Shown here: in pieces, positions 1-64,000 of the stretch | Numbering within the stretch: position 1 is the stretch's first letter | How the letters are laid out: every line of letters starts with the position of its first letter | Source: Synergistota bacterium | GTDB lineage: Bacteria > Synergistota > GBS-1 | Length of the DNA: 64,000 nt | Assembly: GCA_025060595.1 (NCBI GenBank) | Contig: JANXBX010000001.1 | Span: 185,696-249,695 of the forward strand | Reading direction: 5' to 3' | Notes under the pieces: model-generated | What the model was told of the DNA's origin: nothing | What the model saw: only the letters and a program-made list of their open reading frames with translations | The model's database searches: none | Translations under genes and position numbers: made by a program

Positions 1-702
1 CTCCTTGTAACATATCCTCTTAAGGACATCTATTAGCGCAGCATAATTATAGCTATCGCTTAAGCTTGGCATTAATCTCTTGGGAAACTCCGTTAATGGG
101 TTATCTATATGAATATGCTTCACATATTTCTCATATTTAGCTATGTCTTCCACGCTTCTTCCAACAGCTACAAGCCACCTAAGATCACACATGGTCTTTA
201 AGTTATATTTTCCGAACTTTTCTATGAAATCCACAGCTTCAGGAATGGAGTTAATGAAATTAGAAAGACTTGGTGCTAAAGGCTCAAGTAAAACGGTTAT
301 ATTATATTCAGCAGTAACATCACAAAGGATATTCAAGAAATCCATAAGTTTATTATAGGCAGACTGAATATCCCCTTCAGTAGGAAGGCTCCTTGACCTA
401 CCATTACCAAACACATAATAGCGCGCACCAAGCTCCGCTGTTCTATAAGCTCCTATCTTTAGATATTCAGTCCAATACTTTAAATCAAAATCTGGAGAAG
501 CTATACGAACATCAAGAGGAATAGGATTATCAAAAACTTCACAGGTTATGTCAAGGCTTTTAATTTTCTTAAGCGCTGCTTTAAACTCATCCTCACTAAG
601 CTCTACAATTTCTCTTACCTGAAGCTCTGCACAATCATAGCCCGCTTTCTCTATAGCTTCAAGATCTTTTATTTTGCCAAAGCAAGAGAGCTTCATTTTC
701 AT
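1..702 (-). CDS. Sugar phosphate isomerase/epimerase (xylose isomerase-like TIM barrel), partial; N-terminus at 702, C-terminus runs off the window start
   Basis: Minus-strand reading frame is open from ATG (rc of 700-702; RBS GGGGGTGAAAAGG upstream) to position 1 with no stop. Translation MKMKLSCFGKIKDLEAIEKAGYDCAELQV...VLLEPLAPS...VKHIHIDN has the EPL and HIHIxD motifs typical of AP-endonuclease-2/xylose-isomerase-like TIM barrels. Not in the ORF track because it is incomplete. Confidence 0.55.
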   Translation of the reverse strand, partial: MKMKLSCFGKIKDLEAIEKAGYDCAELQVREIVELSEDEFKAALKKIKSLDITCEVFDNPIPLDVRIASPDFDLKYWTEYLKIGAYRTAELGARYYVFGNGRSRSLPTEGDIQSAYNKLMDFLNILCDVTAEYNITVLLEPLAPSLSNFINSIPEAVDFIEKFGKYNLKTMCDLRWLVAVGRSVEDIAKYEKYVKHIHIDNPLTEFPKRLMPSLSDSYNYAALIDVLKRICYKE

Positions 703-716
703 AACCTTTTCACCCC

Positions 717-1760
717 CTAATTTATCTTAACCAATACTTTAATTTCCTCACCATCAGCTGATAGCTTCCTAAAGGCTTCAGGTACTTCTTCCAAAGAACA
801 AACTGAGGTAATCATACTTTTAACATCAAGCTTCCTCTGAGCTATATAGTTCATTACCTCATACATTTCATTAGTGAACATATAGCTACCATAGATGGTC
901 AGCTTTCTTCCAACTATCTCAACAGGGTTTACCTCAACATTCTTCCTTATTATGCCAACTAATACGATATCACCACCATTTCTGACAAGCTTAAACGAGT
1001 CTTTAAGAGCTGATGGTACACCAGCAGCAACTATAACCCTATCAAAACCAACTTTATCAACCAAACCTAATAAACTCTCTACTGGTTCATCTTTAACATT
1101 TAAAACATAATCCGCCCCAAGCTTTTTAGCAACTTCAAGCTTAAAATCAACCACATCAGTTACTACAATCTTACCTGATCCTAAAACTTTTAAAAATTCC
1201 AATATCATTAAACCTATAGGTCCGGCTCCGATAACTGCTACATTCTCGCCCTTTTCGAAATTTCCTTCCTTAGCTGCAGAAAGACATACAGATAATGGTT
1301 CTAACAAGGCACCTTCCTCAAAACTAACTTCCTCGTGCAAAGGGACAAGAGCAAATTCAGGAACACAAACATACTCAGCAAAAGCACCGTCACACCGCTT
1401 CTTCTCAACACCTAACGTTCTTCCAACGCTTCTTCTATAAGGGCATAAGTTTATCCAACCTCTTTGACAGTAATAACACTTACCACAATAAAGCATAGGG
1501 TTAACGCTAACTCTTTGACCAACCCTATCTTTTGAGACACCTGGGCCTACTTCAACAATCTCTCCTGAAAACTCATGCCCAAATATAATAGGTGGTATAG
1601 CTCTATCAGAGCCTATCTTGTACTCTTCTACATCAGAACCACATATTCCAGCAAACTTAACCTTTATACAAACCTCACCCTCCTTAGGAATAGGCTTGGG
1701 AACCATCTCATAACGCATATCGCCAGGTCCATGAAAGACAACCGCTCTCATGTAATCCAT
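717..1760 (-). CDS. Zn-dependent alcohol dehydrogenase (MDR family; sorbitol/threonine dehydrogenase-like)
   Basis: GHEFSGEIVEVG and CGKCYYCQRG zinc-binding motifs; GAGPIGL Rossmann motif. The track start at 1778 is a TTG inside the RBS GGGGAGGGGAG; the likely start is the ATG at 1760 (MDYMRAVVF...). Confidence 0.85.
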   Translation of the reverse strand: MDYMRAVVFHGPGDMRYEMVPKPIPKEGEVCIKVKFAGICGSDVEEYKIGSDRAIPPIIFGHEFSGEIVEVGPGVSKDRVGQRVSVNPMLYCGKCYYCQRGWINLCPYRRSVGRTLGVEKKRCDGAFAEYVCVPEFALVPLHEEVSFEEGALLEPLSVCLSAAKEGNFEKGENVAVIGAGPIGLMILEFLKVLGSGKIVVTDVVDFKLEVAKKLGADYVLNVKDEPVESLLGLVDKVGFDRVIVAAGVPSALKDSFKLVRNGGDIVLVGIIRKNVEVNPVEIVGRKLTIYGSYMFTNEMYEVMNYIAQRKLDVKSMITSVCSLEEVPEAFRKLSADGEEIKVLVKIN

Positions 1761-1791
1761 ACAAGCTCCCCTCCCCAAAGTTTATACTTAA

Positions 1792-1822
1792 GGGCGTGAC
1801 GTTTACTAAAATTGTCACGCCC
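1792..1822 (-). promoter_or_regulatory. Perfect 9-bp inverted repeat GGGCGTGAC-N13-GTCACGCCC between the creatininase-family gene and the ADH RBS; possible partial terminator or operator
   Basis: Read directly from the sequence. Contains a TGACG/CGTCA core palindrome and lies about 12 nt upstream of the ADH Shine-Dalgarno. Confidence 0.35.
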
Positions 1823-1835
1823 TTGAACAAGCACA

Positions 1836-2801
1836 TTATGGTGGCCATGCAATTACATAAATATGCTTACCACCTTTTGTAGGACCTTTAAGCACAGCTT
1901 CTATGAGCTCAGGATCTCTCTGAGTGATCAGTTTAGCATCCGGCAACTTCCCAGGTGGGAATATAGATAAGATATCATTGTGAAGCTTAAGTAGATAATC
2001 GCAAGCTCTTTCTATACAGGCTCTTGCCTTTTCTGCCTTCGCCTTAGTAGCTTTACCAAGTACTCCCTCAGGAGCGGTGATACATTCAATACCTACATTA
2101 CCTACTTGACAGTGTCCAGGTATCGGATAACCGTATATATCTCCACCCCTATCCACATGACCAGGAGGCAGATAACCCTTTATAGTTGTATCCTCCGCAT
2201 GCTCCATATCACAGAACTCCGGGAAAAGAGCTAAAGAAATAGATGTTTCAGCCTCATCCGCATGCTGAAATGGCGTCTCAAATGGACCACCGTGCTCCTT
2301 ATCCATAAGAGTCTGTCCCATAACGCGCGGCAGATCCACGAAGAGTATTAAAGCTGGAACTTGATACTTTTTAGCCCATTCCTGAATAGCTGAAGGAATA
2401 ATATATTCCTGCCCATGCATACTTATGAATATCTGTTTTCTAAATCCGGTATTCCAGTAACCCGTTATTATAGCTCTTATCATAGCAGCGAAAACATCAT
2501 CAGGAAGAGGAACTGTACCCGGTTGACCAATGTGATGGAATGGATGCGAACCATACCATATCGGAGAAGCTATAGTACAGCCAGCCTTAGCCGCAACCAT
2601 TTCAGCTATCCTCGTCACAATAAAGGTATCTTCACCCATTGGACCTGCGCTCCCATGATTCTCTGTTGAACCCACGGGAACTAAAAGAATATCATTAACC
2701 TTTAGCCTCTCTTCAACATCTCTCCTAGTCATCGTGTGATAGTACATCTTATTAGGTTTTTCAATACAACCTTCGTTTGGAAATTTCCACTCTCCCATCA
2801 T
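1836..2801 (-). CDS. Creatininase-family amidohydrolase (creatinine amidohydrolase-like)
   Basis: LVPVGSTENHG...ISMHGQEY motifs match the creatininase-family metal-binding pattern. ATGATG start preceded by AAGGAGGG. Confidence 0.7.
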   Translation of the reverse strand: MMGEWKFPNEGCIEKPNKMYYHTMTRRDVEERLKVNDILLVPVGSTENHGSAGPMGEDTFIVTRIAEMVAAKAGCTIASPIWYGSHPFHHIGQPGTVPLPDDVFAAMIRAIITGYWNTGFRKQIFISMHGQEYIIPSAIQEWAKKYQVPALILFVDLPRVMGQTLMDKEHGGPFETPFQHADEAETSISLALFPEFCDMEHAEDTTIKGYLPPGHVDRGGDIYGYPIPGHCQVGNVGIECITAPEGVLGKATKAKAEKARACIERACDYLLKLHNDILSIFPPGKLPDAKLITQRDPELIEAVLKGPTKGGKHIYVIAWPP

Positions 2802-2828
2802 CTACCCTCCTTACTTTCAAGGATCTTT

Positions 2829-3860
2829 TTAAGGATATAGAATAACCTTTATATCCTTAGACTTTCCTGATGCTAACTCCTCAAAGATCCTCGGACCCTC
2901 ACTTAATGGATACACACCTGTAATAATCTTCTCTACATCCATCTTGCCGCTTTTAAGTATCTCAAGGCCTTCAATCATCTCTGTTATATACATATAGGTC
3001 CCTTTGAAACACAGTTCCCTTGCAACAGCCATCTTGTAATCGATATCTACTGTAGTTGCACCAAGACCTATCCATATGACAGTCCCTCCATTACGAACCA
3101 TCTGAGCGCTATCCTTAACAGTTTCAGCAAAACCAACAGCATCAAAAACCACATCAGCTCCTGCATCATTAGTCATCTTTCTCACAACCTCAGATGCCTT
3201 CTCCCTATTTGGATTTATAATCACATCTGCCCCACACTCTTTAGCCATCTGGAGTCTATTATCTAATACCTCCATCGCAAATACCCTCTTAGCTCCATAG
3301 TACTTCGCAGACATGACTGTCAAAAGACCTATAGGTCCAGCACCATAAACCGCTACCTCCTTACCCTCTAAGCTACCTACATGCTTTACAGCACGAAGAA
3401 CATTAGCTAAAGGCTCTATCAAAGCAGCTGCATTGAAGGAAACGTTATCGGGTAGCTTTATAACCTTATTAGCTGGAGCAACTACATATTCCGCCATAGC
3501 CCCATTGTAAGAACCCGCCTTCATCGTAGTACCTATTATCCTACGGTTTTCACAAATGTTAATAAATCCAGCTTTACAGTTAGGACAATCACCACAATAC
3601 AAATTGGTCTCAACTATTACACGATCCCCAACATTGATTCCCTTTACCCCTTCGCCTAACTTAGCTATCTCACCTGAGAACTCATGTCCCATAATAAGAG
3701 GGGGTACTCTAAAGGGAGATTTCCCTCTATAACCGTTTAAGTCTGAACCACATATGGAAACAGCTTTTACCTTAATTAGAACCTCTCCTTGCTTAGGTTC
3801 AGGGGTTTCCACATCTACATACCTTATATCCCCTGCACCGTAAAAAACTAAAGCTTTCAT
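2829..3860 (-). CDS. Zn-dependent alcohol dehydrogenase (MDR family), second paralog
   Basis: GHEFSGEIAKLG, CGDCPNCKAG and GAGPIGLL motifs; RBS GGGGGGG. Confidence 0.85.
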   Translation of the reverse strand: MKALVFYGAGDIRYVDVETPEPKQGEVLIKVKAVSICGSDLNGYRGKSPFRVPPLIMGHEFSGEIAKLGEGVKGINVGDRVIVETNLYCGDCPNCKAGFINICENRRIIGTTMKAGSYNGAMAEYVVAPANKVIKLPDNVSFNAAALIEPLANVLRAVKHVGSLEGKEVAVYGAGPIGLLTVMSAKYYGAKRVFAMEVLDNRLQMAKECGADVIINPNREKASEVVRKMTNDAGADVVFDAVGFAETVKDSAQMVRNGGTVIWIGLGATTVDIDYKMAVARELCFKGTYMYITEMIEGLEILKSGKMDVEKIITGVYPLSEGPRIFEELASGKSKDIKVILYP

Positions 3861-3886
3861 ATTTCTGCCCCCCTTTATTTATTTTG

Positions 3887-3919
3887 TTGGCTCCCCCACC
3901 AGGTGGTGGGGGGAGCCAA
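3887..3919 (-). promoter_or_regulatory. GC-rich 14-bp stem-loop (TTGGCTCCCCCACC-AGGT-GGTGGGGGAGCCAA) between TRAP SBP gene and ADH gene; intra-operon mRNA hairpin
   Basis: Read directly. No U-tract follows on the minus transcript, so it is more likely a stabiliser or attenuator than a full terminator. Confidence 0.4.
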
Positions 3920-3932
3920 CCTGATCGAACTC

Positions 3933-4952
3933 TTATTTCTTTACCTGAGTTATAGCAAGTAAGAGATCATCGACGATTTCACTACCTACAGCACTTCTTA
4001 CCATATCAGCAACGCCCTTTGCTGCTTCTTTCATTCTCTGCCTCATTTCCGGTGTAACCTCTATAATTTCCATACCTTTCTTCTGAAGCTCAACCAACAT
4101 AGCGCTAGTTTGAGTTTTAGATTCCTTAAACAGATATTCGCTAACCTCGTTAGTTACATCAGTTACTGTCTTCTGATAGTCAGCAGGCATACCATCATAT
4201 AGCTTCTTGTTCATTATGTAGGTAAACACAAAACATATATGATGTGTATTAACCACATATTTCTGAACCTCGTAGAACTTAGCAGACCAAATTATCTCGT
4301 ATGGGTTCTCCTGAGCATCTACTATACCCTGCTGCAAGGCTACGTAAAGTTCAGCAAAGCTAAGAGGCGTAGGATTAGCTCCCAAAGCTCTCCAGAAAGC
4401 TAAATGATATTTGTTTTCCATAGTCCTTATCTTCAAACCCTTAAGATCATCTATACTCTTTACCGGTTTCTTCGTAGTGAGCTCGCGGAAGTAAATAGGT
4501 GTAAACATAAGAAGCTTAAAGCCAGCCTTTTCGTAATCTGGAATAAGCTTACCTTTAAACGGATCTAATGCCTTTTTTGCAACATCCAAATCATCAAAAA
4601 GCATAGCTATATCAAACACAGCAAGCTTAGGAACAAAACCAACCATGGGAGCGGTAGTTAAAGAAACCATAGCTATATTTCCAGCCTGACAACTTTCAAC
4701 GGTTTCTCTATCTCCTCCAAGCTTAGAGTCAAGATATAGCTCAACCTTTATTTTTCCATTAGATTTCTTCTCAAGTAACTCCTTAAAAAGCTTAGCAGCT
4801 AATACCCTTGGAGTATCTTGAGCGCTAGGATAGGCCCCTGCTAACTGCAAAGTGTACTGTTGGGCATACGCTGGAACATCGCCCACTACCAAGCCCATAA
4901 GCCCTATCACTAAACTAACCACCACTACACCCGCTAGAAGCTTTTTCATCAC
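3933..4952 (-). CDS. dctP: TRAP transporter substrate-binding protein, DctP family
   Basis: Signal peptide; DctP-family length and motifs (LKIRTMENKYHLAFWRALGANPTP...). Confidence 0.85.
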   Translation of the reverse strand: MMKKLLAGVVVVSLVIGLMGLVVGDVPAYAQQYTLQLAGAYPSAQDTPRVLAAKLFKELLEKKSNGKIKVELYLDSKLGGDRETVESCQAGNIAMVSLTTAPMVGFVPKLAVFDIAMLFDDLDVAKKALDPFKGKLIPDYEKAGFKLLMFTPIYFRELTTKKPVKSIDDLKGLKIRTMENKYHLAFWRALGANPTPLSFAELYVALQQGIVDAQENPYEIIWSAKFYEVQKYVVNTHHICFVFTYIMNKKLYDGMPADYQKTVTDVTNEVSEYLFKESKTQTSAMLVELQKKGMEIIEVTPEMRQRMKEAAKGVADMVRSAVGSEIVDDLLLAITQVKK

Positions 4953-5019
4953 TGCTCCCCTCCTCTAAGAGAGATTTTTAAATCTCAGAAAAAGACCGCT
5001 AAGTTAAAACCTTATCTCA

Positions 5020-6321
5020 TCACCCCCTTCTAACTAAAATCAAGCTAATATCTGGTATATAAGTCACTAGAAAGAGCGCAACTATAAAAGCCAAGATAAA
5101 TGGTATAGCCTGCTTTCCGACATCCATAACAGGTCTCTCTACAAGCGGACAGGCAACGAAGAGATTAACACCAAAAGGTGGTGTTGCCATACCTACAGCT
5201 AAATTTATAGACATTACTATTCCCAAATGCACGGGATCTATACCTAAAGCTACAGCTGCTGGCAAAAGCATCGGTGCTAATATGGCTATAACTGGTCCTA
5301 TATCCATAAACATACCTATGATAAGGAAAAGAACATTTAAACCCAATAAGAAAAGAGCTGCATTGCCACCGAAGTTAGTCACTATAAAATCCCTAACGAC
5401 CTGTGGAACTTGAAGTAGCGCTAAAACACGTCCAAAAACTATAGCTAAGGATAGAAGCATAACTATTGGAGTGTAAGCCCTAACAGAGTTAATCAGTATT
5501 CTTGGAAGATCCTTAAGGCTTAAAGTCTTGTATATAAAAAGACAAGCTAAAAAGGAGTAAAAGACCGAAATAACAGCCGCTTCCGTAGGAGTAACAACAC
5601 CTGTATATATCCCTCCTAAGACAATCACTGGACTTAAGAGAGCCCAAAAACTCTCTCTAAAAACTCTAAAGAAACCTCTAGATCTTAACTCGTTATATTT
5701 AGTTTGGATTCTTACCCTATCCTCACCTTTAGTCACAGCATATATATAAGCATAGGCCATCAAGCATAAACCTATCGTTATCCCAGGGAAAATACCTGCT
5801 ATAAACAAATCCCCTATAGATGTTCCGGTTACAACACCATATGTCACAAAGGGAATGCTCGGAGGAATTATTACGCCTAAACCACCAGCAGTCGCTATCA
5901 TTCCAGCAACAAAGGTCTTATCATACCCTAGGGAAATTAAAAAAGGTATAGCCATACTCCCCACGGCTGCAGTTGTAGCCACACCTGATCCCGAAATAGC
6001 CCCATAAAACATAGCTGTAGCTATAGTAGCCATAAGCATCCCAGCTCTAACCTTCCCTAAGAAGAACACAAAGAAGTCGAAGAGCTTTTCAGATATCTTA
6101 CCTCTCGTCATTATATCTCCAGCTAGTATGAAAAGCGGGATAGCAAGTATAGGGGTATTATCAAGAGCATTTACCATATTTCTAATCACAAAGTTTATAT
6201 TCCCAGCAACGAAACGAGGATTTAATAAACCAGGAATTATCGTAGCCAAACCGAGCGAAACCAATAAAGGAACGCCCAATAGCAAACAAACAAGCATTAC
6301 GATAAAAGCTATAGTTCCCAT
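5020..6321 (-). CDS. dctM: TRAP transporter large permease, DctM
   Basis: 433-aa polytopic membrane protein with DctM-family motifs. Confidence 0.9.
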   Translation of the reverse strand: MGTIAFIVMLVCLLLGVPLLVSLGLATIIPGLLNPRFVAGNINFVIRNMVNALDNTPILAIPLFILAGDIMTRGKISEKLFDFFVFFLGKVRAGMLMATIATAMFYGAISGSGVATTAAVGSMAIPFLISLGYDKTFVAGMIATAGGLGVIIPPSIPFVTYGVVTGTSIGDLFIAGIFPGITIGLCLMAYAYIYAVTKGEDRVRIQTKYNELRSRGFFRVFRESFWALLSPVIVLGGIYTGVVTPTEAAVISVFYSFLACLFIYKTLSLKDLPRILINSVRAYTPIVMLLSLAIVFGRVLALLQVPQVVRDFIVTNFGGNAALFLLGLNVLFLIIGMFMDIGPVIAILAPMLLPAAVALGIDPVHLGIVMSINLAVGMATPPFGVNLFVACPLVERPVMDVGKQAIPFILAFIVALFLVTYIPDISLILVRRG

Positions 6322-6334
6322 GTTATTTCCTCCT

Positions 6335-6832
6335 TCACTTTTCTGCCTTTAAGGTACTCAAACCTTGCTTCCTAAACATTTCTATTATGCTTTGAATAGA
6401 CCTAACAGTTGCAAGAAAGAATCCCACATTAGCTGAAAAATAAACCAAATACATAGGAATCTCCATAGCAGGGCTTGTTTGCCCACTATCCTTTATCATC
6501 TTAACTACAGGGATGGAGTTCACAAATAGATAAACAAAGAAAATCAAAACGAAAAACTCCACACCTATCTTTAAAAATCTCTTAATATTTAAAGGTAATA
6601 CTTCAACCAAAGAATCAACCCTTAATATCGTTTTTTTCCTTATGCTATAACCTATACTTAAAAGAGAAGACCATACAAATAGATACCGGCAAACCTCTTC
6701 AGCCCAGGAGAGCGACGATCCAACCACATAACGCATAAAAACTTGAAGCATCATCACACAAGCAATCAAAACGAGAAAGATGCTTAAAATTAGCTCCTCT
6801 AAATGCTGATCTATCCATCTTACAACAGCCAC
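6335..6832 (-). CDS. dctQ: TRAP transporter small permease, DctQ
   Basis: 165 aa with 4 TM segments, immediately upstream of dctM. Confidence 0.8.
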   Translation of the reverse strand: MAVVRWIDQHLEELILSIFLVLIACVMMLQVFMRYVVGSSLSWAEEVCRYLFVWSSLLSIGYSIRKKTILRVDSLVEVLPLNIKRFLKIGVEFFVLIFFVYLFVNSIPVVKMIKDSGQTSPAMEIPMYLVYFSANVGFFLATVRSIQSIIEMFRKQGLSTLKAEK

Positions 6833-6854
6833 CCTCTATCCCTCCTTTAAAAAT

Positions 6855-6889
6855 AAAAGGCGGTAGCGAAAACTCTAACTACCGCCTTT
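6855..6889 (-). terminator. Rho-independent terminator (11-bp stem AAAGGCGGTAG/CTACCGCCTTT) after the cupin/AOR operon; T-rich on both sides
   Basis: Stem-loop with flanking T-runs read directly; lies between the cupin stop (6898) and the dctQ start (6832). Confidence 0.6.
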
Positions 6890-6897
6890 AAATGTCT

Positions 6898-7272
6898 TTA
6901 TGTTTTTCCCTCCTCTTTTCTGTGACTCTTAAGCTGAGGAGAATATATCCATATAAACTTGAGGGGCTCGTCTCCCGTGTTAACGATAGAGTGATACTCT
7001 CCTGGAGGATTATAAATACACACTCCCGGTTCTAAAGGTATCTCCTCATCCTTGGTTATAAACTTTCCTCTACCCTGTAAAAAAATCATAACCTCTTCCT
7101 CATTGTCATGCTTATGCTCTGGAACCCTACTTCCCACATAAGTCTCGTTTATACCTACAGCTAAATTTTTAGCCCCTACAGTTTTTTCTGAAACCAATAT
7201 CCACGACTTTCTTGGAGGCTCTCTATATTCTCCCTCTACCTCACTTATGCGAATAACTTTTACTCTCGACAT
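6898..7272 (-). CDS. Cupin domain protein
   Basis: Small beta-barrel protein with a cupin_2-like His/Glu pattern (HKHDNEEEVMIFLQGRG...GEYH). Confidence 0.65.
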   Translation of the reverse strand: MSRVKVIRISEVEGEYREPPRKSWILVSEKTVGAKNLAVGINETYVGSRVPEHKHDNEEEVMIFLQGRGKFITKDEEIPLEPGVCIYNPPGEYHSIVNTGDEPLKFIWIYSPQLKSHRKEEGKT

Positions 7273-7287
7273 ACCCCTACCCCCCTA

Positions 7288-9018
7288 TTAGAAGATATTT
7301 GGATCCATTTCAATATCCCATATACTCTCTAATTCCTCCTGAGGAATATCGAATACCGAGTTATGCGGAGGCAACGGTTCCTCCCTCATAAACTCTGGAA
7401 TTCTCTTAAACCTCTCCGACACTCCAGCAAGCTCATTAAACTTTCTCTCAATATTTAAAACTTCAACCCCTATATGTTTTGCATCCTTAAAACTTAAATC
7501 CCAACCATACCTCGCTCTAAATAGTCCACCTAATAAATCCGGATTTTTAATAAAAGCGGGTCTTATAAACAAACACACTCCCATCGAATCTATCAATGCT
7601 GCCCTTATCTGAAGCTGCCTCGATATGCGAACCTGCCCTTCTTTAGAAAGCGGATCATGATACCTCACGGTTTCAAAGGCATTACCAGCTGTATGATCTG
7701 CACCCATTGTAGACGTAGCATACAATACTCCATTTCCTTTCAACCCTCTTGGATCATAAGCGGGCATAGCCTGCCCTTTGACTACCGGAACCCTTCTTAC
7801 ACCAAAAGCCTGGCCTGTGAAAGCCGCACCATTACCTATAACTCTACCTAAAACCGTTCCTTCTCCTATCTGTCTTATCAAATCTTTTGCTCCCTTCGCA
7901 TCTCCAAACTTTATAACCCCAGCTTCCATAGCTACACCTATAGCCGCGCCAATCTCTATTGTGTCAACACCAACCTCATTGCATAGATGATTCAACTCAG
8001 CTACCGCATCCACATCTCCTATACCACAGTTAGGTCCCAATAAAACAACACTTTCATATTGAAGAGTCGCCACTATCTTTTTACCAGCTTTGTCTGGGAA
8101 AATATGACTACACATTATAGTACAACTTGGTACACACTGAGTCCCGCTTTTACCACAACCTCCTCTACTTCTTATAAGCTCAGCCACCGCCGGACCTGTA
8201 AAGTTATCAGCAAACTCAAACTGCCCCACGCTAAAGTTCCTCGTTGGGAGAAACCCTAATTTATTAACCATCTCTAAGATATCGAGGGTTCCATATTTCC
8301 TCCTATTCTGGCTCTTAGGATCCTCCTTAAGAATCTTTGCAACCTCCTTGACAATATCGCTTAGCAATTTGGGGTCATGATAATCAGGTTCAACCGTTTC
8401 AGAATCATCTACAACTATCGCTTTTATTCCCTTCGATCCCATCACAGCCCCCAAGCCGCCTCTTGCAGCATACCTTACTTGCTCTAACCTATCATCAGTG
8501 AGAGCTATACCAGCACCGTAAAGCTTCATCTCCCCAGCAGGACCTATACATATAAGTCCTTTTCTATCTCCAAACTCCTTCCTTAATAGGTCAAAAGTCT
8601 CACTAACAACTTTTCCCTTAAGATAGGGGGCATCAATAAGCCTCGCTTCACGAGCGCTAACATATAAGACCCTAGTCTGCTCTCTATCTGGAATATCTTC
8701 TAATATTATTGCCTTTACACCTATCCGTGCCAGCTTTTTACCAGCACTACCACCAGAATTGCATTCCTTTACGCCACCAGTAAGCGGACTTTTACCACCA
8801 ATAGAAACTCTTCCACTTGTGCTTAAATTAGTATCAGCAAAATATCCAGAAGAAATTATTAGCTTGTTATATCTACCCAAAGGCTCACAGGTTGGTGGAA
8901 CCTCATCTAATAAAACCTTAGCTATATAATATCTACCAGCATATTTACGTTCCTCCGATGTTGCGATCGACTCCTTAATTTCACCAGTTTTTGTGTTAAC
9001 TCTAATTATCCTTCTCAT
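7288..9018 (-). CDS. aor: Aldehyde:ferredoxin oxidoreductase family protein (tungstopterin-containing AOR)
   Basis: N-terminus MRRIIRVNTKTGEIKE...GGKSPLTGGV is characteristic of the AOR family; 576 aa. Confidence 0.85.
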   Translation of the reverse strand: MRRIIRVNTKTGEIKESIATSEERKYAGRYYIAKVLLDEVPPTCEPLGRYNKLIISSGYFADTNLSTSGRVSIGGKSPLTGGVKECNSGGSAGKKLARIGVKAIILEDIPDREQTRVLYVSAREARLIDAPYLKGKVVSETFDLLRKEFGDRKGLICIGPAGEMKLYGAGIALTDDRLEQVRYAARGGLGAVMGSKGIKAIVVDDSETVEPDYHDPKLLSDIVKEVAKILKEDPKSQNRRKYGTLDILEMVNKLGFLPTRNFSVGQFEFADNFTGPAVAELIRSRGGCGKSGTQCVPSCTIMCSHIFPDKAGKKIVATLQYESVVLLGPNCGIGDVDAVAELNHLCNEVGVDTIEIGAAIGVAMEAGVIKFGDAKGAKDLIRQIGEGTVLGRVIGNGAAFTGQAFGVRRVPVVKGQAMPAYDPRGLKGNGVLYATSTMGADHTAGNAFETVRYHDPLSKEGQVRISRQLQIRAALIDSMGVCLFIRPAFIKNPDLLGGLFRARYGWDLSFKDAKHIGVEVLNIERKFNELAGVSERFKRIPEFMREEPLPPHNSVFDIPQEELESIWDIEMDPNIF

Positions 9019-9034
9019 TAACTTTATACCCCCC

Positions 9035-10072
9035 TTAGTTTAATCTTAAACTTGAACCAAGCTTAATTAGAAGGGAGTTTATAGAAGAAGCTAACTTCTC
9101 ATCTATCTCTACGCCTTCTTTCTTGCTTTTCCCCTCTTTCCTAAACTCTATTTCACCAGGTATAAGAATCTCTTCAACACCACATGCTTTTTTAAGATTT
9201 TTAACCGTTTCAAAGTAATTTTTCATCTTTCTTCTAAACTCAGCTACGTCTATAAAACGAGAAACATCTATAACTATACATGAAGCTCCTACTCTTGTTG
9301 GCCCCTCAAGGATATGAAAAGATTTAAGCTGATTTCCATATCCGGATCCAGCCAATAATCCACAAACGATATCCACGGCCATAGCTAAAGCAGAACCCTT
9401 AGGTCCACCTATCGGCATTAATGTTCCCTCAAGGGCCTTTTCAGGATCAGTAGTCGGTTTGCCCTCACAATCTAAGGCCCATCCCTCCGGTATCTTCACG
9501 CCCTTTCTCTGAGCCTCTCTTATCTTACCTCGCGCTACAACGCTTGTTGCCATGTCCATAGTAAAATTCATACCATCGCCAGGTATGGAAAGAGCTATGG
9601 GATTCGTTCCCAAAAATTTTTCAGCAGCTCCCCACGGAGCCATCGAAGGCGCTGCATTAGAGACCATCAAAGCCATCATTCCCTGTTCAGCTGCCCTTTC
9701 AGTATAACAACCAAGACAACCCACATTATTAGTATTACGTATTAAAGCCATACCTATACCATATTTTTTCGCCTTCTCAATAGCCTTTTCCAAAGCTAGA
9801 TAACCAGCCACCATACCTATACCATCTTTACCATCTATAAGAAGAGTAGCTTCTTCATCATATAAAACTTCTACTTCGGTAGGCAACTTAAGTTGTCCTC
9901 CCTCAACTCGCATAGCTATTACGTTTAAAAGATATATACCGTGCGTCGAAACTCCTCTCATGTCTGCTCTCACCAATATCTCAGCTATTCTCTTAGCATT
10001 TTCATGACTCTCTCCTAATCTTCTTAAAATATCTTCCGTAACAAGCTTTAACTTTTCCACAGCAACCTTCAA
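9035..10072 (-). CDS. Ldh2-family (malate/L-lactate dehydrogenase family 2) oxidoreductase, YiaK/AllD-like
   Basis: N-terminal pattern ...RADMRGVSTHGI... and 345 aa fit Ldh_2. Confidence 0.75.
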   Translation of the reverse strand: MKVAVEKLKLVTEDILRRLGESHENAKRIAEILVRADMRGVSTHGIYLLNVIAMRVEGGQLKLPTEVEVLYDEEATLLIDGKDGIGMVAGYLALEKAIEKAKKYGIGMALIRNTNNVGCLGCYTERAAEQGMMALMVSNAAPSMAPWGAAEKFLGTNPIALSIPGDGMNFTMDMATSVVARGKIREAQRKGVKIPEGWALDCEGKPTTDPEKALEGTLMPIGGPKGSALAMAVDIVCGLLAGSGYGNQLKSFHILEGPTRVGASCIVIDVSRFIDVAEFRRKMKNYFETVKNLKKACGVEEILIPGEIEFRKEGKSKKEGVEIDEKLASSINSLLIKLGSSLRLN

Positions 10073-10097
10073 AGCCCTCTGCCTCCCCTTGACCTAT

Positions 10098-10808
10098 TTA
10101 CTCTTCCCTTAAACCAAGTCTTTCCAAAACCTCGCGAAGATTGTTATACTCTACGCTTGATACCCCTGTCTTAAGAACCTCTCTCTTTTTATTCTCATCA
10201 GCCACTCTTTTTAATGCTTTCTCTAAAATAATCCCAGCCTCTTCTCTTTTTATCACTACAACCCCATCGTTATCTCCCAAAACTAAATCACCCGCATTAA
10301 CTACTACACCACCAATAGAAAGGGGATAATTTATCAACCCCAAGGCTTCCTTAGAAGTACCTCTAATAGAAAAACCTCTGCAAAAAATCGGAAAACCCAT
10401 ACTAACTATCTCTTCAGAGTCCCTAATGCAACCATCTATTACTAAACCTGCAATACCTTTCGCCATAGCCGAAACAGTCATTAGCTCTCCCCAATAACCA
10501 TATTCATAAGCACCACTAGTTACAGCAACAATGACATCTCCTTCCTCTGCAACTTCTAAAGCCTTATGAAGCATAAGATTATCACCAGGAGCGCATTGAA
10601 CAGTTATAGCAGAACCGCATAACTTCATTCCCCAATATATAGGTCTTATAAAATTAGAAACCGCACCTTTACGTCCAGCAGCTTCATACACGGTCGCTGA
10701 GGACAGAGATTTAAATGCACTTATGATCTCCTTCTCTGGTCGCCTAAAGCTTTTAATAACATGAATCAAGCCCACTACCCCCCATCTATCTAAGGTTAAC
10801 CTCCACAC
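10098..10808 (-). CDS. RraA-family protein (4-hydroxy-2-oxo-acid aldolase / oxaloacetate decarboxylase-like)
   Basis: LVIDGCIRD and TVYEAAGRKG motifs. The track start is GTG and overlaps the upstream gene; the TTG at 10769 preceded by GGGGGG is the likelier start. Confidence 0.75.
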   Translation of the reverse strand: MWRLTLDRWGVVGLIHVIKSFRRPEKEIISAFKSLSSATVYEAAGRKGAVSNFIRPIYWGMKLCGSAITVQCAPGDNLMLHKALEVAEEGDVIVAVTSGAYEYGYWGELMTVSAMAKGIAGLVIDGCIRDSEEIVSMGFPIFCRGFSIRGTSKEALGLINYPLSIGGVVVNAGDLVLGDNDGVVVIKREEAGIILEKALKRVADENKKREVLKTGVSSVEYNNLREVLERLGLREE

Positions 10809-11014
10809 ATAGCAACAAACAAATGAATTTCATCCCCATCATAAACCAAATCATTACTACCTATCCTAAAAGACCCTCTAACGAAAACTATATCTGCCAA
10901 CAGATCTTCCTTAATCCCGATTTTCTCGGCTACTTCCCTTAAAGGTAATGAACCATTTACAGACAATTCACAAGTAAATCTACTTAAAATACCATGTCCT
11001 ACTATTTTTACCAT
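10796..11014 (-). CDS. MoaD/ThiS-family ubiquitin-like sulfur-carrier protein (C-terminal Gly-Gly)
   Basis: MVKIVGHG...DGDEIHLFVAMCGG-stop is the beta-grasp pattern with a terminal GG. The track start (11110) is overcalled; the likely start is the ATG at 11014, giving 72 aa. Confidence 0.6.
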   Translation of the reverse strand: MVKIVGHGILSRFTCELSVNGSLPLREVAEKIGIKEDLLADIVFVRGSFRIGSNDLVYDGDEIHLFVAMCGG

Positions 11015-11168
11015 TCCCATCTTTCCATTTATATTGTAATTGCTTATTAGAAGAGATGTCAATTGGGTTTCTATCAATAAATAAAATATGCTTCCATATA
11101 GTGGAAGCACAAGAATAACCCTTATCCTACGAGGATTTTACTTAGAGGGATAATTTAGCAGTCCGATT

Positions 11169-11597
11169 TCATAAATTCGTGGAACTCTCAATAGGTTCTA
11201 CTACTCCCAAAAATATATGCTCTCTATCAAAACTCCCGTAGTAAGCATGAAGCACTGCTTTGTGAACCATTAGCTCCATAAAGTTTCCTTTCAATATTGC
11301 TGGATATGGAACTAGATCTTTAAATATAGGTTTTGTTATTTCAAGAGAAAGGCTCTTGGCCTTATTCACAATTTCTATCTCACTAACTAAGGCTTCGTCA
11401 CAATTTAATCCCATAGCCACTAACCTCTTAAGTAGCCCTTTAGAAAAAGCAATTATCAACTCCTTACCTCCCTTTAGTCCCATGAAAACAACCACTTCCG
11501 GTAAATTACAACTATAATCTTCATGAGTGCTTTCCACCTTTTCCCACAAAATTCCACCGAACTTTCTATCAATCTCTCCCTTAATTATTTCTATCAT
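11169..11597 (-). CDS. Hypothetical protein (142 aa)
   Basis: ORF with 17-nt overlap onto the recN stop; no recognisable motif. Confidence 0.4.
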   Translation of the reverse strand: MIEIIKGEIDRKFGGILWEKVESTHEDYSCNLPEVVVFMGLKGGKELIIAFSKGLLKRLVAMGLNCDEALVSEIEIVNKAKSLSLEITKPIFKDLVPYPAILKGNFMELMVHKAVLHAYYGSFDREHIFLGVVEPIESSTNL

Positions 11598-13233
11598 GGC
11601 TTACCTCCTCCAAAAGTTCTTTAGCATGCCTTAAGGCTACCTCAGATGTTCTTCCTGAAAGCATTCGCGCTATTTCCTTTAGCCTATCTTCCCCTCTAAG
11701 AAGCTTGACTTTACTTTTGACTCTACCTTCCTCCATAATCTTATCCACAAAATAGTGATAGTCTGCCTTTGAAGCTATGGAAGCAAGATGAGTAATACAT
11801 ATGACTTGTTTTTCCTTAGAAAGCTTTTTTATCTCCTCTCCTAGCATATTAGCTACATCCCCTCCAATCCCCACATCTATTTCATCGAATATAAGAGTTG
11901 GAACCCCATAGTTTTTAGAGATAGCACACTTTAATGCAAAGCTCAATCGAGAAATCTCTCCACCAGAAGCAATTTCACTAATCTTTCTAAGCTCATCTTT
12001 AGGGGAAGGGGCCATTAAAAACCTCACCGTGTCTAACCCCTCAGGTCCAAACTCCCCCTTAACCAAGTGGATCCTAAATACTATGTTACCCATGGCAAGC
12101 TTTTCTAGGATTCTCCTAACTTCCCCCTCAAGCAAGCTAGCACATCTCTTTCTTTCCTCAGATATCCTGTCTCCAAGAGAGTAAAGGATCTTGTGAAGCT
12201 CTTCCCTCCTTTTTTTAAGCACCTCTATTTTATCCTCTACGTCCCCTAGATCTTTCAAATTTTCCCTCCATCGAGAAGCAAGCTCGAGCAACTCCTCAAT
12301 CTCTCTAACACCATGCTTTTTCTTCAACCTTCTTATAAGAGAAAGTCTTTCCTCTATGGTCTCAATGTTTTCTTCCTCAAGATCTAAAAGTTCAAGTTTC
12401 CTAGATAGTATAGAGGAAAATTCCTTAAGAGAGAAAATAAACGCGTTAAACTCTTCAATAAATCGCGAAAGCTCCCTTTCGTACCTTGTTATTTTTTCGA
12501 GAAGCCTCTTAAGTTCACTAATCTTATCTAAAATCCCCTCGCTCCAACTTCCGCCTTCCAATAGATTTAAAGCCTCTTTAATTGAAACTTTAAGCTCTTC
12601 GATATTAAGCAGTCTATCCCTTTTTTCTAAAAGCTCCCTCTCCTCATCCACCTTAAGCGATGCCCTTTCTATCTCTTGGAGATAGAAAAATAATTCTTCC
12701 TTCCTTCTCTTAAGTTCATCCTTACTCTTTTCAAGCTCCCTTAAATCATCAACTAACGCAGTATACTCTTTATATAGTCTTTCATACTCCTCCAACAACC
12801 CCTTTATAGATTCCCCTCCATATCTATCAAGAGCTTTAAGCTGATTACTCTCCTTTAAAATCCAGCCATGTTCAAGTTGACTGTGAATTTCGAATAAGGA
12901 TGATCCTATCTCTTTCAAAAACCCAATAGGTACGCCTCTGCCTTGATAGAAGGCTTTACTCCTCCCTTCAGGGTATACTTCCCTTCTTAAAATTATCTCC
13001 TCTCCTTCTTCATCGAAAACAGCTTCAACCTCAGCCTTATCCGCTCCACTTCTTATCACTTCCTCCCCTACTCTTTTACCTAAAAGAAGAGATAAAGCTT
13101 CTACTATTATGGATTTACCAGCCCCTGTTTCTCCCGTTAAAACATTTAGACCAGGATGAAACTCCATCTCGAGTTCTTCAATTATAGCAAAGTTCCTTAT
13201 TCGAATTTCCTTAATCACCTGGTACCACTCCAA
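11581..13233 (-). CDS. recN: DNA repair protein RecN
   Basis: Walker A GETGAGKS, coiled-coil middle region and C-terminal SMC signature. Confidence 0.9.
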   Translation of the reverse strand: MEWYQVIKEIRIRNFAIIEELEMEFHPGLNVLTGETGAGKSIIVEALSLLLGKRVGEEVIRSGADKAEVEAVFDEEGEEIILRREVYPEGRSKAFYQGRGVPIGFLKEIGSSLFEIHSQLEHGWILKESNQLKALDRYGGESIKGLLEEYERLYKEYTALVDDLRELEKSKDELKRRKEELFFYLQEIERASLKVDEERELLEKRDRLLNIEELKVSIKEALNLLEGGSWSEGILDKISELKRLLEKITRYERELSRFIEEFNAFIFSLKEFSSILSRKLELLDLEEENIETIEERLSLIRRLKKKHGVREIEELLELASRWRENLKDLGDVEDKIEVLKKRREELHKILYSLGDRISEERKRCASLLEGEVRRILEKLAMGNIVFRIHLVKGEFGPEGLDTVRFLMAPSPKDELRKISEIASGGEISRLSFALKCAISKNYGVPTLIFDEIDVGIGGDVANMLGEEIKKLSKEKQVICITHLASIASKADYHYFVDKIMEEGRVKSKVKLLRGEDRLKEIARMLSGRTSEVALRHAKELLEEVSHDRNN

Positions 13234-13996
13234 GCTTAAGTTTCTTTCTTAAAAGCTCAAAAAAGCTCCTTCCTTTAAAGGTTATCATTCTAGCAAAAAA
13301 TGGCGCCTTTTTTATAAATACCTCATCCCCTGGAAGAACCCTGAATCCTATTTGTCCATCTTGCGTAAGCATTATATCTTCGTGATCCGCTTCTACAATT
13401 ATTCTAACAGAAGATTGCAAAGGTATTATAATCGGCCTTGCATAAAAAGTATGAGCACATATAGGAGTTAAAACCATACCGGGAAGAGCAGGGTGAAGAA
13501 TTGGACCACCTGCTGAAAGAGAATAGGCTGTAGAACCCGTAGGAGTGGATATGATTAAACCATCAGCAGGATAAGAGGCAAAATACTCTTCATCTATGAA
13601 AACCCTAAGATTAATCAACCTAGCGAATGCCCCCTTCATAATCACAAACTCATTCAAAGCATAGAAAACCTCTCCCTTAAAGCTAGCCTCAAGCATCATT
13701 CTTTCATCTATTTCAAACTTGCCCTCTAAAACTTTAGACAAAGCTATCTCTAGGGTCGAAACGCTTTCTGAAACCAGAAAGCCAAGCCTACCCACATTTA
13801 TACCTAACATTAAAACACCATAAGGAGCAAGAAGCCTTGCAGCCTTAAGAAAGGTTCCATCCCCCCCCACGATAAGCGCCACCTTAACCGCTTTAGCAAA
13901 CTCATAATCATCTAAGGCAAGCTCTTCCCTTTTAAGGAAAACCCCTCCTTCTCTGGTTAAAAAGACCCTAATTCCTTTATCATTAAGCCAAGACAA
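13211..13996 (-). CDS. nadK: NAD kinase
   Basis: GGDGT motif; 261 aa. Confidence 0.85.
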   Translation of the reverse strand: MSWLNDKGIRVFLTREGGVFLKREELALDDYEFAKAVKVALIVGGDGTFLKAARLLAPYGVLMLGINVGRLGFLVSESVSTLEIALSKVLEGKFEIDERMMLEASFKGEVFYALNEFVIMKGAFARLINLRVFIDEEYFASYPADGLIISTPTGSTAYSLSAGGPILHPALPGMVLTPICAHTFYARPIIIPLQSSVRIIVEADHEDIMLTQDGQIGFRVLPGDEVFIKKAPFFARMITFKGRSFFELLRKKLKLGVVPGD

Positions 13997-14046
13997 TATT
14001 CCATAAGCTATCTCTCTTGCAGGCTCTCCCTTTTGAGGATTTACTA

Positions 14047-14895
14047 CTAATCCCCAAGAACAGCGTGAGCAGACTCCACTACTGATAGTACCATCTCCTT
14101 TCTAAAACAATTCTCTTTTTCCTTAAAACCTATATATAAAAGAAATTCTATATTGCCTTCAGGACCTTTTATAGGAGAATAGGTCAAACCCAAAGGGTAA
14201 AAACCTAACTTTTCTTTGACAAAGCTGATTATATCCTCAATGACATTTAAGTGAATCTTTTTATCTTTTACCACGCCACCCTTAACATTCTCACGCCCTG
14301 CCTCAAACTGAGGCTTTACAAGTACAATACCCTCACCACAGCTTTCTTTAAGCACACCCTTAACAGCTGGTAAAACCTTCTTAACAGATATAAAGGAAAG
14401 ATCCATAGCAAAAAAGTCTACATCCTCAGGAACCACTTCCTTATTTAGATACCTCGCATTAAAACGCTCTATTAAAACAACCCTAGGATCATTCCTCAAG
14501 CTCCAGTGAAATTGCCCGTAACCAACATCCACAGCATAGACTTTAAAGGCACCCTCTCTAAGCATACAATCGGTAAAGCCCCCTGTTGAGGCTCCTACGT
14601 CCAAGCAAACTTTTCCTAAAAGAGATATTTTAAATTCGTCTATAGCTTTTTTAAGCTTTAACCCTCCCCTGCTAACATAAGGACAGGCATTTCCTCTTAT
14701 TTCTATGTCTGCATTCTCTGGAACTTTCTCACTTGCCTTGTTCACCCTTTTACCATTAACGAAGACCAAACCCGCCATAATAGCTCTCTGCGCTTTCTCT
14801 CTACTTTCAAAAAATCCTCTTAAGACTAGAAGGTTATCTATTCTTTCCTTTTTGAACCCAGAAAAGTTCTCCAAGGAGCTCCCCTCTCTCCCCAT
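14047..14895 (-). CDS. tlyA: TlyA-family rRNA 2'-O-methyltransferase (S4 + FtsJ domains)
   Basis: KKERIDNLLVLRGFFESREKA S4-like N-terminus and FtsJ methyltransferase core. The start is uncertain (ATG 14895 or TTG 14874) and overlaps the dxs 3' end. Confidence 0.8.
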   Translation of the reverse strand: MGREGSSLENFSGFKKERIDNLLVLRGFFESREKAQRAIMAGLVFVNGKRVNKASEKVPENADIEIRGNACPYVSRGGLKLKKAIDEFKISLLGKVCLDVGASTGGFTDCMLREGAFKVYAVDVGYGQFHWSLRNDPRVVLIERFNARYLNKEVVPEDVDFFAMDLSFISVKKVLPAVKGVLKESCGEGIVLVKPQFEAGRENVKGGVVKDKKIHLNVIEDIISFVKEKLGFYPLGLTYSPIKGPEGNIEFLLYIGFKEKENCFRKEMVLSVVESAHAVLGD

Positions 14896-16624
14896 GTTCT
14901 ATAAACCTATCTGGAATAGCAAATATATTAAACTCCTTAGGGAAAATACCTTGAGAAATAAGGAGAGAACCGATTTCCTCTCCAACCCCACCGATTCTGG
15001 CTCCCTCTTCAAAAACGCAAATCTTATCGAACTTAAGAGCGTTTTCAACTATCGCTTTTGTATCTAGAGGCTTTGCAAAGGCTAAATCTATAACCTTAAA
15101 ACCAGTAAGCCCCAAAGCAAACTCATGTGTAGGTCCTAATGAAAAGGCAACCCCTTCGCTACCATCTCTTATAACTTGGGATTTACCTATTTCCACAGAA
15201 CCAGGGGGTTTTTCCCATTCAGGCAAAACCTTGGTATAGCCCCTTGGATATCTAATTACAACAGGACAATCTAAATTTAAGGCCATGTGAAACATGTCTC
15301 TCAAGGAAACTCCATCCCTAGGACAACCTATGATAAGATTGGGAATGCAACGCAAAAACACTAAATCAAAGACACCATGATGGGTTGGGCCATCATCTCC
15401 AACAATCCCTCCTCTATCTACAGCTATAATTACAGGAAGCTTCTGAAGAGCTATATCATGTATTAACTGGTCGTAAGCTCTTTGCAGAAAAGTAGAATAT
15501 ATAGCCACAATAGGCTTTAATCCCCCACGGGCAAGTCCAGCTGCAAGGCCAAGCATATGCTGTTCAGCTATACCCACATCTATAAAACGAGAGGGATATC
15601 TTTTCGCAAACTCATCAAGACCGGTTCCCTTTTTCATAGCAGCAGTTAGACAAACCACCCTTTCATCCTTAGAAGCAAGCTCTAAAACAACTTTACCGAA
15701 TATAGAACTGTAAGATTCTCCTTCTTCCTTTTTAACTATCTTAAATGCTGGAGCTCCATGAAAAGTCTCCGGATCCTTTTCAGCAGGAGAGTAGCCTTTA
15801 CCCTTTTTAGTCAGAACATGGATAACAACTGGCTTATCAACCTCCTTAGCATTTCTAAAGACACGCTCCATAAGTTCTATATCATGTCCATCAATAGGCC
15901 CCCAGTGGATCAAACCAAGCTCCTCGAAAATCGAACCTTTTATCAAAAACTTTCTAAATCTTCCTTTTAAATCTTCAAGAAACTCCTCGAGCCCCCTACC
16001 TAAAGGTAAATTTCTAACAAAAGAACGAACCCTCTTTTTGAATCCGAGCCAGCCGCGTCTTAATCTTAATCGAGCAAGGTGAGAGGCAATGGCACCAACT
16101 CTTGGACCTATAGCCATTTCATTATCATTTAGGATTATAATTAGCTTTCTTTTAAGCACACCTATGTGATTTAAAGCCTCAAGAGCCATGCCAGACATTA
16201 GAGAACCATCTCCTATAATTGCAACTACATCGCTTTTCCCTGAAAGTACCAACCCTAAAGCCCAAGACAAGGAAGTACCACTATGACCGACTATAAACCT
16301 ATCAGCAAGGCTTTCATTAGGATTAGGAAAACCACTCAGTCCCCCACGTTTTCTTATAGTATTAAAAAGGGCTTTCCTTCCAGTTAAAATCTTAAAAGGA
16401 TAACACTGATGCCCCACATCCCAAATTATGTAATCCTTAAAAGGGTCCCAAACCCTTAAAAGAGCTATAGTTAGCTCTACTACACCCAAATTTGAAGCCA
16501 GGTGCCCCCCGTTATTGCCTACCACATCAACTATCTTTTCCCTAATTTCTGAAGCAAGAAGCTTAAGCTCATTAAGGGAAAGCTTTCTAAGGTCTTCTAT
16601 ATTCTCTATCTTCTCAAGAATCAA
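14834..16624 (-). CDS. dxs: 1-deoxy-D-xylulose-5-phosphate synthase
   Basis: Transketolase-like TPP-binding motifs; 596 aa. Confidence 0.95.
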   Translation of the reverse strand: MILEKIENIEDLRKLSLNELKLLASEIREKIVDVVGNNGGHLASNLGVVELTIALLRVWDPFKDYIIWDVGHQCYPFKILTGRKALFNTIRKRGGLSGFPNPNESLADRFIVGHSGTSLSWALGLVLSGKSDVVAIIGDGSLMSGMALEALNHIGVLKRKLIIILNDNEMAIGPRVGAIASHLARLRLRRGWLGFKKRVRSFVRNLPLGRGLEEFLEDLKGRFRKFLIKGSIFEELGLIHWGPIDGHDIELMERVFRNAKEVDKPVVIHVLTKKGKGYSPAEKDPETFHGAPAFKIVKKEEGESYSSIFGKVVLELASKDERVVCLTAAMKKGTGLDEFAKRYPSRFIDVGIAEQHMLGLAAGLARGGLKPIVAIYSTFLQRAYDQLIHDIALQKLPVIIAVDRGGIVGDDGPTHHGVFDLVFLRCIPNLIIGCPRDGVSLRDMFHMALNLDCPVVIRYPRGYTKVLPEWEKPPGSVEIGKSQVIRDGSEGVAFSLGPTHEFALGLTGFKVIDLAFAKPLDTKAIVENALKFDKICVFEEGARIGGVGEEIGSLLISQGIFPKEFNIFAIPDRFIEHGERGELLGELFWVQKGKNR

Positions 16625-17433
16625 GCTTCTTCAAGCCTCCTCAAAACCATTAAAGCCAACTCCTTTAAATCCTCTCCCTTCTCACCAAACATGGAAGCTA
16701 AAAGCAGAGCTTCTTCAATAAGACGCTTAGCCTCTTCCCTTGACTTCTCCAAGCCATAAACACCAGGGTAGGTTAGTCTCTCCTCTTTACCAAAATCCAA
16801 AATATCATCTACTATTTGAAAGGCAATTCCCAATCTCTCCCCGTATTCGGTTAGGACATGAAGCTCATTATAAGAAGCCCCGCCTACTATTCCACCACAT
16901 CTAACGGAAGCTCTTATAAGGGCCATGGTCTTCTTGGAATGAATCTCCTCTATTTTGCCATCAGTTATATCAAGGAGCTGCCCCCCAACCATTCCTGATG
17001 GACCAGCCGCATAGGCTATCTCAAAAAGCACTCTTTTGAGAACTTCCCCATTTAGCTCCTTCCCAAGCACCTCAAAAGCATAAGTTAAGAGGGCATCTCC
17101 CGCAAGTAAAGCTACAGCACATCCAAACTTTTTGTGTGAAGACAGTTTGCCTCGACGAAAGTCATCATTATCCATACAGGGAAGATCATCATGAATCAAA
17201 GAATAATTGTGAATAAGCTCTATAGCACAAGCTATAGGGAGAGCTTGAGTTAGATTCCCGCCTACAGCCTCACAAGAGGATAAAACCAAAAGCGGTCTAA
17301 ATCTTTTACCCCCAGGGAAAAGAGAATACTCTATTGCCTCTTTAAGAAGAAGCGGAGCCTCCCTAAGTTCCATACACTTTTTTAAAGCGTCTTCTATAAG
17401 CTTGACTTTGTTATTCAGGGACAAATTCTTCAC
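16621..17433 (-). CDS. ispA: Polyprenyl (farnesyl/geranylgeranyl) diphosphate synthase
   Basis: LIHDDLPCMDNDDFRRGK and second DD motif region. Confidence 0.9.
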   Translation of the reverse strand: MKNLSLNNKVKLIEDALKKCMELREAPLLLKEAIEYSLFPGGKRFRPLLVLSSCEAVGGNLTQALPIACAIELIHNYSLIHDDLPCMDNDDFRRGKLSSHKKFGCAVALLAGDALLTYAFEVLGKELNGEVLKRVLFEIAYAAGPSGMVGGQLLDITDGKIEEIHSKKTMALIRASVRCGGIVGGASYNELHVLTEYGERLGIAFQIVDDILDFGKEERLTYPGVYGLEKSREEAKRLIEEALLLASMFGEKGEDLKELALMVLRRLEEA

Positions 17434-17509
17434 TCCTCTCTTTTCATCTATTATGATTATATCAGCTTATGCTATACTTCTAAAAGAAGAAGGAAAGGAG
17501 GAAGAAACC

Positions 17510-18298
17510 ATGAGAGTTAAAAGTATAGTATTTATAATTATTTTACTACTAATAGCAGGCCTAGTAAAAGCAGAGGAAAACCCATTTCTTAGAGATGCAA
17601 AAATTAAGCTTGCTAACGCTAAGAGGATAGTTATCATACCCTTTTCCACCACTTCCCAAGACCCTATGGGAATAGAAAATAGAAGGCTCCTCTTTGCCAT
17701 CAGACAAGGATTTGAATGTATGGGAAAACTTGTAATACCTGAAGAAGACGTTTGGGCTCTCCTTAAGGAAAAAAAGCTAATAGAAAGGGAAAACGAACAA
17801 GCCAAAAAACTTAAAGAGCAATTAAGAATCTATGGGTTTAGTAAGGAAATCCAGGATTACCTGAAAGAAATTGACCCTCAATTTTTAAGCGAGCCCTTTA
17901 TGCTTTCTCTAACAGAAGAACAGGTCAAAGAGATAGCTAAAAGGTTCAACGCCGACATAATAGTAAGAGGTTGCATCGTTGATTACGGGGTCATGGATGT
18001 TTCTAGCGGTAGTCCTCTAAGCAATCTTATAGGAGGAGTAGCCCCATTCATAACAGCTCAAAGAATAGGTATAGCTATAGCTGCCGGTAGCTACATTCCT
18101 TCCGTAGACAAACAGGGAGTAATACAGATGACTATATACCTTCACGATGGAATAAATGGAAGACTCCTTTATGGAAAATCCCTCTTTTCAACATACAAAC
18201 CTCTCTTCTCTAACCTTGAGACAAAATTTGTTCTTCTTAGAGGAGCATTAAAGAGGGCCTTGGATACCTTTTTTAACGAGCTTTCTATAAATAACTAA
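17510..18298 (+). CDS. Exported hypothetical protein with CsgG/LpoB-like fold signature
   Basis: Signal peptide MRVKSIVFIIILLLIAGLVKA after RBS AGGAAAGGAGGAAG. Has an RIVIIPF...ADIIVRGCIVDYG...GxxG-rich segment like the CsgG-like domains at 38.6-42.4 kb. The track start (17402) is overcalled. Confidence 0.5.
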   Translation: MRVKSIVFIIILLLIAGLVKAEENPFLRDAKIKLANAKRIVIIPFSTTSQDPMGIENRRLLFAIRQGFECMGKLVIPEEDVWALLKEKKLIERENEQAKKLKEQLRIYGFSKEIQDYLKEIDPQFLSEPFMLSLTEEQVKEIAKRFNADIIVRGCIVDYGVMDVSSGSPLSNLIGGVAPFITAQRIGIAIAAGSYIPSVDKQGVIQMTIYLHDGINGRLLYGKSLFSTYKPLFSNLETKFVLLRGALKRALDTFFNELSINN

Positions 18299-19089
18299 GG
18301 CTTATTAACCTCCTTCCAAGCTTTATAAAGTTTTTTATCATAAAAATTAGGAAAAAGCGCTCTTAAGAACAAAAAAATCCTGTAGCGTCGAGGCCAAATA
18401 AGTACTCTTTTTCTCTTTAAATAAGCCTTATAAACAGCTTCAGCAAAAAGAGAGGGATCCTCTCTTTTACCTATAGGTGGATGCTTTAGACTCCCTAAAG
18501 TTTTTTCAGTAAAGTCGGTTTTAATCCTTCCTGCTTCCACATTAAGAACATTTATATCCCTTTCTACTAGCTCAGCTCTCAAACTCTCCATGATAGAGCT
18601 TAAGGCAGCTTTACTTGCACCATAACCTCCCATAAAAGGAACAGGAAGACGAGCTGTTATAGAGGAGATATTTATTATAGTACCTCCCCTTACCATGTAC
18701 TTTAAGGCTTCCTTAGTTAATCTAAAAGGAGAAAAGAAGTTAACTTCAAAAACTTGTCGCAAATCTTTCTCCTCCATAGAGCTAAAACTCTCGTAAATTC
18801 CAAGACCTGCTGCATTTATAAGTAAATCTATCTTACCAAAAATATCCAAGGCTCTTTCAACTATTTCCTTTTCATTACCTATTAAAGCATCATAAAAACA
18901 ACACTCTACCTTAACTTCAGAAAGCTCCTCTTTAAGGGAAAGAAGCTTCTCTTCAGATCTTCCACATAGAAGAAGAGAAAATCCTCCTTTTCCAAATTTT
19001 AAACTTAATGCTTTTCCTATTCCACCAGTAGCACCCGTTATGATACAAACCCTTAGATCTCTTGTACTCATCAATATAAAGTATACCAC
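18295..19089 (-). CDS. SDR-family NAD(P)-dependent oxidoreductase
   Basis: TGATGGIG and YGASK motifs. The start may be the ATG at 19071. Confidence 0.85.
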   Translation of the reverse strand: MVYFILMSTRDLRVCIITGATGGIGKALSLKFGKGGFSLLLCGRSEEKLLSLKEELSEVKVECCFYDALIGNEKEIVERALDIFGKIDLLINAAGLGIYESFSSMEEKDLRQVFEVNFFSPFRLTKEALKYMVRGGTIINISSITARLPVPFMGGYGASKAALSSIMESLRAELVERDINVLNVEAGRIKTDFTEKTLGSLKHPPIGKREDPSLFAEAVYKAYLKRKRVLIWPRRYRIFLFLRALFPNFYDKKLYKAWKEVNKP

Positions 19090-19145
19090 TTAATCAAGAA
19101 CCTAAACATAGTTTAAAAACGATAAATAAGTGTTATAATAACCTT

Positions 19146-20270
19146 ATGAGGATTGCGATAAAAAGGTTATCTACCATAACTTACGATGAGATTAGGGACA
19201 AAGTAAGAGAAATATTTGATCTTCTTGGAGGAATTGAAAAATTTTTATCTCCCAAAGATAAGGTCTTAATAAAGCCTAACTTGCTTTCACCGTCAAAAGT
19301 AGAAGAAGCTAGAATAACTGATCCCAGAGTTATAGAAGCAGTGGTTGAAATAATTCATCCTATAGTATCAGAAGTCTGGATAGGAGATAGTTCTGGAGTG
19401 TCTACGAAGAGCGGAACCCAAAAAACTATGGAAAGTATAAATTTACATAAAATACCTGAAAAGTTTCCAAAAGTTAAATTAAGAAACTTCGATGAAGAAA
19501 GCAGAAAACCTTATGAGATAAGCTTAGGGAAAAAGGGTAAAATGCAGATTACAATAGCAGAAGCAGTTTTTCAAGCTGATAAGATAATAAATCTACCTAA
19601 ACTTAAGACACATAATCTCACTGTAATAACATGTGCCGTTAAAAATACCTTTGGATGCCTTCCAGGAAGCCAGAAAGCGAGAGTTCATGCTGAAGCTAAA
19701 GATCCGGAAAGCTTTGCTCATGCCTTAATAGATATTCATCTTGCGGTTAAACCAATCCTTACAATTGTAGATGCAACTATTTCTATGGAAGGAGAAGGCC
19801 CGGCCTGGGGAAAACCTAAAGAAACAAAACTTCTCTTTGGAGGAGAAAACCCTTTTGCAGTAGATATAGTGGCATCAAGAATAATAGGCTTTATACCTAC
19901 TAAAATACCTACAATAAAAGTAGCAGAAGAAAGAGGATTAAACCCAGAAAGGATAGATATACTAGGAGAAAGATTAGAAGAAATAAGCTATAGCTTTGAA
20001 GCCCCTAAAAGCACCTTATTTGCCAGAGCTCTACCTTCCTTCATATGGAGAGGATTGACACCGAAAGTAAAGATGGATGAAAATAAATGTGTTAAGTGCG
20101 GAATATGCATTAAGCACTGTCCAGTAGGAGCGATAACATTTAACCCATTTCCAAAAGTTGACCATGGAAGATGTATTTTGTGCTTTTGCTGCCATGAACT
20201 TTGCCCAGTGGGAGCAGTACAAATCCAAGAAAGGATATTGTCTAGGATATTCTTACGTGGGGTGGTATAA
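19146..20270 (+). CDS. DUF362 domain protein with C-terminal 2x[4Fe-4S] ferredoxin domain
   Basis: DUF362-type N-terminus (VLIKPN...); CVKCGICIKHCP and CILCFCCHELCP cluster motifs. Confidence 0.7.
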   Translation: MRIAIKRLSTITYDEIRDKVREIFDLLGGIEKFLSPKDKVLIKPNLLSPSKVEEARITDPRVIEAVVEIIHPIVSEVWIGDSSGVSTKSGTQKTMESINLHKIPEKFPKVKLRNFDEESRKPYEISLGKKGKMQITIAEAVFQADKIINLPKLKTHNLTVITCAVKNTFGCLPGSQKARVHAEAKDPESFAHALIDIHLAVKPILTIVDATISMEGEGPAWGKPKETKLLFGGENPFAVDIVASRIIGFIPTKIPTIKVAEERGLNPERIDILGERLEEISYSFEAPKSTLFARALPSFIWRGLTPKVKMDENKCVKCGICIKHCPVGAITFNPFPKVDHGRCILCFCCHELCPVGAVQIQERILSRIFLRGVV

Positions 20271-20273
20271 GTC

Positions 20274-20801
20274 GTGAACGTAGCAATTAAGCTGACTCTT
20301 CTAAGAATGATTTTAACTATACCGTTTATAGTATCTTGCCTATTAGAGGAAGGAAGCTTAAAGTTTATATCCCTTATCCTGTTTTCAATCGCTTCCTTAA
20401 CCGATTATCTTGATGGTAGAATCGCTAGAGCAAAAAATATAATTACAGATGCCGGTAAAATACTTGATCCAATAGCAGATAAAATCCTGATAACAGGAGC
20501 CTTCGTTAGCTTCGTCCAACTAGGCAAGGTTCCCGCTTGGATAGCAATTGTCATAATATCAAGAGAGTTTTTGGTAACAGGATTAAGAACCTTAGCGGCC
20601 AACAAAAACGTTATAATAGCAGCAAGCTCTTTTGGAAAAGCTAAGATGTTTCTTCAAACTATAGCAGTGTTTCTCATACTACTGGGATTTAATGAAATTA
20701 TAAATCTTTTAGTGCTATGGGCAACAGCCATAATAACTATATTATCAGGCTTAGACTACTTTATTAAAAACAGAAATATAATAAAGGAGGCCCTAAAGTA
20801 A
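20274..20801 (+). CDS. pgsA: CDP-diacylglycerol--glycerol-3-phosphate 3-phosphatidyltransferase
   Basis: CDP-alcohol phosphatidyltransferase motif DYLDGRIAR...; GTG start with GGGGTGG RBS. Confidence 0.85.
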   Translation: MNVAIKLTLLRMILTIPFIVSCLLEEGSLKFISLILFSIASLTDYLDGRIARAKNIITDAGKILDPIADKILITGAFVSFVQLGKVPAWIAIVIISREFLVTGLRTLAANKNVIIAASSFGKAKMFLQTIAVFLILLGFNEIINLLVLWATAIITILSGLDYFIKNRNIIKEALK

Positions 20802-21409
20802 TGGATTTCCTTCCCTTTATCATAATAGGGTTCCTGTTTGGTTCCTTTCCAACAGGATATGTTTACGGAAAGCTAGCCTCCGGAATAGACATAAGAAAAT
20901 ACGGAAGCGGAAACATAGGTATGGCAAATGTTAGAAGAACCTTAGGGAAAAAAGCCGGGGTTATCACCCTTATTGGAGACCTTATTAAAGGAGCTATTCC
21001 CTATTTTATAGCACTTAAATTCACTGGTTCCCATGAAATAGCCTTATTCTCTGGCTTCGCCTCTATATGCGGACATATATGGACTCCTTTCCTAAAATTT
21101 AAGGGGGGAAAGGGAATAGCTACAACTTATGGAGTACTTGCGGCAGCCTCCCTACCAGTAGCAATCCTCTCAGCCCTAGTCTGGTACACAATGGTTAAAA
21201 TAACAAGATACTCATCTTTGGGTTCACTATGTGGAGTTGGTTCAAGCATAGCTTGGGCTTATATTTTGCCCTTCTCTCCAAAATCACTCCCTCTCTTCTC
21301 AATAATAACTTTTATCCTGGTTCTTTACACTCATAGAGAGAATATAAAAAGGCTAATCAGGGGGGAAGAGCTAACGATAGATGGAAAACCCAAGGATAGA
21401 AGAGCTTGA
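20801..21409 (+). CDS. plsY: Glycerol-3-phosphate acyltransferase PlsY
   Basis: GSGNIGMANV motif; AAGGAGG RBS. Confidence 0.9.
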   Translation: MDFLPFIIIGFLFGSFPTGYVYGKLASGIDIRKYGSGNIGMANVRRTLGKKAGVITLIGDLIKGAIPYFIALKFTGSHEIALFSGFASICGHIWTPFLKFKGGKGIATTYGVLAAASLPVAILSALVWYTMVKITRYSSLGSLCGVGSSIAWAYILPFSPKSLPLFSIITFILVLYTHRENIKRLIRGEELTIDGKPKDRRA

Positions 21410-22244
21410 AGCTATTGCTTCACCATGTAGGCTTTGCCCTCACAAATGTGAAGCAAATAGAAAAGAAGGAAAAGCGGGCTTTTGTAGAGTCCCTACGCTA
21501 GATCCGATAGTTAGTAGCTATGGTCCTCATTTCGGAGAAGAAAGCTTTCTTGTCGGGAGAGGAGGCTCTGGAACTATATTCTTCACATACTGCAATATGA
21601 AATGCGTTTTCTGTCAAAACTATGATATAAGTCAGCTAGGATCTGGTAGAGTTATTAAAGTAGAGGATTTAGCTAAGATAATGCTCATCCTTCAAAGAGC
21701 AGGATGCCATAACATAAATCTCGTAACACCAACCCCTCATATATACTCAATCGCTAAAGCTATAGAACTTGCCAAGTCTAAAGGCTTAGAGCTTCCCATA
21801 GTCTATAACTGTGGAGGATATGAATCTGTTGAAACACTTAAACTTTTAAGAGGATTAATCGATATTTATATGCCAGATTTCAAATATGGAGATTCTGAAG
21901 TAGGAGAGGAGTTATCCAAAGTTAAAAATTACACAGAAATTGCTCTTCAAGCCATAGAAGAAATGCTCTCTCAGGTAGGCCACTTAGAGATAGGCCCTGA
22001 TGGAATAGCGAAAAAAGGGGTTTTCATAAGACATCTTATAATGCCCAATGATGCAGCCTCATCATTTAAGGCTCTTGAGCTTCTTGCTAAGAACTTTCCA
22101 GGCATAGCTATTAACATCATGGACCAATATTATCCAACACACCTTGCAAACAACTATCCTAAAATCTCAAGAAGAATAAATACAAGGGAATGGGGCGAAA
22201 CTCTAAAGTTTGCACGGGCTCTTAATATAAGAGTAGTAAGCTAG
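21381..22244 (+). CDS. Radical SAM protein, PflX/PflA-like (COG1313-type)
   Basis: N-terminal CRLCPHKC motif followed by CNMKCVFC (Cx3Cx2C) radical-SAM motif. Confidence 0.7.
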   Translation: MENPRIEELEAIASPCRLCPHKCEANRKEGKAGFCRVPTLDPIVSSYGPHFGEESFLVGRGGSGTIFFTYCNMKCVFCQNYDISQLGSGRVIKVEDLAKIMLILQRAGCHNINLVTPTPHIYSIAKAIELAKSKGLELPIVYNCGGYESVETLKLLRGLIDIYMPDFKYGDSEVGEELSKVKNYTEIALQAIEEMLSQVGHLEIGPDGIAKKGVFIRHLIMPNDAASSFKALELLAKNFPGIAINIMDQYYPTHLANNYPKISRRINTREWGETLKFARALNIRVVS

Positions 22245-24216
22245 CTCCTCTTACGATGATTGCTAAAGAGAAAGCAACTACAAAAGTTAAAAGAAGAACA
22301 AAAAACGATCTTTTAAGACCTATTTCCCTTATTAACGCCCCCAAGGTAGAAACGCAAGGAAAGTAAAAGACAACAAAGACAGTAAAAATAAACATTTGAG
22401 AGGGAAGAAGAGAAAGCTCTCCACCTAAAGCCTGCCTAAGCATCAGCAGAGAAAGCTCCTTCCTTAATATACCAAAAATAAGCGTAATACCCACCTCTGT
22501 CGGAAGGCCAAGAGGGTAAGTTACGAAGCTTAAGTAAGAGTTTATCCTATTCTCAAAGCCATAGTAAGTAATCAAGGATAAGAAAATACTTCCTCCTATA
22601 AGAAGCGGCCAGGCTATAATAATAAACTCCCTTAACCTTAACCATGTTTTAGCTAAAAGACCCCTTAAAGTGGGTAAGCGATACGGAGGTACCTCCATTA
22701 TCAATCCTTCACAATACCCAGGCAAAAGCTTTGAAATTCCCCAACCTAAAAATCCTATCACTATAAGATTTAGAACATAAAGGAGAAAAACTAATTCCCC
22801 ACCAAGATAAAAACCAACAAGACCCATTATTATGGTCATTCGGGCAGCACAGGGAACCAGAACCGTTAAAATGGATGCTATAAATCGATCACGGGAACTC
22901 TCAAGTATTCTCACAGCCATAACAGCTGGAACGTTACACCCATAACCAAGAATTAAAGGGAGTATGGCTTTGCCATGAAGCCCTACCTTATGCATCAGAG
23001 CATCCATTAAAAAGGCAATCCTAGGGAGATAACCTAAATCCTCAAGAAAAGATAAGCCAAATAGAAAGGGAACAAGATATGGTAAAACGATAGCAAGTCC
23101 ACCTGTAAAGCCATCATATAGTCCCTTTAAAACATATGAAAATAGACTTTGAGAGCTAAATAAGAAAGATAGCCTCTCGTGAAGCTCTTCAAAGAACCTT
23201 AGCAAGGGGGCTTCAATCAGTGAGCCAAACTTAAAAACAAAAGTAAAAAAGAGGTAAAGAGTAAAAAACAGCAAGAAATAACCCACATACGGATTAAGAA
23301 CGAGGGAATCCAGTCTATCTTTTAAGGTTTCCTTGCCTCGTTTAACCTTTGCAACTTGCTCAAATATACTAAAAGCAAGTGAATGCCTTTGCGAAGCTAT
23401 CACTTCTTCCGGTTCCCTATTATACTCCCTTATAATACTCTCCCTAATTTTTTCGACCAAAACCTTAATATCAGGAGCATATCTATAGACTATGGAAGAT
23501 ATCTCCTCATCTCCCTCTATAAGCTTTAAAGCGATAAACCTTACCGGAAACTTTCCTATTATATCTACTCCTTTTAGCCTGCCCTCTAACTCCAGTACTT
23601 CCCTTTCTATAGCCCCACAGAACCTAGGGGGAAAAGCCCTGACTCTCTCCTCAGTTGCCCTGAGAGCAGCTTCAAAAAGCTCCTTTATCCCTCTACCTCT
23701 ATTAGCAACAGTAGTAACAACGGGAACACCTAAAACTTTTGAAAGTTTATCCACATCAATGATCATTCCTTTCTCTACAGCCTCATCCATCATGTTAAGA
23801 CAAAGAATCATGGGAAGCTCAAGCTCCATCAGCTCAATGGTAAATTCGAGACTCCTTGAAAGAAGAGAAGCATCCACAACGTTTATATAAAGATCAGCAC
23901 CCGTCTTAAGTATGAACTTGCGAGCTTCTTTTTCAGCCTCATCAACAGGAGAGAGGGAATATATACCAGGGAGATCTATAAGCTCAAAAATTCTATTACC
24001 GAAGCGAATATCGCTCATCGTATAAGAAACAGTTGTTCCTGGAAAGTTAGAAGCTATAGATTTATACCCTGCTACTTGATTGAATATAGTGCTTTTACCA
24101 CAATTAGGCTGTCCTACCAATGCGATTCTTACTCTATCTTTTCCACCCAAATTCTCGAAGCAACCCCTTTCCCAAGAGCAATCCTCGTATTGTTGACCTC
24201 TACCATTAAGGGGCAA
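22222..24216 (-). CDS. feoB: Ferrous iron transporter FeoB
   Basis: G-protein domain GQPNCGKSTIFN plus polytopic C-terminal permease. The track start is TTG and overlaps feoA by 88 nt; the true start is probably near 24150 (TTG) or another non-ATG codon. Confidence 0.9.
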   Translation of the reverse strand: MPLNGRGQQYEDCSWERGCFENLGGKDRVRIALVGQPNCGKSTIFNQVAGYKSIASNFPGTTVSYTMSDIRFGNRIFELIDLPGIYSLSPVDEAEKEARKFILKTGADLYINVVDASLLSRSLEFTIELMELELPMILCLNMMDEAVEKGMIIDVDKLSKVLGVPVVTTVANRGRGIKELFEAALRATEERVRAFPPRFCGAIEREVLELEGRLKGVDIIGKFPVRFIALKLIEGDEEISSIVYRYAPDIKVLVEKIRESIIREYNREPEEVIASQRHSLAFSIFEQVAKVKRGKETLKDRLDSLVLNPYVGYFLLFFTLYLFFTFVFKFGSLIEAPLLRFFEELHERLSFLFSSQSLFSYVLKGLYDGFTGGLAIVLPYLVPFLFGLSFLEDLGYLPRIAFLMDALMHKVGLHGKAILPLILGYGCNVPAVMAVRILESSRDRFIASILTVLVPCAARMTIIMGLVGFYLGGELVFLLYVLNLIVIGFLGWGISKLLPGYCEGLIMEVPPYRLPTLRGLLAKTWLRLREFIIIAWPLLIGGSIFLSLITYYGFENRINSYLSFVTYPLGLPTEVGITLIFGILRKELSLLMLRQALGGELSLLPSQMFIFTVFVVFYFPCVSTLGALIREIGLKRSFFVLLLTFVVAFSLAIIVRGASLLLLY

Positions 24217-24368
24217 CCTAAGACAGCGCTCTTTGCAACTTTAACTTCAACACCAGGAAATATCCCCAACTGAATTAATCTTACTCTAAAAACCCTTCCC
24301 CCTACTATGTCTACAACTTTACCTCTTTCCCCTTCACTTAATCTATCTAAAGGGAGGGTTTCCCTCAT
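24129..24368 (-). CDS. feoA: FeoA family protein
   Basis: 79-aa SH3-like protein directly upstream of feoB; consensus -10 TATAAT in the upstream region. Confidence 0.8.
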   Translation of the reverse strand: MRETLPLDRLSEGERGKVVDIVGGRVFRVRLIQLGIFPGVEVKVAKSAVLGCPLMVEVNNTRIALGKGVASRIWVEKIE

Positions 24369-24446
24369 TTACATCCCACCTTTAACTATTATAAGGGGGG
24401 TCATTTCAGCTTAAAGTATTATACTCTATTTTAAACCATAAAAAAA

Positions 24447-24475
24447 GCGCCTCCTTAGTCAAGGAGGCGCTTTTT
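24447..24475. terminator. Bidirectional rho-independent terminator GCGCCTCCTT-AGTC-AAGGAGGCGC flanked by A7 and T5 runs
   Basis: Perfect 10-bp GC-rich stem with U-tracts on both transcripts; terminates the uxuA-containing minus-strand operon. Confidence 0.75.
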
Positions 24476-24494
24476 AATAAAAAATATATTAAGA

Positions 24495-25577
24495 TTAACA
24501 ATACCTTTCCTTCATCTTACAAACGGCTTCCCAAAGCCCTAAAAGATAAGTTATACCCAAAGCCCTATCATAAAGACCATATCCAGGACGACCTTTCTCA
24601 CCCCATATCATCCTACCATGATCTGGTCTCACATAGCCTTTGTAATCCACATCACAAAGGGCTTTTACAATCTCAAACATATCATGAGAACCACAGAAAG
24701 AAGGATGAGCCGTCTCATAAAACTTTCCACGCTCTACTATTTTGAGGTTTCTAAGATGAGCAAAATGTATTCTTCCCATTTTCCCGAAGTAGCGAATCAT
24801 CTCCGGTATGTTGTTATCAGGGTTAGCTCCAAGCGATCCCATACAAAAAGTCAAACCATTATAAGGACTATCAACAGCCTTTAAGAAACGCTCTATGTTC
24901 TCCTTATTAGTAACTATCCTAGGAAGACCAAATATACTCCATGGTGGATCGTCGGGGTGAATGGCAAGCTTAACATCACACTCCTCACATGTAGGAATAA
25001 CAGCTTTAAGGAAGTAAACAAGATTTTCGAGAAGTTTATTTTCATCTATACTCTTATAAAGTTTGAAGGTCTCCTCAAGCTTAGCAAGTCTATCCCACTC
25101 CCATCCAGGGAGAATAACCCCATGAGAACCCTCTTTAACTCTCCTTATTAACTCCTGCGGCGTTATATTCTCTATCAAGCTATGATCATATTCCATAACC
25201 TCCGAGCCATCGGGCAACTTTTTGTGAAGATCCGTTCTCATCCAATCAAATACAGGCATGAAGTTATAGCATATAACCTTTACCCCAACCTTAGATAAAT
25301 TCTTTATCGTTTCTATATAGTTCTCTATATATCTATCTCTCGTAGGAAGACCAAGCTTGATATCCTCATGTACGTTTACACTCTCTATAACCTCCAGAGT
25401 AAGACCCGCCCTTTCAACCACTTCCTTTAGCCGCTTAATCTTCTCAAGAGGCCAAACCTCACCCACAGGAACATCAAACAAAGCTCCCACAACTCCAACA
25501 ACACCAGGAATCTGTCTTATCTGCTCTAAGGTTATATGATCATTTCCTTCCCCATACCACCTAAAGACCATCTTCAT
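24495..25577 (-). CDS. uxuA: Mannonate dehydratase
   Basis: MKMVFRWYGEGNDHITLEQIRQIPG N-terminus typical of UxuA; 360 aa. Confidence 0.9.
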   Translation of the reverse strand: MKMVFRWYGEGNDHITLEQIRQIPGVVGVVGALFDVPVGEVWPLEKIKRLKEVVERAGLTLEVIESVNVHEDIKLGLPTRDRYIENYIETIKNLSKVGVKVICYNFMPVFDWMRTDLHKKLPDGSEVMEYDHSLIENITPQELIRRVKEGSHGVILPGWEWDRLAKLEETFKLYKSIDENKLLENLVYFLKAVIPTCEECDVKLAIHPDDPPWSIFGLPRIVTNKENIERFLKAVDSPYNGLTFCMGSLGANPDNNIPEMIRYFGKMGRIHFAHLRNLKIVERGKFYETAHPSFCGSHDMFEIVKALCDVDYKGYVRPDHGRMIWGEKGRPGYGLYDRALGITYLLGLWEAVCKMKERYC

Positions 25578-25581
25578 CCCC

Positions 25582-27243
25582 TTATCCCTCCCTTAAAACC
25601 TCTTCTAGGGTCTTCTTAACAGCACCTGGACCAGATATCATCTTCTTGAAATAACCTTCTATCTTTTTGCCTAAACCAACCTCATACAGATTAACCCTAA
25701 ATAGCTGAGGACTAGAAAGTATAGGCTTTAGAGCATCTTTAACAGAATCAGGATCACCGAACTTAACTGAAGAAACATATCCCCTTAAAGCTTCTAACAA
25801 TGGATCAGGGCTTAACTCCATTCTCTTACCTTCGTCGTCTATACCCATCAGATACCTACACCAGCCAGCTATAACCAAGGGTATATATTTTAACTCTTTA
25901 ACATCCAAGTCTGGCCTCTCATGATAAGATCTTATGGTCTCTCCAAACCTTATAGGAACCTTTTGAGAAGTATCAGTTGCAATTCTCTGTGGAGTATCAG
26001 GCATATAAGGATTAGGAAGTCTCTCCTTTATAACTTCCTCTAAAAAGCTCTTAGGGCTTATTATCTTTGGATCAACAACAACTTTCATACCTTCCTCCCC
26101 AACGCCTTCTACAAGCTTCGCCAAAAGAGGATCTTTCATTTCATCAGCTATAGTTTTATAGCCTAAAAGGCAACCAAAAACAGCTAAAGAAGTATGAAGT
26201 GGGTTAAGACAAGCGGTAACTTTCATCCTCTCAGATTTCTCCACTGTTTCCCTATCAGTTAAAAATACATTTCTATCGCTTCCCTCCAGGGCTGGTCTTC
26301 CATTGGGGAAACTATCTTCTATAACCAGATATTGCGCTCTTTCCATATTCACAAAAGGAGCTATAAAGGTCTTCTTATCAGTTACACATATGTCCATATC
26401 AACCAACCCAAGCCCTTCAAGATGTTTTTTGATAACTTCTGATGGCCTCGGGACTATCTTATCTATCATGCTCCAGGGGAATGCAACTTCCTTATTTATA
26501 TAATTCAAAAATGCTTCCTCAACCATCTTCCCTTTAACCCATTCTTCCGCTATCTTATACACAGAGGAGTAAAGCTTTTCCCCGTTCTTAGAGAAATTAT
26601 CTAGGCTAAGCATTGCTACCGGCAACCTACCTGCTTTAAACCTTTCATAAAGCAGGGATGTAACCTTACCCATAGAGCTTTTAGGCATAACAGGACCATT
26701 CTTCATATCCTCTAATACTATAGGATAGAGCTTTCCTTCCTGATCCTCAAGATTGTACCCCTTTTCAGTGATAGTCAATGATACTATTTGAAGAGAAGGG
26801 GATCTGAACATCTCTTTCAAGCTATTCCAATCTTCATATAAAGGATCACCTTTAAAACCACAAACTATGCTACCTACAACTTTCTTTTCCAATGTACCGT
26901 CACTATTTATAGTTATAGCTATACAGAGGTTGTCATAAGGGTAATATATTTTGTCTATTATCTCATAATCGAAAAGCTCCACTCCTATTACACCGGTATC
27001 TTCCTTTCCACTTTCAATCATATTCTGTACTATACCAGCTATAAATCCTCTGAATATGTTACCTGCTCCAAAGTGAATCAATTTCGGAGCTTTAAGAGTT
27101 CTCTCTCTCACCCTCTCTATGTCGAACTTAGGAAGACTAAAACCTTTATCAAGCCATGATTTTTTATCTTTTATGCCATCCAAACTAAGCCTAAGCAAGA
27201 TCCTATCACCTCTCAACCCTTCCCGAAGTAGCTCCACCAGCAA
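25582..27243 (-). CDS. uxuB: Mannitol dehydrogenase-family oxidoreductase, probable D-mannonate oxidoreductase (fructuronate reductase)
   Basis: HFGAGNIFRGF Rossmann motif of the long-chain mannitol dehydrogenase family. Context uxaC/uxuA/kdgK. N-terminal extension, so the start is uncertain. Confidence 0.75.
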   Translation of the reverse strand: MLVELLREGLRGDRILLRLSLDGIKDKKSWLDKGFSLPKFDIERVRERTLKAPKLIHFGAGNIFRGFIAGIVQNMIESGKEDTGVIGVELFDYEIIDKIYYPYDNLCIAITINSDGTLEKKVVGSIVCGFKGDPLYEDWNSLKEMFRSPSLQIVSLTITEKGYNLEDQEGKLYPIVLEDMKNGPVMPKSSMGKVTSLLYERFKAGRLPVAMLSLDNFSKNGEKLYSSVYKIAEEWVKGKMVEEAFLNYINKEVAFPWSMIDKIVPRPSEVIKKHLEGLGLVDMDICVTDKKTFIAPFVNMERAQYLVIEDSFPNGRPALEGSDRNVFLTDRETVEKSERMKVTACLNPLHTSLAVFGCLLGYKTIADEMKDPLLAKLVEGVGEEGMKVVVDPKIISPKSFLEEVIKERLPNPYMPDTPQRIATDTSQKVPIRFGETIRSYHERPDLDVKELKYIPLVIAGWCRYLMGIDDEGKRMELSPDPLLEALRGYVSSVKFGDPDSVKDALKPILSSPQLFRVNLYEVGLGKKIEGYFKKMISGPGAVKKTLEEVLREG

Positions 27244-28228
27244 GTTTTTCCACTTCGTCCTCGCTTAAACAAGAGAAATCACCAGGAATAGTATGCTTAA
27301 GACAGGAAGCTGCTCCGGCAAACTCTGCTTTCTTCTGAGAATCATATCCCTTAAGAGTAGCATATATTAATCCGCCAGCGAAACAATCTCCAGCTCCAAC
27401 TCTGTCCACTATATAGTGAATTTCATACCTATTCGAGAAGTAAGGCTTACCATTTTCAAATATCATAACAGACCAGAAGTTGACCGTAGCAGAAAGGCTC
27501 TCTCTTAAAGTTATTCCCACCGTTTCAAGCTTATACTTACTAGCAATCTCTTCCGCAACCTTAACATAAGCCTCTCTTATAATCTTTCCTGTCTTAAGGT
27601 CCAAACCTTCTATATGCATGCCCAAAACCTTTTCCATGTCTTCCTCGTTAGCTATAAGAACGTCCACGTATTCCATAAAAGGTATCATAACCCTTTGAGC
27701 TTCCTCTTTACTCCAGAGCTTAGCCCTATAGTTTAAGTCGCAGCTCACCTTTACTCCTTTCCCTTTTGCAACCTCAAGAGCATCCTTAACTATCAGAGGA
27801 AGCTCCTTACCCAAAGGTGGAGTTATACCAGAAAAGTGAAACCATTTAGCTCCATCAAGTATCCTCTCCCAGTTGAAATCCTCTCTCTTTGCTGCTGATA
27901 TTGCAGAACCAGCTCTATCATACACAACCTTACTTGCCCTCTGAGAAGCACCTATCTCCAAGAAGTATATTCCTATTCTCTCCCCCCCTCTTGCAATATA
28001 GTCAGTTCTAACTCCATACTTTCTCAAATGCCCAATGGCAGCATCTCCCAAGGGATTTTTAGGTAGCTTAGAAACGAAATAAGCCTCAAATCCCATTTGA
28101 GCTAAGAAAGCAGCCACATTAGCCTCGGCTCCGCCATAGGTAACATCGAAACTCTCTGCCTGAAATAACCTCTTATAGTTGGGAGGACTTAACCTAAGCA
28201 TAATCTCACCAAAAGTTACCACCTTCAT
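27206..28228 (-). CDS. kdgK: 2-dehydro-3-deoxygluconokinase (PfkB family)
   Basis: MKVVTFGEIMLRLSP N-terminus and GAGD anion-hole motif near the C-terminus. Confidence 0.85.
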   Translation of the reverse strand: MKVVTFGEIMLRLSPPNYKRLFQAESFDVTYGGAEANVAAFLAQMGFEAYFVSKLPKNPLGDAAIGHLRKYGVRTDYIARGGERIGIYFLEIGASQRASKVVYDRAGSAISAAKREDFNWERILDGAKWFHFSGITPPLGKELPLIVKDALEVAKGKGVKVSCDLNYRAKLWSKEEAQRVMIPFMEYVDVLIANEEDMEKVLGMHIEGLDLKTGKIIREAYVKVAEEIASKYKLETVGITLRESLSATVNFWSVMIFENGKPYFSNRYEIHYIVDRVGAGDCFAGGLIYATLKGYDSQKKAEFAGAASCLKHTIPGDFSCLSEDEVEKLAGGATSGRVER

Positions 28229-28246
28229 TTTAGTACACCTCCTATA

Positions 28247-30127
28247 CTATCCAGAAATTTTCATAAAAGCTCCCCCGAGAAACATGGTAAACCAGGGGAT
28301 ATAGGTTACTAAGAGAAGAACAGCTATCATAGCTATATAGAAAGGCCATAAGGCCCCTAAAACCTCCTCTATTTTCGCCTTACCTATGGCGCACCCTAAA
28401 AACAAGGTATTACCGACAGGAGGCGTACAAAGACCGATTGAAAGGTTTATAAGAAGTATTATTCCAAACTGGATCGGGGACCAACCTATTTTAGTTACTA
28501 TTGGAAGCAATATAGGAGTCATTATAAGAATTAAGGGGGCCATATCCATTACCATTCCCAAAAGAAGCAATAACCCATTTATAAGAAGCATTAATAAATA
28601 CTTATTATCTGTAATACTAACTAAGCTCTCAGCAACTACCTTAGGAATATTTAAGTAAGCCATAAGATAACCAAAAGCAGAAGCATTAGCTATTAAGAAA
28701 AGAACCATTGCTGATGTAGCAACAGAAACCTTCGAAATCTTTAGTACATCTATTAATTTCATGCCTCTATAAATGAATATAGCGACAAACAACGCATATG
28801 TAGCAGCTATAACCGAAGCCTCTGTAGCAGTGAAAATTCCAAGTGCTATACCAAAGATTATAACTAAAGCCACAAGAAGCCCTAAAAAGGAATCCCTAAA
28901 GCTTATTAAAGCATCTCTCAGAGAGAATCTCTCGGTTATTATCGGATAGTTTCTCTTGCGAGAGATTATATAAGCAGCTATCATCTGCGCCACACCCACC
29001 ATAATGCCAGGAATATAGCCAGCCATAAAAAGAGCCCCTATGGAAACACCGCCTGCAGCAAGAGAATAAATTATCATATTATGGCTCGGAGGTATTATAA
29101 TTCCCAAGGTGGCAGATGTAACCGTAACCCCTATGGAGAAATCCTTATCATAGCCCTCTTTAACCATAGCAGGTATCAATATAGAACCAATTGAAGAAAC
29201 ATCCGCCGCTGACGACCCAGAAACACCTCCAAAGAACATACTAGCTAGGATATTTACTATAGCTAATCCGCCCCTAATTCTCCCAACCAATATTTTGGAA
29301 AAAGCTATTATCTTTTCCGTAATCCCTCCCTCCGTCATTATCTGACCAGCAAGTATAAAGAAAGGTATGGCAAGAAGCATGACAGAGCTCGCCCCCGATG
29401 AGAACCTTTGAAGTATCACGGTCAAAGGAATATTTAAGTAAATAGCTGTTAGAATAGCAGAAAAACCAAGACCCAAGGATATAGGCATACCAATTACCAT
29501 GGTTAAAAAGAAAGTCGAAAAGAGTATAAGAGCACCTTTTACATTTCTCGCAATGTTTGCAAATAAAGGAAATTCAAAAAGTACCCCTAAACCTAAAAAT
29601 AGCAACAGCAGAAAAAGAGATAAAACAAAAACACGCCAACTTGCGCTAGGCAACTTTATGGCTAAGCTTTCTTTAGGCCTTTCCTCCAAAAGTCCACGTA
29701 AAATACCTAAAGTAGTTAAAACCCCGCATAGGGCTACCGGTATATAAATCCAAGCTATGGAAATCCCCAAAACAGGAAGAATGTTAGGAAGCTTACGTGC
29801 AAGCTCAAAGCCATACTTCATAAGAATGACCCCATAGATTAAATTCAAAATCAAAACCATTCTGCTAAGGAGTTTCTGCTCCCATTCTTTAAAGGCACTA
29901 AGAAAGATCTCTATCCTCATATGCAGTCCCTGTTGAACGCCTAAGCCAGATCTCAAGAAGGCAAGCCAAACCAAAAGAAGGCTACCAAGTTCCTCAGCAA
30001 AGGTTACAGGCGCAGCAAAAAGATAACGTCCAAGAACGTGAATAAAAAATATTACCCATATGGATAGCAAGGTCACTATTTCAAAAAGCTCAACACTTAG
30101 CTCTGTAAGAGAAAGTATCTTCTTCAT
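28247..30127 (-). CDS. TRAP transporter fused permease (DctQ-DctM fusion)
   Basis: 626 aa; N-terminal 4-TM DctQ-like module fused to a DctM core. Confidence 0.85.
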   Translation of the reverse strand: MKKILSLTELSVELFEIVTLLSIWVIFFIHVLGRYLFAAPVTFAEELGSLLLVWLAFLRSGLGVQQGLHMRIEIFLSAFKEWEQKLLSRMVLILNLIYGVILMKYGFELARKLPNILPVLGISIAWIYIPVALCGVLTTLGILRGLLEERPKESLAIKLPSASWRVFVLSLFLLLLFLGLGVLFEFPLFANIARNVKGALILFSTFFLTMVIGMPISLGLGFSAILTAIYLNIPLTVILQRFSSGASSVMLLAIPFFILAGQIMTEGGITEKIIAFSKILVGRIRGGLAIVNILASMFFGGVSGSSAADVSSIGSILIPAMVKEGYDKDFSIGVTVTSATLGIIIPPSHNMIIYSLAAGGVSIGALFMAGYIPGIMVGVAQMIAAYIISRKRNYPIITERFSLRDALISFRDSFLGLLVALVIIFGIALGIFTATEASVIAATYALFVAIFIYRGMKLIDVLKISKVSVATSAMVLFLIANASAFGYLMAYLNIPKVVAESLVSITDNKYLLMLLINGLLLLLGMVMDMAPLILIMTPILLPIVTKIGWSPIQFGIILLINLSIGLCTPPVGNTLFLGCAIGKAKIEEVLGALWPFYIAMIAVLLLVTYIPWFTMFLGGAFMKISG

Positions 30128-30154
30128 TTCGCTTTACCCCCTGAGTCAAGGTCA

Positions 30155-30187
30155 GGGTGAGCTCCCTCTTTAAAAGGGAACTCACCC
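30155..30187 (-). promoter_or_regulatory. Intercistronic 12-bp stem-loop between TRAP SBP gene and fused permease gene
   Basis: GGGTGAGCTCCC-TCTTTAAAA-GGGAACTCACCC with one mismatch; classic SBP-downstream hairpin for differential expression. Confidence 0.5.
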
Positions 30188-30213
30188 TCCAAACCACTTG
30201 AGCTTCCTAAAAA

Positions 30214-31179
30214 CTATTTAACTGCCAATATCTTGTCTATTAACTCCTTATACTTAGAATACTGATCATAGAAGGGCTTTATAGCCTGCTGGAAAGGCCC
30301 CTTATCAGGATTGTATATCTTTGCTCCTCCCTCTTGAACCGCTTTCAAGCTTCTCTCCTCAAACTGTTTCCATAAGATCCTCTGGTAAACTGAAGCAGCC
30401 TGTCCAGCCATCTTAAATATCATTTTCTCCTCAGGAGATAACTTCTCCCATACGCTCTTAGACATTATGACTAACTCCGGAATTCTCGTATGCTCATCCA
30501 AACTATAGTGCTTAGCCACCTCAAAGTGCTTCATAGCATAATAGCTTGGAGGATTATTCTCAGCACCATCTACGACTCCAGTCTGAAGAGCACTGTAAAC
30601 TTCACCAAAGGGAAGATGCACTGGTGCTCCTCCAAGGAACTTAACCATGTTAGTCAGGACAGGAGATTCAGGAACCCTTATTTTCAACCCCTTTACATCC
30701 TCAGGTTTCATTATAGGCGCTTTAATGGTATAAAAACTCCTTGCTCCTGCCTCAAACCAAGCTAAAGCTACAAGATTCAAATTCTTTGACATACTATCAA
30801 TAAGCTCTTGACCAGGGGCACCAAGAACAGCTTGCCACTGATGATCATAATTTCTAAAAAGGTAAGGTAATGATAAAATTCCCATGGGCTCATAAAAGCC
30901 AGATAAGGTCAATGTTGAACATCTGACCATCTCTATAGCTCCAAGAAGGGCTTGCTCTATAGTTTCTTTCTCTGAACCCAATTGAGCACCTGGATAAACT
31001 TGAATCTTATACTTCCCCTTAGTCGCTTCCTCAACAACCTTACCTAGGAACTTAACCGCTTCAACTGTCGGATATCCATCAGGCTGATTATCAGCAGATT
31101 TGAAAACAACCGGCGCCTGCGCCCACGATACCGAGACCAGCAAAACCACAACTAGCATAGCTAAACACCACTTCCTCAT
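30214..31179 (-). CDS. dctP: TRAP transporter substrate-binding protein, DctP family (likely hexuronate/sugar-acid binding)
   Basis: Signal peptide plus DctP-family motifs; sits in the hexuronate cluster. Confidence 0.85.
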   Translation of the reverse strand: MRKWCLAMLVVVLLVSVSWAQAPVVFKSADNQPDGYPTVEAVKFLGKVVEEATKGKYKIQVYPGAQLGSEKETIEQALLGAIEMVRCSTLTLSGFYEPMGILSLPYLFRNYDHQWQAVLGAPGQELIDSMSKNLNLVALAWFEAGARSFYTIKAPIMKPEDVKGLKIRVPESPVLTNMVKFLGGAPVHLPFGEVYSALQTGVVDGAENNPPSYYAMKHFEVAKHYSLDEHTRIPELVIMSKSVWEKLSPEEKMIFKMAGQAASVYQRILWKQFEERSLKAVQEGGAKIYNPDKGPFQQAIKPFYDQYSKYKELIDKILAVK

Positions 31180-31230
31180 ACTTATCCCCCCTCCTTCTGT
31201 ATACTAGTATTCATATACAGATTATCTTAT

Positions 31231-31242
31231 AAAGAGCTCTTT
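31231..31242. promoter_or_regulatory. Perfect palindrome AAAGAGCTCTTT in the iclR-dctP intergenic promoter region; candidate operator
   Basis: Read directly. A second hexamer-related palindrome, CTCTTTAAAAGAG, lies at 31318-31330. Confidence 0.35.
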
Positions 31243-31317
31243 AATCAATCTTAAAAAATCAATAATATGCTGCACGAGGTTTTGAATTCTTCCATTTTTT
31301 TTCAAATATCTTTAAAT

Positions 31318-31330
31318 CTCTTTAAAAGAG
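31318..31330. promoter_or_regulatory. Palindrome CTCTTTAAAAGAG abutting the iclR stop codon; candidate operator half-site pair
   Basis: Read directly; built from the same AAAGAG/CTCTTT hexamer as the 31231 palindrome. Confidence 0.3.
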
Positions 31331-32071
31331 TCAATAACCAAGTTTTTTTGAGATTTCTTCCGCTGCTTTTTTCAAGGCTGAAGCACAAATCTCTATGACT
31401 TCACCGGTTAGCTTCTGAGAAGCTCCCGATATGCTCATACCAGCTATTGGATAACCATTATGATCAAAAATTGGTACCCCCACACACTTTATACCTATTT
31501 CATTCTCTTCATTATCAATAGAAAAACCTCTTTCTCTAATCCTCTTAAGCTCTTCCTTAAGCCTAAGAGGATCAGTAATAGTGTTGGGAGTTTTACGCTC
31601 CAGGTTAACTTTTGAAAGATACTCTTCAAGTTCTTTTTCGGGTAAATAAGCCAAAATCGCCTTACCAGAAGCTGAGGAGTAAAGCTGGATTTTCATCCCC
31701 ACCCTAGAAACCATAGGAATACTATTCACACCTTCAACCTTATCAATGTAAACCCCGTCAAAACCATCTTTAAGAACGAGATGAACAGTTTGAGCCGTTT
31801 TTGACATCACATCTACAAGGTAAGGATGAGCTATTTCCCTTAAGTCTATCTTTCTTAAGACCATCGAACCATATTCAGCTAACTTATATCCTGGAACATA
31901 TCTCTTATCCCTTTTTCTCGTTACAAAACCATATTCCTCAAAAACCTTCAAATACTTATATGCATTAGAAACGCTCATCTTGAATTTCCTGGCTACATCA
32001 CTTACACTAACATCACCAGGAGATGAAATCAAATAATCTAAAATCTCAATAGCCCTTCTTAGAGTGTTCAC
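31331..32071 (-). CDS. IclR-family transcriptional regulator (KdgR-like)
   Basis: N-terminal wHTH (ILDYLISSPGDVSVSDVARKFKMSVSNAYKYLKVFEEYGFV) and C-terminal effector domain; located inside the hexuronate cluster. Confidence 0.85.
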   Translation of the reverse strand: MNTLRRAIEILDYLISSPGDVSVSDVARKFKMSVSNAYKYLKVFEEYGFVTRKRDKRYVPGYKLAEYGSMVLRKIDLREIAHPYLVDVMSKTAQTVHLVLKDGFDGVYIDKVEGVNSIPMVSRVGMKIQLYSSASGKAILAYLPEKELEEYLSKVNLERKTPNTITDPLRLKEELKRIRERGFSIDNEENEIGIKCVGVPIFDHNGYPIAGMSISGASQKLTGEVIEICASALKKAAEEISKKLGY

Positions 32072-32163
32072 CTCTCTTCCCCTCCTTACCCATTTTAAAC
32101 ATTTATGATATTATAATACCATTAGGAAAATAACTTTCACAATCTTAAATAGGGGGTGGAAAA

Positions 32164-33528
32164 ATGTTTTTAGGAGAAAAATACCTCCTTACGAACGAAA
32201 CTGCCAAAAAAATTTACGAAAACATTCAAAATCTCCCAATTTTAGATCCTCACAACCACCTTGAGGCAAAAGAGATACTTGAAAACAAAAATTGGAACGA
32301 CATATGGGAAGCAGAAGGAGCAACAGATCATTATGTATGGAGCTTAATGAGAAGATGCGGAATAAAAGAGGAATACATAACTGGGAAAAGGACAAATAAG
32401 GAAAAATGGCTTGCCTTGGCTAAGGTCTTTCCAAACTTTGCAGGGAACCCAACTTATGAATGGATTCACCTTGACCTATGGAGGACCCTAAGAATAGAAA
32501 AGATCGTCTCTGAGGAAACAGCAGAGGAAATATGGGAAGAAAGCAAAAAAATCCTGGAAAGCGAAAATTTCAAACCTCAAGAAATTTTAAAGAATATAAA
32601 GGCTGAAATCTTGTGTACCACAGATGATCCATCTTCAGACTTAAGCTACCACTATAAGGCATCCCAAGAGATAAAGGAATTCAAAATACTTCCTACATGG
32701 AGACCTGACAATGCAATAAACATAGAAAAGGAGGAGTGGAAGAGCTATGTAGTAACTCTTGGAGAAATTTACAATGAGGATATTTCTAATCTAGATGGCT
32801 TCCTAAGGACCTTGTGGAAATCACATGAGAAGTTTAAAAAACACGGATGTGTAGGAAGCGACCATGCTATTCTTTACCCATACATAAAATTCGTTGAAAA
32901 AAAGAGTGCAGAAAAAATATATAGCAGAGCAATTTCAGGACAAAAACTTGAAGAAAATGAGATAAAAGACTTTAAATCCTTTATGATGATAGAGTTCGGC
33001 AAAATGAACCAAGAAACAGATTGGGTTACACAGCTTCACATTGGTGCCTTAAGAGACTATAGGGATAGCCTTTTTAAAACTTTAGGACCAAATTCGGGAG
33101 GGGACATCTCTACAAACTTCATAGAAATAGCCGAAGGATTAAGGTTCTTTTTAAATGAATTTGATAGCAAGTTAAAGATAGTCCTATATGTATTAGATCC
33201 CACCCATCTCCCCACAATAGCAACTATAGCAAGAGCCTTTCCTAACATATTCCTAGGAGCTCCATGGTGGTTTAATGATAGCCCATACGGTATGGAAACA
33301 TATCTTAAGTATACAGCAACTGTTGACATTCTCTATAACCTTGCAGGAATGGTCACCGACTCTAGAAAGCTCTTATCCTTTGGTTCCAGAATAGAAGTTT
33401 TCAGAAGGGTATTATCAAACGTTCTTGGAGAAATGGTAGAAAAAGGGCAAATACCTTATAAAGAGGCTTTAAGGCTTGCTGAACGCATATCCTACAGCGG
33501 ACCTAAAGAGATCTTCTTCAAACTTTGA
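32164..33528 (+). CDS. uxaC: Glucuronate isomerase
   Basis: 454 aa; N-terminus ...ILDPHNHL typical of UxaC. Confidence 0.9.
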   Translation: MFLGEKYLLTNETAKKIYENIQNLPILDPHNHLEAKEILENKNWNDIWEAEGATDHYVWSLMRRCGIKEEYITGKRTNKEKWLALAKVFPNFAGNPTYEWIHLDLWRTLRIEKIVSEETAEEIWEESKKILESENFKPQEILKNIKAEILCTTDDPSSDLSYHYKASQEIKEFKILPTWRPDNAINIEKEEWKSYVVTLGEIYNEDISNLDGFLRTLWKSHEKFKKHGCVGSDHAILYPYIKFVEKKSAEKIYSRAISGQKLEENEIKDFKSFMMIEFGKMNQETDWVTQLHIGALRDYRDSLFKTLGPNSGGDISTNFIEIAEGLRFFLNEFDSKLKIVLYVLDPTHLPTIATIARAFPNIFLGAPWWFNDSPYGMETYLKYTATVDILYNLAGMVTDSRKLLSFGSRIEVFRRVLSNVLGEMVEKGQIPYKEALRLAERISYSGPKEIFFKL

Positions 33529-33541
33529 TATAATATGATAC

Positions 33542-34159
33542 ATGAGCTTTGAGCTTCTCTTAAGAAATATACCCTTAGAAATAAAGATAGAAGAGGTCAG
33601 AAGATACCTAGGAGAATATAAGGGGATAACAGAGATACCTAAGGAAATAAACTCTTTAATAGAAAGGTTAACTTTGTTTTCCAGAACCCTGATTACACCA
33701 TCAGCAACCTCGAAAAGCTTCAATATACTATCCTTTTCAGATAATATTATTGAAACTGAGGTAGTGAAACTTCCTGGTAGAGACATAGCTAAACTGCTTA
33801 GAAACTCTAAACAAGTTATATTCTGCGCAACTACTATAGGAAACACACTAGAAGAGGAGATAAATAGGCTCATAGATGAGAAAAGAATCCTTGAAGCAAC
33901 AATATTAGACGCTATAGGATCGACAGCTGCAGATACTGCAATGGACTATTTAAATAATTTGCTTAAAGCTGAGGCGATCCGTAAAGGCCTAAGCTTAACA
34001 AGAAGATATAGCCCAGGATATGGAGATTTTCCTCTTTCAATCCAGGAAAGCCTAGTTAAGTTTTCTGGGGGAGACTCTATAGGAATAAGAGTCTCCCCCT
34101 CATATATGCTTATACCAAGAAAATCAGTCACAGCTATAATAGGGGTGATGAAAAATTGA
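33542..34159 (+). CDS. Methionine synthase reactivation (AdoMet-binding) domain protein, stand-alone
   Basis: 205 aa with an RRYSPGYGDFP motif resembling the MetH activation-domain RPxPGYPACP signature. Immediately precedes and overlaps a MetH that lacks this domain, as in the Thermotoga TM0268/TM0269 arrangement. Confidence 0.65.
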   Translation: MSFELLLRNIPLEIKIEEVRRYLGEYKGITEIPKEINSLIERLTLFSRTLITPSATSKSFNILSFSDNIIETEVVKLPGRDIAKLLRNSKQVIFCATTIGNTLEEEINRLIDEKRILEATILDAIGSTAADTAMDYLNNLLKAEAIRKGLSLTRRYSPGYGDFPLSIQESLVKFSGGDSIGIRVSPSYMLIPRKSVTAIIGVMKN

Positions 34160-36495
34160 AGCTTGACTTTGAAAAGATAATGATACTAGATGGAGCAATG
34201 GGCACAGAGCTATACAAGAGAGGACTTCCCTCCACAGCCATACCTGAGGAGCTCAACCTCTCAAACCCAGAAATAGTAAAAGAGGTTCACAAGGCCTACG
34301 TAGAAGCAGGAGCTGACATAATAACTACAAACTCCTTTGGAGGAAACAGAATAAAGCTCCAAAGCAAAGGGCTTTCTCACAAACTCTACGAGATAAATAA
34401 AAAGGCTGCTGAGATAGCTAAAGAGGCCTCAGCAGGGAAATCTTTAGTAGCAGGTTCCTTAGGTCCTTTAGGTAGAATGATTGAACCCTTGGGGGATCTA
34501 TCCTTTGAGGAAGCAGTAAGCATCTTTAAGGAACAAGGATTAGCGCTTGCCGATGGAGGGGTTGACCTTTTTCTTATTGAAACAGCCATAGACATAATGG
34601 AGGTAAAAGCAGCAATACTAGGGTTAAGGGAACTTCCCATTAAGAAGCCTATAATATGCTCTTTAACCTTTACAGAGGGAACCCTTACAGTAACTGGAAC
34701 ATCGCCTTCCGTAGGAGCGGTAAGCTTAACCTCCTGGAGGGTTAACGGATTAGGAGCAAACTGTGGAACTAATCCCTTTATATTTCCAGAGATAATAAAA
34801 GAAATGGCAAGCTATACGGAAATCCCAATAATAGCATATCCCAATGCTGGTCCTCCTGAAAAGTGGGATGAGGTTCCTCCAGAAAAGTTCTTGGAACTTG
34901 GACTCGAAATTTATAATTCTGGAGCCAACATCATAGGAGGTTGTTGCGGAACCACACCCTTCCACATAAGTTTGCTTGCAAAGGAAATTAAAGGTAAAAG
35001 AGTAGTAAAAAGATCCTTAAGAAAAGGGATTTTCCTTACAAGTAGATCCAAAATAGTTGTTTGTGATGACAGTAAAACTATAGTGATAGGGGAAAGAATA
35101 AATCCCTCTGGAAGAAAAGCTCTTGCAGAAGAGCTAAAACAAGGTAAGTTTGAAACTTTAAAAAGAGACGCTATAGAACAAGAGCTTGCAGGAGCTGACC
35201 TTATAGATTTAAATGTAGGCGTTCCTGAAACAGATAGAAAGGCTTTGATGAGAAAAGCAACCATTGAGCTTCTTAAGATAATAAGCTCGCCTCTATCCTT
35301 TGATAGCGATGATCCGGAAGTCATAGAAGCTGGTTTAAAGATATATCCAGGAAAGCCTATTTTAAACTCAACAACAGCGAAAAAAGAGGCATTAGAGAAA
35401 ACACTACCTTTGGCCCAAAAGTATGGAGCCGTAATAATAGGACTTACCATAACTGAAAAGGGCATACCTGAAAGCGTAGAAGAGAGAGTTAAAGCAGCCT
35501 ACAAAATAATCGAAGCAGCCCAGTTTTATGGAATTCCCCCACAAGAGGTTATTATCGACCCATTAACTTTACCAGCTGGAGCTCAGGATCCAACTATAAC
35601 CTTAGAAACCATAAGAAGGCTTAACAAAGATGGAATTAAAACTATCTTAGGAATATCAAACGTCTCTCATGGCTTACCAGGGAGAGAAATCCTAAACTCA
35701 GCATTCCTAGCTATGGCCATTTCGGCTGGACTATCTTTCGCTATAATAAATCCCCTTAAAAAAGAGCTTATGGAAACTGTACTCGCTTCAGACGCATTAA
35801 CCGGCAAAGATAAAAAGGGAGAGAGATTTATAAGACTGATAGGTCCTAAAAGAGAAGAAAAAGAGTTAAGGGTTTCCGACCTAACCTTAAAGGAACTAAT
35901 AATAAGGGGTGAATCTGAAAGTGCTTCTAAAGAAGCGGAAAGGCTTATAAAATCTGGAGAGGAGCCTTTTTCAATAATAGAAAAATACGTCATACCAGGT
36001 CTCGAAGATGTTGGAGAAAAGTATGAAAAAAAGATCTACTTTTTACCACAACTTATAGCCTCTGCAGAAGCTGCAAGTTCGGTATTCGAGACAGTTAAGG
36101 CATTTTCTCTAAGGACTAACTCTCGAAAAGGAAGGATAGTTATGGCAACCGTTGAAGGAGACCTTCACGACCTCGGGAAAAAGATAGTAGGACTTGTTCT
36201 TGAAAGCTTCGGATACGAGATAATAGATCTCGGAAAGGATGTTCCAGCAACAGAGGTTTTAAGGAAGTCACAAGAATTAAAACCCGACGTCGTTGGATTA
36301 AGCTGTCTAATGACAACAACGCTTGATAATATGAAAAAAACTGTAAGGCTAATTAAAGAAAACCTACCAGAGATAAAGATCATGGTAGGAGGAGCGGCGG
36401 TAAATGAAGGCTTTGCAAAAGCCTGTGGTGCCGATGGATATGGTAAAGATCCTTTTCAAGCTGTTGAGCTAGTCAGAAGGTGGATTAAAAGATGA
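34156..36495 (+). CDS. metH: Cobalamin-dependent methionine synthase core (Hcy-binding, pterin-binding, B12-cap and B12-binding domains; no activation domain)
   Basis: ILDGAMGTELY Hcy-domain N-terminus; pterin-binding GERINPSG; DLHDLGKKIVG (DxHxxG) cobalamin motif; 779 aa. Confidence 0.9.
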   Translation: MKLDFEKIMILDGAMGTELYKRGLPSTAIPEELNLSNPEIVKEVHKAYVEAGADIITTNSFGGNRIKLQSKGLSHKLYEINKKAAEIAKEASAGKSLVAGSLGPLGRMIEPLGDLSFEEAVSIFKEQGLALADGGVDLFLIETAIDIMEVKAAILGLRELPIKKPIICSLTFTEGTLTVTGTSPSVGAVSLTSWRVNGLGANCGTNPFIFPEIIKEMASYTEIPIIAYPNAGPPEKWDEVPPEKFLELGLEIYNSGANIIGGCCGTTPFHISLLAKEIKGKRVVKRSLRKGIFLTSRSKIVVCDDSKTIVIGERINPSGRKALAEELKQGKFETLKRDAIEQELAGADLIDLNVGVPETDRKALMRKATIELLKIISSPLSFDSDDPEVIEAGLKIYPGKPILNSTTAKKEALEKTLPLAQKYGAVIIGLTITEKGIPESVEERVKAAYKIIEAAQFYGIPPQEVIIDPLTLPAGAQDPTITLETIRRLNKDGIKTILGISNVSHGLPGREILNSAFLAMAISAGLSFAIINPLKKELMETVLASDALTGKDKKGERFIRLIGPKREEKELRVSDLTLKELIIRGESESASKEAERLIKSGEEPFSIIEKYVIPGLEDVGEKYEKKIYFLPQLIASAEAASSVFETVKAFSLRTNSRKGRIVMATVEGDLHDLGKKIVGLVLESFGYEIIDLGKDVPATEVLRKSQELKPDVVGLSCLMTTTLDNMKKTVRLIKENLPEIKIMVGGAAVNEGFAKACGADGYGKDPFQAVELVRRWIKR

Positions 36496-37658
36496 CAGTT
36501 GAAGAAGAGTTTACTATATATGAGGGCACCCCTTATCACGTTGGTTTTCCAGATGTGGAAAAAGCTCCCAATGGAGACATAATAGTTGTATTTAGATTGG
36601 GAAGTGCACACGTTTGGGGAAGAGACGGAAAGATATACTTATCAAGAAGCAAGGACAAGGGCAAAACCTGGGAAACAAAAGAAGCTCTCCATATACCAGG
36701 AAGATTTATCAAATATGAAGGAGAATACAGGCTTCTTTCCGATGATAGGGATCCCTCTATTAAAGCCCTCTCAAATGGGAAAATGATATTAAGCTGGTTT
36801 CACTGGGGAGAAGGAGACAGAGATAATCCAACCAGCTCGATTTATATATCTATAAGCAATGATAATGGAGAAACATGGGAAGATCCACGCTTAGTCTTTT
36901 TTAACGGAGCAACATCAGACAAGATACTGGAAGCAGAAAAGGGTCTTCTTTTTCTTCCAGCTTATGGAACATTAAGTGAAAGTTACTCATCAGCATTTCT
37001 TATAATAAGCGAAAACTATGGGGAAACTTGGGAGGAAAAACCGATAGTTATAGTTAATGGAAACAAATTTAGAATAAACTTCTACGAACCAGCAATAGCT
37101 AAGGTAAATGAAAAAGAGCTTATTTGTGTCTTAAGAACAGACATAGGACCCTTATACTTGTCTCGATCCAAAGATAACGGAGAGACATGGAGCGAACCTG
37201 AGCCATTACCTTTCTACGGGCATGCACCTCATTTACTTAAGCTAATTAACGGAGACTTAATCTTGAGTTTCAGAGATGTGGAACTATATTTCACAGAAAA
37301 ATGGTTCTGGGAAAAGCTCCTTTACAACTTAGGACTAAGAGAAGAAAATCCCTCCTCTCCATTTCCTAAGGGTGAGCTTCTTCCTGAAACTACAGTAATA
37401 GTCAAAGCTTCTCCCCCAGAATACAACTTTAAAAATAGCGAAAAGAAAATAATATATAAACCAAAGGGATATATAATGGAAAATGGGGATATCCTCTTTG
37501 GAGATTCGGGATATCCTTCAGCGATTGAGCTTGAGGATAATAAGATTCTCTTTGTTTTATACGAAGCCCCTTACGGATATAGAGGGAAATACAGCCCTTG
37601 GAGCAGAATAATAGGAATAAAGATAGAAATAGGAGAACCCGGGAGAGGTGATAAATAA
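36492..37658 (+). CDS. BNR/Asp-box repeat protein (sialidase-like beta-propeller), cytoplasmic
   Basis: Four Asp-boxes ([32 protein letters not shown]); no signal peptide; ATGA overlap with the metH stop. Confidence 0.7.
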
Positions 37659-38526
37659 AATGTATAAAGGTGTAATTTTTGTCGGAGGAGGAAAGGGCGC
37701 CTTAAGTTTGCTCAAGCAATTTAAAAAACTAAACCTAAATATATCTGGAGTAATGGATGTAAGACCAGATGCTCCAGCGGTACTCGAAGCTAAAAAATAT
37801 GGCATATTCACAACTACTAAGCTAGATGAGCTTTTGTCCCGTCCTCATGACCTAATAATAGAAGTAACTGGAAAAGAAGAGGTAGTAGAAGAAGTGGAAA
37901 GAAAAAGAGCGCCTCACGTAAGCTTGATTAAATCAAAAGATGCAAGATTCATATGGGATATAATAGAGCGCGAAGAGAAAGAAAAGGAGCTATTAATAGA
38001 GCAAATAAAACTTCTAAGCGAAACAAAAGGAAGTATAGAATACTCTCTACCAGCTGTTTTAAAACTTTCGGAAACGTTACCTAAAGAAACAGAGGAAGTT
38101 AAAAACGTATCTACATTTCTAACAAGCAGAATAGAAAATCTTATAAACGAAGCTGAAAAGCTCAACGGTATAATTAAATCTATACAAGGAATAGCAAAAC
38201 AGACTAAAATGATAGGTCTTAATGCATCCATTGAGGCAGCAAGAGCAGGAGAATTGGGTAGAGGCTTCGCCGTTGTCGCAAGCGAAGTAAGCAAACTTGC
38301 AGACCAAAGCTCAAGTTCAGCCGGTGAGATATCAAACACCTTAAACTATTTGAAACAAAATATATTATCTCTCAAAGATCCTGTAGAAAACATAAAAGAA
38401 ACCATTGAAAGATGCAATATCCTAGCAGAGGAACTTAAATCTACCGCAACTACACTAAAGAATGCCATAACAGCGCTTCTTCAAATAGAGGAAAAGCTTT
38501 TAACCTTGACCAGAAACGGAGCTTAA
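37648..38526 (+). CDS. Soluble protein with N-terminal Rossmann-like (GxGxxA) domain fused to a minimal methyl-accepting chemotaxis protein signalling domain
   Basis: Highly conserved MCP core [33 protein letters not shown]; N-terminus [10 protein letters not shown]...HDLIIEVTG resembles NAD(P)-binding folds; no TM segments; 292 aa. Confidence 0.65.
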
Positions 38527-38544
38527 GGTAAAATAAGCGCAGGT

Positions 38545-38622
38545 CGGGGTGTAGCGCAGACTGGTTAGCGCGCCTGCTTCGGGAGCAGGAGGTCACCGGT
38601 TCGAGTCCGGTCACCCCGACCA
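38545..38622 (+). tRNA. tRNA-Pro (anticodon CGG)
   Basis: Cloverleaf folded by hand: acceptor CGGGGTG/CACCCCG, D-stem GCGC, anticodon stem CCTGC/GCAGG with loop TTCGGGA (anticodon CGG, G37), T-arm ACCGG-TTCGAGT-CCGGT, discriminator A, encoded CCA. Confidence 0.85.
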
Positions 38623-38627
38623 TGCTT

Positions 38628-39383
38628 TTAATAACAATCTACATAAATAGTGCTACCTTGAACAGAAACTACATTAATTGGTAGACCAGCTACCTTCAAG
38701 CTCTGGGCAACACTATTTACATCCCCAGAGTAGAGGAACTCTATGACCGCCTGTCCTCCACCATATGAGGTTATTCTGACGTTTCGAGCACCAGGAAATC
38801 CTCTAATCTTCTCATAAACGCTATTAACCAAGCCATAGTCAGAAGCACCCCTTAAAACAACACGAGCTATTCCAGAAAAATCCCCTGGTTGTTGAGCTCC
38901 TATTAAAAAGGAAGCAGCTTTTGACGCCGCATCTATAAGAGCCTTACGTTGTGCTTCTTCACCAGTATAACCAACCGCTTTAGCAGAAAAGGCTTGACTC
39001 AACAAAAAACGAGCATCCTTTGCCCTATAAGCTTGGATGGAAAGAGAAGCTGTAGCTGTGTATAAGTTAAACTCGTTTAAACGCGGCTCCTCAAGCTGAG
39101 CTCTACCTCTAACAAAATATGCGATATTATAGGTACTTCCTAACTTCATTATTGCTTCAGCATTACCTTGAAGAGCAAGTATAGCCGCTTGACTTTTCTT
39201 TATACTCTCAAGCTGATCCCTTTCAACCACATTATAACCCGCATTTATAAGGGCTTCCATAACTTTCGACTCAGCAAGAGAGTTATTAAATATAACCGCA
39301 ACTCTTCCATCCCTAGGAAGAGAAGCAAAGGCCTCCCCTACAAAAGCAAAAAGAAAAACTAAGAGGATTATTAGTCTTCTCAT
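38628..39383 (-). CDS. Exported protein with diverged CsgG-like N-terminal domain (operon gene 5 of 5)
   Basis: Sec signal peptide; RVAVIFNNS...NVVERDQLESI...GSTYNIAYFVRG pattern resembles the CsgG/LpoB-like fold; 1-nt overlap with the upstream gene. Confidence 0.5.
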   Translation of the reverse strand: MRRLIILLVFLFAFVGEAFASLPRDGRVAVIFNNSLAESKVMEALINAGYNVVERDQLESIKKSQAAILALQGNAEAIMKLGSTYNIAYFVRGRAQLEEPRLNEFNLYTATASLSIQAYRAKDARFLLSQAFSAKAVGYTGEEAQRKALIDAASKAASFLIGAQQPGDFSGIARVVLRGASDYGLVNSVYEKIRGFPGARNVRITSYGGGQAVIEFLYSGDVNSVAQSLKVAGLPINVVSVQGSTIYVDCY

Positions 39384-40786
39384 TACATAGCACCTACTTC
39401 CTTAAGCTTACTCTTTACAGGCTCATAGTTAGGATTAATAGTAAGCGCCTTTTTCCACCACTTTATTCCCTCGTCTTTCCTTCCCATTTCGTAATATACT
39501 CTGCCTAACCAATAGCAAGCTACATAGTTACCATTATAAGCATCAAAAGCAAGCTTATAGTTCTGAATTGCAAGAGAATAATTTCCCTTAGAATAATTGT
39601 AGTAACCAGCTTTGTGCAACCTTATAAGATTAGTTTTTAAACCTTGATCTATAGGCCATAGCTCTATTACCTCTATAGTTGTCCCCGTATTAAGTATGGA
39701 GCTACTCTGAGATGGTGGTGGAGGCGGTGGCGGCGGTGGTGGCTGAGTACCTCCTCCTTGCTGTGATGGCGGTTGTGAAGATGGCGGAGGTGGCGGAAGT
39801 ACACTTCCAGCAGAGCTTGGAGTAGTTTCAGGGCCAACTGTTAACCTTGGCCTTAGCTTTATATTCTCTATAGCAGAAGCATCAAATATTGGCTCGACTT
39901 TATCTCCTCTCATGACTCCCTTACCCTTGATTACACTTGCTATGGAATATTGGGGGAAAACCTCCTCAACTTGAAGAATAGCTATATAATACTTTTCAAC
40001 ACCAAGAAGCTCTCCTCTAATGCCACGTATAGGCTCACCCTCGATATAAACTGCAAAATAACTTCCAACCGTTACACCCGCATTAGCTTCTCCTGCATCT
40101 ATATAAACTCTGTTCCCCTCATCCCTTATCACATGATATATCATTTTCCCACCACGTGCTCTCATGGCCCCGATTTTTTTAACTATCTTTTCTATACATT
40201 GACGTGTAGCAGCAGCAAGTATTCCTTCCTCCTCGCTTTGGCCATACAGTAATCCCCCAAAGGCTATCCCACCAGCACTACGAGTAGCCTGACCTGTTTC
40301 TTTAGCCACAAGTAATATTTCACCAGTCTCCACACTTATCATTCTGATGTCTAAAGTAACATTAGCTTCTGACTCCCCTACAGCTATCCCGCCAAGCTGA
40401 GGAATAGGAATAATTCCTCCCTTTTTCTTCAAAGTAAATTGAGTTATGCTACCAGTTATAATAGCTTCGACTCCCAAAAGCTTCCCCAATTGAGCAGCAG
40501 TAGAAGCATCAACTAATCCCGCTTGAGCAAGCTTATGTTCCCTCGCGATCGCCTCTAAACGGCTTCTTTCTACTATAGAGAACATCTGCGTTTTCCAAAG
40601 CTCGGTTATAAACATATCAGTTATCGCTCTTCTCACAGCTTCAACCTGGGAACTTTCAGGTCCTGTTACATTATTACTAAAATCTACAACAGCGATTCTC
40701 ATTTTATCAGAAGCTCCAAAAGCAACGGAAACCAAACAACACAGTACGCTAAAAATAATAATCACCCATAAACCAAATTTCTTCAT
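39383..40786 (-). CDS. CsgG-family exported protein with poly-proline linker and C-terminal TPR repeats (operon gene 4 of 5)
   Basis: Signal peptide. RIAVVDFSNN...SIVERSRLEAIAREHKLAQAGLVD...GKLLGVEAIITGSI...DIRMISVETGEIL matches the CsgG Pfam pattern. PPPPPSSQPPSQQGGGTQPPPPPPPPPP tract, then TPR-like YYEMGRKDEGIKWWKKALTINPNY. Confidence 0.7.
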   Translation of the reverse strand: MKKFGLWVIIIFSVLCCLVSVAFGASDKMRIAVVDFSNNVTGPESSQVEAVRRAITDMFITELWKTQMFSIVERSRLEAIAREHKLAQAGLVDASTAAQLGKLLGVEAIITGSITQFTLKKKGGIIPIPQLGGIAVGESEANVTLDIRMISVETGEILLVAKETGQATRSAGGIAFGGLLYGQSEEEGILAAATRQCIEKIVKKIGAMRARGGKMIYHVIRDEGNRVYIDAGEANAGVTVGSYFAVYIEGEPIRGIRGELLGVEKYYIAILQVEEVFPQYSIASVIKGKGVMRGDKVEPIFDASAIENIKLRPRLTVGPETTPSSAGSVLPPPPPSSQPPSQQGGGTQPPPPPPPPPPSQSSSILNTGTTIEVIELWPIDQGLKTNLIRLHKAGYYNYSKGNYSLAIQNYKLAFDAYNGNYVACYWLGRVYYEMGRKDEGIKWWKKALTINPNYEPVKSKLKEVGAM

Positions 40787-40804
40787 AACCGTTACCCTCC
40801 CCTC

Positions 40805-41251
40805 CTACTGAACCTCTACACTATACTCTAACAGTTCCTTTAAAGGTATCTTCAAAACTATTCTATAAAACTTTCCATCAAAAATTTCCTCAGTCACATA
40901 ACCTCCTCCAACTACACCCTTTATCTTCACACTTTTATACCCCTTAGGAAGAGGATAATTAAGCTGATATAAAAGAAAGAGAGCATTTCTTTGGGCTATT
41001 AACACTGCCGCTCTTCGGGCAAGAAGCTTAGCTTGTGCCTCCGTTTCATACTTTTCTGGAACCATTCCTATACCTTTTACAATAACCATCTTCTCTTCCC
41101 AGTCTATGCTACCCCATGGAAAACCTTCCAAGGCAAGATTACCCTCATTAAATCTTCTTAAAAGCTCAATGTCTACATTGTAAGGAACAGCATAGACTGG
41201 GAAAGAAAAAAATAAAAATAAAGGGAGAAGGGTAATAACTACCTTCTTCAA
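40805..41251 (-). CDS. LPP20/FlgP-like exported protein (operon gene 3 of 5)
   Basis: Signal peptide; AQAKLLARRAAVLIAQRNALFLL motif typical of the LPP20/FlgP family; 148 aa. Confidence 0.55.
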   Translation of the reverse strand: MKKVVITLLPLFLFFSFPVYAVPYNVDIELLRRFNEGNLALEGFPWGSIDWEEKMVIVKGIGMVPEKYETEAQAKLLARRAAVLIAQRNALFLLYQLNYPLPKGYKSVKIKGVVGGGYVTEEIFDGKFYRIVLKIPLKELLEYSVEVQ

Positions 41252-42396
41252 ATACCTCCCCCTCCTGGTTTTAACTTACAAATTATATTATTTGCTGTAA
41301 AGTTTACAATCTCCAAACCTAGCTCCTCAAGACGAACCGCTAAGTCTTCAGAATTACCTTCAAAATTAACATCCATTACAAGGTTACCATCGGTAAAGCT
41401 TCTCTGATATACCCCAACAACCCCCTTAAACTTCTCTATCTCACCTTTGATCTTACGAGCCTGAGTAAAGTTTATTCCTTCTACCCTAACCTGTATTGTC
41501 CTTCCAGCGATTCCCTTACCCGTCTGGCCAAGCATAGCATAGGCAACTTCATAAATGAGCTTCTTCGCTGCCTCAGTAGCAGCCTCCCTTAAGGCCTTCA
41601 TGGCAGCATCATCAACGCTTAAACCAATACTTCTAACAGAAGGTATAGCAACCCCTAATATCTTCCCGGTCTGGGTTATTATGGCCTCTATGCTAAGTTG
41701 AGCCTGAACTCCATAAAGTTTTTGACCTGAAACTACTTGAGATGTATAAGGAACCGCCATAGCCTTACCGGATATAACCACATCGGCATCATGTCTTTTA
41801 GCAAGCTCTATCAATCTAGATTTGTCTCCGGTCAAGGCTGCTTCTGTTGCTTCTCTACGCCTGTTAACGTCCACCTGACCAGGATCAACTATATGATATC
41901 CAGCATTTTGAAAGATACTTAATATAGTAGACTCACTAACTGAGAGAAAAGGGGTTTTCCCATCTATGTTTTCAGCTATACAAACCATTAAAACTGGATT
42001 ACCCAAGGTATCAATGACCACAGGTCCTAAAACATCGTTTAACTTAGTTAAGGCAACTGTCGCTTTCATTTTAACTTTTATCATCCCGTCTTCTTCCCAT
42101 CTACTAAGGACCTTATAGTCAGTGACGAGCCCCTTAGACTGAGCCATAACTTTATCTCTTATAACCTGAAAGTTTTCCATTTCCGTTATTCCTTGAATTA
42201 AAACCCCCAACCCTTGCTCTATAGCATTTCTAAAAGCATCCCTTTTCGCCTCTTCAAAGGCCCTGTTTTTATCTCCCCCTATAATAGCCCCTACTCCCTC
42301 TACATCAAGCGTAACACTACCTTTTTCTTGCCCAACTACCACAAACGGACAAGCTAACAGAAGTGATAATAAAAGAAAAGGTAGTAAGAGCCTCAT
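41248..42396 (-). CDS. Multidomain lipoprotein: LPP20/FlgP-like N-domain + CsgG-like middle domain + C-terminal domain (operon gene 2 of 5)
   Basis: Lipobox LLLAC; GGDKNRAFEEAKRDAFRNAIEQGLGVLIQGITEMENFQV (LPP20-like), then VLMVCIAENIDGK...GYHIVDPGQVD...HDADVVISG (CsgG-like). Confidence 0.55.
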   Translation of the reverse strand: MRLLLPFLLLSLLLACPFVVVGQEKGSVTLDVEGVGAIIGGDKNRAFEEAKRDAFRNAIEQGLGVLIQGITEMENFQVIRDKVMAQSKGLVTDYKVLSRWEEDGMIKVKMKATVALTKLNDVLGPVVIDTLGNPVLMVCIAENIDGKTPFLSVSESTILSIFQNAGYHIVDPGQVDVNRRREATEAALTGDKSRLIELAKRHDADVVISGKAMAVPYTSQVVSGQKLYGVQAQLSIEAIITQTGKILGVAIPSVRSIGLSVDDAAMKALREAATEAAKKLIYEVAYAMLGQTGKGIAGRTIQVRVEGINFTQARKIKGEIEKFKGVVGVYQRSFTDGNLVMDVNFEGNSEDLAVRLEELGLEIVNFTANNIICKLKPGGGGI

Positions 42397-42402
42397 TCAG
42401 GC

Positions 42403-43245
42403 TCACCTTTTCACCACTATAACATTGCAAGCGGCTCTAAAGTCATAGTTATTATTTCTTATAGCATCTGCATCCTTCTGAGAAATAACCACATCTACAT
42501 TATTAGGAGAAACGGTTTGAACAGCCTTAGCCACAAGAGGCCTAGGACCCACCCTTGGATCGCCCGTTGCCCAGTTTATGTTAGTTTGATAGGCGGCCAT
42601 ACCGCTTGCCATGAACCTTTCCCTATCAACATGCTGAAGAGAGTAAACTTCCTTTCCATTGGGATCCAAAATTCTAAAGGTAGTAGCAGGAATCAAAGGC
42701 ACTTCACGCGCATCAAGAACAAGCCCAGTGTAGTTCGCCTTAGGTGGGGGTGGTGATACCGGTTTGGATTGGATACCCATGGTATCAGCAACAATCTTCC
42801 TCACTTTCTTAAGATATATTCTTCCCCAAACGGTGTAAATCTCCCCATCCCACTTTTCCCTAACTATCTCAACACCTTTAATCCATCCTTCCACTTCGCT
42901 TCTCACAACATCGCTTTTAACCATAAAGTTTTCCATAAGAGTCTGACTATCTATTCTAACTCCTTTTATAGTCTCGAGTAAGTTTCTCTGAAGGTCTAAA
43001 ATAGCTCCCCTCTTAGCTAGGAGTTTCCCTTGAGCTTTATTAACAGCAGTAGTCGGGGGAACAGCAGAACCCGAAGCCTCAACATAGTCCTCCGTCCAGT
43101 TAATGGTTCCGTGAGCCGTCTCTTCTATAACCTTTTCCATTTCAGCTCCCGCTTGAGCCTGAATTCCGGAAGATTGAGCGAAAGCCCCAAGTGCCATAAT
43201 CCCTAATCCTAAACATACCATTAGCCATCCTATGGGCTTCCTCAT
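42403..43245 (-). CDS. LPP20/FlgP-like exported protein with extra C-terminal domain (operon gene 1 of 5)
   Basis: Signal peptide; AVNKAQGKLLAKRGAILDLQRNLLETIKGVRIDSQTLMENFMV...DGEIYTVWGRI matches the LPP20/FlgP pattern. Confidence 0.55.
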   Translation of the reverse strand: MRKPIGWLMVCLGLGIMALGAFAQSSGIQAQAGAEMEKVIEETAHGTINWTEDYVEASGSAVPPTTAVNKAQGKLLAKRGAILDLQRNLLETIKGVRIDSQTLMENFMVKSDVVRSEVEGWIKGVEIVREKWDGEIYTVWGRIYLKKVRKIVADTMGIQSKPVSPPPPKANYTGLVLDAREVPLIPATTFRILDPNGKEVYSLQHVDRERFMASGMAAYQTNINWATGDPRVGPRPLVAKAVQTVSPNNVDVVISQKDADAIRNNNYDFRAACNVIVVKR

Positions 43246-43291
43246 ACTAGTCTCCTCCTCTCCAAATTTTTATAAATTTATTTTACCACAT

Positions 43292-44062
43292 TTACTTAAT
43301 TCTGAAAAACTTGTTAGCGTTTTCATAAGTCAGAAAAGCAAGCCTCTCCTTATTTTCACCCCTTGCTCTAGCTACCTCTTCAAGCACATACAAAAGATAG
43401 GAGGGCTCATTCCTTTCCCCTCTGTGAGGCCTAGGAGCTAAATAAGGGGAATCCGTTTCTATAAGAACTCTTTCAAGTGGAACTAACGATGCAGCTTTCC
43501 TTAAGTCATCTGCATTAGGAAAAGTTATTATGCCAGAGAAGGAAACGTAAAGTCCGAGAGATAACCCCTTTTCAAGATACTTCGTACCACCCGTATAACA
43601 GTGCAACACTCCTCCACCTTCAGGTAGACCTACATTTTCAATTATCGAAAAGGCATCCTCATGGGCATCCCTTACATGAATTATCACAGGCTTATTAACT
43701 TCCTTAGCTAAAGAAAGCTGGGCTTCGAAAACTTTCCTCTGAATCTCCCGAGGAGAGTTATCATAGTAATAATCAAGGCCCGTTTCCCCTAAGGCCACAA
43801 CCTTTGGATGAGAAAGAAGCCTCTTAAGGTTTAATATATCTTCCTCACGGAAAAGTTTCGCATCATGAGGATGAAAACCACAAGCAGCATAAGCACCATC
43901 CATACCTTCCACCATCTTCACTGCTCTCTCACTTGATGACAAGTCCCATCCTACTACAACCATTCTGTAGATTCCAGCCTTTTTAGCCTTTTCGTAAACT
44001 TCTCTCCAATCATCTTTAAAATGCTTCATATTAAGATGGCAATGGCTATCAAAGAGCCTCAT
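43292..44062 (-). CDS. tatD: TatD-family metal-dependent hydrolase (DNase)
   Basis: MRLFDSHCHLN N-terminus and conserved His/Asp/Glu pattern. Confidence 0.85.
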   Translation of the reverse strand: MRLFDSHCHLNMKHFKDDWREVYEKAKKAGIYRMVVVGWDLSSSERAVKMVEGMDGAYAACGFHPHDAKLFREEDILNLKRLLSHPKVVALGETGLDYYYDNSPREIQRKVFEAQLSLAKEVNKPVIIHVRDAHEDAFSIIENVGLPEGGGVLHCYTGGTKYLEKGLSLGLYVSFSGIITFPNADDLRKAASLVPLERVLIETDSPYLAPRPHRGERNEPSYLLYVLEEVARARGENKERLAFLTYENANKFFRIK

Positions 44063-44067
44063 TTTCT

Positions 44068-45954
44068 TTAAGTCACCTTACTTCCAGGCCCTACCTCTTT
44101 CTCTGGCCTAAGTATTACTGGCCTACCCTCCTTATCTATAGCAGCAAGAAGCATCCCATGAGAGATTATCCCTTTTATCTTCGCAGGCTCAAGATTAGCT
44201 ATAACAACTACTTCCTTGCCAACAAGATCCTCAGGGGAGTAAACTTCCGCTATCCCAGCAACTATAGTTCTTACCTCATCACCCACATCTATTTCAAGTT
44301 TAAGAAGCTTATCGGTTCTCGGCACTCTTTCCGCAGATATAACCCTAGCTATCCTCAAATCCATCCTCCTAAATTCCTCGATGCTTATAAACTCGGTCAT
44401 TTTTCTCTCCTCCTTTTTAGGTTCAACCACTGCCTCTTTTCTGGGGAAAAGTATCTCCCCAGGTTTAACTTTGATACCAACTGGAAACCTACCCCAAACT
44501 AAGGAGGAAAAACCGTGATCCTCTGGTTTTCCCTCCAAACCAAGCATTTTCCAAGCTTTAACACCGCTTTCGGGCATAAAGGGGGTCAGCATAACAACCA
44601 GAAACCTCAGTCCTTCAAGAACAGTATAGAGAATCCTTGATAGCCTCTTTTTATTACCCTCTTTAGCTAAAGACCAGGGAGATGTTTCGTCTATATACTT
44701 ATTAAGGCGAGATGAAAACGCGAAAATATCCCTTAAAGTTTTGTCGAAACCAAACTCATCCATATATTCCTTAGCCCTTCTTAAGGTTTCCTCAGCCAAG
44801 GAAGCCACTTCCCTATCAACTGGCTCTTCTTCCCCAGGTTCAGGAACGATGCCATCAAAAAATCTTTCAACCATGACTAAAGTTCTATTAAGAAGGTTAC
44901 CAAAGTTGTCAGCAAGGTCACCGTTAATCCTGTTTATGAAAGCATCATGTGAAAAATCCCCATCAAGGCCAAAGGGGACTTCCCTAAGTAAGAAGTACCT
45001 GAAGGAATCAACCCCATACTTATCCACTACCTCATTAGGATCTACTACATTACCCTTGGACTTCGACATCTTCTCCCCTTCAACCGTCCACCAACCATGC
45101 GCAAATACCATCTTTGGAGGATTAAGTCCAAGAGCCATGAGCATAGCAGGCCATATAACCGCATGGAATCTCAAGATATCTTTTCCAACAAGATGGTGAA
45201 CTACAGGCCAATATTTTTTAAGCTTCTCATCATCCTGAGTAAACCCCGCAACCGTAAGATAGTTTATAAGAGCATCGAACCAAACATATATCACATGAGA
45301 GGGATCTCCTGGGAAAGGTATACCCCACTTCACAGTTGTTCTTGTAACACTTATATCCTTTAACCCCATTTTTATAAAGCTATAAACCTCATTATATCGA
45401 GACTCCGGTTTGACACAATCAGGATTTTTCTCCATATGCTCAAGAAGCTTATTCTGATATTTAGAAAGCCTAAAAAAGTATGTTTCCTCGCTTACCCTTT
45501 CAACTTCTCTACCACAATCAGGGCATCTCCTTTCAGCCAGAAGCTGCGATTCACTCCAAAACGTTTCACAAAAAACACAGTACCACCCTTCATATACTCC
45601 CTTATATATATCTCCCGACTCTATCATACGTCTAAAAGCCTCTTGAACCACATTTTTATGTCTTTCTTCCGTGGTTCTTATAAAATCATCATAGCTTATG
45701 TTAAGCTTGACCCATAAGCTCTTAAAGTTTTCAACAACCTTATCGGCAAGCTCCTTTGGATGAAGAGCCTGCTTCTCAGCAGCCCTATGTATCTTCTGAC
45801 CATGTTCATCAGTCCCCGTACAAAATAAAACATCATAGCCATCCATCCTTTTCCAACGAGCCATGACATCCGCTGCTATAGTCGTATAGGCATGCCCTAT
45901 ATGAGGAACATCATTAACATAATAAATCGGAGTAGTTATATAAAATCTCTTCAA
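44068..45954 (-). CDS. metG: Methionine--tRNA ligase with C-terminal tRNA-binding (EMAP/Trbp111-like) domain
   Basis: HIGH (HIGHAYT) and KMSKS motifs, Zn-knuckle cysteines; 628 aa. Confidence 0.95.
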   Translation of the reverse strand: MKRFYITTPIYYVNDVPHIGHAYTTIAADVMARWKRMDGYDVLFCTGTDEHGQKIHRAAEKQALHPKELADKVVENFKSLWVKLNISYDDFIRTTEERHKNVVQEAFRRMIESGDIYKGVYEGWYCVFCETFWSESQLLAERRCPDCGREVERVSEETYFFRLSKYQNKLLEHMEKNPDCVKPESRYNEVYSFIKMGLKDISVTRTTVKWGIPFPGDPSHVIYVWFDALINYLTVAGFTQDDEKLKKYWPVVHHLVGKDILRFHAVIWPAMLMALGLNPPKMVFAHGWWTVEGEKMSKSKGNVVDPNEVVDKYGVDSFRYFLLREVPFGLDGDFSHDAFINRINGDLADNFGNLLNRTLVMVERFFDGIVPEPGEEEPVDREVASLAEETLRRAKEYMDEFGFDKTLRDIFAFSSRLNKYIDETSPWSLAKEGNKKRLSRILYTVLEGLRFLVVMLTPFMPESGVKAWKMLGLEGKPEDHGFSSLVWGRFPVGIKVKPGEILFPRKEAVVEPKKEERKMTEFISIEEFRRMDLRIARVISAERVPRTDKLLKLEIDVGDEVRTIVAGIAEVYSPEDLVGKEVVVIANLEPAKIKGIISHGMLLAAIDKEGRPVILRPEKEVGPGSKVT

Positions 45955-46784
45955 TCCTTATCCCCCCTTTTCAACTTCAAAACCATCTTATATATTTCCC
46001 TTTTAGGGAGCTTGATCTCCTCAGAAAGCTTCTTTACCACTTCCTTAGAAGTAAGTCCCTTTTTCAGGAGAGAAGTTATCCTTTCCTCAATGTTCTCCTT
46101 AACATCTCCCTTGCTAAGATTCTCATTACCTTCTACCACTAAAACGATCTCTCCCTTCAGATCCTTCGCCTTAGCTAAAAGCTCCGAAAGGTAGCCTCTT
46201 AAAGCTTCCTCATGAAGCTTGGTTATCTCTCTAACTAAACAAGCCTTTCTATCTCCTAACATTTCAAGTATATCACACAAGCTTTCATATATTCTATGAG
46301 GCGATTCATAAAACACCAAAGTAAAGGGAAGATCCCTAAGACCCTTTAGAGTCTTCAACCTCTTCCCCTTCTGAGAGGGAAGGAAACCATAGAATATAAA
46401 TGGATGAGGAGTTATCCCTGAAAGAAGGAGAGCAGGAACAAAAGCAGTTGGTCCAGGGAGAACTTCTATCTTAAAACCCTCCTCTATACAAAACTTTATC
46501 GCTTCAGCTCCTACATCAGATATTCCAGGAGTACCTGCATCGCTCACCAACGAAATACTTTTCCCTTCTGAAAGAAGCTCTTTAAGAAGAGGAATCCTTT
46601 TCTTCCAGTTATTCTTGTTATAACTATAAAGCTTTTTCCTTTCTATTCCATATTTATTAAGAAGTATTCGAGTTCTTCTTGTATCCTCAGCAAATATAAC
46701 GTCACATTCTTTTAAAATCCTTAAAACCCTTAAAGTTACGTCTTCAAGGTTACCTATTGGTGTCGGACATATAAATAGGGGCAT
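45951..46784 (-). CDS. rsmI: 16S rRNA (cytidine1402-2'-O)-methyltransferase RsmI
   Basis: Tetrapyrrole-methylase fold N-terminus MPLFICPTPIGNLEDVTLR. Confidence 0.85.
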   Translation of the reverse strand: MPLFICPTPIGNLEDVTLRVLRILKECDVIFAEDTRRTRILLNKYGIERKKLYSYNKNNWKKRIPLLKELLSEGKSISLVSDAGTPGISDVGAEAIKFCIEEGFKIEVLPGPTAFVPALLLSGITPHPFIFYGFLPSQKGKRLKTLKGLRDLPFTLVFYESPHRIYESLCDILEMLGDRKACLVREITKLHEEALRGYLSELLAKAKDLKGEIVLVVEGNENLSKGDVKENIEERITSLLKKGLTSKEVVKKLSEEIKLPKREIYKMVLKLKRGDKD

Positions 46785-47513
46785 TTATATCTCACCCATA
46801 TATATCTTCTTTAGCTCCTCCGTATAACTTCCGTCCTCGTTATAAAGAATAAGAGGGCAAGAAACCTTTATCGATGGGGAACCATCTCTAACTCCCTTAA
46901 CCAAGATGAACTCAGCATCCTCATTAATTTTGGAATGGACAAATCTCATCTCCTTAGGCTCTATCTTAAGTCTTCTCATATGAAATAAAAGCTCAGCTAA
47001 CCTAAAGGGCCTATAGATGAGGTATAGTCTTCCACCCGTAGAAAGAAGATACCTTGAAGCTTTCAAGAACTCTTCAAGAGTACAACCTTCCTCGGTATAA
47101 GCTATGGATCTCATCTTATCGGAAGGTAACCTTCCGCTCTCCAACGATATGTAGGGAGGATTACCCAAAACCACGCTAAACGCCCCTTGCGGGAAATATT
47201 CTTCTATTTTTCTTAAGTCTCCCTGAATTATTTCTATTCTTTCAGAAAACCCGTTGATCTCAACGTTCTTTCTAGCTAGCTCTACAAGCTCAGGTTGTAA
47301 TTCTATCCCCGAAAGCCTTATCCCAGGAACCTTCAAGGCTAAAAGAAGAAGTACTATTCCCGTTCCTACCCCAAGCTCTATAACTTTATCTTTCGGCCTT
47401 AAAGTCAAAAAATCAGAAAGCAAAAGAGCCTCAATCCCAAAACGCGGTCCTTCCGAAGGTTGATAAAGCTTAAGCTTCCCCCTTAATATAGAATCAAACG
47501 TATATGTGCTCAT
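46785..47513 (-). CDS. N6-adenine-specific methyltransferase, small domain (tRNA m6A37 TrmN6/YfiC-like)
   Basis: NPPY motif (VLGNPPYI) and SAM-binding ELGVGTG. Confidence 0.7.
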   Translation of the reverse strand: MSTYTFDSILRGKLKLYQPSEGPRFGIEALLLSDFLTLRPKDKVIELGVGTGIVLLLLALKVPGIRLSGIELQPELVELARKNVEINGFSERIEIIQGDLRKIEEYFPQGAFSVVLGNPPYISLESGRLPSDKMRSIAYTEEGCTLEEFLKASRYLLSTGGRLYLIYRPFRLAELLFHMRRLKIEPKEMRFVHSKINEDAEFILVKGVRDGSPSIKVSCPLILYNEDGSYTEELKKIYMGEI

Positions 47514-48082
47514 TTCCTTTTAGCCTTAGATTTCGCCTCCTCTACCTCTCCTCTAAGTAGCTCTAAAACCTCCCTAATAAGCTCTCCCTTGCTTTTGTTT
47601 AAAAGCATAGAGAGCTTTTCTCTTAAACGACTCTCTATCCTCGAAGGATCAGAACCATATTTATTAATAGCTACATCCAAAAGCTTAAGCATTCTATCAA
47701 GTACAGAAGCCCCTATCTCCCTAACTATAAGCCTTTTAGTCACCTCAGCAGCCCCTTCAACAGAAAAACCAAAAAGAAGGAGATCACCAAAACCATCAAT
47801 AAAAGCCTTTACCTCCCCCTCAGAAAGCCTCCATAATAGAGAAGATTTAACCAAATCCTTTAAAGAAATTATTAAAAGAGATTCTTCAAGGCTTTTATCC
47901 CCAACCTTGTTAAGCAGGCTTTTTATCCCTCTTTCCACACCACCATAAAAGTCCTTTTTAGCTTTTTCTGAAAAAGTCGAGGCTTCAAGAATTTCCTTGG
48001 TATAGGTTAAGATCTCATCATGAACTTTGCCCTTGTCAAGAGAATAGGCGTTTGAAGAAAGAAGCAAAAGCCAAAGGATCAA
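47510..48082 (-). CDS. Hypothetical exported protein (190 aa)
   Basis: N-terminal hydrophobic signal-like segment; helical; no confident family assignment. Confidence 0.4.
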   Translation of the reverse strand: MILWLLLLSSNAYSLDKGKVHDEILTYTKEILEASTFSEKAKKDFYGGVERGIKSLLNKVGDKSLEESLLIISLKDLVKSSLLWRLSEGEVKAFIDGFGDLLLFGFSVEGAAEVTKRLIVREIGASVLDRMLKLLDVAINKYGSDPSRIESRLREKLSMLLNKSKGELIREVLELLRGEVEEAKSKAKRK

Positions 48083-48755
48083 AAGGCAACCAACTCTCCT
48101 CAGATCCCTTCACCTCCCTTAAATAACCTAAGGTCAAAGCATAACCCAGAGCAAAGGAAAAGGCTACATCAGAGAAAAAGTGATTATTGGTCTCCAATCT
48201 ATTATAAGCCACAATAACTATAAGAAACAAAAAGGCTAATCTTATCCATCCCTTAAACCTCATTCCTATCCAGCTAAAAGTTGAAGTGGCAACAAGTACA
48301 TGTCCTGACGGGAAACTTTGAAAATCGTTTTTAAACAGAGATTCAGGAAAATTAAAGAATGATAATTCTCCTAGACCCATATAAGGACGAGCTCTACCTA
48401 ATAATACCTTTAATAGATTCCCCAACAATGCAGTTAAAACTATAAGGCATAGGAGCTCGAGGATAGGATTTTCCCATTTTTCCAACCTTAGGATATAAAA
48501 AAGACATAAAAAAGAAAGCAAGAGAGGCAAAATGAAATCTGCATCTCCTATAATATTACCAAACTTAGAAAGACAGGACACTCTTCCTAAATCTGATGGA
48601 AAGACAAAATCCATAGGGATGAGGAAAATGAAAAGTAAAAGGATAACTTCTACTTCTAATTTCCTCAGGGAATTCAAAAAAGACAGGATTATCCCTTTTT
48701 TCCAGCTTCTATAAAGAAAACATAAGAGAAGAACAGCAAAGAGTAATTTATACAT
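48036..48755 (-). CDS. PAP2-family membrane phosphatase
   Basis: PSGH and SRx5Hx3D-like (NRLETNNHFFSD) acid-phosphatase motifs; multiple TM segments. Confidence 0.75.
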   Translation of the reverse strand: MYKLLFAVLLLCFLYRSWKKGIILSFLNSLRKLEVEVILLLFIFLIPMDFVFPSDLGRVSCLSKFGNIIGDADFILPLLLSFLCLFYILRLEKWENPILELLCLIVLTALLGNLLKVLLGRARPYMGLGELSFFNFPESLFKNDFQSFPSGHVLVATSTFSWIGMRFKGWIRLAFLFLIVIVAYNRLETNNHFFSDVAFSFALGYALTLGYLREVKGSEESWLPFDPLAFASFFKRLFS

Positions 48756-48770
48756 ATAATAATACTAAAT

Positions 48771-48794
48771 AAGGGGAGCTGGATTGCTCCCCTT
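48771..48794 (-). terminator. Rho-independent terminator AAGGGGAGC-TGGATT-GCTCCCCTT downstream of the HU gene
   Basis: 9-bp GC stem followed on the minus transcript by a U-rich tract (rc of ATATAATAATACTAAAT). Confidence 0.6.
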
Positions 48795-48812
48795 AAATGT
48801 TATAAAAGCCAC

Positions 48813-49100
48813 TTACTTACCCGTAACTTTCGTTTTAAGCTCTTTACCTACTCTGAAAACAGGAACCTTCCGAGGCGGTATCTTAATTTCCTCACCAGTA
48901 CGAGGGTTCCTGCCAACTCTTTCAGCCCTTTCCTTAACCTCAAATATACCAAAACCAGCTATCTGAACTTTCTCTCCTTTAGATAGGGCATCCATTACCG
49001 CTTCAAATAGAGCATTAACAACCAAAGCAGTGTCTTTCTTAGTCATGCCCGTTTTCTCCGCAACTTCCCGAACCAACTCTGCCTTCGTCAAATTTCTCAC
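48813..49100 (-). CDS. hup: HU-family DNA-binding protein
   Basis: 95 aa; GFGIFEV...RNPRTGEEIKIP arm motif. Confidence 0.9.
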   Translation of the reverse strand: MRNLTKAELVREVAEKTGMTKKDTALVVNALFEAVMDALSKGEKVQIAGFGIFEVKERAERVGRNPRTGEEIKIPPRKVPVFRVGKELKTKVTGK

Positions 49101-49275
49101 CTCCCAAGTTTTTTACCTATTATAAGCAAAATTCCTCTTCATATCAATAGGTTTTTCAAAAAGCCATTAAAAATTTTGATAGAAGCGTTTTTTTCATATC
49201 GAAGATAATAAGGTAGTGTGGTAAAATTGGTAAAGAAACGGCTCAGAATTAACTTTACAAAAGGGAGGTGCGATT

Positions 49276-49629
49276 ATGGCAGAGCAATATCATGAACCAA
49301 CAAATGAACTAACAGCAAAAGACAGGGATTTCACAAGAGCGCTCGTAAGCTTAAAGGAAGAGATCGAAGCAATAATGTGGTACCAGCAGAGAGCTTCCGC
49401 CACCAAAGATGAAACCATTAGGGAAGTGTTAGAACACAACAGGGACGAAGAGATGGAGCATGCGGCTATGCTCCTTGAGTGGCTCAGAAGAAACATGCCT
49501 GGCTGGGATAAAGCTTTAAAAACTTATCTCTTTACAACTGAACCATTAACACAGATAGAAGCGGAAGTAAGTAATGAAGAGGAATCTCCAGGTGGAGATC
49601 TTAAACTAAGAAAGATTAAAAGGGGGTGA
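49276..49629 (+). CDS. Encapsulated ferritin-like protein (EncFtn/Flp cargo) with C-terminal encapsulin targeting peptide
   Basis: Two ExxH di-iron motifs (EEIEAIMWYQQR, EEMEHAAML) and C-terminal GGDLKLRKIKRG resembling the T. maritima Flp cargo-loading peptide; directly precedes the encapsulin gene. Confidence 0.8.
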   Translation: MAEQYHEPTNELTAKDRDFTRALVSLKEEIEAIMWYQQRASATKDETIREVLEHNRDEEMEHAAMLLEWLRRNMPGWDKALKTYLFTTEPLTQIEAEVSNEEESPGGDLKLRKIKRG

Positions 49630-49635
49630 ATTCTA

Positions 49636-50433
49636 GTGGACTTCTTAAGGAGAAAGCTATCTCCACTTACACCTAAAGAATGGGAAGAGGTAGATAAGAG
49701 AGCTAAAGAAGTGTTCTCAACCCAACTTTATGGAAGAGCAATAGTAGACGTTCTTGGTCCTTTTGGATGGGAATACGCTGCACATCCTATGGGTGAAGTA
49801 GAAAAGCTCTCTAAAGAAGGAGATACTATAGAGTTTGGTTTAAGAAAAGCGCTTCCTTTAATAGAGCTAAAGAGGTACTTCTACCTCGATCTTAATGAAC
49901 TTGATAAATTAGAAAGGGGACATCCTGCGGTAGACCTATCCTCCCTAGAAGAAGCGGTTAGAGACGTTGCATCTTTCGAAGACGGAGCTATCTTCGAAGG
50001 ATGTGAAAAGTCTGGAATAAAAGGAATTTTAGCTTATAAAAATGAAAGAAACATACAATCTTCCTTGAAAGAGGAGGAGTTTATAGAAAGCTTATACAAG
50101 GCCTTATCTAAATTCAAGTCTGATGGAATTGAAGGACCCTACGCCTTAGTTATAAACATAGATAAGTGGGTAGAACTCGTTAAGGGAAGCAAGTATTATC
50201 CTATAGAGGAAAAGATTGAAGATATATTAAAAGATGGTAAGATTCTCACCACACCACGTATAAGCGATGCTCTTGTGGTTTCTGAAAGAGGCGGTGATTT
50301 TGAGCTTATTTTAGGACAAGACCTATCAATAGGTTATGAAAAAACAGAAAACTCGAAGGTAAAACTATTTATCCTTGAAAGCTTCACCTTTAGAGTGGTC
50401 AACCCTGAAGCTTTAGTATATCTTAAGTTTTAA
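49636..50433 (+). CDS. Family-1 encapsulin nanocompartment shell protein (HK97 fold; linocin M18/maritimacin-like)
   Basis: 265 aa; strong similarity along the full length to T. maritima encapsulin as recalled from memory ([45 protein letters not shown]). Confidence 0.9.
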
Positions 50434-50452
50434 GGCTTTAAAAATATACTTT

Positions 50453-50482
50453 AAGGGGTAGGCTTCTTGAAGCTTACCCCTT
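50453..50482 (+). terminator. Stem-loop (about 14 bp with one G-U) after the encapsulin gene; probable partial terminator before the M32 gene
   Basis: AAGGGGTAGGCTTC..GAAGCTTACCCCTT followed by AAAATTTT. Confidence 0.45.
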
Positions 50483-50501
50483 AAAATTTTAAAGATAAAA
50501 G

Positions 50502-51983
50502 ATGGGTATCAATGAGCTTAAAAAAGAGCTATTAAAAATAGCCAAAATTAAAAGTGCCATATCATTACTTCAATGGGATTTATCAACCTATATACCGCCT
50601 AAAGGGATCGAATGGAGAGCAGAAGTATTAGGAGAGCTATCAGAATACGTATTTTCCTTACTCACAAGCGAAAAGCTAGGAGAGCTTATAAACAAAGCCT
50701 TAGAAGAGGCAGAAACTGAAGAAGATACAGCTCTAGTAAAACTGACCCAAAAGGAGTATTCTAGATATAGAAAGATTCCTAAAGAGCTATTTATAGAGTT
50801 TCAAAAGGAGCGTGCAAGATCAGAAAAACTCTGGGAAGAGGCAAGAAAGGAAAACAACTTCCTTATATTACAGGAAAGCCTAAGCAAAATAGTTAAAATG
50901 TTGATAGATATAACAGAATGTATAGGTTATAAAGAAAATAGATATGATGCTTTATTGGATGAGCATGAACCTGGCTTTGAAACAAACAAGTTAAAGCAGA
51001 TATTCTCTAACGCAAAAAAAGAGCTTCTAAGCTTACTAGAAAAAATCGAACCTAAACATACCAATATCAAACGAGTAAACGAAATATGTGAAGGACCGTT
51101 TCCCTTAGACAAACAAAAAGAGCTATGCCTCAATATAATAACAAACATCGGATTTGACCTATCCTCCGGCAGGCTTGACACTTCGGCCCATCCCTTTACA
51201 GAAATTGTTGGACTAAAGGATGTGAGAATAACTACAAGATATGATGAAAGGGATTTTTCTCAAGCCCTGTTTGCAACGCTGCACGAGTGCGGACATGCCC
51301 TTTACGACCTAAACATTCCGGAAAGGTTTTTCGGACTACCCATAGGAGATGGAGCTTCTTCAGGATTCCATGAAAGCCAGGCGAGGTTTTGGGAAAACTT
51401 CATAGGAAGAAGCTTTTACTTCATGGTTTTCATAAAGCCAGTTTTAGATGAATATTTCCAACCCTTAAAATCGATTAAATTAGAAGATCTGTGGAGAGCA
51501 TTTAATATCGTTAAAAGATCTTTAATAAGGGTCAGTTCCGATGAAATAACCTATAATCTTCATATAATACTAAGATTTGAACTTGAAGAAGCATTAATAA
51601 ATGAAAAATTGTTGGTTTCTGATCTTCCTTACATCTGGAATGAGAAAATGGAAGAATATTTCGGTATAAGGCCAGATAGCCTAAAAAGCGGAGTTTTACA
51701 AGATATCCACTGGGCAGCCGGATTGTTTGGCTATTTTCCATCCTATATGCTAGGAAACATATATGCAGGACAGATCTACTTTAAGCTTAAGAAAGATATT
51801 CAAAACTTAGAAGAAGCTGTATCAAAAGGTAACTTTAAAATAATTCTTGAATGGCTTAAAGAAAACATATTTTCTTATGGAAAACTTTATGAGCCCTTAG
51901 AACTTATAAGGAAAATCTCTGGAGAGGAGCTCTCGTCTAGATACTTAGTAGAATACCTAAAAGACAAATTTTTAGAGAGGTGA
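50502..51983 (+). CDS. M32-family carboxypeptidase (thermostable carboxypeptidase Taq-like)
   Basis: HEXXH (LHECGHALY) and M32 N-terminal LLQWDLSTYIPPKG pattern; 493 aa. Confidence 0.85.
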   Translation: MGINELKKELLKIAKIKSAISLLQWDLSTYIPPKGIEWRAEVLGELSEYVFSLLTSEKLGELINKALEEAETEEDTALVKLTQKEYSRYRKIPKELFIEFQKERARSEKLWEEARKENNFLILQESLSKIVKMLIDITECIGYKENRYDALLDEHEPGFETNKLKQIFSNAKKELLSLLEKIEPKHTNIKRVNEICEGPFPLDKQKELCLNIITNIGFDLSSGRLDTSAHPFTEIVGLKDVRITTRYDERDFSQALFATLHECGHALYDLNIPERFFGLPIGDGASSGFHESQARFWENFIGRSFYFMVFIKPVLDEYFQPLKSIKLEDLWRAFNIVKRSLIRVSSDEITYNLHIILRFELEEALINEKLLVSDLPYIWNEKMEEYFGIRPDSLKSGVLQDIHWAAGLFGYFPSYMLGNIYAGQIYFKLKKDIQNLEEAVSKGNFKIILEWLKENIFSYGKLYEPLELIRKISGEELSSRYLVEYLKDKFLER

Positions 51984-51991
51984 ACTAGATA

Positions 51992-52384
51992 TTGAAATTT
52001 GTCTTTCTCACTTTAATAATTTTTCTAATAATATTAAAGATGTTTGAGGGGACCGCTTCAGCTTTAGAGATTCCAGAAATTACACCTGAAGAAGCTTGGA
52101 ACTACCTAGGAAAAGAAGGATATGTATTTCTCGATGTTAGAGAGCCTCATGAGTACAATGAGGAGCGTATTAAAGGGGCAATAAACCTACCTAAGGGAAT
52201 GGTTGGCTCAAAAATAGGAGAACTCTTCCCTAAAAAAGAAGCCCAAGTATTCATAGTTTACTGTCGATCAGGAAGAAGATCTCTTGATGCTACTAAGACA
52301 CTAATAGAAATGGGCTATAAAGCCTTTAACATGAAGGGTGGAATATTAGCCTGGAAAAAAGCAAATCTTCCAACGGAAAAATAA
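51992..52384 (+). CDS. Rhodanese-domain protein with N-terminal signal/anchor
   Basis: Active-site CRSGRRS loop; hydrophobic N-terminus; TTG start per the track (alternative ATG at 52040). Confidence 0.75.
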   Translation: MKFVFLTLIIFLIILKMFEGTASALEIPEITPEEAWNYLGKEGYVFLDVREPHEYNEERIKGAINLPKGMVGSKIGELFPKKEAQVFIVYCRSGRRSLDATKTLIEMGYKAFNMKGGILAWKKANLPTEK

Positions 52385-52443
52385 GCTCAAAAACCGTATA
52401 TCAAACTAATCCTAATTTACAAAATTAGCTATATATTATTTGG

Positions 52444-53298
52444 CTAAATTATGCCTTTCCTCCTCCACCTATATCTTAGATATATACCTAAACCGCTTAT
52501 AGATAAAGTTAAGATTAGTAATACAAGAGCCGATCCGAATGCCATTGGAATTTGCTTCTCTGGTTTAGTTCCTTCAGTCATTAGGCCATAAATAAGATAC
52601 GGAAGAGCCATAACTTCATCAAATATAGAGCTAGGAAGCTTACGAGTATAAAAGGTCACTGCAGTAAACATTATAGGAGCAGTCTCGCCCGCCGCCCTAC
52701 CCAAACTTAATATAGCACCAGTGAGAATACTTGGAAAGGCGATAGGCAAAAGAACAATCCTAATCATTTTCCACTTACCTGCTCCTAAAGCGTAAGCCGC
52801 CTCTCTCAAATCCATAGGTATCGCCTTAATAGCCTCTTCAGTAACCTTTATCATGATAGGTAAAACAAGAACGCCAAGAGTTAACACTCCTGAAAGAATT
52901 GAAACTCCAAAACCAAAAGCATTAACAAAAAGAGATAAACCAAACAAACCGAATACTACCGATGGTATGCCAGCTAAGGCATTTACACAACTTCTCACAA
53001 GAGAAGTAAACCAATTATCCTTAGCAAACTCACTTAGATATATACCTGAAAAAACTCCAAGAGGCAGGGCGACGATTATAGAACCTACTGAAAGATAAAG
53101 GCTACCTAAAAGAGCAGGATATATACCTCCTTCAGTCATACTTTTTCTTGGTTCTTCAAGAAGGAAAGACAGGGTTAGCTTTTCACCGCCCTTGATTACT
53201 AAAACTAAAAGTAACGAAAATAAGAAAAGAAGCACAAATAAAACCAACAATCTAAGAACCATTACGGCTATTTTTTCCTCAAAGATCAACCACTTCAT
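52444..53298 (-). CDS. pstA: Phosphate ABC transporter permease PstA
   Basis: Polytopic permease with EAA-type loop (EAAYALGAGKW). Confidence 0.85.
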   Translation of the reverse strand: MKWLIFEEKIAVMVLRLLVLFVLLFLFSLLLVLVIKGGEKLTLSFLLEEPRKSMTEGGIYPALLGSLYLSVGSIIVALPLGVFSGIYLSEFAKDNWFTSLVRSCVNALAGIPSVVFGLFGLSLFVNAFGFGVSILSGVLTLGVLVLPIMIKVTEEAIKAIPMDLREAAYALGAGKWKMIRIVLLPIAFPSILTGAILSLGRAAGETAPIMFTAVTFYTRKLPSSIFDEVMALPYLIYGLMTEGTKPEKQIPMAFGSALVLLILTLSISGLGIYLRYRWRRKGII

Positions 53299-54155
53299 AG
53301 ATAAATCCTCCTCTTACCGAACTTATCAGCAATAAAATTTAAAAGGACCGTTATAATAAAAAGTATCATTCCTATAGCAAACAGAGCATGGTAATGAAGG
53401 CTACCAAAAGGAGCCTCGCCCATTTCAGCCGCTATCGTCGCAGTCATAGTTCTAACAGGATCGAATATAGACTTGGGTATTTTAGCGGCTCCACCAGCTA
53501 CCATTAAAACAGTCATGGTTTCTCCTATAGCTCTTCCCATTCCCAAAAATATACTCGAAAGAATTCCAGACCACGCCGTCGGTATAACCACATGGGTAAC
53601 CGTTCTCCATTTTGTCGCTCCAAGAGCATAAGAAGCTTCCAAAAGCTCATGAGGAACCATAGACATAGAATCCTCAGCAACGCTTGCTACTAAAGGTATT
53701 ATCATTATTCCGAGAACTATAGAAGCGGTAAAAGCGTTAAGCCCTAAAGGCAAATCAAACAGGTTCTTAATAAATGGGCCTAACACCACCATGCCAAAGA
53801 AGCCGTATATAACAGATGGTATGCATGCCAAAACCTCAAGAATAGGCTTTAAGGTTTCTCTCACCTTAGGGCGAGCGAAAAAGGCCATATATATAGCTGC
53901 CCCAAGTCCTAAAGGTATCCCAACAATCAGCGCTCCCAATGTAATAACGATGGTCCCAACAATTATAGGAAGGATCCCAAAGGCGGGCGGGATATATGTT
54001 GGATACCATTGCTTACCAAGGAAAAATTTCAAAGGGGATACCTCTCTAAACAGAGGCATCCCCTCCTCAAAGAGCATTACAACTATTCCTAAGGTAGCGA
54101 TAATCGTCAACAAAGCTGAAACGAAAACTATCCCCTTAGCTACCTTCTCCTCCAT
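53295..54155 (-). CDS. pstC: Phosphate ABC transporter permease PstC
   Basis: Polytopic permease, EASYALGATKW loop; translationally coupled to pstA. Confidence 0.85.
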   Translation of the reverse strand: MEEKVAKGIVFVSALLTIIATLGIVVMLFEEGMPLFREVSPLKFFLGKQWYPTYIPPAFGILPIIVGTIVITLGALIVGIPLGLGAAIYMAFFARPKVRETLKPILEVLACIPSVIYGFFGMVVLGPFIKNLFDLPLGLNAFTASIVLGIMIIPLVASVAEDSMSMVPHELLEASYALGATKWRTVTHVVIPTAWSGILSSIFLGMGRAIGETMTVLMVAGGAAKIPKSIFDPVRTMTATIAAEMGEAPFGSLHYHALFAIGMILFIITVLLNFIADKFGKRRIYL

Positions 54156-54158
54156 GGC

Positions 54159-54986
54159 CTACTTAACTGGAACAAAACCCTCATCCTTAACTATCTTCTG
54201 CCCTTGCGGAGACAAGATGAAATCTATGAAGTCCTTAACTGCACCTTTAGGTTCTCCATTAGTGTACAGGAAAAGCGGCCTCGAGAGCTTATAAGTACCA
54301 TTTACTACCGTCTCCATCGTGGGCTTAACTCCCTCAATCTCCAAAGCCTTAACCTTATCGGTAACGTATCCTAATCCTATATAACCAATAGCACCCTCTG
54401 TCTGAGCAACAGCCTCTGCAACAGCTTTGTTAGAGGCTAAAAGAAGAGCGTCTCCCCTAAGCTTCTCATCCTTTAAGACAAGCTCATGGAAAGATCCGTA
54501 AGTTCCAGAAGCGGTATCTCTTGAAACGACCACGATCTTAACGTCCTTCCCACCAACTTCCTTCCAATTATTTATCTTTCCACTGTATATATCTCTAACT
54601 TGAGCAACTGTCAAAGCCTTCACAGGATTAGATGGATGAACAACTATAGCCAAACCATCCCTCGCAATCATATGCTCAACAGGATTAACGCCTCTGGCCT
54701 TAGCCTTCTCTATCTCCTCTTTCTTCATAGCTCTTGAAGACATCGCTATATCACAAGTCCCATCGATAAGAGCCGCTATTCCTACGCCAGAACCCCCTCC
54801 CTTGACAGAAACATTAACATCCTTTTTAACATCCATAAACTTTTCAGCACAAGCTTGAGCGATTGGAAATACAGTGGTTGAACCAACTACGTTAACGCTC
54901 TTAGACTGTGCCCATACCCCAAAAGCAAAAGCTAAAACTAAAGTAGCTACTACAACTATCCTCCTAAGCCTCATAAAACAAACCAC
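54159..54986 (-). CDS. pstS: Phosphate-binding protein PstS
   Basis: Signal peptide; PBP-superfamily SGTYGSF phosphate-binding pattern; likely start at 54974 (MRLRR). Confidence 0.85.
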   Translation of the reverse strand: MVCFMRLRRIVVVATLVLAFAFGVWAQSKSVNVVGSTTVFPIAQACAEKFMDVKKDVNVSVKGGGSGVGIAALIDGTCDIAMSSRAMKKEEIEKAKARGVNPVEHMIARDGLAIVVHPSNPVKALTVAQVRDIYSGKINNWKEVGGKDVKIVVVSRDTASGTYGSFHELVLKDEKLRGDALLLASNKAVAEAVAQTEGAIGYIGLGYVTDKVKALEIEGVKPTMETVVNGTYKLSRPLFLYTNGEPKGAVKDFIDFILSPQGQKIVKDEGFVPVK

Positions 54987-55109
54987 CTCCTAAGAATTTT
55001 TCTATAAGGAATTTTAGTAGGATATATTAAAGCAAGTACAAAGGAATCTTAAAGAAATCTTTACAAAGACGCTTATCAAAAAAAAGGAACTTAAAGAATA
55101 AAATAAAAA

Positions 55110-55140
55110 GGGGAACCCCAATAGGAATATGGGGTTCCCC
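55110..55140 (-). terminator. Rho-independent terminator GGGGAACCCCA-N9-TGGGGTTCCCC after the TRAP SBP gene
   Basis: Perfect 11-bp stem; U-rich tract on the minus transcript (rc of AAGAATAAAATAAAAA). Confidence 0.7.
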
Positions 55141-55169
55141 CTTCCCTTAAAAACTAGGTGCTTTTTCAC

Positions 55170-56207
55170 CTATTGACGAGGTATACCTGACTCCTTATAG
55201 ATGAGATCCATAAGGTTCTTCCCACAGAGCTCTTCCATCTTGGGCCATACAACCTTTCTCACATGCTTGGCTATCTTATCAAGCTGTTCAGCAGTTAACA
55301 TAACGATCGTCCACCCATATTCCTTCTGGAGTTTCTGACGATACTCCTCATCAACCTGCTTTGCCCTATCCCACTGAATCTTAGATTCTTCGTTTGCGGC
55401 CTCCATTAACACCTTCTGATCCTCAGGAGACAGCTTATCCCAAATTCCCTTGTTTATAACAAACCACCAAGTCTCGCAGAAGTCGTTGTACTGTATCCAA
55501 ACCTTCTGAACATCACGGAACTGCCAACCTTGGTAAGGCGGACCGCCCATCTGCCCATCAGCTACACCCATCTGAAGGGCAGTGTAAACCTCAGCATAAG
55601 GTATAGGGGTAGCGATGTAACCTAAAGCCTCATAAGTCCACTCACAGGGCTTTATAGGCATAACGCGAACCTTCATACCCTTCTTAACTGTAGGATCTTC
55701 AGGATTTGGAGGCATAGCCTTCAATGATACACCGCTCATACCAATCGGTACAACATCCAAAGCCTTTATGTTATGCTTTTCCCAGAGCTTCTGAACGACC
55801 TTGTAAGCCCAACCTCCGGGACTGTAGACTTTAACCGCATCTTCGAAGGTCGTGAATATGTATGGGAAGTAATAAGCCAAATTGAGTTCAGGGTCAAAGT
55901 TAGCATTGGCTTGTTGTAAAGCTACTTCGATAGTCCCACGCATTACCATTTCAAAGATCTGCGTCCAGTCCCCCAATACTCCACCAGAATAAACATCAAT
56001 CTTGATCTTACCCTTGGTTCTCTCAAAAACCTTCTTAGCAAATTCCTTAGCACGGATGTCATAATCGCTATCTACAGGGTGAATCTGAGACATCCTCCAC
56101 TGATACTGGGGTTGCTGTTGCTGAGCTAAGCCTGATCCAACCATTAGACCTAAACTTAAAACCGCTAAGAAAACCACAACCAACACACTTAAAAGTTTCT
56201 TACCCAA
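55170..56207 (-). CDS. dctP: TRAP transporter substrate-binding protein, DctP family, separated from its dctQM partners
   Basis: Signal peptide, Gln-rich linker, DctP-family core. Cognate dctQ/dctM lie at 59627-61491 on the same strand. Confidence 0.8.
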   Translation of the reverse strand: MGKKLLSVLVVVFLAVLSLGLMVGSGLAQQQQPQYQWRMSQIHPVDSDYDIRAKEFAKKVFERTKGKIKIDVYSGGVLGDWTQIFEMVMRGTIEVALQQANANFDPELNLAYYFPYIFTTFEDAVKVYSPGGWAYKVVQKLWEKHNIKALDVVPIGMSGVSLKAMPPNPEDPTVKKGMKVRVMPIKPCEWTYEALGYIATPIPYAEVYTALQMGVADGQMGGPPYQGWQFRDVQKVWIQYNDFCETWWFVINKGIWDKLSPEDQKVLMEAANEESKIQWDRAKQVDEEYRQKLQKEYGWTIVMLTAEQLDKIAKHVRKVVWPKMEELCGKNLMDLIYKESGIPRQ

Positions 56208-56369
56208 TATACCTCACCTCCATAGAGTGCTTTACTTTCAAGCTAATTTTAACACATAAAACTGAAAACATGCAAGTAAACGAAGCTAATCTTAGTAAAC
56301 CCACCTTTATATTTTTCGTTCTTGAAAAATAAAAAAATATCCTTTAGAGTTTTAGAAGGGGGTGATCTG

Positions 56370-56669
56370 ATGATAGCTAAAAGAGGTGATTTTGTCCAAA
56401 TCCAAGTTAAAATACTTGAACCTGGGGAAAGGGCTCCAAACCTACCAGAAGACACTAAAAGGGTTCCTTTCGAAATGAGGGTTAAGGGGTTTCTAATCGA
56501 AGAGGAAGCAAAATTAGGATCCAGCGTTAAAATAAGGACCTTTTCTGGCAGAGAGATAAGTGGAACCTTAGTAGCCATAAATCCAGTATACGAACATAAC
56601 TTTGGCGAGCCGGTTCCTGAGCTCTTAAACATCGGTGAAGAGCTAAGAAAGATATTAGGAGGTGAATAG
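56370..56669 (+). CDS. ortA: 2-amino-4-ketopentanoate thiolase alpha subunit
   Basis: 99 aa from the ATG at 56370 (RBS AGAAGGGGGTGA). Motifs PEDTKRVP, VKGFL, VAINPVYEHNFGEPVPELL closely resemble C. sticklandii OrtA as recalled. The track start (56322) is overcalled. Confidence 0.75.
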   Translation: MIAKRGDFVQIQVKILEPGERAPNLPEDTKRVPFEMRVKGFLIEEEAKLGSSVKIRTFSGREISGTLVAINPVYEHNFGEPVPELLNIGEELRKILGGE

Positions 56670-56670
56670 C

Positions 56671-58104
56671 TTGAAGGAAAGATACTCTTACCAAGCAGTT
56701 ATGGAAAGAAGAGCTGAGATAATGAGAAAGGCAGTCGGTATAGATTACGATAGGTTCGTAATTAAAGGAATAGCTTTCGACTATGAGAGAATGATGAAAG
56801 AGGTAGGATATCCCATAGAAGAGATAAGAAAGATCCAAAGCGAAACATCTGTCGGGAATACTCCTCTTGTAGAGCTTAAAAACATAAATAAGCTGATTAA
56901 GAAACTAGCTCCAAAAGGTAAGGGAGCCAGGATATTCCTGAAGGATGAAGCAACGAACCCCTCTGGAAGCTTTAAGGATCGAAGAGCGTCAATAAGCATA
57001 TATCGAGCATCACAACTGGGATATAAGGGCGTCATCGCCGCCACAAGCGGCAATTACGGAGCAGCGGTTGCATCTCAAGCAGCAAAGAGAAACCTAAGAT
57101 GCATAATAGTTCAGGAGTGCTTCGATAATAATTGGATAGGACAGCCAGAAATATTGGAAAAGGGAAGGGCTTGTGAAGCATATGGTGCAGAAGTAGTTCA
57201 GCTTACTGTTGGACCGGAGCTATTTTATTACACGCTTGTCCTTCTAGAAGAGACCGGTTATTTTAATGCCTCACTTTATACCCCTTATGCTATAGCTGGA
57301 ATAGAAACTCTAGGATATGAGATAGCTGAACAAACCCAAAAACTTACAGGAAGATTCCCTGATGCAGTCGTAGTTACACATGCTGGAGGAGGACTCATAA
57401 CTGGAACCGCACGTGGACTTAAGAAAGCGGGAGCACAAGAGACTAAAGTAATAGGTGCAAGTGTAGATCTAAGAGGTCTACATATGGCCAGCACAAATGA
57501 CTTTAACAAGAAATACTTTACTACAGGACATACGGGATTTGGTATACCTTTTGCAGCCTATCCTGACAGGGCAGATGTCCCTAAAAACGCAGCAAGACCC
57601 CTAAGATACATGGATAGATATGTTCTTGTAACTCAGGGAGATGTTTTCTATATAACTGAGATGCTTGCGCAGCTCGAAGGCCTACAGAGAGGACCCGCTG
57701 GAAACACATCCTTAGCTGCAGCCTTTTCTCTTGCAATGGAAATGGAAGAGGATAAAATAATAGTCGTCAATGAAACGGAATATACCGGAGCTGGAAAGCT
57801 ACCTTCTGCTCAGCTAACCTTCGCTAAAAAAATGGGAATGATAGTTAAACGAGGAGATCCCTTGAAGGAAGATAAACCAGGACAGGTTATAGTTATACCA
57901 GAACATCCATCTCAGATAAGGCACATAGAATATCCCTTAGAAGAACTTAAAAAGAGCTATATTAAGGAACTAATACGTCGAGAAAATAAGAAAGACTTCG
58001 ATGAAAAGGAGTTAAGCTTCTTAGAGGAAGATTTAAGAATCTCAAGAAAAGAATTGATCAAGCTTATAGATGAGGTAAAAATAGCCCTTCAGGGGTTACC
58101 TTAA
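56671..58104 (+). CDS. ortB: 2-amino-4-ketopentanoate thiolase beta subunit (PLP-dependent, Trp-synthase-beta fold)
   Basis: TTG start 5 nt after RBS AGGAGGTGA; SFKDRRAS PLP-lysine motif; about 477 aa; immediately follows ortA. Confidence 0.75.
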   Translation: MKERYSYQAVMERRAEIMRKAVGIDYDRFVIKGIAFDYERMMKEVGYPIEEIRKIQSETSVGNTPLVELKNINKLIKKLAPKGKGARIFLKDEATNPSGSFKDRRASISIYRASQLGYKGVIAATSGNYGAAVASQAAKRNLRCIIVQECFDNNWIGQPEILEKGRACEAYGAEVVQLTVGPELFYYTLVLLEETGYFNASLYTPYAIAGIETLGYEIAEQTQKLTGRFPDAVVVTHAGGGLITGTARGLKKAGAQETKVIGASVDLRGLHMASTNDFNKKYFTTGHTGFGIPFAAYPDRADVPKNAARPLRYMDRYVLVTQGDVFYITEMLAQLEGLQRGPAGNTSLAAAFSLAMEMEEDKIIVVNETEYTGAGKLPSAQLTFAKKMGMIVKRGDPLKEDKPGQVIVIPEHPSQIRHIEYPLEELKKSYIKELIRRENKKDFDEKELSFLEEDLRISRKELIKLIDEVKIALQGLP

Positions 58105-58295
58105 AAAGCCATTTTAATTTAGACTAGAAAGATCCTATTTATTGTCTTTTACTATAAAAAATACCACTTCTGATAAAAAATCGAGGGTTGAATAAAACTA
58201 GAATGTAGGCTATGATAGAAATGAGATTAAATAGCATGAAGTAAAAAGAACCAAAAAGGAAACTTGCTATTTTTGAGGGGGGGGAGGATACCAAA

Positions 58296-59579
58296 ATGAG
58301 ATTAAGCACGATGGGGAATCTTAAGCCCTTTGGGCCACTTTATGAGAATGCTCAGAAACAGTTCTTAAAGGCAGCTGACCTCATAGACTTAGACCCAAAC
58401 CTTGGAAACTTTCTCTTATGGCCGCAGAGAACCTTGGAAGTTCACTTTCCAGTAGTAATGGATGATGGAAGAGTAGAAATATTTAAGGGGTATAGGGTAC
58501 AACATAACACAGCAAGAGGGCCTGCCAAGGGAGGCATAAGATATCATCCAGACACCCACCTTGATGAGGTTGCAGCCTTAGCATTTTGGATGACCTGGAA
58601 ATGCGCAGTTATGAACCTTCCTTTTGGCGGGGGTAAGGGCGGAGTTAGAGTTGATCCATCGAAGCTATCAGAAAAGGAGCTCGAGAGACTAAGCAGAAGA
58701 TACTTCTCAGAAATTCAAGTCATAATAGGGCCTCACAAGGATATACCGGCACCTGACATAAATACAAACCCAAAGATAATGGCCTGGTACATGGACACCT
58801 ATAGCATGAATGTAGGTTATACAAGCCTTGGCGTGGTTACAGGAAAGCCTCTTGACCTTGGCGGATCCGAAGGCAGACCGGAAGCAACAGGTAGAGGGGT
58901 TTCAATACTAGCAAACGAAGCCTGTAAGATCTTAGGAAAGGATATTTCGAAGGCAAGAGTTGCAATTCAAGGATTTGGAAACGTTGGCTCTTACTCAGCG
59001 AAGATATTAAGTGAGGAATATGGAGCAAAGATAGTAGCAGTAAGCGATATAAGCGGTGGCATATACGATGAAAGGGGATTAAACATTAGCGACCTAATAC
59101 ACTATAGGGACATGAATAAAGGTATAATTAAAGGCTATCCTAAAGGAGAAGCGATATCAAACAAGGAACTTTTGGAGCTTGATGTAGACATCTTAGTTCC
59201 AGCAGCTCTTGAAAATGCGATTACAGAAAAAAACGCAAATGATGTTAAGGCAAAGATTATAATCGAGGGGGCAAACGGTCCTATTACTCCAGAAGCAGAA
59301 GAGATTCTTTTAAAGAAAGGCATTTTTATTGTACCTGACATTGTGGCAAACGCAGGAGGAGTCGTAGTATCTTACTTTGAGTGGGTCCAAGATCTCCAAA
59401 CCTTCTTCTGGGATATTGATGAAATAAGAAAGAGGTTAATGAAAATGATGATTCATGCCTTCATAGAGGTCGGTAAAACCAAAGAAAAGTATAATACCGA
59501 TATGAGAACAGCCGCATATATAGTTGCAATTAACAGGGTCGCAAGCGCTCTAAAACAAAGAGGCTACTATCCAATGTAA
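58296..59579 (+). CDS. gdhA: Glutamate dehydrogenase (Glu/Leu/Phe/Val dehydrogenase family)
   Basis: GGGKGG catalytic-lysine motif region, GFGNVG Rossmann motif; RBS GAGGGGGGGGAGGA. Confidence 0.9.
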   Translation: MRLSTMGNLKPFGPLYENAQKQFLKAADLIDLDPNLGNFLLWPQRTLEVHFPVVMDDGRVEIFKGYRVQHNTARGPAKGGIRYHPDTHLDEVAALAFWMTWKCAVMNLPFGGGKGGVRVDPSKLSEKELERLSRRYFSEIQVIIGPHKDIPAPDINTNPKIMAWYMDTYSMNVGYTSLGVVTGKPLDLGGSEGRPEATGRGVSILANEACKILGKDISKARVAIQGFGNVGSYSAKILSEEYGAKIVAVSDISGGIYDERGLNISDLIHYRDMNKGIIKGYPKGEAISNKELLELDVDILVPAALENAITEKNANDVKAKIIIEGANGPITPEAEEILLKKGIFIVPDIVANAGGVVVSYFEWVQDLQTFFWDIDEIRKRLMKMMIHAFIEVGKTKEKYNTDMRTAAYIVAINRVASALKQRGYYPM

Positions 59580-59589
59580 TTAGAGAGAC

Positions 59590-59621
59590 AAGGCCCGTGA
59601 GGTTTTAACCTCACGGGCCTT
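59590..59621. terminator. Bidirectional terminator AAGGCCCGTGAGG-TTTTAA-CCTCACGGGCCTT shared by convergent gdh (+) and dctM (-)
   Basis: Perfect 13-bp stem; T-run follows on the plus strand and overlaps the dctM stop codon. Confidence 0.7.
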
Positions 59622-59626
59622 CATTT

Positions 59627-60931
59627 TTATCTAATACCGAGAACCAATTTAGGAAGCCACATGGAAAGCCAAGGGATATAGGTAGTAAGAGCTATAACGG
59701 GAAGATTTCCAAATATCATAAATATAAGAGCAGGCTTTATATATTGATCAAAGGAAACCCTACCCACTCGCCCTCCGAGATAAAGAATGGGAGCTGTAGG
59801 AGGGGTCACATTTCCAAGACCAAGATTTGTTCCTAAAATAGCGGCAAAATGCACCGGGTGAACCCCTATACGAACAGCCAGAGGTAAAAGAAGAGGAGCT
59901 ACAAGCAGGGTCCCGCTTAAATCATCCATAAGCATACCTATTATTATCAAGAAAACATTTATCATAAATAGAATCACATATTTGTTATCAGAGATAGAAA
60001 TAAGGAAATCAGCGATCTTCATAGGGACTTTCTCCATGGTATATATCCTGCCCAATATGGTTACGAAAAAGAGCATTAGAACAACAACACTGCTTGTAGT
60101 AGCGGCAGTATAGAGAGACTTAAAGAAGGTCTTAAAAGTAAGCTCTTTGTGAACAAAAAAACCAACTATTATCGCATAGGTAACCGCAACAGCAGCAGCT
60201 TCAGTAGGAGTTGTAACACCACCATATATTCCACCAAGAATTATCACGGGCATAAGAAGGCTCCAGATGCTCTGTCTTGTAGCTCGAGCCACTATTTTGA
60301 ATTTCTCGAAACCAGGAGCAGGTGGCTCAACCTTAACGAACGGGAAGTTCTTCTTAACCATTATGTAGTTAATTATAGAATATAAGGTCGCAGTTAAGAT
60401 GCCTGGAATAACTGTAGAAAGAAAGCAGGCGGTTATCGAAGTCTGCGTAACCCAACCATATAGAATCATAGGAACACTTGGGGGTATAAGCTGTCCTAAA
60501 ATTGCAGCACAACTGACCATTGCAGTAGTATAATACCTTGGATATCCTCTTTCTTCCAGCTTTGGAATCATTATGGTTCCTATAGCAGCCACAGCAGAGG
60601 AAGCGGTTCCAGAAATGGCACCAAATATAGCACAAGCCCAAATTGTAGCAGCACCTAATCCGCCTCTCATCCTTCCAAGAAGCGCCTCAGCAAATATAAC
60701 AAGCCTCTCAGCTATACCACTTGAGCCCATAAGCATTCCCGCCATAATAAAGAACGGTATTGACAACAGGGTTATAGAATTAAGAGCCTTAAATCCAACA
60801 CTAGCCAAAAAAGAAATATCAGGGAAAGCTATCAAAGCCATGTACAGAGCCGCCGCCATAAAAGCAAATGGGACTGGAACCCCTATAGACAAGCCAACTA
60901 TAAGTATAAGAATATCAATTACTATATGCAT
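59627..60931 (-). CDS. dctM: TRAP transporter large permease DctM
   Basis: 434-aa polytopic membrane protein with DctM motifs. Confidence 0.9.
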   Translation of the reverse strand: MHIVIDILILIVGLSIGVPVPFAFMAAALYMALIAFPDISFLASVGFKALNSITLLSIPFFIMAGMLMGSSGIAERLVIFAEALLGRMRGGLGAATIWACAIFGAISGTASSAVAAIGTIMIPKLEERGYPRYYTTAMVSCAAILGQLIPPSVPMILYGWVTQTSITACFLSTVIPGILTATLYSIINYIMVKKNFPFVKVEPPAPGFEKFKIVARATRQSIWSLLMPVIILGGIYGGVTTPTEAAAVAVTYAIIVGFFVHKELTFKTFFKSLYTAATTSSVVVLMLFFVTILGRIYTMEKVPMKIADFLISISDNKYVILFMINVFLIIIGMLMDDLSGTLLVAPLLLPLAVRIGVHPVHFAAILGTNLGLGNVTPPTAPILYLGGRVGRVSFDQYIKPALIFMIFGNLPVIALTTYIPWLSMWLPKLVLGIR

Positions 60932-60951
60932 AAAATTACCTCCTCCCCAGT

Positions 60952-61491
60952 CTAACTTTTTTCAATTTCTGGTGACAGCTCTTCTTCCTTCTTAAACCTT
61001 ATCTCCCTCTTGCCCAAAAGCTGCAAGGTATAGTCCACAATCTCTACAAATGTGTAAAAAACCATGAGAATCGCAGATATAAGCATAGCAACTTGAGCAT
61101 ATACGAGAGGAATCCTAAGAGAAGGAGTATATTCAGGGACTTTCAAAGCCCATTTTATATAATTCCAAGACCATTGGAGAAAGATGATAGTCATAATAAA
61201 AGTAAATATAGTTATCACAAATTTAATCTTCAAGAAATTCCTTGGGGTTTTTACGATAACATTTAAAACATCTGCCATAATATGGCTTCTTTCTCTAGAA
61301 GCATGTGCAGAACCTATAAAGTAAAGCCAACAACCAACCAAGGTGGCGAGCTCCTCAATCCCCATTAGAGGGCGAGCAAAAACATACCTTAGAATTACCT
61401 CCGCCATTACTAAAAAGGTAACTACTAACGAAACTATAACTAAAATCGTCTGTTCTGCCTTCTCAAGAAACTTCCAAATAAAAAGACCCAT
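60952..61491 (-). CDS. dctQ: TRAP transporter small permease DctQ
   Basis: 179 aa with 4 TM segments upstream of dctM. Confidence 0.8.
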   Translation of the reverse strand: MGLFIWKFLEKAEQTILVIVSLVVTFLVMAEVILRYVFARPLMGIEELATLVGCWLYFIGSAHASRERSHIMADVLNVIVKTPRNFLKIKFVITIFTFIMTIIFLQWSWNYIKWALKVPEYTPSLRIPLVYAQVAMLISAILMVFYTFVEIVDYTLQLLGKREIRFKKEEELSPEIEKS

Positions 61492-61596
61492 CCCTCCTAC
61501 CTCCCATCATTTTGTGTCATCTTTAAAATAAAGATACACATAAGTCTAGTTGACATTATACCAAAACCTTCCTAAAGGTAACAAGGATCAGATCCT

Positions 61597-62880
61597 TTAA
61601 GCTGGAAATGTTAATGTAAATCTACTTCCTTTGCCAAACTCGCTTTCAACCTCTACTCTTCCACCATGAAGAGATACTACTTCCTTAACTATACTTAATC
61701 CTAGACCCGCCCCACCTAATCTCTTTGATCTAGATCTATCAACTACATAAAACTTTTCAAAAATATAGGGTATGTGCTCTTTAGGTATGCCTATACCGGT
61801 ATCCTCAACAACTACTTTAATAGCTCCTTTAGAGCCTTCGACAATAACTTTTACACTTCCTCCCTCGACATTATACTTTATGGCATTTTCAATCAAATTT
61901 AAAAAGGCGCTTTCAAAGAGAATTCTGTCCCCCTCAATAAAAACTTTTTCTTCAGGCGATTCCAAAATCAAGGAAATCCCTTTTCTTTTTGCTTCTCCCT
62001 CTAAAAGAGATAACACATCCTTAATAAGCTCTATTAAATTCAAGGATTCCTTTCTCACTATTTCCCTTTCTACCTCCTGAAGAGTAAGAAGATCTGAAAC
62101 TATCTTGGTAAGCCTTTCAACGTTCCTCTTCACAATAGATAATAATCTGTTTTCCCCTATTTCCTCCTCCAGAGTCTCAGCTGCTCCCTTTATTGCCGCA
62201 AGGGGAGTTTTTATTTCATGAGCGATACTTGATATAAGGTTTGACTCTCTCTCCCGCAAGCGTACCTCCTCTGTAATCTCCTTAAGACAAATTAAAAGGC
62301 CGCTCTTTAAGAGCGACCCATTGCTAAGAAAAACCCTATCCTTCAAACTAAGCCTAAAGTTTCTAACGCTTCCCTTCTCCTTAATTAAGCTAAAAAGCTC
62401 AAAGAAATTCCCATCCCTAAAAAGCTCCCAATACCATCTACCTTTGAATTCTTTACCACTATCCTTTTCAAGAAGAAAATAAAAAGATCTATTAGCTTCA
62501 ACTATCCTACCAACCTCATCTATCAAAACCACTGGATCATCTAAAAGATCAAAAAGAGCTTTAAGTTTTTCCTCCTTTTTGAGGCCTTCTTTAAACGAAA
62601 GCTCCATATAACGAGCAAGCTCATTAATCTCGCTGAAAACCTTACTTATTTCATCATCGCTATCTACGAATATTCTAACCCTATAGTCTCCAAGCTTAAG
62701 ATAACTAAGAAGATGCCTTAAATGTTTAAGCTTCTTTTCAATCCTATAAAATAAAAAATTAAAAACAAGCAAAGCTATACTTACCACTAAAAGTCTAAGC
62801 TTCAAGGAAGCTAAACTAACCACAAGAATAATGGACAAAAGAAACGTGAGAAAAAGGAAAAACTTATCTCTCCATCTCAA
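61597..62880 (-). CDS. Sensor histidine kinase (PhoR-like)
   Basis: N-terminal TM anchor, HAMP/PAS-like region, H-box HEIKTPLAAIKG, HATPase G-boxes. Confidence 0.8.
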   Translation of the reverse strand: MRWRDKFFLFLTFLLSIILVVSLASLKLRLLVVSIALLVFNFLFYRIEKKLKHLRHLLSYLKLGDYRVRIFVDSDDEISKVFSEINELARYMELSFKEGLKKEEKLKALFDLLDDPVVLIDEVGRIVEANRSFYFLLEKDSGKEFKGRWYWELFRDGNFFELFSLIKEKGSVRNFRLSLKDRVFLSNGSLLKSGLLICLKEITEEVRLRERESNLISSIAHEIKTPLAAIKGAAETLEEEIGENRLLSIVKRNVERLTKIVSDLLTLQEVEREIVRKESLNLIELIKDVLSLLEGEAKRKGISLILESPEEKVFIEGDRILFESAFLNLIENAIKYNVEGGSVKVIVEGSKGAIKVVVEDTGIGIPKEHIPYIFEKFYVVDRSRSKRLGGAGLGLSIVKEVVSLHGGRVEVESEFGKGSRFTLTFPA

Positions 62881-63550
62881 ACTTGTATCCTACTCCTCTA
62901 ACAGACCTAATGGAGCTCCCAAAACCTTTAAGCTTTTTCCTCAAACTGCTTACATGAACATCTATAGTTCTATCAACCACAAATTTCCCTCCCCAGAACT
63001 TCTCAAGAAGCTCATCCCTCGAAAAAACCCTCCCAGGATTCTGAAGAAATATAGAAAGAAGCCTGAACTCAACAGGAGTTAAGTCGAGTTTCTCCTCTTC
63101 TAAATAGGCTTCCATTTTCTCAAAGTCTAAAAGAATTGGACCCGCCTTAAGCAGGCCTCTCCTTTCTGATTTTGCACTTGCTCTTCTTAAAAGAGCTTTA
63201 ACTCTTGCAACTAGCTCTCGAGGACTGAAGGGTTTTGTAAGATAATCATCAGCGCCAAGCTCAAGACCCACTACCTTATCAACTTCCGAATCCTTAACAC
63301 TTAAGATAATTATAGGAATACTAGAAAACCTATAGTTACTTTTAAGATATCTACATATTTCGAAACCATCAACACCAGGAAGAAGAATATCCAAAATAAT
63401 TATATCTGGATAGAACTTATCCAAAGCAGATAGAAAGCTCTCTCCATCACTAAAGGCCTTCACCTCAAAGCCCTCTTTCACCAAATTATAAGATATTAGT
63501 TCTGCTATATCTTCCTCATCATCTACTACAGCAACTACCCTTTTCGTCAT
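62864..63550 (-). CDS. OmpR/PhoB-family response regulator
   Basis: Receiver domain with DD...D...K pattern and winged-helix C-terminus. Confidence 0.85.
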   Translation of the reverse strand: MTKRVVAVVDDEEDIAELISYNLVKEGFEVKAFSDGESFLSALDKFYPDIIILDILLPGVDGFEICRYLKSNYRFSSIPIIILSVKDSEVDKVVGLELGADDYLTKPFSPRELVARVKALLRRASAKSERRGLLKAGPILLDFEKMEAYLEEEKLDLTPVEFRLLSIFLQNPGRVFSRDELLEKFWGGKFVVDRTIDVHVSSLRKKLKGFGSSIRSVRGVGYKFEMER

Positions 63551-63551
63551 C

Positions 63552-64000
63552 TTAATGCTCCTTCACCTTAAACCTTATAGGAGTTCCTACAAAATCAAAA
63601 GCCTCTCTTAACCTATTTTCAAGATAGGCAAGATAACTCTTCTTAACTAGCTCAGTAGAGTTAACCGAAAGTTCAAATAAAGGTGGAGCTTCCCCTTTCT
63701 GAGAGGCGAAATAAATTTTCAATCTTCTACCCCTTTTATCCGAGGGAGGAGGAGAAAAGTATAAAGCTTCCATAACAACCTTATTAAGTTGAGAGGTAGG
63801 TATTCTCGTTCTCCAGTTAGCATAGACCTTATCTATGACTGGGAAAATACTCTCAACATTATATCCTGTCTTAGCAGAGATAAATAAAACAGGAGCATAA
63901 CTTACAAAATAAAATTCCTTCAATAAAAAATCCTTGAAAGCGTTAGCATCATACTTAGGTAAAAGATCTATTTTGTTAACAATGATAATTATACCTTTGC
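63552..64000 (-). CDS. der: GTPase Der (EngA), C-terminal part; N-terminus lies beyond the window end
   Basis: Frame open to position 64000 (...GIIIIVNKIDLLPKYDANAFKDFLLKEFYFVSYAPVLFISAKTG...); C-terminal KH-like domain. The track M at 63923 is an internal TTG. Confidence 0.75.
   Translation of the reverse strand, partial: KGIIIIVNKIDLLPKYDANAFKDFLLKEFYFVSYAPVLFISAKTGYNVESIFPVIDKVYANWRTRIPTSQLNKVVMEALYFSPPPSDKRGRRLKIYFASQKGEAPPLFELSVNSTELVKKSYLAYLENRLREAFDFVGTPIRFKVKEH

Follow-up and report, generated by a model that had tools for sequence, protein, structure and literature searches.

A two-gene EncFtn encapsulin cassette close to that of Thermotoga maritima, with asparagine at the position of the flavin-stacking tryptophan

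Introduction

The closest described relative of the system presented here is that of Thermotoga maritima, whose encapsulin and ferritin-like cargo we take to be the genes TM0785/TM0786. The T. maritima shell is a flavoprotein; FMN is stacked against its Trp87 (W90 in the alternative numbering), and flavin binding is lost with the substitution W90E (PMC8086157, PMC8610991). This tryptophan has been reported in only about 35% of the encapsulins with ferritin cargo, and His187 of the same shell is reported as not conserved. The structurally characterised T. maritima targeting peptide is GGDLGIRK (PMC10960027), and modelling of this peptide assigns its glycine the role of a flexible hinge that is important for flexibility (PMC7925596). 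As for the cargo enzyme, the EncFtn of Rhodospirillum rubrum has a ferroxidase centre made of Glu32, Glu62, His65 and Tyr39 and an entry site made of Glu31 and Glu34 (PMC5012862).

We analysed a stretch of 64 kb of DNA (hereafter the window) from a Synergistota-like uncultured thermophile. Its positions 49276-50433 hold what is very probably a functional, self-contained two-gene family-1 encapsulin operon of the working EncFtn type, serving iron oxidation and storage. The pair is closely related to the T. maritima system and is of an ordinary, already known kind; its significance beyond cataloguing is small, since both the structure and the biochemistry of EncFtn encapsulins are well understood. 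What sets the locus apart from T. maritima is found at the flavin site of the shell, in the targeting peptide of the cargo and in the host.

Results and Discussion

The gene pair and its products

The two genes and the positions in them that matter most for the comparison with T. maritima are the following.

49276..49629, + strand: EncFtn cargo gene, ATG start, 117 aa
49591..49626, + strand: targeting-peptide codons G106-G-D-L-K-L-R-K-I-K-R-G117, after a disordered acidic linker
49636..50433, + strand: family-1 encapsulin shell gene, GTG start, 265 aa
49894..49896, + strand: AAT codon of shell Asn87, which alignments place at the position of T. maritima flavin-stacking Trp87 (W90 in the alternative numbering)

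Both open reading frames match the profiles of their families and together fill the interval exactly, with 6 nt separating the cargo stop from the shell start, which agrees with the two-gene encapsulin pair that an earlier, sequence-only reading of this DNA had described. Identical proteins are already present in NCBI (three accessions each), from MAGs labelled Synergistetes/Synergistota bacterium, where the shell carries the name "encapsulin" and the cargo is listed as "ferritin-like domain-containing protein", and the window is matched by GCA_026414785.1, contig JAOAII010000002.1. A genome scan gave two related loci, L001 (JASKLF010000001.1) and L002 (bacterium GBS-1, LEKQ01000016.1), with shells 77-78% identical to that of the window.

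The cargo matches the EncFtn-like profile PF22277 with E=1.8e-40 (137 bits, cutoff 27) and TIGR04535, "encapsulin-associated ferritin-like protein", with 147.7 bits (cutoff 125), and five solved EncFtn proteins match it at E=1e-25 to 1e-30. Residues 4-95 align without gaps with residues 7-98 of the 5DA5 chain of R. rubrum EncFtn. In this alignment the cargo residues E29, Y36, E59 and H62 correspond to the R. rubrum ferroxidase residues E32, Y39, E62 and H65, while E28 and E31 correspond to the entry-site residues Glu31 and Glu34, and W35, likewise assigned to the entry site, to Trp38; the iron-site and entry-site residues are invariant across 18 relatives. The structure model of the cargo consists of two long antiparallel helices (14-42 and 46-73) and a short third one (77-84), and it superposes on 5DA5 with a target-normalised TM of 0.90 and 1.7 A, a value which refers to the monomer fold. 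The EncFtn proteins of R. rubrum (5DA5) and Haliangium ochraceum (EncFtn/encapsulin structures 5N5F, 7ODW, 7OE2) share with the window cargo the fold (target TM about 0.9) and all ferroxidase-centre and entry-site residues, with a lower sequence identity of about 50%, compared with 73% for the cargo of T. maritima. An antisense ORF of 68 aa (49290-49496), which lies entirely within the cargo gene, was treated as a chance ORF.

The shell matches PF04454 with E=2e-80 (270.2 bits, cutoff 24.3) and, over its full length, the equivalog NF041155, "family 1 encapsulin nanocompartment shell protein", with 270.6 bits (cutoff 100). Its alignment with the T. maritima shell 3DKT is nearly gapless from 1-265 to 1-265 (E=1e-109, 63% identity). 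It pairs the first residues of the two proteins and so confirms the GTG start. The AlphaFold model of the shell (55 homologs) has a mean pLDDT of 94.7 and falls on the cryo-EM and crystal structures 7KQ5 and 3DKT with TM 0.97 and 1.2 A. It shows the HK97-type fold with N-terminal helix, E-loop, P-domain and A-domain, and large insertions are absent. Similarity to other T=1 encapsulins is also high (TM at least 0.90; for H. ochraceum TM 0.94 at 39% identity), and similarity to T=3 and T=4 shells is lower (0.77-0.82), so that the model points to a protomer of the T=1 type.

The sequence-only reading had assigned the shell to family-1 encapsulins and had made its interpretation depend on the HK97 fold of the shell and on the ExxH di-iron sites of the cargo, to be examined by alignment with T. 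maritima. The profile matches of the shell lie far above chance, its fold is retained over the full alignment to 3DKT, and the four di-iron residues of the cargo are all in place, so the assignment holds in each of these respects.

We infer assembly, loading, T number and ferroxidase activity from homology, on the basis of the solved systems of T. maritima, R. rubrum and H. ochraceum. By analogy with them, EncFtn would assemble into annular decamers in which dimer interfaces form the di-iron sites. The two hydrophobic residues and the basic residues of the D-L-x-L-R-K tail would dock close to the five-fold axes, in a pocket on the lumenal side of the shell protomers, and sixty shell subunits would enclose the cargo in a T=1 cage about 24 nm across. 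Fe2+ would enter via the shell pores and be oxidised by EncFtn, and the ferric mineral would be deposited in the lumen. Such storage may protect an anaerobic thermophile from the toxicity of iron and oxygen.

The targeting peptide

The C-terminus of the cargo protein reads ...EESPGGDLKLRKIKRG (in another excerpt, ...NEEESPGGDLKLRKIKRG), and its disordered tail terminates in GGDLKLRKIKRG. The peptide GGDLKLRKIK, which had earlier been quoted as the cargo C-terminus, is indeed there: it spans residues 106-115, and R116 and G117 complete the protein. In the structure model pLDDT is below 50 throughout residues 100-117, which are thus predicted to be flexible, as expected for a linker and a peptide. 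The tail of the Thermotoga cargo P0007, which is the 73% identical one, is GGDLGIRKL and aligns with GGDLKLRKIKRG; judged by their residues, the window tail and the T. maritima peptide belong to one class, both following the pattern G-G-D-L-x-[IL]-R-K. The tails of R. rubrum and H. ochraceum are in contrast of the G-S-L-G-I-G-S-L-R/K type, and not of the D-L-x-h-R-K type found here.

The window tail differs from that of T. maritima in two ways. It is three or four residues longer (I-K-R-G against L), the codons of this extension holding the ribosome-binding site of the shell gene, and its hinge residue, which lies between the two hydrophobic anchors, is lysine and not glycine. A recognisable core [DES]-L-x-[ILVM]-[RGS]-x is present in 87 of the 120 cargo homologues listed. 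The hinge is glycine in 67 of these 87 tails and K, N, D, R, E or H in the other 20, with lysine, as here, occurring six times; hinges other than glycine are found in close relatives of the window cargo as well (DLEIRK, DLKIRK, DLRIRD, DLKIRN). The exchange of the hinge glycine for lysine is a small departure. Comparison of the window with L001 and L002 shows that G-G-D-L and R-K are retained through synonymous DNA changes, whereas the hinge codon varies (AAA, GGC and GAG, encoding K, G and E, respectively), which indicates that the motif, but not the hinge, is under selection. A thermostable shell together with a variant peptide with an L-K-L core also offers an additional data point for the engineering of orthogonal cargo loading.

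Signals around the two genes

Four elements around the reading frames and at their junction give the pair the appearance of a compact unit.

49219..49227, + strand: extended -10-like element TGGTAAAAT (TG-n-TAAAAT), about 50 nt 5' of the cargo start
49263..49270, + strand: cargo ribosome-binding site GGGAGGTG, 5 nt 5' of the ATG
49618..49630, + strand: 13-nt junction AAAAGGGGGTGAA, comprising the cargo K-R-G-stop codons and the Shine-Dalgarno sequence GGGGGTG, 7 nt 5' of the shell GTG
50450..50485, + strand (core arms 50453-50466 and 50469-50482): GC-rich hairpin followed by A-TTTT, the likely intrinsic terminator of the two-gene unit

The pattern TGnTA(A/G)AAT is kept at the corresponding position in L001 and in the non-syntenic L002, and TGGTAAAAT is a candidate promoter of the cassette; a hexamer scan of the + strand gave no strong -35/-10 pair and no clear -35 element. 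The cargo ribosome-binding site GGGAGGTG is also present in L001, and L002 has GGAGGTG. The junction (AAA AGG GGG TGA) is identical in the window, L001 and L002 despite differing flanking bases, from which translational coupling of the shell to the cargo appears probable. The K-R-G extension of the cargo tail has no counterpart in Thermotoga, and the double use of its codons as the ribosome-binding site of the shell may be what maintains it.

The hairpin downstream of the shell gene has a folding energy of -25.9 kcal/mol (z = -4.2), and none of 200 shuffled sequences was equally stable. It is kept in both related loci, in L002 with a better T-run and with paired differences in the central stem, so that pairing is apparently preserved. 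A consensus terminator scan did not call this hairpin because its T-run is short. Taken together, promoter, cargo, translationally coupled shell and terminator would form one compact cassette. In 49101-49275 there is no convincing Fur box: the best match departs from the 19-bp consensus at 8 positions, a fit equalled or bettered by 89% of shuffles. An Rfam scan of the whole window gave no RNA element at the encapsulin locus; the sole match in the 64 kb is a tRNA gene at 38545-38619 (+).

The flavin site and the five-fold pore

The shell residue at position 87 is asparagine in the window and in four of its five closest relatives (P0122-P0125), and lysine in the fifth (P0126). Tryptophan is present at this position in the Thermotoga clade and in 77 of the 116 retrieved shells. 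In a neighbour-joining tree of the shells the clade with asparagine or lysine is sister to the Thermotoga clade and is nested among the shells bearing tryptophan, and this looks like a derived loss of tryptophan. With asparagine at position 87 the shell is probably not flavin-binding and hence, as far as can be judged from its residues, probably not a flavoprotein. Compared with T. maritima, the loop of the five-fold pore has one residue fewer, and His187 is replaced by tyrosine.

The absence of Trp87 is not unusual in the family as a whole, and the label "Thermotoga-type" should not imply flavin binding. The sequence-only reading had called the compartment a classic one of this type, which is right for the order of the genes (cargo, then shell), the fold of the shell and the class of the tail, and does not extend to residue 87 of the shell or to the hinge of the peptide. 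A shell so similar to that of T. maritima, yet without the flavin-binding tryptophan, could help to test the role of the flavin.

Related loci and lateral transfer

The uncultured sisters of the window proteins (shells P0122-P0126 and cargos P0002-P0006, including those of L001 and L002) are 77-91% identical to them. Along with asparagine or lysine at shell position 87, they have tails of the ...RK-x-KRG form, the same junction and the same terminator hairpin, and they differ in the hinge residue (G, E or K) and, in the case of L002, in wholly different flanks. L001 is flanked as the window is, by genes for HU, M32 carboxypeptidase and rhodanese. In L002 the cassette is preceded by genes for a C26 peptidase and DcuC and followed by those for CobT and CobU, and none of the flanking genes is shared with the window. 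The two genes and the noncoding features, namely the -10-like element, the junction and the hairpin, are common to all three loci even though the flanks of L002 are unrelated, which argues that the cassette is a self-contained unit.

The closest named relatives of the cassette are from Thermotoga, with 63% identity for the shell and 73% for the cargo, while the shells of named Synergistales are merely 41-45% identical to that of the window. A different affinity is seen in the methionyl-tRNA synthetase (MetRS) gene of the window, 44068-45954 (-). Outside its own uncultured clade its nearest named relatives belong to Synergistota (Thermosynergistes, Thermovirga, Aminobacterium; 54-60% identity) and Atribacterota, and no Thermotoga protein is found among the 120 matches listed. 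This mismatch suggests lateral transfer, and the cassette has probably moved between thermophile lineages, for which a single marker such as MetRS is weak evidence. The pair had earlier been offered as an anchor for taxonomic comparison; with Thermotoga nearest to the cassette and Synergistota nearest to MetRS, and with lateral transfer probable, it is a poor one. More generally, the mismatch between the relatives of the cassette and those of its host calls for caution in the use of encapsulin operons for taxonomic placement.

MetRS and an adjoining gene of the TP_methylase family (45951-46784, also on the - strand) overlap by 4 nt. Several MetRS relatives of 874-879 aa (P0287, P0297, P0302 and P0316) have the TP_methylase domain PF00590 in the same polypeptide, thus the pair is apparently fused in some lineages.

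We lean slightly towards the view that the clade, as sister to the flavo-encapsulin of T. maritima, is flavin-free by nature, Trp87 having been replaced by asparagine while the cargo and the peptide class were kept. In this view the genes move together with all their expression signals (promoter element, shell ribosome-binding site within the codons of the cargo tail, terminator) as one cassette, which Thermotogota and a Synergistota-like lineage of thermophiles have exchanged. If this is true, the clade represents a natural control for the role of shell-bound flavin in anaerobes.

Neighbouring genes and other explanations of the locus

The cassette lies between the following genes.

48813-49100, - strand: HU-family gene, upstream of the cassette and divergent from it
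50502-51983, same strand as the shell: M32 carboxypeptidase gene, downstream
51992-52384, same strand as the shell: rhodanese gene, downstream, product with a hydrophobic N-terminus

These neighbours had been described as HU upstream and M32 carboxypeptidase and exported rhodanese downstream, and had been considered not to be typical cargo. Both statements agree with what we found, although the hydrophobic N-terminus of the rhodanese makes its export only a likely one. A search for further cargo tails, which had also been proposed, was made within the 64-kb window in all stop-to-stop frames of 50 codons or more, on either strand, with five patterns (GGDLxxRK, DLxhRK, a fuzzy GGDLKLRKI and two of the GSL/LGIGSL type). 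No C-terminal targeting tail besides that of EncFtn was found with these patterns in any frame of the window; the matches at 27206-28246 and 34911-35498 are internal, are due to chance and do not lie at a C-terminus.

Several other explanations of the locus can be weighed against a working EncFtn compartment. The shell could assemble while its cargo is loaded poorly or not at all, if lysine in place of glycine at the hinge (L-K-L for L-G-I) makes the tail more rigid and leaves EncFtn mostly free in the cytoplasm. The flexible-hinge role which modelling gives to this glycine (PMC7925596), as well as its predominance in the recognisable tails, speaks in favour of such a failure. However, other hinges recur in close relatives with the remaining motif intact, the DNA shows purifying selection on the G-G-D-L and R-K to either side, and the coupling of cargo and shell genes remains tight, and we regard poor loading as very improbable. 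Still less probable is that the M32 carboxypeptidase, the rhodanese or both are unconventional cargo or cotranscribed partners. Both genes are on the strand of the shell with short gaps between them, and the order HU, EncFtn, shell, M32, rhodanese is repeated in L001. Against this, neither protein ends in a peptide resembling a targeting tail, the stable and conserved hairpin parts both genes from the shell gene, neither is present beside the L002 cassette, where the C26 peptidase/DcuC and CobT/CobU genes stand instead, and the hydrophobic leader at the N-terminus of the rhodanese suggests that it is exported. On these grounds the two neighbours were rejected as cargo and as members of the operon.

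The least credible explanation, to which we give almost no weight, is that the shell gene is a remnant of an HK97-type prophage capsid or encodes a secreted "bacteriocin", as in the old linocin/maritimacin annotation. The fold is common to HK97 capsids, and several homologs are still named "bacteriocin" or "maritimacin" in databases. The best matches of the protein are nevertheless encapsulin-specific models and solved encapsulin shells, and not phage capsids, and a dedicated cargo with a targeting tail is encoded directly upstream. Genes within 10 kb on either side are those of housekeeping, transport and amino-acid or other metabolism, and none of the genes called in this range is of a phage type (portal, terminase, maturation protease). 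The prophage and bacteriocin readings were rejected on the encapsulin-specific profile and structure matches together with these flanks. A two-gene EncFtn encapsulin operon is thus the explanation we retain.

Some features of the surrounding DNA can be added. A hairpin with a T-run at 48770-48795 (-) lies directly downstream of the HU gene and resembles a terminator, so HU is probably a single-gene unit divergent from the cassette. The best promoter-like site of the region, TTGATA-17-TATAAT (11/12), is situated at 49147-49119 (-) and faces HU. Further along the minus strand, 46785-48755 is occupied by a run of genes with overlapping ends, encoding a methyltransferase (46785-47513), a protein of 190 aa (47510-48082) which has an N-terminal hydrophobic segment and no Pfam match, and a PAP2-family membrane protein (48036-48755). 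On the other side of the cassette, the regions 52444-55000 (-) and about 56370-59600 (+), as read from L003 (positions 13169-20302), hold an ABC-transporter set with two BPD_transp_1 permeases and a PBP_like_2 binding protein, which we read as phosphate-type, as well as DctP, OrtA with a PALP enzyme, and glutamate dehydrogenase. OrtA, the PALP enzyme and glutamate dehydrogenase were read as genes of ornithine/amino-acid fermentation, and these downstream genes would be consistent with an amino-acid-fermenting, Synergistota-like lifestyle.

Follow-up and report, generated by a model that had tools for sequence, protein, structure and literature searches.

A split TRAP transporter operon with 2-amino-4-oxopentanoate thiolase genes in a Synergistota bacterium: a possible case of a recurrent, transporter-fed module

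In a 64,000-nucleotide stretch of DNA from a Synergistota bacterium (here called the window), the genes of a TRAP importer, dctQ-dctM and dctP on the minus strand, are kept apart by a plus-strand block that contains ortA and ortB, encoding the two subunits of 2-amino-4-oxopentanoate (AKP) thiolase, and gdh. Our preferred reading, held tentatively and at slightly less than even confidence, is that the locus is one case of a module that recurs in Synergistota and has not been described before, in which a subfamily of TRAP (DctPQM) transporters is joined to OrtAB but the B12-dependent upper half of ornithine fermentation is missing. With similar reserve, we suggest that the transporter might import a D-configured C5 amino-keto or diamino acid, which OrtAB would cleave to acetyl-CoA and D-alanine.

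The six genes lie at the positions given in a preliminary description of this DNA, and in profile searches each matched the family named there. The features of the locus are as follows.

55170-56207, minus strand: dctP, TRAP solute-binding subunit, 345 aa (PF03480, 155 bits; NF037995, 122 bits)
56208-56369: divergent dctP-ortA spacer, 162 bp, with two back-to-back sigma-70-like promoters, predicted only
56275-56246, minus strand: predicted dctP promoter, TTGCAT-18-TGnTAAAAT
56322-56350, plus strand: predicted ortA promoter, TTGAAA-17-TAGAGT
56370-56669, plus strand: ortA, AKP thiolase small subunit (mechanical ORF 56322-56669, from TTG 56322)
56671-58104, plus strand: ortB, PLP-dependent AKP thiolase large subunit, 477 aa (mechanical ORF 56662-58104, from GTG 56662)
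58105-58295, plus strand: ortB-gdh spacer, 191 bp, AT-rich
58188-58216, plus strand: promoter-like site in the ortB-gdh spacer, TTGAAT-17-TATGAT
58296-59579, plus strand: gdh, hexameric-type glutamate dehydrogenase, 427 aa (PF00208 and PF02812, the ELFV C- and N-terminal domains)
59590-59621: perfect hairpin between the convergent gdh and dctM, 14-bp stem and 4-nt loop
59627-60931, minus strand: dctM, TRAP large permease, 434 aa (PF06808, 300 bits; TIGR00786, 360 against a cutoff of 268)
60952-61491, minus strand: dctQ, TRAP small permease, 179 aa (PF04290, 72 bits)
61555-61584, minus strand: predicted promoter-like site for the dctQM transcript, TTGTTA-18-TATAAT, extended TG, 10 of 12 positions matched

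The thiolase assignment, which had been put forward as a point for profile searches, was borne out by NCBI equivalog models for both subunits. OrtA matched NF040739 at 131.5 (cutoff 70) and PF22010 at 127 bits, and OrtB matched NCBIfam NF040741 at 812 (cutoff 550). The ortA gene most likely starts at ATG 56370, with GGGGGTGA just 5' of the start codon, and ortB most likely at TTG 56671, two bases past the ortA stop codon, a start that gives the same length as the deposited protein; the window OrtB is 100% identical to an NCBI protein named OrtB. Its SFKDRR motif, which presumably holds the PLP lysine, is invariant, and of the 196 columns with at least 95% conservation across the OrtBs of canonical ornithine clusters, the window protein deviates at 2. 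The TRAP-linked clades have no substitution in common. Given equivalog scores above cutoff and near-complete conservation, the same chemistry is therefore expected. To our knowledge, AKP thiolase is known only from ornithine fermentation; the enzyme (EC 2.3.1.263) acts on (2R) substrates and yields D-alanine, and thiolytic cleavage is its physiologically known direction.

The canonical oxidative L-ornithine cluster of C. sticklandii, C. difficile and Thermotogota comprises orr, oraS, oraE, oraF, ord, ortA and ortB. The cluster of Clostridium sticklandii is reportedly the one described by Fonknechten et al., 2009, J Bacteriol 191:3162. The window shares with these clusters the same enzyme at equivalog level, encoded by tightly coupled genes, and differs in that a TRAP importer fills its neighborhood. 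The window and the other TRAP-linked loci lack oraS, oraE, oraF, ord and orr, apart from ord in four loci.

The dctP start and the dctM stop lie 3419 bp apart, which agrees with the 3.4-kb block reported before, and interruption of a TRAP operon is supported by a syntenic relative (L086) that keeps a contiguous dctQ-dctM-dctP. Within the lineage of the window the slot between dctM and dctP holds ortAB, ortAB with gdh, or gdh alone; a sister lineage has the layout dctP / ortAB / dctMQ without gdh, and in another relative (L092) gdh lies in the slot beside dctP and ortAB is missing. We envisage that ortAB would have been placed in the slot first, and gdh later. Given the split operon, we propose that dctP is transcribed divergently from ortA off a shared control region, the '160-bp' intergenic region of the preliminary description, which measures 162 bp with the revised ortA start. 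The ATTTTAACA and GCAAG boxes of the predicted dctP promoter region are kept in three lineage variants, as is the CTTGAAAAA box at -35 of the predicted ortA promoter, including in the variant with gdh instead of ortA downstream, and co-regulation of dctP and ortA is plausible from the arrangement of the spacer. dctP and dctQM would each have a separate promoter, as both are predicted. No terminator was found in the ortB-gdh spacer, and gdh may be transcribed by read-through from ortA or from its own start. The hairpin at 59590-59621, at about -30 kcal/mol on either strand, lies 10 nt past the gdh stop and 5 nt past the dctM stop. It had been called a perfect bidirectional terminator; the perfect hairpin and its role on the gdh side stand, but a T-run follows on the plus strand only (CATTTTTATC), while the minus strand continues GUCUCUCUAA, so that only gdh has a canonical intrinsic terminator here, and for dctM the structure is a hairpin without a U-tract. 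The same hairpin scored 31 bits as an Rfam ctRNA, below the gathering score of 45, and we read it as a hairpin alone.

DctP starts at TTG 56207, with GGAGGTG just 5', and has a signal-peptide-like segment at its N-terminus. Its AF2 model (pLDDT 92.5) has a DctP-type fold, and R181, in a KVRVMP motif, is invariant across the subfamily. With other DctP-type systems (DctPQM, SiaPQM, TeaABC/UehABC and the EFI-screened binding proteins) it shares the P/Q/M architecture, the fold (TM-score up to 0.86, normalised to target) and the conserved KxRxM arginine. The closest solved binding proteins have unrelated ligands and are at most 26% identical to DctP, so that no ligand can be transferred to the window protein. 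In contrast to those systems, the window operon is split, with P and QM under separate predicted promoters, and the subfamily, which occurs largely in Synergistota, is associated with D-amino-acid and AKP enzymes rather than with sugar acids or dicarboxylates.

This TRAP subfamily is small and centered on Synergistota, with relatives in Acetomicrobium (72% identity), Aminivibrio (68%), Aminobacterium (65%) and Thermovirgaceae (54%). We surveyed 83 loci from a DctP-based metagenome scan, in which sampling was independent of ortB; many are near-identical strains, so that independent observations are fewer than the counts suggest. With near-identical strains included, ortAB was present in 24 of 29 loci that have the dctQMP order and flanks of at least 3 kb on each side (17/22 loci with DctP above 58% identity; 7/7 Thermovirgaceae-like loci). 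Gene order varied, being ortAB-dctQMP-AT3 in Aminivibrio, dctQMP-AT3-ortAB in Aminobacterium, ortAB-alr-dctQMP in Thermovirgaceae, alr-ord-ortAB-dctQMP-AT3 elsewhere in the survey, and the split form, with ortAB between dctM and dctP, in the lineage of the window. Four TRAP-ortAB loci also encode a genuine Ord (PF19328, 316 bits) and, like the others, lack oraSE, which shows that this importer can occur together with the lower half of the ornithine pathway. A transporter-fed route, as raised in general terms in the preliminary description, gains strong comparative support from the presence of ortAB beside TRAP orthologues in at least four OrtB clades and in several gene orders, never with oraSE. 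The coupling is not obligatory, since L086 and Acetomicrobium-like loci carry the transporter without ortAB and the slot of L092 holds gdh alone.

Partner genes at these loci encode an alanine racemase and a class-III (Aminotran_3, AT3) enzyme. The AT3 gene found with TRAP-ortAB in Aminivibrio and Aminobacterium scored best against racemases of this class, the Lactobacillus Ile 2-epimerase and the broad-specificity and Ala/Ser racemases of Pyrococcus horikoshii (457, 413 and 406 bits, versus 342 bits for the first true aminotransferase); it may alternatively be a 2,4-diaminopentanoate transaminase. A 530-aa Amidohydro_3 neighbor may belong to the same D-amino-acid theme, but only if that Pfam family includes D-aminoacylases, which we take it to do. 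Such D-amino-acid and alanine-processing partners fit the D-alanine product and (2R) substrates of OrtAB. The window lacks the AT3 gene, and no racemase, Ord or class-III enzyme adjoins the module in it. The logic of OrtAB resembles that of the pair threonine dehydrogenase (Tdh) and 2-amino-3-ketobutyrate CoA ligase (Kbl), in which an amino-keto acid undergoes PLP- and CoA-dependent cleavage to acetyl-CoA and a smaller amino acid. However, Kbl is a fold type I enzyme and OrtB a fold type II enzyme that needs OrtA, the keto group is placed differently, and Kbl yields glycine where OrtAB yields D-alanine. In Aminivibrio, a Kbl-family gene (passing TIGR01825 and NF005394), followed by a short-chain dehydrogenase/epimerase-family gene taken to be tdh without a model match, lies directly upstream of ortAB-dctQMP.

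The module in the window is chimeric in origin. TRAP-linked OrtBs fall into at least four clades, and the clade of the window nests in the canonical Thermotogota, sister to Fervidobacterium; the window OrtB shares 83% identity with the one in the canonical Fervidobacterium cluster and only 61-66% with other TRAP-linked OrtBs. The transporter, in contrast, is of Synergistota type (DctM shares 94% identity with that of the sister lineage and 63-87% with Synergistota orthologues), indicating independent assembly, or re-supply, of the pairing here. In comparison with the sister lineage from Great Boiling Spring, all the genes are saturated at synonymous sites (pS 0.67-0.81), while dN is 0.045-0.06 for dctM, dctP and ortB (0.056 for dctP), versus 0.17-0.43 for flanking genes. 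The arrangement is old and constrained, under strong purifying selection.

These data bear on several alternatives. The window might belong to an ordinary ornithine fermenter with its pathway split, oraSE, ord and orr lying elsewhere in the genome, where they could indeed be, and with a TRAP that imports ornithine or is an unrelated neighbor. The near-canonical, Thermotogota-type OrtB favors this, as does the fact that AKP is not known from outside ornithine degradation. B12 is available, judging from cobalamin salvage genes (cobT, cobU, cobS) near the sister locus L003 and a B12-dependent MetH in the window, and in one canonical cluster from Halanaerobiales (L037) ord-ortAB-oraFSE is preceded by an unrelated TRAP. 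We nevertheless consider a split pathway rather unlikely. In each of the 66 loci classed as canonical, ortAB is accompanied by oraS and/or oraE, and on contigs that are long enough ord, ortA, ortB, oraS and oraE form one contiguous block, whereas neither oraS nor oraE was found, at distances of up to 8-9 kb, in any of the 83 loci of the TRAP subfamily. In agreement with the preliminary description, no ord, oraS, oraE, oraF or orr was detected in the 64-kb window by BLASTP of its ORFs with queries from a canonical, Pfam-verified Alkaliphilus cluster, and by Pfam annotation the other window genes have unrelated functions. Weak negative evidence comes from a Fervidobacterium OraE search, in which none of 120 relatives with at least 66% identity was labeled as coming from the source MAG, many carrying no label; the one unlabeled candidate that was checked belonged to an ordinary Thermotogota cluster. 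A GDH-family enzyme had also been proposed to replace Ord, converting 2,4-diaminopentanoate to AKP by oxidative deamination. Although gdh adjoins ortAB with no terminator in the gap and might be co-transcribed, this is highly improbable. The protein shares 68% identity, over 414 residues, with the Thermotoga maritima glutamate dehydrogenase of solved structure (1B26) and matches it exactly at PAKGGIRYH, LPFGGGKGG and NAGGV-VSYFEWVQ, motifs that we take to contain substrate and catalytic residues, with a one-residue difference upstream of LPFGGGKGG (TWKCAV versus TWKTAV); in NCBIfam it matched GDH models only. Furthermore, gdh is an optional passenger of the slot, because the sister lineage keeps the ortAB/TRAP layout without it and L092 has it without ortAB, and in those related loci that have a dehydrogenase for 2,4-diaminopentanoate, it is a true Ord.

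The remaining alternatives concern the transporter. It might serve an alanine hub, importing alanine in its D or L form, or else a compound that contains alanine, such as opines, D-Ala peptides or N-acyl-D-amino acids, with ortAB sharing the D-alanine pool and OrtAB possibly condensing D-alanine and acetyl-CoA to AKP. A more distant clade has dctPQM-alr operons without ortAB, often with an opine-dehydrogenase-family gene upstream, and judging from this pairing the subfamily may originally have bound an alanine-like compound and not AKP. Genes for Alr or a class-III racemase-like enzyme adjoin most members, an orphan ortAB in Sedimentibacter has that class-III enzyme gene and one for a Na+:alanine symporter as neighbors, and the gdh beside dctP in L092 would fit alanine deamination via a transaminase and GDH. 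However, condensation would cost the acetyl-CoA thioester, run against the direction known to operate physiologically, and leave AKP with no known fate absent Ord and OraSE; the racemases are equally explained by D-alanine made by OrtAB, and alr also occurs in or beside canonical ornithine clusters (L037, L040, L055, L067). We regard an alanine hub as distinctly unlikely. It is improbable, too, that the dctM-dctP spacer is simply a permissive insertion site whose ortAB and gdh are functionally untied to the transporter. The varying slot content among close relatives, the uninterrupted dctQMP of L086, and the horizontal acquisition to which Thermotogota-type ortB and Thermotoga-like gdh point are consistent with such coincidence. 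Against it, at least three further Synergistota clades have ortAB beside the same subfamily, with gene orders that differ and OrtBs of unrelated lineages, the arrangement persisted under purifying selection to synonymous saturation, and the block shows no compositional break and, at its borders, no repeats, tRNA genes or traces of mobile elements.

In the transporter-fed reading that we prefer, DctP would capture a small amino acid with a carboxylate group, probably of D configuration, for import by DctQM. Our guess at the substrate is (2R)-2-amino-4-oxopentanoate or its immediate precursor 2,4-diaminopentanoate, for which some relatives would have added Ord. We know of both compounds only as intracellular intermediates of ornithine fermentation, and their environmental supply is hypothetical. 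OrtAB would then use CoA to split AKP to acetyl-CoA, which could yield ATP through acetate formation, and D-alanine, which would be racemised and then deaminated. The only role of GDH would be to re-form 2-oxoglutarate, with release of ammonia, for the transamination step, in the manner of the GDH-transaminase couple established for alanine/pyruvate interconversion in Thermotoga maritima and Thermococcales; in the window, by comparison, gdh is an optional insert beside an alanine-producing thiolase, with no adjacent aminotransferase. The pairing of this importer with OrtAB across the phylum points to an undescribed, transporter-fed route into AKP thiolase.

The six-gene layout given for the module in the preliminary description was confirmed by an ORF listing and by profile searches, with the following coordinates, strands and matches:

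55170-56207, minus strand: dctP, TRAP transporter gene (PF03480)
56322-56669 (ORF), plus strand: ortA (NF040739, 131.5 bits, cutoff 70; PF22010, 127 bits)
56662-58104 (ORF), plus strand: ortB (NF040741, 812 bits, cutoff 550)
58296-59579, plus strand: gdh, with both ELFV domains (PF02812, 202 bits; PF00208, 282 bits)
59627-60931, minus strand: dctM, TRAP transporter gene (PF06808; TIGR00786, 360, cutoff 268)
60952-61491, minus strand: dctQ, TRAP transporter gene (PF04290)

Judged from the ribosome-binding site GGGGGTGA upstream, ortA probably starts at ATG 56370, and on our reading of the sequence dctP starts at TTG 56207, which is preceded by GGAGGTG; with these refined starts, the divergent dctP/ortA spacer is 162 bp long, in agreement with the ~160 bp first reported. 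The start of ortB is probably TTG 56671, with the ribosome-binding site GGAGGTGA, two bases on from the ortA stop codon (56667-56669) and on the same strand. This start agrees with the 477-aa deposited protein, which begins three codons downstream of the 480-aa mechanical ORF start. In relatives dctQMP is contiguous, and here 3.4 kb of opposite-strand genes separate dctP from dctQM, so the TRAP operon is indeed interrupted, and dctP, cut off in this way, requires a promoter of its own. Divergent promoters for dctP and ortA, and a separate one for dctQ, are predictions. The hairpin at 59590-59621 between gdh and dctM has a perfect 14-bp stem (~-30 kcal/mol on both strands), as had been described; its proposed role as a terminator in both directions was only half borne out, since a U-tract is present on the gdh side only. 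An Rfam scan of 54900-61700 found no riboswitch, the sole match being a sub-threshold ctRNA on the terminator hairpin. Around the 3.4-kb block, the search for mobile-element traces returned no meaningful flanking direct repeats, and no GC break was seen at the block; a single tRNA gene was found, 17 kb away. The module is flanked on one side by pstS-pstC-pstA (54986-52444) and on the other, beyond the TRAP/ortAB block, by a PhoR/PhoB-like two-component pair (61597-63550). Neither pstB nor phoU adjoins the pst genes.

OrtAB, the 2-amino-4-oxopentanoate (AKP) thiolase (EC 2.3.1.263), is a CoA/PLP-dependent enzyme that converts (2R)-2-amino-4-oxopentanoate to acetyl-CoA and D-alanine, and its presence has been read as a sign of B12-dependent ornithine (Stickland-type) fermentation. 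The thiolase assignment held, with OrtA and OrtB both scoring above their NCBIfam cutoffs. Residues S100, K102, D103, R104 and R105 of OrtB were invariant in 19 homologues, and we take this SxKDRR motif of the fold-type-II protein to be the site of the PLP lysine. Of the 196 alignment columns with 95% conservation or more in canonical OrtB, encoded beside oraS/oraE, the window's OrtB departs at two (S156N and D278T) and keeps the other 194, and its sequence gives no sign of altered specificity. A search for a specificity change shared by TRAP-linked OrtB proteins found none, with no substitution common to all TRAP-linked clades.

The canonical cluster used for reference was L046 of Alkaliphilus peptidifermentans, whose genes, confirmed by Pfam, run in the order sigma-54 activator, ord, ortA, ortB, oraS, oraE, oraF (MutL-like), orr. 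When its proteins were compared with the window by BLASTP, only ortA and ortB were matched, so the reported local absence of ornithine-pathway companions stands. The window yielded no BLASTP match for ord (2,4-diaminopentanoate dehydrogenase, PF19328), and Alkaliphilus OraS and OraE, the subunits of the B12- and PLP-dependent D-ornithine 4,5-aminomutase, had no BLASTP match either in the window or in any of 83 loci of the TRAP subfamily. The sequence examined around the module comprised the 64-kb window and ~2.7 kb beyond its start, and by Pfam the other window genes are unrelated to the pathway (hexuronate catabolism, extra TRAPs, aldehyde:ferredoxin oxidoreductase, MetH, FeoB, MetRS). Among the 120 OraE relatives listed at 66% identity or more to Fervidobacterium OraE, none was attributable to the window's genome, a weak result based on names; P0248, considered as the OraE of this organism, was rejected because it belongs to an ordinary canonical Thermotogota cluster. 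A MetH-type cobalamin-dependent methionine synthase with B12-binding domains is encoded at 34156-36495, so the organism uses B12, a point relevant to the possible operation of a B12-dependent aminomutase encoded elsewhere in the genome.

To place this arrangement among other ortAB loci, an OrtB-alignment scan was run with one genome per species, and 80 loci were kept. About 65 of these carried a contiguous ord-ortA-ortB-oraS-oraE(-oraF-orr) block, including that of Fervidobacterium, whose OrtB is the closest to the window's (82-83%); when OrtB-bearing loci were later sorted into classes, 66 proved canonical, all with oraS and/or oraE in the same locus, and alr (alanine racemase) lay in or beside several canonical clusters. 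A minority lacked oraSE, among them two Thermovirgaceae (Synergistota) loci with the order ortA-ortB-alr-dctQ-dctM-dctP, whose DctM and DctP are 63-64% and 50% identical to those of the window. Our searches of the literature returned no description of ortAB paired with a TRAP transporter, or of ortAB outside an ornithine cluster or without oraSE. As side observations, the Thermotogota canonical clusters (L006-L011, L069, L085) read ord-ortA-ortB-oraS-oraE with no adjacent oraF or orr by BLAST, and most Firmicutes canonical clusters have both oraF (reactivase-like) and orr. A Sedimentibacter MAG locus without ornithine genes (L082, 6440-14337) has, in this order, a sigma-54 activator, a class I/II aminotransferase, an HpcH/HpaI aldolase, an FAA-family hydrolase, ortA, ortB, a class-III racemase-like protein and a Na+:alanine symporter, and its enzymes, speculatively, would fit a link between AKP and 2,4-dioxopentanoate or 4-hydroxy-2-oxopentanoate. 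In Wukongibacter, the other Firmicutes example of orphan ortAB in related company, the neighbours are an NhaC-like carrier and an S58 peptidase.

Only 146 proteins are related to the window DctP at E <= 1e-20, and the named ones are nearly all from Synergistota (Acetomicrobium 72%, Aminivibrio 68%, Aminobacterium 65% and Thermovirgaceae 54% identity). For the Synergistota label of the window's genome itself, the backing consists solely of the affinities of the TRAP genes and of EncFtn. Gene orders in informative relatives, where AT3 is a gene annotated as a class-III 'aminotransferase', were:

L087 and L090, Aminivibrio: ortA-ortB-dctQMP-AT3
L088, Aminobacterium colombiense: IclR-dctQMP-AT3-ortA-ortB
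L089, JGI metagenome contig: dctQMP and AT3, no ortAB
L086, syntenic relative of the window: PriA-Der-RR-HK-pstSCA-dctQMP-rhodanese, with dctQMP contiguous and no ortAB

The order in L086 implies that the TRAP and pst blocks exchanged places in the window's lineage. A metagenome scan seeded by the DctP alignment alone, and therefore blind to ortB, gave 80 further loci, which were classified by BLAST. Where the gene order was dctQMP and each flank extended for 3 kb or more, ortAB was present in 24 of 29 loci; AT3 was present in 17 of 22 loci of the group with DctP identity above 58%, and alr in 7 of 7 Thermovirgaceae-like loci. Many of these loci are near-duplicates, so that the counts are not independent, although at least four clades are covered. 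An EncFtn and encapsulin pair lies ~5 kb from the module (49276-50433), and encapsulin was found within the fetched flanks of nine loci of the TRAP subfamily, including Thermovirgaceae (for example L038 4594-5397, L092 10846-11643 and L096 1041-1862); this recurrence could be synteny or something more.

Split versions of the module were found in two further forms. Metagenome contigs L003-L005, L093 and L127, which judging by their names come from 77 °C sediment of Great Boiling Spring, carry the split dctP / ortA-ortB / dctM-dctQ arrangement with no gdh, and here the convergent ortB and dctM are 23 bp apart. The third variant, L092 (contig LDZR01001278), has dctM, gdh (87-90% identical) and dctP, with no ortAB; its gdh (1158-2439) contains one frameshift near codon 298, which is either an assembly error or the mark of a decaying gene. 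All three variants retain the predicted promoter boxes of the divergent spacer, with the -35-like CTTGAAAAA preceding ortA in two and gdh in the third. Between the window and the gdh-less sister lineage, synonymous sites are saturated in module and flanks alike (pS 0.67-0.81), dN is 0.045-0.061 for dctM, dctP and ortB, and dN is 0.17-0.43 for pstSCA, an M32 peptidase, the response regulator and the kinase. Saturation together with the low dN of the module indicates that the arrangement is old and under strong purifying selection, and that it did not pass recently from one of these lineages to the other. When 115 OrtB proteins were placed in a neighbour-joining tree, TRAP-linked copies fell into at least four clades, and that of the window nested in canonical Thermotogota, beside Fervidobacterium (83% identity, compared with 61-66% to other TRAP-linked OrtBs). 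Since OrtB is of Thermotogota type and the TRAP genes are closest to Synergistota, the module is chimeric; either a resident ortAB was swapped for a Thermotogota copy or the pairing re-arose independently, and both histories argue for functional coupling.

The nature of the accessory genes suggests a link with D-amino acids. AT3 passes NCBIfam PRK08360, and its best scores are to class-III-fold racemases and epimerases (Ile 2-epimerase, 457 bits; Pyrococcus broad-specificity racemase, 413 bits; Ala/Ser racemase, 406 bits), the first true aminotransferase scoring 342 bits. By its match to TIGR00492 (316 bits), Alr is an ordinary alanine racemase. The idea that AT3 and Alr are functional analogues was dropped, because both are present in L133. 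Because AKP thiolase yields D-alanine from a (2R) substrate, the common thread is the handling of D-configured small amino acids. Further recurrent neighbours were a ~530-aa Amidohydro_3 protein, an M20 peptidase with cupin, and a PALP enzyme. DctP was modelled by AF2 with high confidence (pLDDT 92.5), and the best PDB sequence matches (~81 bits) are 4NGU, 4P47 and 4N8G; 4NGU and 4N8G are reported to be structures with D-Ala-D-Ala bound. From the PDB sequence and structure searches the DctP ligand is not inferable, as no Foldseek neighbour exceeds 26% identity and the ligands of these neighbours are mixed or unrelated. R181 of DctP (KVRVMP) is invariant in 25 subfamily members, and both 4NGU and 4P47 have an arginine at the aligned position. 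It may be the counterpart of the conserved carboxylate-binding arginine of TRAP binding proteins, for which SiaP R147 is the reference site (PMC4646407).

The interpretation that we lean towards, with slightly less than even confidence, is TRAP-fed entry of a D-configured amino acid into OrtAB. DctP would bind, and DctQM would import, a D-amino acid with a carboxylate group, which would join the pathway at the thiolase step or immediately before it, candidates being AKP itself or, where Ord is present, 2,4-diaminopentanoate. OrtAB with CoA would then cleave the imported substrate to acetyl-CoA and D-alanine, and the alanine would be racemised and deaminated, with GDH recycling the amino-group acceptor. 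A rival, which we regard as unlikely, is that OrtAB serves a canonical ornithine pathway whose genes are split; the canonical residues and Thermotogota affinity of OrtB are in its favour, and the lack of oraS/oraE in the 83 loci of the TRAP subfamily weighs against it. An alanine-centred transporter, with ortAB as a partner acting on the same pool, appears improbable. It would suit the recurrence of alr and a more distant dctPQM-order clade (DctP 47-53%), which has no ortAB and lies between an opine-dehydrogenase-family gene and alr, suggesting an opine- or alanine-type ligand for that clade. In that distant clade, the octopine/nopaline (opine) dehydrogenase-family gene precedes dctPQM in six loci (L134, L154-L157, L162), and alanine racemase follows dctPQM in L154, L157 and L162.

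Coincidence we regard as very improbable. The proposal that GDH replaces Ord was not sustained and is now extremely improbable. The adjacent dehydrogenase is, as stated earlier, a canonical glutamate dehydrogenase, of the hexameric type, with both ELFV domains, 68% identity over 414 residues to the Thermotoga maritima enzyme (PDB 1B26), and exact agreement with 1B26 at PAKGGIRYH, LPFGGGKGG and NAGGV-VSYFEW, which we take to hold the glutamate-binding and catalytic residues (Clostridium symbiosum GDH numbering). Its score of 637 against NF040817, under the cutoff of 750, we read as that of a non-archaeal sequence against an archaeal model. Moreover, gdh is optional in its slot, and the relatives that do have a dehydrogenase carry a true Ord (PF19328, 316 bits): ord stands beside TRAP-ortAB in four loci only, all from other lineages and with the order alr-ord-ortA-ortB-dctQMP-AT3, which removes the basis for GDH acting as Ord. 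The ordinary explanation is that the amino group is disposed of by a transaminase plus GDH.

The window holds three TRAP systems in 64 kb. One, on the minus strand at 3933-9018, comprises dctQ (6335-6832), dctM (5020-6321) and dctP (3933-4952), and adjoins an aldehyde:ferredoxin oxidoreductase (7288-9018); nearby (about 1-3900) are a cupin, Ldh_2, an RraA-like protein, two Zn-alcohol dehydrogenases, a creatininase-family protein and GFO/IDH/MocA oxidoreductases, and this catabolic cluster has no obvious substrate from its gene content. Another, with fused dctQM (28247-30127) and dctP (30214-31179), belongs to a hexuronate utilisation island (24495-33528) with uxuA, a mannitol-dehydrogenase-type oxidoreductase, a PfkB kinase, an IclR regulator and uxaC.

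The components of the module are all known; what is new is their combination, its recurrence across the phylum and the substrate that it implies. Some genera that carry the TRAP-ortAB module, Aminobacterium and Aminivibrio among them, have cultured members. More tentatively than for TRAP-fed entry as such, we suggest that Synergistota, and the window's lineage with its Thermotogota-derived ortAB, may possess a self-contained 'lower ornithine pathway', in which a TRAP importer dedicated to C5 amino-keto or diamino acids of D configuration (AKP or 2,4-diaminopentanoate) would allow acetyl-CoA to be made from an intermediate escaping from ornithine fermenters nearby or from some natural 2-amino-4-oxo acid. 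If true, this would amount to cross-feeding and would add a substrate class to those of TRAP transporters. The recurrent coupling of ortAB to one TRAP subfamily with no aminomutase nearby also raises the possibilities that annotation pipelines over-call 'ornithine fermentation' in Synergistota and similar taxa, that a TRAP subfamily tied to D-amino-acid enzymes has a ligand still to be assigned, and that anaerobic protein-degrading communities, such as those of digesters, oil reservoirs and hot springs, have an unrecognised supply of 2-amino-4-oxo or 2,4-diamino acids.
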